Assembly (NCBI RefSeq): GCF_022347745.1
Contig: NZ_JAKRGC010000008.1
Coordinates: 26,630 to 50,629 of the forward strand
Reading direction: 5' to 3'
DNA: 24,000 nucleotides
DNA from: Streptomyces sp. OfavH-34-F
GTDB taxonomy: Bacteria; Actinomycetota; Actinomycetes; Streptomycetales; Streptomycetaceae
The translations under genes and the position numbers were made by a program. The notes beneath the pieces were generated by a model. The model worked only from the letters and a program-made list of their open reading frames with translations. It was not told the origin of the DNA and searched no databases. Below are positions 1 through 24,000 of the stretch, one piece after another (within the stretch, counting starts at the first letter, position 1; the number at the start of each line of letters is the position of its first letter).

Positions 1-380
1 GGCTGACCGCGTCCGGCGTGGTGACCGGCTACGGACCGGACGTGGATGTCGCCGCTCTCGGCCACGCGGTCCAGGCGTTCACCACCTTCGAGGTGGACCA
101 GCCCGCCCGCGAGGCCATCGCGGCGAGACTGCGGGCCGTGCCCCAGATCCTGGAGGCCCACGTGGTGACGGGTTCCGGCGACATCTGGTGCCGGATCGCA
201 GGCACGAGCAACCAGCACGTGCAACAGGTGATCGACCACGTCCTGGAGGTACCGGGGGTCCGCCGCAGCGCCACGGTCATCGCCCTCAGCGCGGTCATCC
301 CCTACCGGGTCCAGCCCCTGGTCGACGCGGTGGCCAGTACCCCGGCGGAAGCGGGAGACACCGCCGCCGACGGGGCGTGA
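1..380 (+). CDS. Lrp/AsnC-family transcriptional regulator, C-terminal part (5' end outside window)
   Basis: Frame 3 is open from the window edge (LTASGVVTGYGPDVD...) to TGA at 378-380. The text fits an AsnC-type effector (RAM) domain: GVVTGYGPDVDVAALG, LRAVPQILEAHVVTGSGDIWCRI, VLEVPGVRRSATVIAL. GC3 is high. Confidence 0.8.
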   Translation, partial: LTASGVVTGYGPDVDVAALGHAVQAFTTFEVDQPAREAIAARLRAVPQILEAHVVTGSGDIWCRIAGTSNQHVQQVIDHVLEVPGVRRSATVIALSAVIPYRVQPLVDAVASTPAEAGDTAADGA

Positions 381-451
381 CGCGGAACCGGTGCGTAGGG
401 CACAGGCGTCGCGGCCGACACCGGGAGGCCGCGGCGTTCGGCAGGTTCCGG

Positions 452-527
452 CGCCCCGGAAGGGCCGGGGCGTACGTGAGGTGCCCGGCCCGGGGCGCAG
501 CGCACCGAGCGGGGCCGGCCACCTCAC
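452..527. terminator. Two adjacent GC-rich hairpins between convergent genes (candidate bidirectional terminator)
   Basis: Hairpin 1: CGCCCCGG (452-459) pairs with CCGGGGCG (465-472), 5-nt loop. Hairpin 2: GTGAGGTGcCCGGCCC (476-491) pairs with GGGCCGGcCACCTCAC (512-527), 8 bp + one C/C mismatch + 7 bp. They lie between the Lrp/AsnC stop (380) and the protease stop (611). No U-tract. Confidence 0.5.
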
Positions 528-610
528 TCGGCAGGCGGGGGCGCGGTCTCCCACACCCCCGCCGCGCCGCCGGCTCTCATGGCCCGTCGGCCACTCGGCG
601 GCCCGCCGGC

Positions 611-1324
611 TCAGACGCCCGCGATCGACTGGATCCAGGAGCGGTACGCGGTCACGTTGGTGTAGGCCGTGTTGCTCTGGCGGTCGCTGGTGGACGCCAC
701 GCCGACCTGTACGCCGCCCGCCATCATCGGGCCGCCCGAGTCGCCGCCCGCGGTGATGCCGTTGCCCCAGGTGGCGCAGATCGCGGAGCCGCCGTAGGCG
801 TCCGTGCAGCCGCGCGTGACCGTGACGTTGGCGACCTTCAGGTAGCGGGACTGGCAGTTGATCTCGGAGCCGCACCGGGAGGTCGCGCCCCAGCCGTACA
901 CCTGCACGCCCTGCCCGACGCGCACGGTGCCCGGCTGCCCGAGGGGGGCGTACGTGGCCGACACCGACCGGTCGAGACGGACGAGAGCCAGGTCGGCGCC
1001 GTGGGTGTAGGTCTGGACGCCGTTGGCGACGGTTCCGCCGCTGTACTGGTCAAGGCTGCCTATGCGGAAGGAGAGCCCGCCGCCGCTGACGCAGTGCTTG
1101 GCCGTGAGTATCCAGGTGGGGGCGATGATCGTGGACGAACACGTTTCCTGTCCGTTGGAATACAGGCGGGCGGCCCACGGGGCACTGCCCGCGTATCCGC
1201 CGCCGATGATCGGCTGCGGGCCGGTGGGAGCCGGCGAGGGTGCGGCGACCGCAGGCGCGGTGAGCAGGGCGAAGAGGCAGACCACCGCGGCGGCGAGTGC
1301 GGGCGCGAGTCTTGAAAGGCGCAA
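611..1324 (-). CDS. Secreted trypsin-like serine protease (peptidase family S1)
   Basis: Catalytic triad contexts are present: IIGG mature N-terminus, TAKHC (His), DLALVRL (Asp), GDSGGP (Ser). Signal peptide LRLSRLAPALAAAVVCLFALLTAPAVAAP. The start is uncertain. I prefer TTG at 1324, which has GAGGA 5 nt upstream; ATG 1411 and ATG 1498 are alternatives in the same ORF (611..1498). Confidence 0.9.
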   Translation of the reverse strand: MRLSRLAPALAAAVVCLFALLTAPAVAAPSPAPTGPQPIIGGGYAGSAPWAARLYSNGQETCSSTIIAPTWILTAKHCVSGGGLSFRIGSLDQYSGGTVANGVQTYTHGADLALVRLDRSVSATYAPLGQPGTVRVGQGVQVYGWGATSRCGSEINCQSRYLKVANVTVTRGCTDAYGGSAICATWGNGITAGGDSGGPMMAGGVQVGVASTSDRQSNTAYTNVTAYRSWIQSIAGV

Positions 1325-1410
1325 GATTCCTCGATCCTGACGACACGTCGTGTGGACGTGTGAGGGTGGGGGGACGGCCTGTGGGCCGTGTCCAGGGCGA
1401 ACCGGCGCCA

Positions 1411-1555
1411 TGACGGCAGTTGACGTCACGAATGACGACCGCTGTTCGGCATGAACATGACCTATCGTCACCCGGGCGCGACGCAATCGCCTACTCACAC
1501 CTGGCCATAAATCCGGGTGATGCCATCACGCCGACGCCGGTGACGACCTCCGTCA
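1411..1555. promoter_or_regulatory. Cluster of TGACG/CGTCA motifs in the protease/cyclophilin divergent intergenic region
   Basis: TGACG at 1411, 1421, 1433 and 1541. CGTCA at 1424, 1466 and 1551. This includes the palindrome TGACGTCA (1421-1428), the 8-mer TGACGACC twice (1433-1440, 1541-1548), and the palindrome GTGATGcCATCAC (1517-1529). Function unknown. Confidence 0.3.
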
Positions 1556-1693
1556 TGAGGTCCTGCGGTTCCCGCGCTGATCCCCTCGCGAAGAAGACGG
1601 CCCATGTGGCTTGCTTACGGGTACTCGCCCGAGGGGCCGCGCCCTAGACTGCGACCGCTCCGGAATCTGACGATCTTTTGGAGGATGTGCAGG

Positions 1694-2425
1694 ATGAAGC
1701 GAGCCCTCATGACCACGTTGGCGACATTCACGCTGGTCGTGTCCGGGGGCGGCGTCACCGCCTCCGCTTCCGATGCCCCGCCCCGCACCACGCACGGTCC
1801 TTGCCAGTACGCCCAGACACCGGACGAACCGGCGGCCCGGCCGGTTCCCCTGCCGCCCGACCCGCGCCACACCCCCAGTCGCGGCACGATCGACATGGCC
1901 GTCCCGACCAGCCAGGGGCCGCTCCCCCTGAGTCTGGACCGGGCGAAGGCGCCGTGCACGGTCCAGAGCTTCGTACACCTGGCACGGCACCGGTTCTACG
2001 ACCGCACGGTGTGCCATCGGCTGACGGCGTATCCGACGCTGAAGGTCCTGCAGTGCGGCGACCCGACCGGCACCGGCGAGGGCGGCCCGGGGTACGCGTT
2101 CAAGGACGAACTGCCGGTGGACCTGCCGCAGGTGCCGAGTGACCCGACCGGCACCCGGCGCCAGTACGGGCGCGGCCTGCTGGCGATGGCCAATGCGGGG
2201 CCGAACACGAACGGTTCCCAGTTCTTCGTCGTCTACGGGGATTCCGTGCTGCGGCCGAACTACACGGTGTTCGGCACGGTCGGCTCCGCCGGGCTGAAGA
2301 CGCTCGACAAGATCGCCGCCGGCGGGATCGAGCCGACCGCGGAGGACCCGGCCTCCGTCGACGGGACGCCCGTACTGAGGACCGAACTGCGCAGCGTCCG
2401 GCGCTCCCACCACCATCACCACTGA
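1694..2425 (+). CDS. Secreted cyclophilin-type peptidyl-prolyl cis-trans isomerase with C-terminal His5
   Basis: Cyclophilin signatures: FYDRTVCHRL, LQCGDPTGTGEGGPGY, GLLAMANAGPNTNGSQFFVVY, YTVFGTV. ATG 1694 (GGAGGA at 1679-1684) gives the signal-like N-terminus MKRALMTTLATFTLVVSGGGVTASA. The ORF track starts earlier, at 1604. The protein ends RRSHHHHH. Confidence 0.9.
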   Translation: MKRALMTTLATFTLVVSGGGVTASASDAPPRTTHGPCQYAQTPDEPAARPVPLPPDPRHTPSRGTIDMAVPTSQGPLPLSLDRAKAPCTVQSFVHLARHRFYDRTVCHRLTAYPTLKVLQCGDPTGTGEGGPGYAFKDELPVDLPQVPSDPTGTRRQYGRGLLAMANAGPNTNGSQFFVVYGDSVLRPNYTVFGTVGSAGLKTLDKIAAGGIEPTAEDPASVDGTPVLRTELRSVRRSHHHHH

Positions 2426-2432
2426 TCCACCG

Positions 2433-2488
2433 CGCTCCGCGTCACCGCGGGTCCGGGCCCCGGACCGGCCCCACGGTGACGCGGAGCG
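2433..2488 (+). terminator. Strong hairpin after the cyclophilin gene
   Basis: A perfect 15-bp inverted repeat, CGCTCCGCGTCACCG (2433-2447) / CGGTGACGCGGAGCG (2474-2488), encloses a second GC hairpin (GGTCCGG...CCGGACC). It starts 8 nt after the stop codon. Confidence 0.6.
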
Positions 2489-2701
2489 GCCGCCGTCGAC
2501 GCGGATGTCCTCGGCCACGGGGAGCGGTGACCCCTGTCCCCCGCCTCGGCACGGCCGGCCCCCGGGCGGGCGGACCGGCTCGGTGAACTCCGTGCCGGCG
2601 GCGCTCCCGGTCCGCCGGCGGCTTCGGGTCCGGGCGGTCCGGCGACGCGCATCACAGCGTGTCATCCGATCGGACCCGCCTCGGCGGGGAACTGTGGGTT
2701 C

Positions 2702-3442
2702 ATGACGACACAGCTCGGACTTCCCGAAGGCATCCAGGCCTGTCTCTTCGATCTCGACGGAGTGGTCACCAGGACGGCGGTGGTGCACGCCGCCGCCTGG
2801 AAGGCGACCTTCGACGCCTTCCTGCGTGAGCGCGACGGGGCGGACTTCCGTCCCTTCACCGACTCCGACTACGCCCAGTACGTCGACGGCCGCCCCCGGG
2901 CCGACGGCGTCCGCTCGTTCCTCGCCTCCCGGGGCATCGAACTCCCCGAGGGCACGCCGGACGATCCGCCGGAGACGCGGAGCGTCAACGGTGTCGGCAA
3001 CCGCAAGAACGAACTCCTCCTGGAGAAGATCCGCACCGACGGCGTGGAACCGTACCCGGGCACGCTGCGGTACATCGACGCCGTCCGCGCCGCCGGGCTC
3101 GCCACCGCGATCGTCTCCTCCAGCGCCAACACCCGCGACGTGCTGCACTCCATCTCCGCCGAGCAGTTGTTCGACGTACGGATCGACGGGGTGGTGGCCA
3201 GGGAACGGAAACTGCCGGGCAAACCACACCCCGACACCTTCCTGGCCGCCGCCCGGGACCTCGGTGTGGAGCCGTCCCGGGCCGCCGTCTTCGAGGACGC
3301 GCTGGCCGGCATGGAGGCGGGGAGGTCCGGGCACTTCGGCTACGTCGTCGGCGTCGACCGCGTCGGACAGACCGAAGCCCTGTACACCCACGGCGCCGAC
3401 CGCGTCGTCAAGGACCTCGCCGAACTCGGAGGCAGCGCGTGA
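2702..3442 (+). CDS. HAD-superfamily hydrolase, beta-phosphoglucomutase family
   Basis: HAD motifs: LFDLDGVV (motif I), IVSSSAN (II), GKPHPD (III), FEDALAGMEAG (IV). The stop overlaps the next start (GTGA at 3439-3442). Confidence 0.9.
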   Translation: MTTQLGLPEGIQACLFDLDGVVTRTAVVHAAAWKATFDAFLRERDGADFRPFTDSDYAQYVDGRPRADGVRSFLASRGIELPEGTPDDPPETRSVNGVGNRKNELLLEKIRTDGVEPYPGTLRYIDAVRAAGLATAIVSSSANTRDVLHSISAEQLFDVRIDGVVARERKLPGKPHPDTFLAAARDLGVEPSRAAVFEDALAGMEAGRSGHFGYVVGVDRVGQTEALYTHGADRVVKDLAELGGSA

Positions 3443-5817
3443 TCACCAACCGGACGTACACCGTGGAGCCCTGGCGCGTGCGCGAGACGGCTCTCGACCT
3501 CGATCTCCTGGCCCAGAGCGAATCCGTCTTCGCGCTGTCCAACGGGCATGTCGGCTGGCGAGGCAACCTCGACGAGGGCGAACCGCACGGCCTGCCCGGC
3601 AGCTACCTCAACGGGGTGTACGAACTGCACCCGCTGCCCTACGCCGAGGCGGGCTACGGCTACCCCGAGTCGGGCCAGACCGTCATCAACGTCACCAACG
3701 GGAAGCTGCTGCGGCTGCTGGTGGACGACGAGCCCTTCGACCTGCGGTACGGGCGGCTCCGCAAGCACGAACGCACCCTGGACTTCAGGCGCGGCGTGCT
3801 GGAGCGGAGCTGCGAGTGGACCTCCCCCGCGGGTACGACCGTCCGGGTGCGTTCCACCCGCCTCGTCTCCCTCACGCAGCGCGCCATCGCCGCCGTGCAG
3901 TACGAGGTGGAGCCCGTCGACAGCCGGACCAGGGTGGTCATCCAGTCGGAGCTGGTCACCAACGAGAGTCTGCCCTCGTCCGACGGCGACCCGCGGACGG
4001 CCAAGGCGTTGAAGTCCCCGCTGGAACCGGAGGAGGACCAGGCCGTCGGGTCGCGGTTGCGCCTGGTCCACCGCACCCGGCGCAGCGGCCTCCGGGTCGC
4101 CGTGGCCGCCGACCACGTCGTGGACGCCCCCGGGGAGATCACCACCAGCAGCGAGAGCAACACCGATGTCGCCCGCCTGACCATCACCTCCGTCCTGGAC
4201 CCGGGCCAGCGGCTGCGGGTGCAGAAGACCGTCGCCCACGGCTGGTCGGGGGCCCGTTCCCGGCCTGCGATGAGCGATCAGGTCGAGGCCGCACTGGCTG
4301 CCGCCGCGCACGGCGGCTGGGACGAACTGGTGGCCCAGCAGCGGGACTACCTCGATGACTTCTGGGCCCGTGCGGATGTCGAGGTGCACGGCGACGAGGA
4401 GATCCAGCAGGCCGTCCGCTTCGCGCTCTTCCATGTGCTCCAGGCCGGTGCCCGCGCCGAGCAGCGGGCGATCCCGGCCAAGGGGCTGACCGGTTCCGGG
4501 TACGACGGCCACGCCTTCTGGGACACCGAGATGTTCGTGCTGCCCCTCCTCTCGTACACCGAGCCCAGGGCGGTCGCCGAGGCGCTGCGCTGGCGGCAGG
4601 CCACCCTGCCCGCCGCCCGGGACCGGGCCACCCAGCTCGGACTGCGCGGCGCCGCGTTCCCGTGGCGGACCATCGACGGCTCGGAGGGCTCCGCGTACTG
4701 GCCGGCCGGCACCGCCGCCTTCCACGTGGCCGCCGACATCGCGCACGCCGCGGTGCGCCACACGGCGGTGACCGGCGACTCCGACTTCGAACGCGAGACC
4801 GCCCTGGAACTCCTGGTGGAGACGGCGCGGTTGTGGCGCTCCCTGGGCCATCACGACCCTCACGGCGTGTTCCACATCGACGGCATCACGGGGCCGGACG
4901 AGTACAGCGCCGTCGTGGACGACAACACGTACACCAACCTCATGGCCCGCTCCAACCTCCTCGCCGCGGCCGACGTGTGCGAACGCCATCCGGAGGAGGC
5001 GGCCCGGCTGGGTGTGGACGAGGAGGAGAGCGCCGCCTGGAGGGACGCCGCCGAGGCCGTGCACATCCCGTACAACAAGGAGATCGGCGTGCACGAGCAG
5101 CACGCCGGCTTCACCCACCACCAGCGCTGGGACTTCGCGAACACCCGCGCCGACCAGTACCCGCTGATGCTGCACTTCCCCTACTTCGACATCTATCGCA
5201 AGCAGGTGATCAAGCAGTCCGACCTCGTGCTGGCGATGTACACCTGCGGCACCTGGTTCGAGGCCCACTGCGACGACGACCAGCTGGCCGCGAACTTCGC
5301 CTACTACGAGCCGCTGACCGTACGGGACTCCTCGCTGTCGGCGTGCTGCCAGGCCGTCGTCGCCGCCCGGACCGGTCATCTGCGGCTGGCCTACGACTAC
5401 ACCGCCGAGGCCGCGCTGATGGACCTGGCCGACCTGGAGCACAACACCCGCGACGGGCTGCACATCGCCTCGCTGGCCGGTACGTGGATGGCGCTGGTCG
5501 CCGGGTTCGGCGGCACCCGGAGGGACGGCGACAGCCTGCGCTTCACGCCCCGGCTGCCCGAGAAGTTCAGCCGCCTGGCCTTCCGGCTCCAGTTCCGCGG
5601 CCGGTGCCTCCAGGTGGAGATCAAGCCGGAGGAGGCGACGTACTCGCTGCTCCTGGGCGACGCGCTGACGATCCACCACCACGGAGCGGAGGTACACGTG
5701 GACGGCGCCGGACCCGTCACCCTGCCGATCTCCCCGCCGAAGCCGCGACCCACCCCCGAACAACCCCTGCACCGCCGCCCGGGCACCACCGAACGCCCGA
5801 GCACCGAACCGAAGTGA
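3439..5817 (+). CDS. Glycoside hydrolase family 65 disaccharide phosphorylase (trehalose/maltose/kojibiose phosphorylase type)
   Basis: 792 aa. GH65-type strings: SNGHVGWRGNLDE, GSGYDGHAFWDTEMF, ITGPDEYSAVVDDNTYTN, YYEPLTVRDSSLS. Paired with a beta-PGM gene, as is typical. Confidence 0.9.
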   Translation: MITNRTYTVEPWRVRETALDLDLLAQSESVFALSNGHVGWRGNLDEGEPHGLPGSYLNGVYELHPLPYAEAGYGYPESGQTVINVTNGKLLRLLVDDEPFDLRYGRLRKHERTLDFRRGVLERSCEWTSPAGTTVRVRSTRLVSLTQRAIAAVQYEVEPVDSRTRVVIQSELVTNESLPSSDGDPRTAKALKSPLEPEEDQAVGSRLRLVHRTRRSGLRVAVAADHVVDAPGEITTSSESNTDVARLTITSVLDPGQRLRVQKTVAHGWSGARSRPAMSDQVEAALAAAAHGGWDELVAQQRDYLDDFWARADVEVHGDEEIQQAVRFALFHVLQAGARAEQRAIPAKGLTGSGYDGHAFWDTEMFVLPLLSYTEPRAVAEALRWRQATLPAARDRATQLGLRGAAFPWRTIDGSEGSAYWPAGTAAFHVAADIAHAAVRHTAVTGDSDFERETALELLVETARLWRSLGHHDPHGVFHIDGITGPDEYSAVVDDNTYTNLMARSNLLAAADVCERHPEEAARLGVDEEESAAWRDAAEAVHIPYNKEIGVHEQHAGFTHHQRWDFANTRADQYPLMLHFPYFDIYRKQVIKQSDLVLAMYTCGTWFEAHCDDDQLAANFAYYEPLTVRDSSLSACCQAVVAARTGHLRLAYDYTAEAALMDLADLEHNTRDGLHIASLAGTWMALVAGFGGTRRDGDSLRFTPRLPEKFSRLAFRLQFRGRCLQVEIKPEEATYSLLLGDALTIHHHGAEVHVDGAGPVTLPISPPKPRPTPEQPLHRRPGTTERPSTEPK

Positions 5818-5832
5818 GGCCGCCCCTGGTCG

Positions 5833-5862
5833 GGCCCCGGGCCGCTCGGGCGGCCCGGGGCC
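5833..5862 (+). terminator. Perfect GC hairpin after the GH65 gene
   Basis: GGCCCCGGGCCGC (5833-5845), loop TCGG, GCGGCCCGGGGCC (5850-5862). 13-bp perfect stem, 16 nt after the stop. Confidence 0.6.
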
Positions 5863-6208
5863 AGCCGCATGGGACCGGGGAGGCTGTCTCTTCGCGAGGC
5901 AGGGTTCCACTGGCGCCCCGGGGCGACTTTCGAGATCCCCTGGAGCTGCTTTCCACAGCCCCGACCGAGGGCCGACCACGCCACTGTTGAGCACGATACA
6001 CATTATGTGGTGCCTACACGTCGCATGTATGATGCACATAGACGCGGCCGCCTCCCCACCGACCACCCGGTGAACGGATCACCGCGTAAGCACGCACCCG
6101 CCCAGGGCCGCGCTCGCTCGCCCCGGGGCGCGATCCCCCGCTCCCTCGGGCCGTCGGCCGGGCGCCGCACACCTCACGGGCACCCGCCCATCAGCAAGGA
6201 GCACCACC

Positions 6209-7006
6209 ATGAACCGACTGCAGGACAAGGTCGCCGTCATCACCGGAGCCGGAAGCGGCATCGGCCGCGCCGCCGCGGTGCTGATGAGCAAGCAGGGCGC
6301 CCGTGTCGTCGTCGCCGACTACGACACCGAAGCGGCCCGGGAGACCGCCGATCTCGTCACCACGGCCGGCGGCACCGCCCTGGCGCTGACGGTGAACGTC
6401 CTCGAAGAGGACTCCATCGCCGCCATGATCGACACCACGGTCGAGGAATACGGCTCCCTGAACATCCTGTGCAACCACGTCGGCGGCACCAACCCCCGCG
6501 TCGACCTGGACCTGCTCCGCATGGACATGGCCGAGTTCGACCGGGCCGTCAGCCTCAACGTACGCAGCACGCTCGTCGGTTCGCGGCTCGCCATTCCGCA
6601 CATGATCGAGGCTGGCGGTGGCTCGATCATCAACACCGCCTCCGTCGCCGCGCTCGTCGGAGACGTCCTGCAGACCTCCTACGGGGCCGTGAAGGCGGCC
6701 GTCGTCAGCATCACCAAGTCCGTGGCCACCCAGTACGGTCCGAAAAACATCCGCTGCAACGCGATCGCCCCCGGCGCCGTGATGACCCCCGCCCTGGAGA
6801 ACAACCTCCCCCAGGAGGTCATCGACAGCCTCAAGGCCGGCAACGCGCTGCCCTACCTCGGCTCCCCCGAGGACATCGCCCACACCATGGTCTTCCTCGC
6901 CTCGGACGAGTCCCGCTACCTCACCGGCCAGCTCCTGGTCGTGGACGGCGGTATGACCATGCAGTCCTCGGCCGCGCCCGGGCGCCGGGCCATGCTCCCC
7001 GCGTGA
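6209..7006 (+). CDS. Short-chain dehydrogenase/reductase (SDR) family oxidoreductase
   Basis: TGAGSGIGRA cofactor motif, NTAS, and the YGAVKAA (YxxxK) catalytic motif. AAGGAG RBS upstream of ATG 6209. Confidence 0.9.
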   Translation: MNRLQDKVAVITGAGSGIGRAAAVLMSKQGARVVVADYDTEAARETADLVTTAGGTALALTVNVLEEDSIAAMIDTTVEEYGSLNILCNHVGGTNPRVDLDLLRMDMAEFDRAVSLNVRSTLVGSRLAIPHMIEAGGGSIINTASVAALVGDVLQTSYGAVKAAVVSITKSVATQYGPKNIRCNAIAPGAVMTPALENNLPQEVIDSLKAGNALPYLGSPEDIAHTMVFLASDESRYLTGQLLVVDGGMTMQSSAAPGRRAMLPA

Positions 7007-7076
7007 CACACGTCCCTCGCCGGCCGTAGTTCGCGGAGCAAACACCCCTAGCCGCGCCGCTTCGCCGCCGAACTCG

Positions 7077-7685
7077 TCATGCAGGGGTCGTTTCGGAAGC
7101 AGCGGCCGGAAGGGTGCGCGGCCGGGGGCGTTCCCCCTGGGGGCCGAACATGATCAGGTACTCGACCGGTCCGCCGGTTCCGGCGTTGGCCACCGCGTGC
7201 GGGGTGCGGGTGTCGAACTCCGCTACGTCCCCGGCGGTCAGGATGAGGTCCTGACCGCCGAGTGCGAGCCACAGCCGGCCGTACAGGACGCACAGCCACT
7301 CGTGGCCCTCGTGGGAGACCTGGCGCGGCCTGGCAGGCGGTTCGGTCACGGCGGGCAGGACGTGCTTGTGGGCGTGCAGTCCCCCGACGTACCGGGTCAG
7401 CGGCACCACCGCCTTGTCGTCGCCGAAGCTGCGGACCACGGGGGCGGGAGCAGGCGCGGGGGCCGCGCCGGCCAGCTCGTCCAGGCCGACCCCGTACTCC
7501 TTCGACAGCTGGAGCACCACCTCTAGGGTGGGCTTGCGCCGGCGGGTCTCGATCCGCGACAGCGCGCTGGGCGAGATGCCGGTCGCCCGGCTCACCTCGG
7601 CGAGTGTGCGGCCCCGGCCCTCCCGTACGGCTCTCAGCCGGGTTCCCATCGCCGCCAGCGCCTGGGTCACGTCGTCCTCTGCCAC
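7077..7685 (-). CDS. XRE-family HTH transcriptional regulator with C-terminal cupin domain
   Basis: N-terminal HTH_3 pattern (GTRLRAVREGRGRTLAEVSRATGISPSALSRIETRRRKPTLEVVLQLSKEYGV). The C-terminal cupin has HEGHEWLCVLYGRL...GDVAEFDTRTPH. GTG start at 7685; an internal ATG 36 nt downstream is also possible. Confidence 0.85.
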   Translation of the reverse strand: MAEDDVTQALAAMGTRLRAVREGRGRTLAEVSRATGISPSALSRIETRRRKPTLEVVLQLSKEYGVGLDELAGAAPAPAPAPVVRSFGDDKAVVPLTRYVGGLHAHKHVLPAVTEPPARPRQVSHEGHEWLCVLYGRLWLALGGQDLILTAGDVAEFDTRTPHAVANAGTGGPVEYLIMFGPQGERPRPRTLPAAASETTPA

Positions 7686-7732
7686 CGCTCCCGCGCCTTT
7701 CCGCCGTCCGCTTCACCGCCCTGTCCTGCAAG

Positions 7733-7749
7733 GTTGCCAGACTGGCAAC
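7733..7749. promoter_or_regulatory. Perfect 17-bp palindrome, candidate operator in the divergent regulator/hydrolase intergenic region
   Basis: GTTGCCA-gac-TGGCAAC at 7733-7749. It sits between the XRE-cupin start (7685, minus strand) and the epoxide hydrolase start (7828, plus strand). Confidence 0.45.
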
Positions 7750-7827
7750 GCGGATCGCGCCGAGCGGCGGGCGCCCCGCATGATCGGCGGGTACCCGTCG
7801 GACGCCGCGAACCGAGGAGAAGTCCCC

Positions 7828-8814
7828 ATGAAGTCTGAGCCGGCCACCGCGCTTCGCCACCGCACCGTCGAAGCCCCTGCGGGCCGCCTGCACCTGGCGG
7901 AGCAGGGCACCGGCCCGCTGGTCGTGCTCGTCCACGGCTTCCCCGAGTCCTGGTACTCCTGGCGCCACCAGCTTCCGGCCCTCGCCGCTGCCGGATTCCG
8001 GGCGGTCGCGATCGACGTACGCGGCTACGGCCGCTCCTCCAAGCCCGCCGAGACCGACGCCTACCGCCTGCTCGACCTGGTCGAGGACAACGTCGCCGTC
8101 GTGCGCGCCCTCGATGAGGAGAGCGCGGTGATCGTCGGCCACGACTGGGGCTCCAACATCGCGGCCGCCTCCGCGCTCCTCCACCCCGAGGTCTTCCGCG
8201 CGGTCGGCCTGCTGAGCGTCCCGTACGCGCCGCCCGGCGGCCCTCGCCCCACCGACGTCTTCGGCCGGATCGGCGGCCCCGATCAGGAGTTCTACGTCTC
8301 CTACTTCCAGGAGCCCGGCCGCGCCGAGGCGGAGATCGAGCCCGACGTCAAGGGCTGGCTGGCGGGCTTCTACGCGGCCCTGTCCGCCGACACCATGCCG
8401 GCCGCCGACCAACCAGACCCGCACTTCGTCGCCCGGGGCGGCCGGCTGCGCGACCGTTTCCCGGCCGGGCGGCTCCCGGCCTGGCTGAGCGAGGAGGACC
8501 TCGACGTCTACGCCGGGGAGTTCGAGCGCACCGGCCTGACCGGCGCCCTCAACCGCTACCGCAACGTGGACCGCGACTGGGAGGACCTCGCTCCCCACTG
8601 CGGAGCCCCCGTCGAGCAGCCCGCTCTGTTCATCGGCGGTGCGCTGGACGCCTCCACCACCTGGATGGCCGACGCCATCGACGCCTTCCCCACCACCCTC
8701 CCCGCTCTGTCCGCCTCCCACCTCCTGGCCGGCTGCGGCCACTGGATCCAGCAGGAACGCCCCGCCGAGGTCAACCGCTTGCTGACCGACTGGCTCGCCA
8801 CCCTTCCGGGCTGA
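7828..8814 (+). CDS. Alpha/beta-fold epoxide hydrolase family protein
   Basis: HGFPESWYSWRHQ (HGxP oxyanion motif), VGHDWGS (nucleophile Asp elbow), C-terminal GCGHWIQQERP (His). ATG 7828 is preceded by GAGGAGAAG. The upstream part of ORF 7366..8814 is antisense to the regulator gene and is not counted. Confidence 0.9.
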   Translation: MKSEPATALRHRTVEAPAGRLHLAEQGTGPLVVLVHGFPESWYSWRHQLPALAAAGFRAVAIDVRGYGRSSKPAETDAYRLLDLVEDNVAVVRALDEESAVIVGHDWGSNIAAASALLHPEVFRAVGLLSVPYAPPGGPRPTDVFGRIGGPDQEFYVSYFQEPGRAEAEIEPDVKGWLAGFYAALSADTMPAADQPDPHFVARGGRLRDRFPAGRLPAWLSEEDLDVYAGEFERTGLTGALNRYRNVDRDWEDLAPHCGAPVEQPALFIGGALDASTTWMADAIDAFPTTLPALSASHLLAGCGHWIQQERPAEVNRLLTDWLATLPG

Positions 8815-8836
8815 ACCGGCGGACCGGGCGAGCGGA

Positions 8837-8864
8837 GGGCCCGGACGCTGCGGCGTCCGGGCCC
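8837..8864. terminator. Perfect GC hairpin between convergent genes
   Basis: GGGCCCGGACGC (8837-8848), loop TGCG, GCGTCCGGGCCC (8853-8864). It lies between the hydrolase stop (8814) and the methyltransferase stop (8882). Confidence 0.6.
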
Positions 8865-8881
8865 CACTCGGGACGGGTGGG

Positions 8882-9649
8882 TCAGCGCTCCATGAGAGCG
8901 AAGACGCCCCAGCCGAGGTACTCACGCCCGTAACGGGCGTACCGGGCCGGTTCGGTGGTGAGTTCCTCCCGTACGGCGGGGGCGAGTTCGTCGTCCGGGT
9001 TCTCGTCGAGCCAGCGGCGCATGCTGAGCCACTGGGCCGCGGCGTAACGGTCCCAGCTGTCCTGATCGGCCAGCATCATCTCCACGACGTCGCAGCCGAG
9101 TTCCTGGAACCGCTCGATGAGAGCGGGCAGGAGCAGGAAGTCGGCGACGGACGTGGCGTGGCACGCCTGGGCGGTCTCCTCGTCCGGCGGGGTCAGCCGC
9201 CAGAAGGGTTCACCGATCAACATCATGCCCCCGGGGCGGAGACTGCGCCGGAGCAGTTCGATCGTTCCGGCGACACCTCCGCCGATCCAGGTGGCGCCCA
9301 CGCAGGCCGCCAGGTCGACCGGCTGGTCGGCGACGTGGCCGGCGGCATCACCGTGAAGGAACTCGACCCGGTCGGCGACGCCGAGTTCGGCGGCGCGGCG
9401 GCGGGCCTGTTCGGTGAAGAGGGTGCTGATGTCGACCCCCGTGCCCGTGAAGCCCAGGTCGCGGGCCCAGGTGCACAGCATCTCGCCCGAGCCGCAGGCC
9501 AGGTCGAGCACCCGGGTTCCGGTGGGGAGGCGGAGGGATGCGCCCAGGGTGGCCAGCTTGTCCGCGGTCAGGGGGTTGTGGATCCGGTGTCCGCTCTCGC
9601 GGACGGTGAAGATGCGGGGAAGGTCCATGACCGTGTTCCTTTCCGTCAT
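8882..9649 (-). CDS. Class I SAM-dependent methyltransferase
   Basis: Motif I VLDLACGSGE, followed by GVDIS, FLHGD and LRPGGMMLI. ATG 9649 overlaps the rsgA stop (ATGA). An alternative ATG at 9628 is preceded by AAAGGA. The rest of ORF 8882..10600 is out-of-frame overlap with rsgA and is ignored. Confidence 0.85.
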   Translation of the reverse strand: MTERNTVMDLPRIFTVRESGHRIHNPLTADKLATLGASLRLPTGTRVLDLACGSGEMLCTWARDLGFTGTGVDISTLFTEQARRRAAELGVADRVEFLHGDAAGHVADQPVDLAACVGATWIGGGVAGTIELLRRSLRPGGMMLIGEPFWRLTPPDEETAQACHATSVADFLLLPALIERFQELGCDVVEMMLADQDSWDRYAAAQWLSMRRWLDENPDDELAPAVREELTTEPARYARYGREYLGWGVFALMER

Positions 9650-10764
9650 GCCTTGTAGTAGGGGGACTGCTTGTGGGCGCGCAGCTGTCGCGAGAGCTGC
9701 TTCATCGGCCGTTCCAGCTCGGCTCGCAGCCGGGCGTCGGTGCGGGCGGCGGCGTGGGCGTTCTCGCGCTCCAGGCGGTGGTAGCTGTCGAGGCGCCGCT
9801 CGGTGAGCCGGCCGTCCGCCACGGCGGCCAGCACGGCGCAGCCAGGCTCGACCGTGTGGGCGCAGTCCGTGAAGCGGCAGTCCCGGGCCAGTTCGGTGAT
9901 CTCGGCGAAGGTCCGCTCCAGGCCGTCGTCGGCATCGTGCAGGCCGACGCCGCGCAGGCCCGGGGTGTCCAGGAGGACTCCCCCGTCGGGCAGCGGCACC
10001 AGTTCGCGCCAGGCGGTGGTGTGGCGGCCCTTGCCGTCGCTGCCGCGTACCGCGCCGGTGGCCAGGCGGTCCTCGCCGAGCAGGCGGTTGCCGAGGGTGG
10101 ACTTGCCCGCGCCCGAGGGCCCGAGCAGGACGATCGTGCCCGACAGGACCGCGGTCAGGACGTCCAGGCCCTCGCCGGTGGTGGCGCTGGTGACCAGCAC
10201 CTCCACGCCCGGGGCCGCCTCGGCCACCTCGGAGGCCGCCGCGGCGGGGTCGGGGCACCGGTCGGCCTTGGTGAGCACCACCACGGGTGTGGCGCCGCTC
10301 TCCCAGGCGAGGGCCAGCATGCGCTCGATCCGCCCGAGTTTGAGCGGGTCGGCGAGAGAGACGGCCACCGCCACGGTGTCGACGTTCGCGGCCAGTACCT
10401 GGGCGTGAGAGGTCCGCGCGGAGGTGGAGCGGACCACCGCGGTCCGTCGCTCCAGCACCTCCACCACGGTGGCGGAGGTCGCCGGGCCCGCCGGCCTGAC
10501 CGCCACCCAGTCGCCGGTGCACGGCGTCAGCCGGTCCCCGGTTCCCGAGGAGGGGAGGACCAGCGCGCGGACGGGGCCGGTTTCGGCGACGACGTCGCAC
10601 TGACCGCGCTCGGCCCGCACGACGCGACCGGGCAGCAGTCCCGCGTCCCTGAACGCGCCGAAGGATCGCTCACGCTCCGGATCCCAGCCGTAGTCGGCCA
10701 GGGCCGGGACGTGCGAGGAGCAGGGGAGAGCGAACGGAGAAAACGAAGAGTGTGAAGGAAACAA
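9646..10764 (-). CDS. rsgA: Ribosome small-subunit-dependent GTPase A
   Basis: Circularly permuted GTPase motifs: VVLTKADR (G4), LLGPSGAGKSTL (G1), LLDTPGLR (G3), and the zinc knuckle CRFTDCAHTVEPGC. The only in-frame start in the ORF is TTG 10764. The first ~20 codons are pyrimidine-rich with atypical T-ending codons, so the true N-terminus is uncertain. Confidence 0.85.
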   Translation of the reverse strand: MFPSHSSFSPFALPCSSHVPALADYGWDPERERSFGAFRDAGLLPGRVVRAERGQCDVVAETGPVRALVLPSSGTGDRLTPCTGDWVAVRPAGPATSATVVEVLERRTAVVRSTSARTSHAQVLAANVDTVAVAVSLADPLKLGRIERMLALAWESGATPVVVLTKADRCPDPAAAASEVAEAAPGVEVLVTSATTGEGLDVLTAVLSGTIVLLGPSGAGKSTLGNRLLGEDRLATGAVRGSDGKGRHTTAWRELVPLPDGGVLLDTPGLRGVGLHDADDGLERTFAEITELARDCRFTDCAHTVEPGCAVLAAVADGRLTERRLDSYHRLERENAHAAARTDARLRAELERPMKQLSRQLRAHKQSPYYKA

Positions 10765-11053
10765 TGGAAGAGACCCTTGTGAGGGGCCTCGCCGGACATC
10801 AGACGTGCCGGAACCGCTCCCGCAGAGGGGAGACCGGCAGAGGAAAGGTCAGGCCGAGACCCGAGAGATGCGAACGAGTCGGGCACCGCACACAGCGGTG
10901 GTCACCACGACCGTCATCACGCATCTCCTCCGATCTCCGGGAGTGGCTCGGTCGCCACATCCGCAGAGACCGTAGCATCTCCGCGCGTTTGTGCGGCGGG
11001 CAGGTCGGAAAAGACCTGGCTCCGTTCCGGGGCGGCAGGGCAGGATCGCCGTC

Positions 11054-11671
11054 GTGATACGCCGTCCTCACGACGATGCCGAGTTGTCGGCCCTGGTCCG
11101 TCGTTATGTCACGCCCGAGCGGCGCTACTTGAAACTCGGCGGCGGCTTGCTGAACATGCGAGACCCCGACGGCGCGCGATTCGTGCGAGATCTCCGTGAG
11201 GATGCGGGACTCATCACCGCCGACGAGATCACCAGGCTTCTCGATGGCGGCTGGCGGGAGCGGAGAACCGCGGCGTGGCTCGTGGCCGTCTCCCGCCGGG
11301 CGGAGTTCCGTGAGCGCCTCGGAGAACTCCTGCTGGCGAGCGAGGTCTGCTGCGCCGGCCTCGCCTACAGCGTCGCCCTGGCCGGTTTCGGCACGGCGCG
11401 CGACGCCGATCTGCTCGCCGCCTACCTGGATCGGTACCTCCGCCGCCCCGACCTCGCGTACGACCAGCCCGTCGTCATGGGCGCTCTCCAGTTCGTCGAC
11501 CTGGACCTCGGAGGCAGCCGAGCGGACCGCTTCGCGGAGCCGGGGGGCCCGTGGCGGCAGTGGCTCCGGGAGGCACCACACATGAAGGACGGGGCGGACC
11601 CCGCCCCCTCCTTTCTGAGCCTCATCCGCCGGCTCTGCGCGTTCGTCGATGCATGCGCGGAGGTGCCGTGA
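11054..11671 (+). CDS. Conserved hypothetical protein (actinobacterial family; possibly DUF6000-like, from memory only)
   Basis: High GC3 across the ORF and no antisense competitor with motifs. Text: LVRRYVTPERRYLKLGGGLL...GGWRERRTAAWLVAVSRR...LLASEVCCAGLAYSVALAGFG. GTG 11054 has AGGA 7 nt upstream; the ORF track start 10991 is the alternative. Confidence 0.6.
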   Translation: MIRRPHDDAELSALVRRYVTPERRYLKLGGGLLNMRDPDGARFVRDLREDAGLITADEITRLLDGGWRERRTAAWLVAVSRRAEFRERLGELLLASEVCCAGLAYSVALAGFGTARDADLLAAYLDRYLRRPDLAYDQPVVMGALQFVDLDLGGSRADRFAEPGGPWRQWLREAPHMKDGADPAPSFLSLIRRLCAFVDACAEVP

Positions 11672-11785
11672 CCGCCGTCCTCCCCTGACGGGCTTCCCGG
11701 ACCATGCCCGTGGGGCGGGGAGGGCCCGACGACGCGGCTCCGCTCCGGGCCGGGACGCCTCCCCCGAGCGCTTCGGTGCGGAACC

Positions 11786-11814
11786 TTGTCAATATCCAGA
11801 ATCCTGTTTACTGT
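11786..11814 (+). promoter_or_regulatory. Sigma-70/HrdB-type promoter plus conserved AT-rich box upstream of yhfZ-like gene
   Basis: TTGTCA (11786-11791), 17-nt spacer, TACTGT (11809-11814, fits TAnnnT). 23 of 29 positions are identical to the box at 12819-12847. The GTG at 11822 is 7 nt past the -10 element, which suggests a leaderless mRNA. Confidence 0.5.
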
Positions 11815-11821
11815 TCTGATC

Positions 11822-12760
11822 GTGAACGCCTTCGACGACCGCTTCCTCACGCGCAACGGACTGGCCGCCCGCCAGCTCGCGGTCCTGCTGCTCAATCACG
11901 AGCCGGACACGCGGCTGCCCCGGGTGCGGGATTTCGCGGAGGAACTGGGCTGCGGGAACGGCACGGTCCAGGCGGCCCTGCAGTTGCTGGAGGAGTCCGG
12001 CGCCATCCGGACGACCGCCCGCGGGCACCTCGGCACCTTCCTCGCCCACTCGGACCGGTCCATACTCTGGCGGCTCTCCGGGCTCGGGACGCTGCTGGCC
12101 GCGATGCCCCTGCCGTACTCCCGCCGGTACGAGGGTCTGGCCACCGGGCTGCGCGGCGCCTTCGAGAAGGCGGGCGCGCCCTTCGCGATCACGTTCATGC
12201 GGGGCGCCGGGGCCCGTACCGCCGCCCTGCTCGAGGGCAAGGTCGACCTCGTCGTGCTGTCCCGGTTCGCCGCCGACGAGCTGATCGCCGAGCATCCGGT
12301 GGAGCTGGTGGCGGACCTGGGGCCGGCGACCTACGTGGGTGCGCACGGCATGCTCCTGCGCCACGGCGTGGACCTGGACACCCCGGGCCTGCGGGTCGCG
12401 GTCGACCACGCGTCGGAGGATCTGCGCAAGCTGGTCGACCTGGTCTTCGCCGGGCGCCCGGACGTCCGGCGGGTGGAGGCCTCGTACATGCAGCTGCCCG
12501 ACCTCTTCGCCCGCGAGGAGGTCGACGCCACCGTCTGGAACCTGGACGAGGTGCAGGACCGGCTCGGATTCGGCGTGGACGTGCTCCCCCTGGGGGACGA
12601 GGTCACCCGCGAACTGTCGCTGCGTAACTCCAGCGCGGCCGTCATCGGCCGTACCGAAGGCGCCAAGGCCCTGGCCGCGGTCCGCGACTCCCTGGATCTC
12701 CCGCTGATCACCTCACTCCAGCACGAGGTGATCGAGGGCACGCGCCTGCCCTCCTACTGA
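11822..12760 (+). CDS. yhfZ: YhfZ-family regulator (N-terminal GntR-like winged HTH + C-terminal periplasmic-binding-protein-like domain)
   Basis: wHTH text: RLPRVRDFAEELGCGNGTVQAALQLLEESGAIRTTARGHLGTFL. It is followed by AAMPLPYSRRYEGLATGL, which I recall as characteristic of E. coli YhfZ. I prefer start GTG 11822 because TTG 11786 (ORF track) would place the promoter-like box inside the coding sequence. Confidence 0.8.
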   Translation: MNAFDDRFLTRNGLAARQLAVLLLNHEPDTRLPRVRDFAEELGCGNGTVQAALQLLEESGAIRTTARGHLGTFLAHSDRSILWRLSGLGTLLAAMPLPYSRRYEGLATGLRGAFEKAGAPFAITFMRGAGARTAALLEGKVDLVVLSRFAADELIAEHPVELVADLGPATYVGAHGMLLRHGVDLDTPGLRVAVDHASEDLRKLVDLVFAGRPDVRRVEASYMQLPDLFAREEVDATVWNLDEVQDRLGFGVDVLPLGDEVTRELSLRNSSAAVIGRTEGAKALAAVRDSLDLPLITSLQHEVIEGTRLPSY

Positions 12761-12772
12761 GCCGCAGGCGAG

Positions 12773-12819
12773 GCGGCCGGAACAGGACGAAAGTCCTGCC
12801 GCCACGGGACCTTCGGTCC
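12773..12819 (+). terminator. Tandem hairpins after yhfZ-like gene
   Basis: CAGGAC-GAAA-GTCCTG (12783-12798, GNRA tetraloop), flanked by GGCGG (12773-12777) / CCGCC (12799-12803). Then GGACC-TTC-GGTCC (12807-12819). It begins 13 nt after the stop and ends at the next promoter box. Confidence 0.45.
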
Positions 12820-12860
12820 TCTCAAAATACAAAATCCTGGTTACTGTCTATTTTAGGAGG
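12819..12860 (+). promoter_or_regulatory. Second copy of the AT-rich box, with -10 element and RBS, upstream of yhfY-like gene
   Basis: CTCTCAaaatacaaaatcctggtTACTGT (12819-12847) aligns with 11786-11814; the core AATCCTGnTTACTGT is shared. The -35 position is weak (CTCTCA). AGGAGG at 12855-12860 lies 6 nt before ATG 12867. Confidence 0.5.
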
Positions 12861-12866
12861 ATCGCC

Positions 12867-13253
12867 ATGGACGACCAGCTGGCCCTGCGGATTCAGCTCT
12901 TCCGCGAAGGCGGACAGATCAAGCCCGAGGTCGCCGACTTCGTCGCGGCCGAACTGGCCGCCCTCGAAGCGGAGGGCCGCACCGTGACCGAGGCGACGGC
13001 GGGCATGCTCACCAGCCACCTGATGATGGCGCTCACCCGGCTCCTGGACGGCGAGGCCATCGAGCAGTTCCTCACCGACGACCAGGTCGCCGCCGAACTG
13101 GCCGGACACCCCGAGGCCGTCGCCCGCGCCCGCGAGGTCGCCGAACGCGCCCGGCGGGACCTGGGGGCGGCCCTCCCCGAGTCCGAGGTGAACTTCCTCG
13201 GCATGCACCTCGCGGTGCTGGCGCAGCAGACCCCCGCCGCCCCCTCCTCCTGA
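12867..13253 (+). CDS. yhfY: Stand-alone PRD-domain protein (YhfY family)
   Basis: 128 aa, all-helical text with two His residues in PRD-like contexts: MLTSHLMMALTRL (His51, nt 13017-13019) and FLGMHLAVLAQ (His114, nt 13206-13208). Strong RBS, high GC3. Confidence 0.8.
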   Translation: MDDQLALRIQLFREGGQIKPEVADFVAAELAALEAEGRTVTEATAGMLTSHLMMALTRLLDGEAIEQFLTDDQVAAELAGHPEAVARAREVAERARRDLGAALPESEVNFLGMHLAVLAQQTPAAPSS

Positions 13254-13311
13254 ACCACCCCGTCCCCCGGACCGGCCCGGCCGGCCCGAACCACCAGGAA
13301 AGAAGCAGGAC

Positions 13312-13668
13312 ATGACGAAGATCCTCGCCGGCGGCGTCGGCAAGACCGAGGTCACCGCCACCATCAAGCAGCTCGGCATCGAAGGGCTGGAGGTCACCGC
13401 CTCCAGCGACATGGACGCCGCGATGAAGCTGCGCGTCGGCCAGGCCGACTACTACCTGGGCACCTGCCACACGGGCGCCGGTGCCTCGCTCGGCGTCCTC
13501 GTCGGCCTGATGGGCAGCGCCGTCTGCCACACCTTCGGCCGCAACGTCCCCACCGAGGAGCAGATCACCGCCCTGCTGGACGAGGGCAAGAAGGTCTTCG
13601 GCTTCTCGATGGACCAGATCGACACCATCGCTCCCCTCATGGCGCGCGCCATCGCCGCCCGCGGCTGA
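13312..13668 (+). CDS. yhfU: DUF2620-family protein (YhfU family)
   Basis: 118 aa. SSDMDAAMKLRVGQADYYLGTCHTGAGASLGV matches my memory of E. coli YhfU (NDMEAAMKVKSGQLDYYIGACNTGAGAAL). Ends GKKVFGFS... Confidence 0.8.
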   Translation: MTKILAGGVGKTEVTATIKQLGIEGLEVTASSDMDAAMKLRVGQADYYLGTCHTGAGASLGVLVGLMGSAVCHTFGRNVPTEEQITALLDEGKKVFGFSMDQIDTIAPLMARAIAARG

Positions 13669-13713
13669 CCCAGCCCCCCTCTCCGATCATCCCGGGCACG
13701 AAGGAGTGACCCC

Positions 13714-15051
13714 GTGAGTACGACACTCGCAGCCGGTACGAGCCTCGACTTCTCGCTGGCCCAGCAACTGACCGTCATAGCCCTCTGTGCGCTGACCGCG
13801 TACATCGCTCACATGGCGCTGGCCGTCTTCAACGACGGCGTACGCCCGTTCCTCCTGGACTTCATCCAGGGGCGCACCACGCGCAGCGCGACGACGGCGG
13901 TCTCGTTCGGCCTCTCGGCCGGGTTCATCTTCGGGCTCGGCGCCCCGATGGCCCTGTCCACCGGTGTGCTGAACCCGTGGCTCCTCTTCCTGCCCACCGA
14001 CATCCTCGGCATGCTGTCGCCGAAGAAGTGGCTCGCGCCGATCCTCGGCGGCGCCTGGGGCGCGGTCGTCGTCTTCGGGCTCAACGGGGCCAACAACGTG
14101 GCCCACGACCTGCCGGTCGACTTCATCACCGCCATGCAGCAGATGTCGACCCCGATCCTCTTCCTCTTCACGCTGTTCCCCGTGCTGGCCATCACCAAGC
14201 AGTTCGGCCGCAAGTGGGGCGGCCTCGCGGGGCTGCTGGAGTTCGCCCTGGTCGTCATGACCATGAAGCTGTGGCCCAATATGTTCGCCGGCGCGCTGGC
14301 GATGGCCGTCGGCGTGCTGATGCTCATCGGCCTCGCCGTCGCCAAGGACCTCGGCCGGCGCAAGGCGGACAGGGCCGCGGGTGTGAGCGAACCCGTCGTC
14401 GAGGGCGACGACCCGATGGCCTCCCTCTTCAGCGCCAGCGCGGCCCGGCTGCGCCGGTACCTGCCCCTGTTCATGGTGCTGGGCGCCGGAGTGTGTGTGC
14501 TCGCCCAGATGCACATATTCGGCGGCGGCGAGGCGACCAGCTTCCTGATCGCGAAGGGGCAGTACTCCGAGGCGGCGCAGGTCGACTTCTACCGCGTCTT
14601 CGGCTTCATCCCGCTGATCGCGACCACCGCGCTGGCCTCCGGCGCGTACGGCATCGCGGGCTTCACCCTCGTGTACCCCATCGGCTACCTGATGCCGAAC
14701 CCGTTCCTCGCCGCGATCGTCGGTGCCCTGGTCTTCGCGGTCGAGGTGCTGGCCCTGTCCTACATCGGCAAGCTCCTCGGACGGCTGCCCAGCGTCCGCG
14801 ACTCCTCCGAGCACCTGCGCAGCGCGATCAGCGAGACGCTCCAGCTGGCCATCCTCTTCGGCTCGCTGATGGCGGCCAACGCCATGGGCGGCGGCCTGGG
14901 CATCCTCGTCGTCGGCGGGCTCTACCTGCTGAACGAGGCGATGGGCCGGCCGGTCGTCCGGATGGCCGCGGCACCGGCCGCGGTGATCGTCGGCGGCATC
15001 CTCCTCAACCTCCTGTACTGGCTGGACCTGTTCACCCCGCTCAAGGGGTGA
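13714..15051 (+). CDS. yhfT: YhfT-family polytopic membrane protein (putative transporter)
   Basis: 445 aa, many hydrophobic spans. Shared strings with E. coli YhfT as I recall it: LLFLPTDILG, GFIPLIATTALASG, YLMPNPF, LPSVRDSS, LLNEAMGRPV, GGILLNLLYWL. GTG 13714 is preceded by GAAGGAG. Confidence 0.85.
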   Translation: MSTTLAAGTSLDFSLAQQLTVIALCALTAYIAHMALAVFNDGVRPFLLDFIQGRTTRSATTAVSFGLSAGFIFGLGAPMALSTGVLNPWLLFLPTDILGMLSPKKWLAPILGGAWGAVVVFGLNGANNVAHDLPVDFITAMQQMSTPILFLFTLFPVLAITKQFGRKWGGLAGLLEFALVVMTMKLWPNMFAGALAMAVGVLMLIGLAVAKDLGRRKADRAAGVSEPVVEGDDPMASLFSASAARLRRYLPLFMVLGAGVCVLAQMHIFGGGEATSFLIAKGQYSEAAQVDFYRVFGFIPLIATTALASGAYGIAGFTLVYPIGYLMPNPFLAAIVGALVFAVEVLALSYIGKLLGRLPSVRDSSEHLRSAISETLQLAILFGSLMAANAMGGGLGILVVGGLYLLNEAMGRPVVRMAAAPAAVIVGGILLNLLYWLDLFTPLKG

Positions 15052-15107
15052 CCCCGGGCCCCCACTCCCCCGGAGCGCCCAGGCCGACCAGAGAAGGACC
15101 CCCCACG

Positions 15108-16058
15108 ATGAACAGCCCCGCACCCGTGCTGCGTACCGTCCTCGGAGACATCGCCCCCGACGCGGTGCACGGCCCCGCCCTGGCCCACGAACACCTCGTC
15201 CTCGACCTCGACCACCGGGGTGACGGCGGCGCTGTCCTCGACGGCCGGCACACCGCCGCCGTCACCGCCGAACTGGCCGCGCTCCGCGAGGAGTACGGAC
15301 TCGCCCTCGTCGTCGAGCTGACCTGCCGCGGCATGGGCCGCGACGTGCGCACCCTGGCCCGGATCTCCCGGGACGCCCAGGTCGCCGTCGTCGCCGCGAC
15401 CGGCTGGTACTACGAGCCGTTCCACACCCCCGAGATCGAGCGCGGCGACGTCGCGGACCTCACCGCCGCGCTCGTCCGCGAGATCGAGGACGGCATCGGG
15501 ACCACGGGTGTCCGCCCCGGCGTCCTCGGCGAGATCGGCAGCCACGGGGACACCCCGGCGCCGGCGGAGAGCAAGGTGCTCCGCGCCTCGGCGCGGGCCG
15601 CCCTCGCCACCGGGCTCTCCGTCGCCACCCACGCCCAGCTCGGCCGCGGCGGCCTCGCCCAGCTGGAACTGCTCACCGGCGAGGGGCTGCCTCCGCACCG
15701 GATCTCGGTCGGCCATCAGGACCTGCTGGACGACCCGGCGGTCCATCGGGAGCTGGCCGCGAGCGGCGCGTACGTCGCCTTCGACACCGTCGGCAAGGAC
15801 GGCTACCAGAGCGACGAGACCCGGCTGCGCCTCCTGCTCGCCCTCCTGGAAGCAGGACACGCCGACCGGGCCCTGCTCAGCTGCGACATCTCCCGCCACG
15901 GCTACCTCGCCTCCGAGGGGGGCCAGGGCTACGGCCACCTCTTCGGGAGCTTCCTGCCCAAGGTCCGTGCGGCGGGCGTGGACGACGACCTGATCGACCT
16001 GCTGACCCGCCGCAACCCGCTGCGCTTCCTCAGCGGCACGGCCGTGGAAGAGAGCTGA
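15108..16058 (+). CDS. php: Phosphotriesterase-homology protein (amidohydrolase superfamily, PTE/Php family)
   Basis: Binuclear-metal ligand set in order: ALAHEHL (HxH), GEIGS (bridging Glu, as in E. coli Php), ATHAQ (His), VGHQD (His), SCDIS (Asp). ATG 15108 is preceded by GAGAAGGA. The 5' part of ORF 13977..16058 is an out-of-frame overlap with yhfT. Confidence 0.9.
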   Translation: MNSPAPVLRTVLGDIAPDAVHGPALAHEHLVLDLDHRGDGGAVLDGRHTAAVTAELAALREEYGLALVVELTCRGMGRDVRTLARISRDAQVAVVAATGWYYEPFHTPEIERGDVADLTAALVREIEDGIGTTGVRPGVLGEIGSHGDTPAPAESKVLRASARAALATGLSVATHAQLGRGGLAQLELLTGEGLPPHRISVGHQDLLDDPAVHRELAASGAYVAFDTVGKDGYQSDETRLRLLLALLEAGHADRALLSCDISRHGYLASEGGQGYGHLFGSFLPKVRAAGVDDDLIDLLTRRNPLRFLSGTAVEES

Positions 16059-16060
16059 CC

Positions 16061-17176
16061 ATGCACCCCGTACTCCCCGAGACGTTCCCGCTGCCGACCG
16101 TGGCCCCGGCTGACGCCGTCGCCCGGCAGTTCCGGCTCATCGAGGCCACCGCCCGCCACTTCGAGGGCCCGCAGCTGTTCGCCTCCGACGCCGGGGTCGT
16201 GCCCGGCCTGGGGCGTCCCGCCACCACCGCCCGGGTGGAGGCCGTGCTCGCCGACTTCTTCGGCGCCGAGGACGCCGCGTTCGTCCAGGGCGCGGGCACC
16301 GGCGCGATCCGGGCGGCCCTCGCCGCCGCCGTCCGCCCCGGCGCCCCCCTCCTCATCCACCGGGCTCCGGTCTACCGCACCACCGAGGTCACGCTGCGCG
16401 GCCTCGGAGTCCGGACCGCCGAAACCGACTTCAACGATCCCGGCGCGCTCCGCGAGGCCCTGGAGTCCGGCCGGTTCCGCTGGGCCTACGTCCAGCACAC
16501 CCGGCAGCGGCTCGCCGACTCCTACGACCCCGGCGCGGTCCTCTCCGCCTGCCGGGCCGCCGGCGTCCGCACCGTCGTCGACGACAACTACGCCGTGATG
16601 CGCACTCCGGCCGCCGGGGTCGAACTGGGCGCCGACGCCTCCTGCTTCTCCCTGTTCAAGCTGCACGGCCCGGAGGGCGTCGGCATCGTCGTCGGCGCCC
16701 GCGACCTGATCGAGCACATCCGCCGCGACAACTACTCCGGCGGCGGCCAGGTCCAGGGGCACCAGGCGCTCGACGCGCTGCGCGCGCTCACCCACGTACC
16801 GCTCATGTGGTCCGTGCAGTCGCAGGTCGGCACCGAGGTCGCCGAGCGGCTGAACGCGGGCGAGGTGCCCGGTGTCGCCGAGGTCCGGCTCGCCAACGCG
16901 CAGGACCGGTGCCTGCTCGTCCGGCTCGACCGGCCCGTCGCCCGGGAACTGCCCGCCGTCGCCGCCCGCTTCGGCGCGGCCCCCTACCCCGTCGGCTCGA
17001 ACTCCCGCTACGAGATCACGCCGCTCTTCTACCGGATGTCCAGCTCCACCCTGGACGACTCCCCCGAACTGGCCGACTGGACCGTGCGCATCAACCCGAT
17101 GCGGGCGGGCGCGGACCTCGTCATCGAGATCCTGCGCCGCTCACTGGCCGCGCTGAACGACCCGAAGGACCGCTGA
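16061..17176 (+). CDS. yhfS: YhfS-family PLP-dependent enzyme (fold type I, aminotransferase/C-S lyase-like)
   Basis: VQGAGTGAIRAAL, DDNYAVM, FSLFKLHGPEGVGIVVG (probable PLP lysine) and YSGGGQVQG parallel E. coli YhfS. The start is 2 nt after the php stop (TGAccATG). Confidence 0.85.
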   Translation: MHPVLPETFPLPTVAPADAVARQFRLIEATARHFEGPQLFASDAGVVPGLGRPATTARVEAVLADFFGAEDAAFVQGAGTGAIRAALAAAVRPGAPLLIHRAPVYRTTEVTLRGLGVRTAETDFNDPGALREALESGRFRWAYVQHTRQRLADSYDPGAVLSACRAAGVRTVVDDNYAVMRTPAAGVELGADASCFSLFKLHGPEGVGIVVGARDLIEHIRRDNYSGGGQVQGHQALDALRALTHVPLMWSVQSQVGTEVAERLNAGEVPGVAEVRLANAQDRCLLVRLDRPVARELPAVAARFGAAPYPVGSNSRYEITPLFYRMSSSTLDDSPELADWTVRINPMRAGADLVIEILRRSLAALNDPKDR

Positions 17177-17178
17177 CC

Positions 17179-18345
17179 GTGTTTCTCGACACCGTCCTGA
17201 CCCGTAATCCCGGTCTCGTCGAGGCCGCGGCGGCACTCCACGACCAGGGCGCGATCCCGCCGGACACCTATGTGATGGACCTGGACGCCGTCGAGGCCAA
17301 CGCCGCGCTGCTGGCCGCCGAGGCCGAACGGCTGGGCCTGTCCCTCTGGTTCGTCGTCAAGCAGCTGGGCCGCAACCCCGAACTGATCCGGGCCGTCGCC
17401 CGGCACATCCCCCGCTACGCCGCCATCGACCCGCCCGAGGCCCGCACCCTGCACGCCTCCGGCGCCCGGGCCGGCAACCTCGGCCACCTCGTCCAGATCC
17501 CGCGCCGCGCACTGCCCGAGATGCTGGCGTGGCGGCCCGAGACCGTCACCGTGTACGACCTCGACAACGCCCGCGCGGTCTCCGACGCCGCGAGCCGGCT
17601 GGGGTTCGTCCAGGACGTCCTGATCCGTCTCGAAGGCGCCGAGGGAAGCGTCTACCCCGGCCAGGAGGGCGGCGTCCCGCTCGGCCGGCTCGACGCCTTC
17701 GCCGACGCGGCCGAGCGGCTGCCCGGCGTCCGCATCGCGGGAGTCACCGCGTTCCCGTGCGTGCTGTGCGACCCGGCGACCGGGGCCCCGTACGCCACCC
17801 CCAACTTCGCGCTCGCCCTCAAGGCCCGCGAGCTGCTCGCCGGGCGCGGCCACGCGGACCTCCGACTGAGCGCCCCGAGTGCCACCTCGATGGCCTCCCT
17901 GCCGCTGCTCGCCGAGCTCGGCGCCACCCACGGCGAGCCGGGCCACGCCCTCACCGGCACGACCCCGCTGCACGCGCTCGACCCCTCACAGCCCGAGACC
18001 CCCGCCTACGTGTACGTCACCGAGGTGGCCCACACCCTGGGCGACGGCCGGCCAGCCGTCTTCGGCGGCGGCTTCTACGCCCGCTCCCACATCAGGAGCG
18101 CCCTGCTGCCACGCACCGGGGCACGGCTGGACGTGCTCGACGCGCCCGCCGAGAACATCGACTACTACCGGCTGCTCGACGCGCCCGCCCCCGGACAGGA
18201 CGTCCGCCTCGGCGACACCGCGCTGCTCGCCTTCCGCACCCAGATCTTCGTCACCCGCTCGACCGTCGCCGTCGTCTCCGGACTCTCGTCCGGTACGCCC
18301 CGTCTCAACGGTCTGTACGACGCCCAGGGCCGGTCCCTGAGCTGA
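17179..18345 (+). CDS. yhfX: YhfX-family PLP-dependent enzyme (fold type III, alanine-racemase N-terminal domain-like)
   Basis: VFLDTVLTRNPGL..., YVMDLDAV, VVKQLGRNPEL (probable PLP lysine), GHLVQIP, APSATS, HGEPGHALTGT and FRTQIFVTRS parallel E. coli YhfX. GTG start is 2 nt after the yhfS stop (TGAccGTG). Confidence 0.85.
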   Translation: MFLDTVLTRNPGLVEAAAALHDQGAIPPDTYVMDLDAVEANAALLAAEAERLGLSLWFVVKQLGRNPELIRAVARHIPRYAAIDPPEARTLHASGARAGNLGHLVQIPRRALPEMLAWRPETVTVYDLDNARAVSDAASRLGFVQDVLIRLEGAEGSVYPGQEGGVPLGRLDAFADAAERLPGVRIAGVTAFPCVLCDPATGAPYATPNFALALKARELLAGRGHADLRLSAPSATSMASLPLLAELGATHGEPGHALTGTTPLHALDPSQPETPAYVYVTEVAHTLGDGRPAVFGGGFYARSHIRSALLPRTGARLDVLDAPAENIDYYRLLDAPAPGQDVRLGDTALLAFRTQIFVTRSTVAVVSGLSSGTPRLNGLYDAQGRSLS

Positions 18346-18356
18346 GGAGGCACCCC

Positions 18357-19598
18357 ATGGCCAAGACCGTCATCGTCGTGATCGACGGATTCGGCATCGG
18401 CGCCATGCCCGACGCGGGCACCGCGCGTCCCGGCGATCCGACCGCCGACACCTGCGGACATGTGCTGGACCACTGCCGGGAGGCGTTCGGCCGCCCGTTG
18501 CGCCTGCCCGTGCTGGGTTCGCTCGGCCTCGGCCTCGTCCACCCGCACCCCGATCTCGCCCGGCGCACCCATCTGCCCGTCGCCGCCGGCCGGGCCGCCC
18601 TCGGCTATCCGGGCGCCGACACGTTCGCCGGCCACCAGACGATGATGGGGGCCGACTTCAGCCGGGTGACCGTCGCCCGGCTCGCCGACCACATCGACGA
18701 GGTGACCGCCGCGCTCGAAGCGGCCGGTCACCGGGTCGGCCGGCTGGACGGCGCGCCGCTCCTGGTCGTCGACGGCTCGGTGCTGGTCCACGACAACCTG
18801 GAGGCGGACCCGGGCATCAACTGGAACGCCTCGGGGCGGCTGGAGGACCTGCCGTTCGACGGGCCGGACGGCATCCTCGCCGTGGCCCGCACCGTACGCG
18901 CCGTCGCTCCCGTGGCGCGGGTCATCGCGGTGGGCGGACACGCGGACGGTCCGCTGGAGCACTACGTACGGGCCGGTGAGGAGGGCACGGTCGGCCTCGA
19001 CACCCCGGCGACCGGTTTCTACCGCAACGGCGGCCTCGAAGTGCAGCACCTGGGCGCCCGGATCGACCACACCCGCCAGCTGCCCGACCTGGCCGCCCGC
19101 GCGGGCGTTCCGGTGACCCTGGTGGGCAAGGCCGCCGACATCCTGGCCTGCGACGCGGCGGCCCGTCACCCGGCCGTGGACACCGCCGAGGTCCTCACCC
19201 ACACCCTTGAGGCGGTGCGCGCCGCCGGGGACGGCCTGGTCGTCGCCAACATCCAGGAGACGGACCTGGCCGGGCACCAGCAGGACACCGAGCGCTACGG
19301 ACGTCTCCTGGAACAGACCGACGCGGGCCTGGCCGCGCTCGTCGCCCTGCTCGACGCCCCGGGCGACCGCCTCATCGTGACCGGCGACCACGGCAACGAC
19401 CCCACGGCCGGGCACGCCTTCCACACCCGCGAGTACGTCCCCGTGCTCATCCACCGGCCCGACGCGGAGGGCGTGGAGCTGCTTCCCGACGCGGAGAGCC
19501 TCGCGGACGTCGGTGCGACGGCGGCCGTGTCCCTGTCGCTGGACCCGCGGGGCCTGGCCAACGGCCGGGAACTGCGGACGGGCCGGCGGGCTGCCTAG
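18357..19598 (+). CDS. yhfW: YhfW-family phosphopentomutase-like metalloenzyme (alkaline-phosphatase superfamily)
   Basis: VVIDGFGIGAMPD, NIQETDLAGHQQD, and VTGDHGNDPTAGHAFHTREYVPVL (metal-binding motifs of the DeoB/phosphomutase family). GAGGAGG RBS at 18344-18350. Confidence 0.85.
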   Translation: MAKTVIVVIDGFGIGAMPDAGTARPGDPTADTCGHVLDHCREAFGRPLRLPVLGSLGLGLVHPHPDLARRTHLPVAAGRAALGYPGADTFAGHQTMMGADFSRVTVARLADHIDEVTAALEAAGHRVGRLDGAPLLVVDGSVLVHDNLEADPGINWNASGRLEDLPFDGPDGILAVARTVRAVAPVARVIAVGGHADGPLEHYVRAGEEGTVGLDTPATGFYRNGGLEVQHLGARIDHTRQLPDLAARAGVPVTLVGKAADILACDAAARHPAVDTAEVLTHTLEAVRAAGDGLVVANIQETDLAGHQQDTERYGRLLEQTDAGLAALVALLDAPGDRLIVTGDHGNDPTAGHAFHTREYVPVLIHRPDAEGVELLPDAESLADVGATAAVSLSLDPRGLANGRELRTGRRAA

Positions 19599-19717
19599 GG
19601 GGTGTCTCTTTGATGGGCTGGTCAGTTGATCGGATGTGTCTGTCCGATTGGTGATCACCGATGCGATGTGGGACCGGATCGAACCGTTGCTGCCGGCCGA
19701 TCCGGCCCGTGGACGAT
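19599..19717 (+). mobile_element. 5' fragment of an IS5-family (DUF4096-type N-terminus) insertion sequence
   Basis: GTG 19651 opens VITDAMWDRIEPLLPADPARGR, the stereotyped N-terminus of IS5/IS427-group transposases. It is lost after about 22 codons, where it meets the 3' end of the IS630 gene. A candidate terminal sequence, GGGGGTGTCTC, begins at 19599, directly after the yhfW stop. Confidence 0.55.
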
Positions 19718-20755
19718 GTGGTCGGCGTGGTCGGTGCCGTCGAGGGTGAAGTAGCGCAGGGCGGTGAACTGGGCCTCGATCCGGTTCAGCCAGGAGGAGT
19801 TGGTCGGGGTGTAGGCGATCTCCACGTTGTTCGCCGCCGCCCACGTCGCGACCCGCCGGCATCGCTTCGTGGTCAGGTGCGGGGAGAAGCTATCGCAGAC
19901 GATCGCGATCCGCACCGCCGGAGGGTAGAGGGTGCGCAGGTAGCGGCAGAACTCCAGGAACTGCGTGCGCCGCTTGAGCGGTTTGATGTGGCCGTAGAGC
20001 TTGTCCTTGCCCAGGTCCAGGGCTGCAAACAGGTGCCGCACCCCGCCGTAACGGTTGTAGGTTGCCCGGCGCCGGCGGCGGGGCTCACGGTCGGGGTCCT
20101 TGTGTCTGCCGCCGTGCTCGGTCCACTGCCGCCCGGGGTGCGGCATCAGGTTGAGCGGCCCGAACTCGTCCATGCAGAAAACGGCTTCGGGCTCGCCTTC
20201 CTCAGCTATGACCTCACCGTCGGCGATCGCGTAGAGATGCTCGACGCGGGCCTTCTTGGGCGCGTAGTCCGGATCGCGGGAGGTCTTCCAGGTCTTCAGA
20301 CGTTGAAAGGAGACGCCCTCCTTGCGGAGCAGAAGGCGCAGGCCCTCGTGGCTGATGTCGTCGACCACCCCCTCGGCGACCAGGAAGTCGGCCAGCTTGG
20401 CCAGGCTCCAGGTCGAGAACGGCAGATCATGCTCGGTCGGCTTGGACTTGGCGATCTTCTTGATCTCGCGGCGCTCGGGCAGCGTGAAGGTCTTCGGCCG
20501 GCCGCCGGAGTACTTGGGGTAGAGCGAGCCGAAACCGTCGGCGTTGAAGTTGTGGATCACGTCGCGGACCCGGTCGTCACTGGTGAACGACAGCTCGGCG
20601 ATCTTCACGACCGGCATGCCCTGGGCGGACAGCAGCACCATCTGCGCGCGCCGCCAGGTCACCACGGAACCCGCGCCTCTGCGGACTATCCGCAGTAACC
20701 GCCGGCCCTCGTCGTCATCGATCTCGCGGATACGCACTCGTTCTGCCACCCGCAT
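19655..20755 (-). CDS. IS630-family DDE transposase, native C-terminus truncated/replaced
   Basis: From ATG 20755: MRVAERVRIREIDDDEGRRLL..., HTH regions, then DDE contexts CMDEFGPLNL, IVCDSFSPH, NSSWLNRIEAQF. After ...DGTDHADH the last ~20 codons (IVHGPDRPAATVRSGPTSHR) are the reverse-strand reading of the IS5-like fragment, so the normal tail is missing. The ORF-track extension to 20992 is rejected. Confidence 0.85.
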   Translation of the reverse strand: MRVAERVRIREIDDDEGRRLLRIVRRGAGSVVTWRRAQMVLLSAQGMPVVKIAELSFTSDDRVRDVIHNFNADGFGSLYPKYSGGRPKTFTLPERREIKKIAKSKPTEHDLPFSTWSLAKLADFLVAEGVVDDISHEGLRLLLRKEGVSFQRLKTWKTSRDPDYAPKKARVEHLYAIADGEVIAEEGEPEAVFCMDEFGPLNLMPHPGRQWTEHGGRHKDPDREPRRRRRATYNRYGGVRHLFAALDLGKDKLYGHIKPLKRRTQFLEFCRYLRTLYPPAVRIAIVCDSFSPHLTTKRCRRVATWAAANNVEIAYTPTNSSWLNRIEAQFTALRYFTLDGTDHADHIVHGPDRPAATVRSGPTSHR

Positions 20756-20789
20756 AGCCTGGCGGCCCGATGCCGCTGGAACGCGGTGT

Positions 20790-21155
20790 TCAGGAGGAGT
20801 CGTTGGAATCGGCCGCGAGCGTCTTGCCCTCGACACCTGACCGGGGGACGCCGTCGACCGCCACACAGATACCGAAGACACGATCATGGCCGGTCCAGCC
20901 GTTGACGCGGCCACGGTTGTTGCTGATCTGCACCCGCTTCCTGGCAGGGTCCACAGACGACACCAAGTGCAAGTAGACCGTCCCGGCAACACGGGCGAGG
21001 ACGATGTCCCCTACCTCCAACTTCGCTGGGTCGACCGGAGCGACGACCACCTGCTGCCGACTGCGTATCAGCGGAACCATCGAGGAGCCGCTGGGCCGGA
21101 ACGCCACGGTGGCCCCACCAACAACCCTGCCTGCCACTGCATCCAATGCGCCCAT
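20790..21155 (-). CDS. Small S24/S26 (LexA/signal-peptidase)-fold-like protein
   Basis: 121 aa. FRPSGSSMVPLIRSRQQVVVAPVDPAKLEVGDIVLARV follows the G-x-S-M-x-P...GD-h-V pattern of S24/S26 peptidases. Codon GC3 is lower than in the core genes. No clear RBS. Confidence 0.45.
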   Translation of the reverse strand: MGALDAVAGRVVGGATVAFRPSGSSMVPLIRSRQQVVVAPVDPAKLEVGDIVLARVAGTVYLHLVSSVDPARKRVQISNNRGRVNGWTGHDRVFGICVAVDGVPRSGVEGKTLAADSNDSS

Positions 21156-21319
21156 CCGGTGATCGTGGCAGATTCCCCTACATCAACCCACCGATTTACT
21201 TCTCACCCTCCATCAGCAAGGCGAACGTTGCCTGACGCGGCACTAGCCATCGCCTACCAGGCCGCACTCCACGTCGCGTCCATCCTTCTCTGGGCGCGGC
21301 AGTGACATGACTACGGAAG

Positions 21320-21775
21320 CTACAGGCCCAAGCTTGAGACGAAGCTTGAGAATGTAGGTGCTACGACCCGCCACTGGCACAGAAGTGGGTCCGTCCAGAA
21401 GTCACTGCCGACGATGCGGGGATCTGAGGGGTCAGTTCGGTAGTCGAGAGCCAAGGCGCCGTCATCACCGGGGTTGCGAGTGGTGGCGATCAGCACTGCC
21501 TGGTCAACATCAAGCCAAGGAAGTTCGAGCGGGGTAACGCTTCTGCGTCCGCGTGCCTGGCGAAAGAAGGCGGAGTGCGGATCATCGGCGAACATGTCCA
21601 TCGATTGGGACGCGTACGCCATCTGCTCGGGGTTCGACACGAAGCCAAGTGAGTCCTTGAACCACGGAATGGCCTTCGCCAGCACCACATCGCCCGGGTG
21701 ACGCCAGAGGTCGCGATCGATGAGCGACGTCAGCAGGGCGGGCAGAGCAAGTCCACGGACTATCGAAGGCTCCAT
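21320..21775 (-). CDS. SUKH/SMI1-KNR4-like (immunity-protein-type) hypothetical protein
   Basis: 151 aa. LPALLTSLI...W, the central ...AVLIATTRNPGDDGALALDYR..., and the C-terminal WRVVAPTFSSFVSSLGL resemble the SMI1/KNR4 (SUKH) pattern as I remember it. Assignment is by pattern only. Confidence 0.45.
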   Translation of the reverse strand: MEPSIVRGLALPALLTSLIDRDLWRHPGDVVLAKAIPWFKDSLGFVSNPEQMAYASQSMDMFADDPHSAFFRQARGRRSVTPLELPWLDVDQAVLIATTRNPGDDGALALDYRTDPSDPRIVGSDFWTDPLLCQWRVVAPTFSSFVSSLGL

Positions 21776-21942
21776 GGCGCACAGCTTCGCACGGCGGACA
21801 GCACCAAGGAGACACGCTCTAGTCGTTCGGGCGGTTTCCGAGTCCGCTGCGGAGATGCCCGGGGGGACCTGCGCGTGTCGCCCGACCGGCCGTCCGCACG
21901 GGGGTTTTGCAGGGCATGCCGAGCCGGACGACCGGTTGCCGG

Positions 21943-22224
21943 TCAGCTCGTGCCGGCGTCCTCGTTCCGAGACGGGGGCTCATCGCGGCGCTCCGGGGCG
22001 GGACGGTAGCGGCCCATGCTTCCCATGATCAGAACGGCTCCCAGGGGCCCCATCCCGTAGAGCAGGGGAACATCCCTGCCGAACCTGGTGATGAGGAAGG
22101 CCAACGCTGCGAGGGCAAGAACCAAAAGGGGGCGCCTGACAACGTGCCGGCTGATGATGGCCAGTCGGCGCCGCACTCCCCGCGCCTCGGTGAGGCGCAC
22201 CCAGGCCGAAGATGACATGACCAC
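21943..22224 (-). CDS. Small hypothetical membrane protein (two predicted TM segments)
   Basis: 93 aa. Hydrophobic spans PLLVLALAALAFLITRF and LLYGMGPLGAVLIMGSMG. Codon usage is acceptable for the lower-GC islet. No homology recognised. Confidence 0.35.
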   Translation of the reverse strand: MVMSSSAWVRLTEARGVRRRLAIISRHVVRRPLLVLALAALAFLITRFGRDVPLLYGMGPLGAVLIMGSMGRYRPAPERRDEPPSRNEDAGTS

Positions 22225-22598
22225 AGCTTAGTTTGCCCAGCAGGCGCGACGCCGTTGGCCGCCGGCCGCACCTCGATGTCGCTGTCGCCGGGCCGCGTGG
22301 CCCGGTGACACTCCCGCACCGTGCCTCGCGCTACCTGGCGCTCTGACCGCATGGGTGGGCCTGACCAGCGAGATCACCGACCGGGCCCGGAAGGGCAACC
22401 GGGACGGCCGCCCCCCTGGATGGACATAGAGGGCAAACGCGGCGGGCGCACCACTGCGCTGCGGCTGCTGGGAGGTGGGCTTCGCGGCGACCGGTTCGGC
22501 GAGCAAAGCATCCGGCACGTACGGCAAAGTCGCGACTCCCCGAAGAGCCTATGGTCCGTCAGCGACGTACCAACAGACGGGATCGGACGGGAACACGG

Positions 22599-22796
22599 AT
22601 GCGCATCTCCACACGCCGGGCCATCAGAAACGTTGGCTCGGTCGCCACCGCGACGGCCGCCCCGCTCGGCGCCAGCATGTTCGCCGCCCCTGCGTCCTCC
22701 GCGTCGGCCGGCGGCGGAGCGTACGGCTCCTACACAGGCCGCGCCATCAAGTTCCCCTACTTCACGCCGACCGGCGCGTTCTACACGTGTCGGTGA
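22599..22796 (+). CDS. Small secreted Gly/Tyr/Phe-rich peptide (hypothetical)
   Basis: ATG 22599 gives MRISTRRAIRNVGSVATATAAPLGASMFAAPASSASA (signal peptide with an AxA site) followed by GGGAYGSYTGRAIKFPYFTPTGAFYTCR. Weak RBS. It could instead be a decayed gene fragment. Confidence 0.3.
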   Translation: MRISTRRAIRNVGSVATATAAPLGASMFAAPASSASAGGGAYGSYTGRAIKFPYFTPTGAFYTCR

Positions 22797-22950
22797 CCGG
22801 CGGCAGGCACAACGGCTTCGCCGGACCCTCCAGGTTCCAGGACTGTCGAAGGCTGCGCCGGCAGCCGACACCATGATCGTCCCGGGCGACCGCGCCTCGT
22901 CCGCACCGCTGAGTCATATTCGCTGTTTCCCCTCACTCAGGAGGTCCTAC

Positions 22951-23523
22951 ATGTCCAAGGTTCTTACGTTCAGGCCGGAGCGCCTCAAGGCGACGCCGCG
23001 TGGACCCGTCGCAACCACCGTCGGTGTTCTGCTGCTGACACTCGGCCTCAGCGGCACGCTGACGACCCCCGCTTCGGCGAGCGGCACGTACCACGGGGGC
23101 GCCTACGTCACCGCTTCCACGAAGACGGACTTCATGGGACACAACGCGTCGTGGGGGGACGAAGGCGTGGTGAACCTCTCGAAGAACACGCACTCGAACG
23201 CCACGTGCCTGTGGCAGAAGATCCTGTGGGCCGACGGCCTGCTGGCAGCCTCGGGCATCGACGGTCACTTCGGCCCCAACACCGCATACGCCACGAACAA
23301 GTGGCAGCAGCGCAACGGACTCGCCGCCGACAGTTCGGCAGGCAGCCAGTCCTGGGGTACTGCCGGTCTGGCCCTGGTGGACACGAACGGTGACGGCCAC
23401 ACAGACACCTACGACGGCGCCGTGCGTGACTTCGCGTTCATGGTCACGAGCGGAATCCAGTACTTCCACGATGGCAAGGGGATCAAGCGGGCGGCCTCGT
23501 ACAACAGCAACACCTGCAGCTGA
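22951..23523 (+). CDS. Secreted protein with peptidoglycan-binding (PG_binding_1-like) domain
   Basis: AGGAGG at 22939-22944. Signal peptide ...VGVLLLTLGLSGTLTTPASA. PG-binding-like repeat CLWQKILWADGLL...IDGHFGPNTAYATNKWQQRNGLAAD. DTNGDGHTDTYDG resembles a calcium-binding DxDxDG loop. Confidence 0.7.
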   Translation: MSKVLTFRPERLKATPRGPVATTVGVLLLTLGLSGTLTTPASASGTYHGGAYVTASTKTDFMGHNASWGDEGVVNLSKNTHSNATCLWQKILWADGLLAASGIDGHFGPNTAYATNKWQQRNGLAADSSAGSQSWGTAGLALVDTNGDGHTDTYDGAVRDFAFMVTSGIQYFHDGKGIKRAASYNSNTCS

Positions 23524-23640
23524 TCTCTGCCTTGCCCAGAGTCCGGACGGGTGGTCAGGGTTCGTCACCTCGCGCCGCATGTCCCCGCTCGCTCGATCCG
23601 GCGTTCTGCTATCCGGGCGATTCCCCGGCAGTGTTTTCAG

Positions 23641-23907
23641 GTGATCATCGCTGGTGGATCATGGCGCCGTGAAACGTCGCCTTGAATTGTTCCATGTCGA
23701 TAGGGAGTTCGTCCGGCCGTCGCCGCCCCAGTCATGAAGGGGGGCGGAAACGGCCGGACGATCGCAGGGTCCTGAACGGAACCGTGTGGAGCCACGTCGT
23801 GGAGGGGTGCCTCAACCGTCCGGAACAGTGGCGCGGCATTGCTACCCGCCGTGACGAGACCACCCGGTCCTGCCGTCACTCTCGCCCCACTCCTGAAGTG
23901 GGCGTGA
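23641..23907 (+). pseudogene. Internally deleted, frameshifted IS5-family transposase remnant
   Basis: Reading 23733-23789 gives HEGGRKRPDDRRVLNGTVW (N-terminal DUF4096 region). The same frame then runs into ...CLNRPEQWRGIATRRDETTRS, the conserved C-terminal NRLKQWRGIATRYDKT block. A frame shift then gives VTLAPLLKWA-stop (TGA 23905-23907). The DDE core is absent. Confidence 0.6.
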
Positions 23908-24000
23908 CAGGTGAAGACACCGCCCGGGCCCGCAGTTCCCACTGCTCCTTCGTGATCTCGTACCGCACACCCCCGTGCTCGGAACCCTCGACCGCCCTCA

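Follow-up and report, generated by a model that had tools for sequence, protein, structure and literature searches.

What do the first three genes of the yhf operon encode: an uptake system that draws on the PTS, an enzyme with its transporter, or a regulatory device? The yhf operon is an uncharacterised sugar/amino-acid breakdown operon, and a literature search found no functional study of or experiment on yhfT, yhfU, yhfY, yhfZ, yhfX, yhfW or yhfS, or on the protein families DUF2620 and SFCGS. The window analysed here, a stretch of 24,000 nucleotides from Streptomyces sp. OfavH-34-F, carries yhfY, yhfU and yhfT at the head of an eight-gene operon whose gene set equals that of Escherichia coli yhfZYXW-php-UTS. 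A first-pass annotation had proposed that the stand-alone PRD protein YhfY, the Cys-loop protein YhfU and the membrane protein YhfT form a PTS-like module for phosphorylation-coupled uptake. The analysis partly supports this hypothesis and makes a new PTS-type module plausible.

The three open reading frames span 12867-13253 (yhfY; 128 aa, ATG start), 13312-13668 (yhfU; 118 aa, ATG start) and 13714-15051 (yhfT; 445 aa, GTG start), exactly as first annotated, and like all features described here they lie on the + strand. First in the cluster is a yhfZ-like regulator gene (11786-12760) whose product combines a GntR-type HTH with a YhfZ_C domain (Pfam YhfZ_C, 190.5 bits, and HTH_41; NCBIfam YhfZ_full, 336 bits against a cut-off of 260). 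Close 5' of yhfY is an AT-rich box, CTCAAAATACAAAATCCTGGTTACTGTCT (12821-12849), which is conserved across divergent Streptomyces loci amid variable flanks and likely acts as an operator or promoter; the yhfZ-yhfY interval yielded neither a promoter nor a terminator signal, and an Rfam search of the window returned no match. The trio is followed by php (yhfV; 15108-16058), encoding a phosphotriesterase-family member of the amidohydrolase superfamily (Pfam PTE, 205 bits), yhfS (16061-17176) for a fold-type I PLP enzyme (Pfam YhfS-like_C, 148 bits, and Aminotran_5), yhfX (17179-18345; GTG start) for an alanine racemase-like PLP enzyme of fold type III (Pfam Ala_racemase_N and YhfX-like_C), and yhfW (18357-19598) for a phosphopentomutase-like metalloenzyme (NCBIfam PRK12383, 446.5 bits against a cut-off of 254; Pfam Metalloenzyme). 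When 24 ORFs of the window, comprising the operon and ORFs on either side of it, were compared with Pfam, none belonged to the EIIA, EIIB, EIIC, HPr or Enzyme I families, in agreement with the earlier statement that the window holds no recognisable EIIA, EIIB or EIIC.

Treating the three genes as one unit proved justified, as the trio behaves as such in Actinobacteria, Proteobacteria, Fusobacteria and Bacillota. It is found in the Streptomyces window, E. coli, Cetobacterium, Bacillus thuringiensis plasmids and two metagenomic loci (L086 and L088), and the trio proteins of L. rhamnosus carry consecutive accession numbers (PMC7513527). A YhfT search of genome contigs yielded 80 loci, all from Streptomyces; the diversity of the trio was drawn from searches of encoding contigs and of a collection of plasmids, together with one metagenome scan. 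In a marine high-GC clade the DUF2620 gene (yhfU) and the PRD gene (yhfY) are adjacent but separate in locus L103, overlap in L101 and L102, and are fused in L082 and L104, which represent one lineage; the 267-aa fusion protein, P0297, recurs in identical form in four metagenome samples. An apparent YhfU-YhfT fusion (P0375) was rejected because a 1-nt frameshift in an E. coli sequence accounts for it, and a Php-YhfU fusion (P0260) and a second YhfU-YhfT fusion (P0275) were set aside because they look like artefacts of the same type.

Three loci of the marine clade (L082, L103 and L104) connect the operon to the PTS itself. Here genes for HPr and Enzyme I, with their active-site motifs GLHARP and TSHAAI intact, lie downstream of DUF2620/PRD, YhfW and YhfX in the same operon; the yhfT gene lies upstream in L082 and L104, and in L103 that position lies beyond the contig end. 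The arrangement was seen in this one clade, in two lineages and three loci, where the contig reaches far enough, and these operons showed no canonical EIIA, EIIB or EIIC (by Pfam for L082, and in the part of the ORFs scanned for L103 and L104). None of the operons read contains a kinase gene, those of E. coli, Cetobacterium, B. thuringiensis, L086 and the window included, and the yhf operon enzymes look like those of phospho-sugar metabolism: a phosphopentomutase-like enzyme is encoded in yhf operons, joined in L082 and L104 by a KDPG-type aldolase. Since some bacteria encode the trio in one operon with HPr and Enzyme I, it may be an uptake system of a new type that is driven by phosphate.

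If so, the proteins must offer phospho-acceptors, and the candidate that first drew attention is a cysteine of YhfU. The protein is a clear member of DUF2620 (Pfam PF10941; 140.6 bits against a cut-off of 25), and the codons TGC CAC ACG GGC GCC GGT GCC TCG encode C52-H-T-G-A-G-A-S59 at precisely the positions first reported, 13465-13488. The motif is more than chance, as it is conserved across the family: among full-length DUF2620 representatives Cys52 is kept in 63/64, Gly50, Gly55 and a Thr or Ser at position 54 in 64/64 each, and Gly57 in 59/64, within a family motif D-Y-Y-x-G-x-C-x-[TS]-G-x-G. The suggested check on conservation thus came out positive for Cys52, as it did for His51 of YhfY (13/13). 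The motif had, however, been drawn as C-x2-G-x3-S, and this form has to be abandoned: position 59 is Ala in 52 of the 64 representatives, so that Ser59 is no family feature and the motif is better written C-x-[TS]-G-x-G.

The loop had been likened to the phosphocysteine loop of Lac/Chb-type EIIB proteins, and the resemblance is real at the level of general design: YhfU and the EIIB proteins of the Lac/Chb, Gat and Asc groups (PF02302; ChbB, GatB, UlaB) are small cytoplasmic alpha/beta proteins in which a strand ends on a single conserved Cys and gives way to a loop rich in Gly, Ser and Thr and then to a helix. The text of the loop recalls C-G-N-G-Q-G-S-S in UlaB and C-S-A-G-M-S-T-S in ChbB, a gene for a polytopic membrane protein adjoins yhfU, and some loci link it to HPr and Enzyme I. 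Homology, in contrast, is undetectable. None of 46 DUF2620 members matched Pfam PTS_IIB (PF02302) at E <= 10, and hhalign of DUF2620 against UlaB, GatB and ChbB gave a probability of 0.5% (P = 0.13). The AF2 model of YhfU is confident (pLDDT 94.6), and no EIIB structure was among its best 50 Foldseek matches in the PDB. EIIB proteins have four strands and YhfU five in its model; the EIIB cysteine follows strand 1 (residues 9-10), where YhfU has a Cys-free G-G-V-G-K loop, whereas Cys52 closes strand 3 (47-52) ahead of helix 58-67. A circular permutation of EIIB as the source of this Cys position was rejected by reasoning from strand order. Homology of YhfU to Lac/Chb-type EIIB is thus not supported, and the fold search that had been suggested led elsewhere.

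It led to RpiB, a ribose-5-phosphate isomerase. The first four Foldseek ranks are all RpiB structures, 5ifz, 6fxl and 3s5p among them (TM 0.61-0.64, E 2e-4 to 1e-3, probability 1.00), followed by flavodoxins and CheY-like domains; the model thus indicates an RpiB-like fold, unlike that of any PTS component known. Profile comparison agrees, with hhalign relating DUF2620 to RpiB at 84.5% probability (P = 7e-6) and placing Cys52 on C66 and [TS]54 on T68 of RpiB, so that Cys52 aligns with the catalytic Cys of the RpiB motif C-G-T-G-x-G. Five of the best seven PDB sequence matches are RpiB-type isomerases, in alignments that take in the Cys, Thr and Gly loop as well as F-G in strand 5. Six of 46 DUF2620 members weakly match Pfam LacAB_rpiB (PF02502), at best with E = 0.0088 and below threshold, and the YhfU of the window shows no match to PF02502; the relation is a distant superfamily link, not family membership. 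Compared with RpiB/LacAB proteins (PF02502; e.g. E. coli RpiB, 1NN4), DUF2620 shares the alpha/beta fold, the C-x-T-G-x-G loop after strand 3, an Asp ahead of helix 2 and the strand-5 F/L-G.

This kinship raises the best-surviving alternative, namely that YhfU is a small isomerase or epimerase of the RpiB/LacAB superfamily that acts on a sugar or sugar-acid intermediate, with Cys52 serving as the base and Thr54 shuttling the proton; YhfT would then be an ordinary secondary transporter, and YhfY a regulator that responds to the PTS through phosphorylation of His51 by HPr and adjusts expression or activity. The Cys-x-Thr pair corresponds to the catalytic dyad of RpiB, and an isomerase role accordingly accounts for its conservation equally well. 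Fold, profile alignment and PDB matches all point the same way, and the neighbouring mutase, PTE-family hydrolase and PLP enzymes suggest sugar-phosphate chemistry. RpiB enzymes, however, also use an Asp-His pair in strand 1 and bind phosphate through an Arg/His cluster in the C-terminal helix. RpiB residues C8-D9-H10-V11 fall into a gap of DUF2620 in the hhalign alignment, and YhfU, with 118 aa against the 149 aa of RpiB (about 150 in the superfamily), stops some 18 residues past strand 5, so that the C-terminal helix or extension and with it the phosphate-binding cluster are missing. DUF2620 is moreover always accompanied by a PRD and a membrane protein, which isomerases are not; the fusion to, or translational coupling with, a PRD has no precedent for such an enzyme, and the missing kinase and the HPr and Enzyme I genes of the operon are left unexplained. 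On balance we consider an isomerase possible but doubtful.

YhfY is what it was first taken for, a PRD without a nucleic-acid-binding domain. It matches Pfam PRD (PF00874) over residues 47-116 with 24.6 bits (cut-off 23), its best PDB matches are PRD1 of GlcT (3rio) and of LicT (1tlv), and no DNA- or RNA-binding domain was found with Pfam or NCBIfam. The two histidines that had been described as canonical, His51 and His114, are 63 residues apart and align with both conserved histidines of GlcT/LicT PRD1 (tsHl on LTDHI and gmHl on IALHI). In 13 diverse homologues His51, Ala55, Arg58 and Glu107 are invariant, so that the first histidine stands without reservation; the second holds less generally, as His114 is kept in 10/13 and replaced by Asn in the remaining three (E. 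coli, Cetobacterium and the metagenome-assembled genome of L088). YhfY thus shares the PRD signature with the known regulators (LicT/GlcT; MtlR/LicR/LevR), with His51 and Arg58 in the context of LicT His100 and the second His, where present, in that of LicT His159. It differs in having a single PRD where these have two, in lacking a CAT RNA-binding or HTH domain and in its form, about 125 aa that either stand alone or are fused to DUF2620. PRDs are phosphorylated by HPr and by EIIB. The role of phospho-sensor initially assigned to YhfY is in consequence just one option, and operons with HPr and Enzyme I and no EIIA suit a PRD that serves as an EIIA-like carrier equally well, although we know of no precedent for such a carrier.

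The sensor role survives in a second alternative, according to which YhfY and YhfU are purely regulatory, the split PRD and EIIB-like-Cys part of an MtlR/LicR-type regulator that senses the PTS phosphorylation state and transporter activity and signals to YhfZ or a GntR/UTRA protein, with no phosphorylation of a substrate. Known PRD activators are built in this way, with an alpha/beta domain that contains a Cys joined to the PRD, YhfY itself lacks a domain for binding DNA or RNA, and a dedicated regulator gene adjoins the pair at most loci. In locus L091, furthermore, the PRD-DUF2620 pair adjoins an ABC importer and not YhfT, a context in which a regulatory or soluble role is easier to understand than group translocation. 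Against this, the regulators are of unrelated types between loci (YhfZ in some, a GntR/UTRA protein in others) and B. thuringiensis has none annotated alongside; the YhfU domain is not EIIB(Gat)-like; and neither the absence of a kinase nor operon-borne HPr and Enzyme I genes without a canonical EII nearby are explained. We regard a purely regulatory pair as improbable. An RNA antiterminator, finally, was rejected because a CAT domain, an Rfam match and a terminator-like signal between yhfZ and yhfY are all absent.

YhfT is firmly placed in its own family (Pfam YhfT, PF10797; 512.1 bits against a cut-off of 26.1) and shares 40% identity with its E. coli counterpart across 438 aligned positions. 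It contains at least 10 hydrophobic segments, and its N- and C-terminal halves are weakly similar (P = 0.001). Five diverse YhfT proteins had no match to EIIC families at E <= 10, hhalign against UlaA and ChbC gave 0.1%, and no similarity to DUF4311 or DUF4310 was detected. An AF2 model of YhfT (pLDDT 42.5, pTM 0.30), built from a 12-sequence alignment of Streptomyces and E. coli relatives only, was discarded. YhfT is presumed to be the permease.

The reading that we favour, tentatively and at somewhat less than an even chance, is that YhfY, YhfU and YhfT form a conserved module that couples the PTS to a substrate's uptake and initial phosphorylation. The phosphoryl group would pass from PEP via Enzyme I and HPr to His51 of YhfY, then to Cys52 of YhfU and on to the substrate, with YhfY as an EIIA-like and YhfU as an EIIB-like carrier; the substrate, which is probably a lactone, an amino sugar acid or a compound of similar kind, would be phosphorylated during its passage through YhfT or just afterwards. 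YhfU would be a shortened RpiB/LacAB relative that has retained only the anion-binding loop Cys-x-Thr-Gly-x-Gly and no longer has the residues with which true isomerases bind phosphate and open the ring. The chemistry has precedents. In BglG/BglF the phosphoryl group can move in either direction between the His of a PRD and the Cys of an EIIB. CheY-like receivers, which are among the Foldseek matches of YhfU, likewise carry their phospho-acceptor where strand 3 ends, in a sheet of strand order 2-1-3-4-5. The relay is supported by the persistence of the trio across phyla and through rearrangements, by the conservation of the candidate phospho-acceptors, Cys52 and His51 together with Arg58, and of a Gly-rich loop running into the N-terminus of a helix, as well as by the physical linkage of DUF2620 and PRD, the HPr and Enzyme I genes of the operon, the lack of a kinase gene and the pattern of the SFCGS family described below. 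Against it stand the lack of EIIB homology in YhfU, of EIIC similarity in YhfT and of any PTS protein in the window, the sighting of operon-borne HPr and Enzyme I in one clade alone, the ABC importer of L091, the variability of His114 and the unprecedented use of a PRD as carrier.

A parallel comes from SFCGS (PF14272), which 9/46 DUF2620 members also match (best E = 8e-6) and which is a sister family of DUF2620 on the evidence of these sequence matches. In Enterococcus faecium SFCGS lies beside DUF4312, DUF4311 and DUF4310, together with a KDGP aldolase and a lyase of the DgaE family, in the place that EII genes would take (PMC11934601). The substrate of DgaE, D-glucosaminate-6-phosphate, is produced by a PTS in Salmonella (PMC9529869). 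The DgaABCD-DgaE-DgaF system resembles the yhf operon, as pictured in the relay, in that PTS uptake yields the phosphorylated form of an amino sugar acid, which a PLP lyase and a KDPG-type aldolase then process (PMC9529869). The yhf operon differs from the Dga and SFCGS systems in its enzymes, YhfS, YhfX, YhfW and Php, and in having one membrane protein rather than two. The SFCGS system is itself uncharacterised, and as a tblastn search of plasmids for the SFCGS/DUF4311/DUF4310 cluster gave DUF2620 genes only, the parallel rests on Pfam cross-matches and the published gene map. DhaKLM offers a likeness of another kind, in that Enzyme I and HPr drive the phosphorylation of a substrate via unusual non-EII carriers and without group translocation; it shares no homology with the trio, and in place of a PRD or a Cys protein it relies on bound ADP and a domain of the EIIA(Man) kind.

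Taken further, YhfY/YhfU/YhfT and SFCGS/DUF4312/DUF4311/DUF4310 could together constitute an unrecognised family of PTS Enzymes II assembled from unrelated parts, with a PRD as His carrier, an RpiB-fold protein as Cys carrier whose phospho-Cys follows strand 3, and a new membrane protein in the place of EIIC, a step that we judge unlikely though worth stating.

The question matters beyond Streptomyces, as the yhf operon is a conserved cluster of E. coli K-12 without an assigned function that is present in four phyla. If the trio is indeed a phosphorylating module, it would be a new Enzyme II family and an overlooked PTS in E. coli K-12, where the PTS was thought to be fully catalogued; the PRD would be a relay element and not a regulatory target alone, and an isomerase fold would have been recruited as a phospho-carrier. 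Even if YhfU is an isomerase, DUF2620 is now tied to the RpiB superfamily, and the presence of HPr and Enzyme I within some yhf operons stands as a result.

The window holds a single cluster of eight plus-strand genes that comprises, from 5' to 3', a yhfZ-like regulator gene (11786-12760), yhfY (12867-13253), yhfU (13312-13668), yhfT (13714-15051), php (15108-16058), yhfS (16061-17176), yhfX (17179-18345) and yhfW (18357-19598). The products of the second to fourth genes score 24.6 bits against Pfam PRD (cut-off 23), 140.6 bits against DUF2620 and 512 bits against the YhfT family. The identical eight families occur in E. coli K-12 in a different order (yhfZ-yhfY-yhfX-yhfW-php-yhfU-yhfT-yhfS); RefSeq labels all of them putative or uncharacterised there, and our literature search turned up no functional work on any of the eight families. 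The window DNA is high in GC, its nearest protein relatives (95-100% identity) come from Streptomyces spp., and it has no nucleotide-level match to E. coli. Direct reading of the sequence bore out all positions and residues of the first-pass annotation. That annotation also stated that recognisable EIIA, EIIB and EIIC are absent from the window; a Pfam scan of 24 window ORFs (the operon and ORFs flanking it on both sides) likewise gave no hit to a PTS family.

Immediately 5' of yhfY lies an AT-rich box (CTCAAAATACAAAATCCTGGTTACTGTCT, 12821-12849) in a genome of ~72% GC. It is kept among divergent Streptomyces loci with variable flanking sequence on either side, contains the palindrome CCAG/CTGG in relatives and is likely a YhfZ operator or promoter. 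The yhfZ-yhfY gap also includes a pair of short hairpins, GC-rich and with loops of GAAA and UUCG type (12783-12820), which are not kept in the other aligned Streptomyces loci; neither an Rfam family nor a terminator was called in this region. The stretch separating yhfZ from the gene of the RsgA GTPase encodes a DUF6000 protein (247 bits; 10991-11671). Directly 3' of yhfW is a minus-strand DDE_3 (DDE superfamily endonuclease) transposase gene (19658-20992), the GC content then falls to 0.64-0.69 (20000-24000), and the operon may lie at the border of a segment that is mobile or was recently acquired. At 2531-5817 a HAD hydrolase gene (possible beta-phosphoglucomutase) overlaps a GH65 glycoside phosphorylase gene in what looks like a maltose/trehalose phosphorylase pair, followed by an SDR gene (6074-7006); these three genes appear unrelated to the yhf cluster.

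DUF2620 is a small family: HMMER, run exhaustively over 1.84 billion cluster representatives, recovered only 100 clusters. Cys52 of YhfU is kept in 63 of 64 full-length sequences, alongside G50, [TS]54 and G55 (64/64 each), D33 (60/64) and G57 (59/64), and the family motif reads D-Y-Y-x-G-x-C-x-[TS]-G-x-G-G-[AS]-L. The conserved element had been described earlier as C-x2-G-x3-S; its cysteine stands, and its defining Ser59 does not, the position being Ala in 52 of the 64. The sole full-length member without the cysteine, P0305, has Phe there (G-A-F-H-S-G-I-G) and may be a copy that has decayed or taken on another purpose.

A structural model of YhfU, built from a 52-sequence alignment, is confident (pLDDT 94.6, pTM 0.89) and consists of five beta-alpha units, in which Cys52 closes strand 3 (47-52), with a five-residue loop and a helix (58-67) after it. 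RpiB ribose-5-phosphate isomerases occupy ranks 1-4 of the Foldseek search against the PDB (5ifz chains A and B, 6fxl and 3s5p; TM 0.61-0.64, E between 1.7e-4 and 1.2e-3). Below them rank flavodoxin and CheY-like domains of a generic kind, and PTS EIIB is absent among the best 50 matches. When the DUF2620 profile was compared with the PDB, five of the seven best matches were RpiB-type (E about 0.3), with the motif aligned onto RpiB C-G-T-G-x-G. Among 46 DUF2620 members six match Pfam LacAB_rpiB weakly, nine match the uncharacterised family Gly_rich_SFCGS (best E = 8.4e-6) and none matches PTS_IIB, even at E <= 10. In hhalign, a three-sequence RpiB profile aligns with DUF2620 over YhfU residues 1-61 (84.5% probability, P = 7e-6), placing Cys52 on RpiB Cys66, whereas UlaB, GatB and ChbB yield 0.5% (P = 0.13). 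The four comparisons thus place YhfU in the RpiB/LacAB superfamily, as a distant and shortened member, and not among EIIB homologues; the structural analogy to the ChbB phosphocysteine loop drawn in the first-pass annotation is wrong.

The RpiB C-terminal segment bears phosphate-binding Arg/His residues. YhfU (118 aa against 149 aa in RpiB) is without this segment, and a deletion takes out the positions of the RpiB strand-1 residues C8-D9-H10-V11, leaving nothing but the Cys, the Thr and the glycine loop; if an isomerase at all, YhfU is thus not a typical one. In the model, the strand end, Gly-rich turn and helix N-terminus around Cys52 form a predicted anion-binding arrangement that, RpiB-like, could stabilise an enediolate or, in the manner of EIIB and phosphatases, a thiophosphate. 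The loop's place, where strand 3 of a 2-1-3-4-5 sheet ends, is also that of the phospho-Asp in CheY-like receivers. On its own, the structure therefore does not choose between catalysis and phospho-carriage.

The PRD protein YhfY had been credited with two canonical PRD-type histidines, and His51 and His114 do align on the two conserved His of PRD1 in GlcT and LicT. Across 13 diverse YhfY proteins His51 is invariant, as are Ala55, Arg58 and Glu107; the expected conservation is incomplete at the second site, which is His in ten and Asn in three (E. coli, the metagenomic locus L088 and Cetobacterium). YhfT is 40% identical to its E. coli counterpart and has at least ten hydrophobic segments. Its halves are weakly and co-linearly similar (residues 17-174 and 249-401; hhalign P = 0.001), which suggests a two-repeat architecture apt for a transporter. 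At E <= 10, five diverse YhfT proteins matched neither EIIC nor any other transporter family; comparison with UlaA and ChbC by hhalign was null, and the sole model obtained was unusable (pLDDT 42.5), so a transporter role is one that we infer.

The PRD, DUF2620 and YhfT genes keep together in Cetobacterium somerae (Fusobacteria; Z-Y-U-T, amidase, php, S, X, W), Bacillus thuringiensis (Y-U-T-php-S-X, no YhfZ annotated adjacent), the metagenomic loci L086 and L087 (Z-Y-T-U-S-X-W) and L088 (metagenome-assembled genome GCA_054051265.1; Z-Y-php-U-T-X-W), and Lactobacillus rhamnosus, where the accession numbers of the three proteins are consecutive (PMC7513527). The amidase-family gene is an addition to the Cetobacterium operon (locus L099, 10294-11325), and three ATP-grasp (L-amino-acid-ligase-like) genes follow the B. 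thuringiensis cluster (L100, 14142-18702); both hint that an amide or amino-acid linkage is present in the substrate. L086 has a fructosamine-kinase gene (8710-9561) close to the operon, and the fructoselysine (frl) operon directly adjoins yhfS in E. coli (L001, 1-4784), which may reflect glycated or amino-sugar substrates, or coincidence. Downstream of the PRD-DUF2620 pair on the contig L091 (1-2820) come an SBP_bac_5 binding protein and an ABC permease in place of YhfT; this one short contig does not extend to the upstream region where YhfT could sit, and if the arrangement is real the pair can serve another transporter class.

A marine high-GC clade ties the two small proteins more closely. 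Their genes overlap in L101 and L102, are separate and adjacent in L103 (PRD start not fixed) and are fused in L082 and L104, encoding a single 267-aa protein identical in four metagenome samples. Among other apparent fusions, P0375 (YhfU-YhfT) was rejected as an E. coli sequence with a frameshift, and P0260 (Php-YhfU) and P0275 (YhfU-YhfT) look like similar artefacts. In L082, L103 and L104 the operon continues with YhfW, YhfX, HPr and Enzyme I, the last two with canonical active-site motifs (GLHARP and TSHAAI) and seen in two lineages of this one clade. In L082 and L104, where YhfT lies just upstream, a KDPG-type aldolase comes after Enzyme I; in L103 an opposite-strand HAD hydrolase gene does. 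No EIIA, EIIB or EIIC family was found in L082 (precomputed Pfam) or in the part-scanned ORFs of L103 and L104.

PRD histidines and EIIB cysteines exchange phosphoryl groups reversibly in BglG/BglF. A PTS relay through the trio, which we favour tentatively, would use the YhfY PRD His as an EIIA-like step and YhfU Cys52 as an EIIB-like step, and would end in phosphorylation of the substrate. It explains at once the near-invariant Cys loop tied to a PRD, the in-operon HPr and Enzyme I in a clade without canonical EII, and the operons' enzyme content: a phosphomutase-like enzyme, sometimes a KDPG-type aldolase, never a kinase. Its main rival takes the RpiB homology literally, with YhfU an isomerase and YhfY a PTS-responsive regulator; good as its account of the Cys-Thr pair is, the fusion, the lack of a kinase and the presence of HPr and Enzyme I in the operon fit it poorly, and we consider it rather unlikely. 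That YhfY and YhfU act together as regulators only, in the manner of an MtlR/LicR-like sensor split in two, suits the L091 context and leaves the kinase gap unaccounted for, making it more improbable still.

For a phosphorylating role of the trio, the sister family SFCGS offers a possible parallel, annotated in one paper: in E. faecium it is grouped with DUF4312, DUF4311, DUF4310, a DgaE-family lyase and a KDGP aldolase (PMC11934601). The DgaE substrate, D-glucosaminate-6-phosphate, is produced in Salmonella via the PTS DgaABCD (PMC9529869). The two separate membrane proteins of the SFCGS cluster (DUF4311 and DUF4310) are echoed by the two halves of YhfT.

The functional idea of the first-pass annotation, YhfU as phospho-carrier, YhfT as permease and YhfY as phospho-sensor, is plausible and better grounded now than in the loop resemblance that prompted it. 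Classified by family, YhfY belongs to the PRD proteins, YhfU to DUF2620 within the RpiB superfamily and YhfT to a family of its own; none of the three falls into a PTS EII family. Functionally the module may behave like an EII, in which case the trio would represent a new PTS family assembled from unrelated parts.
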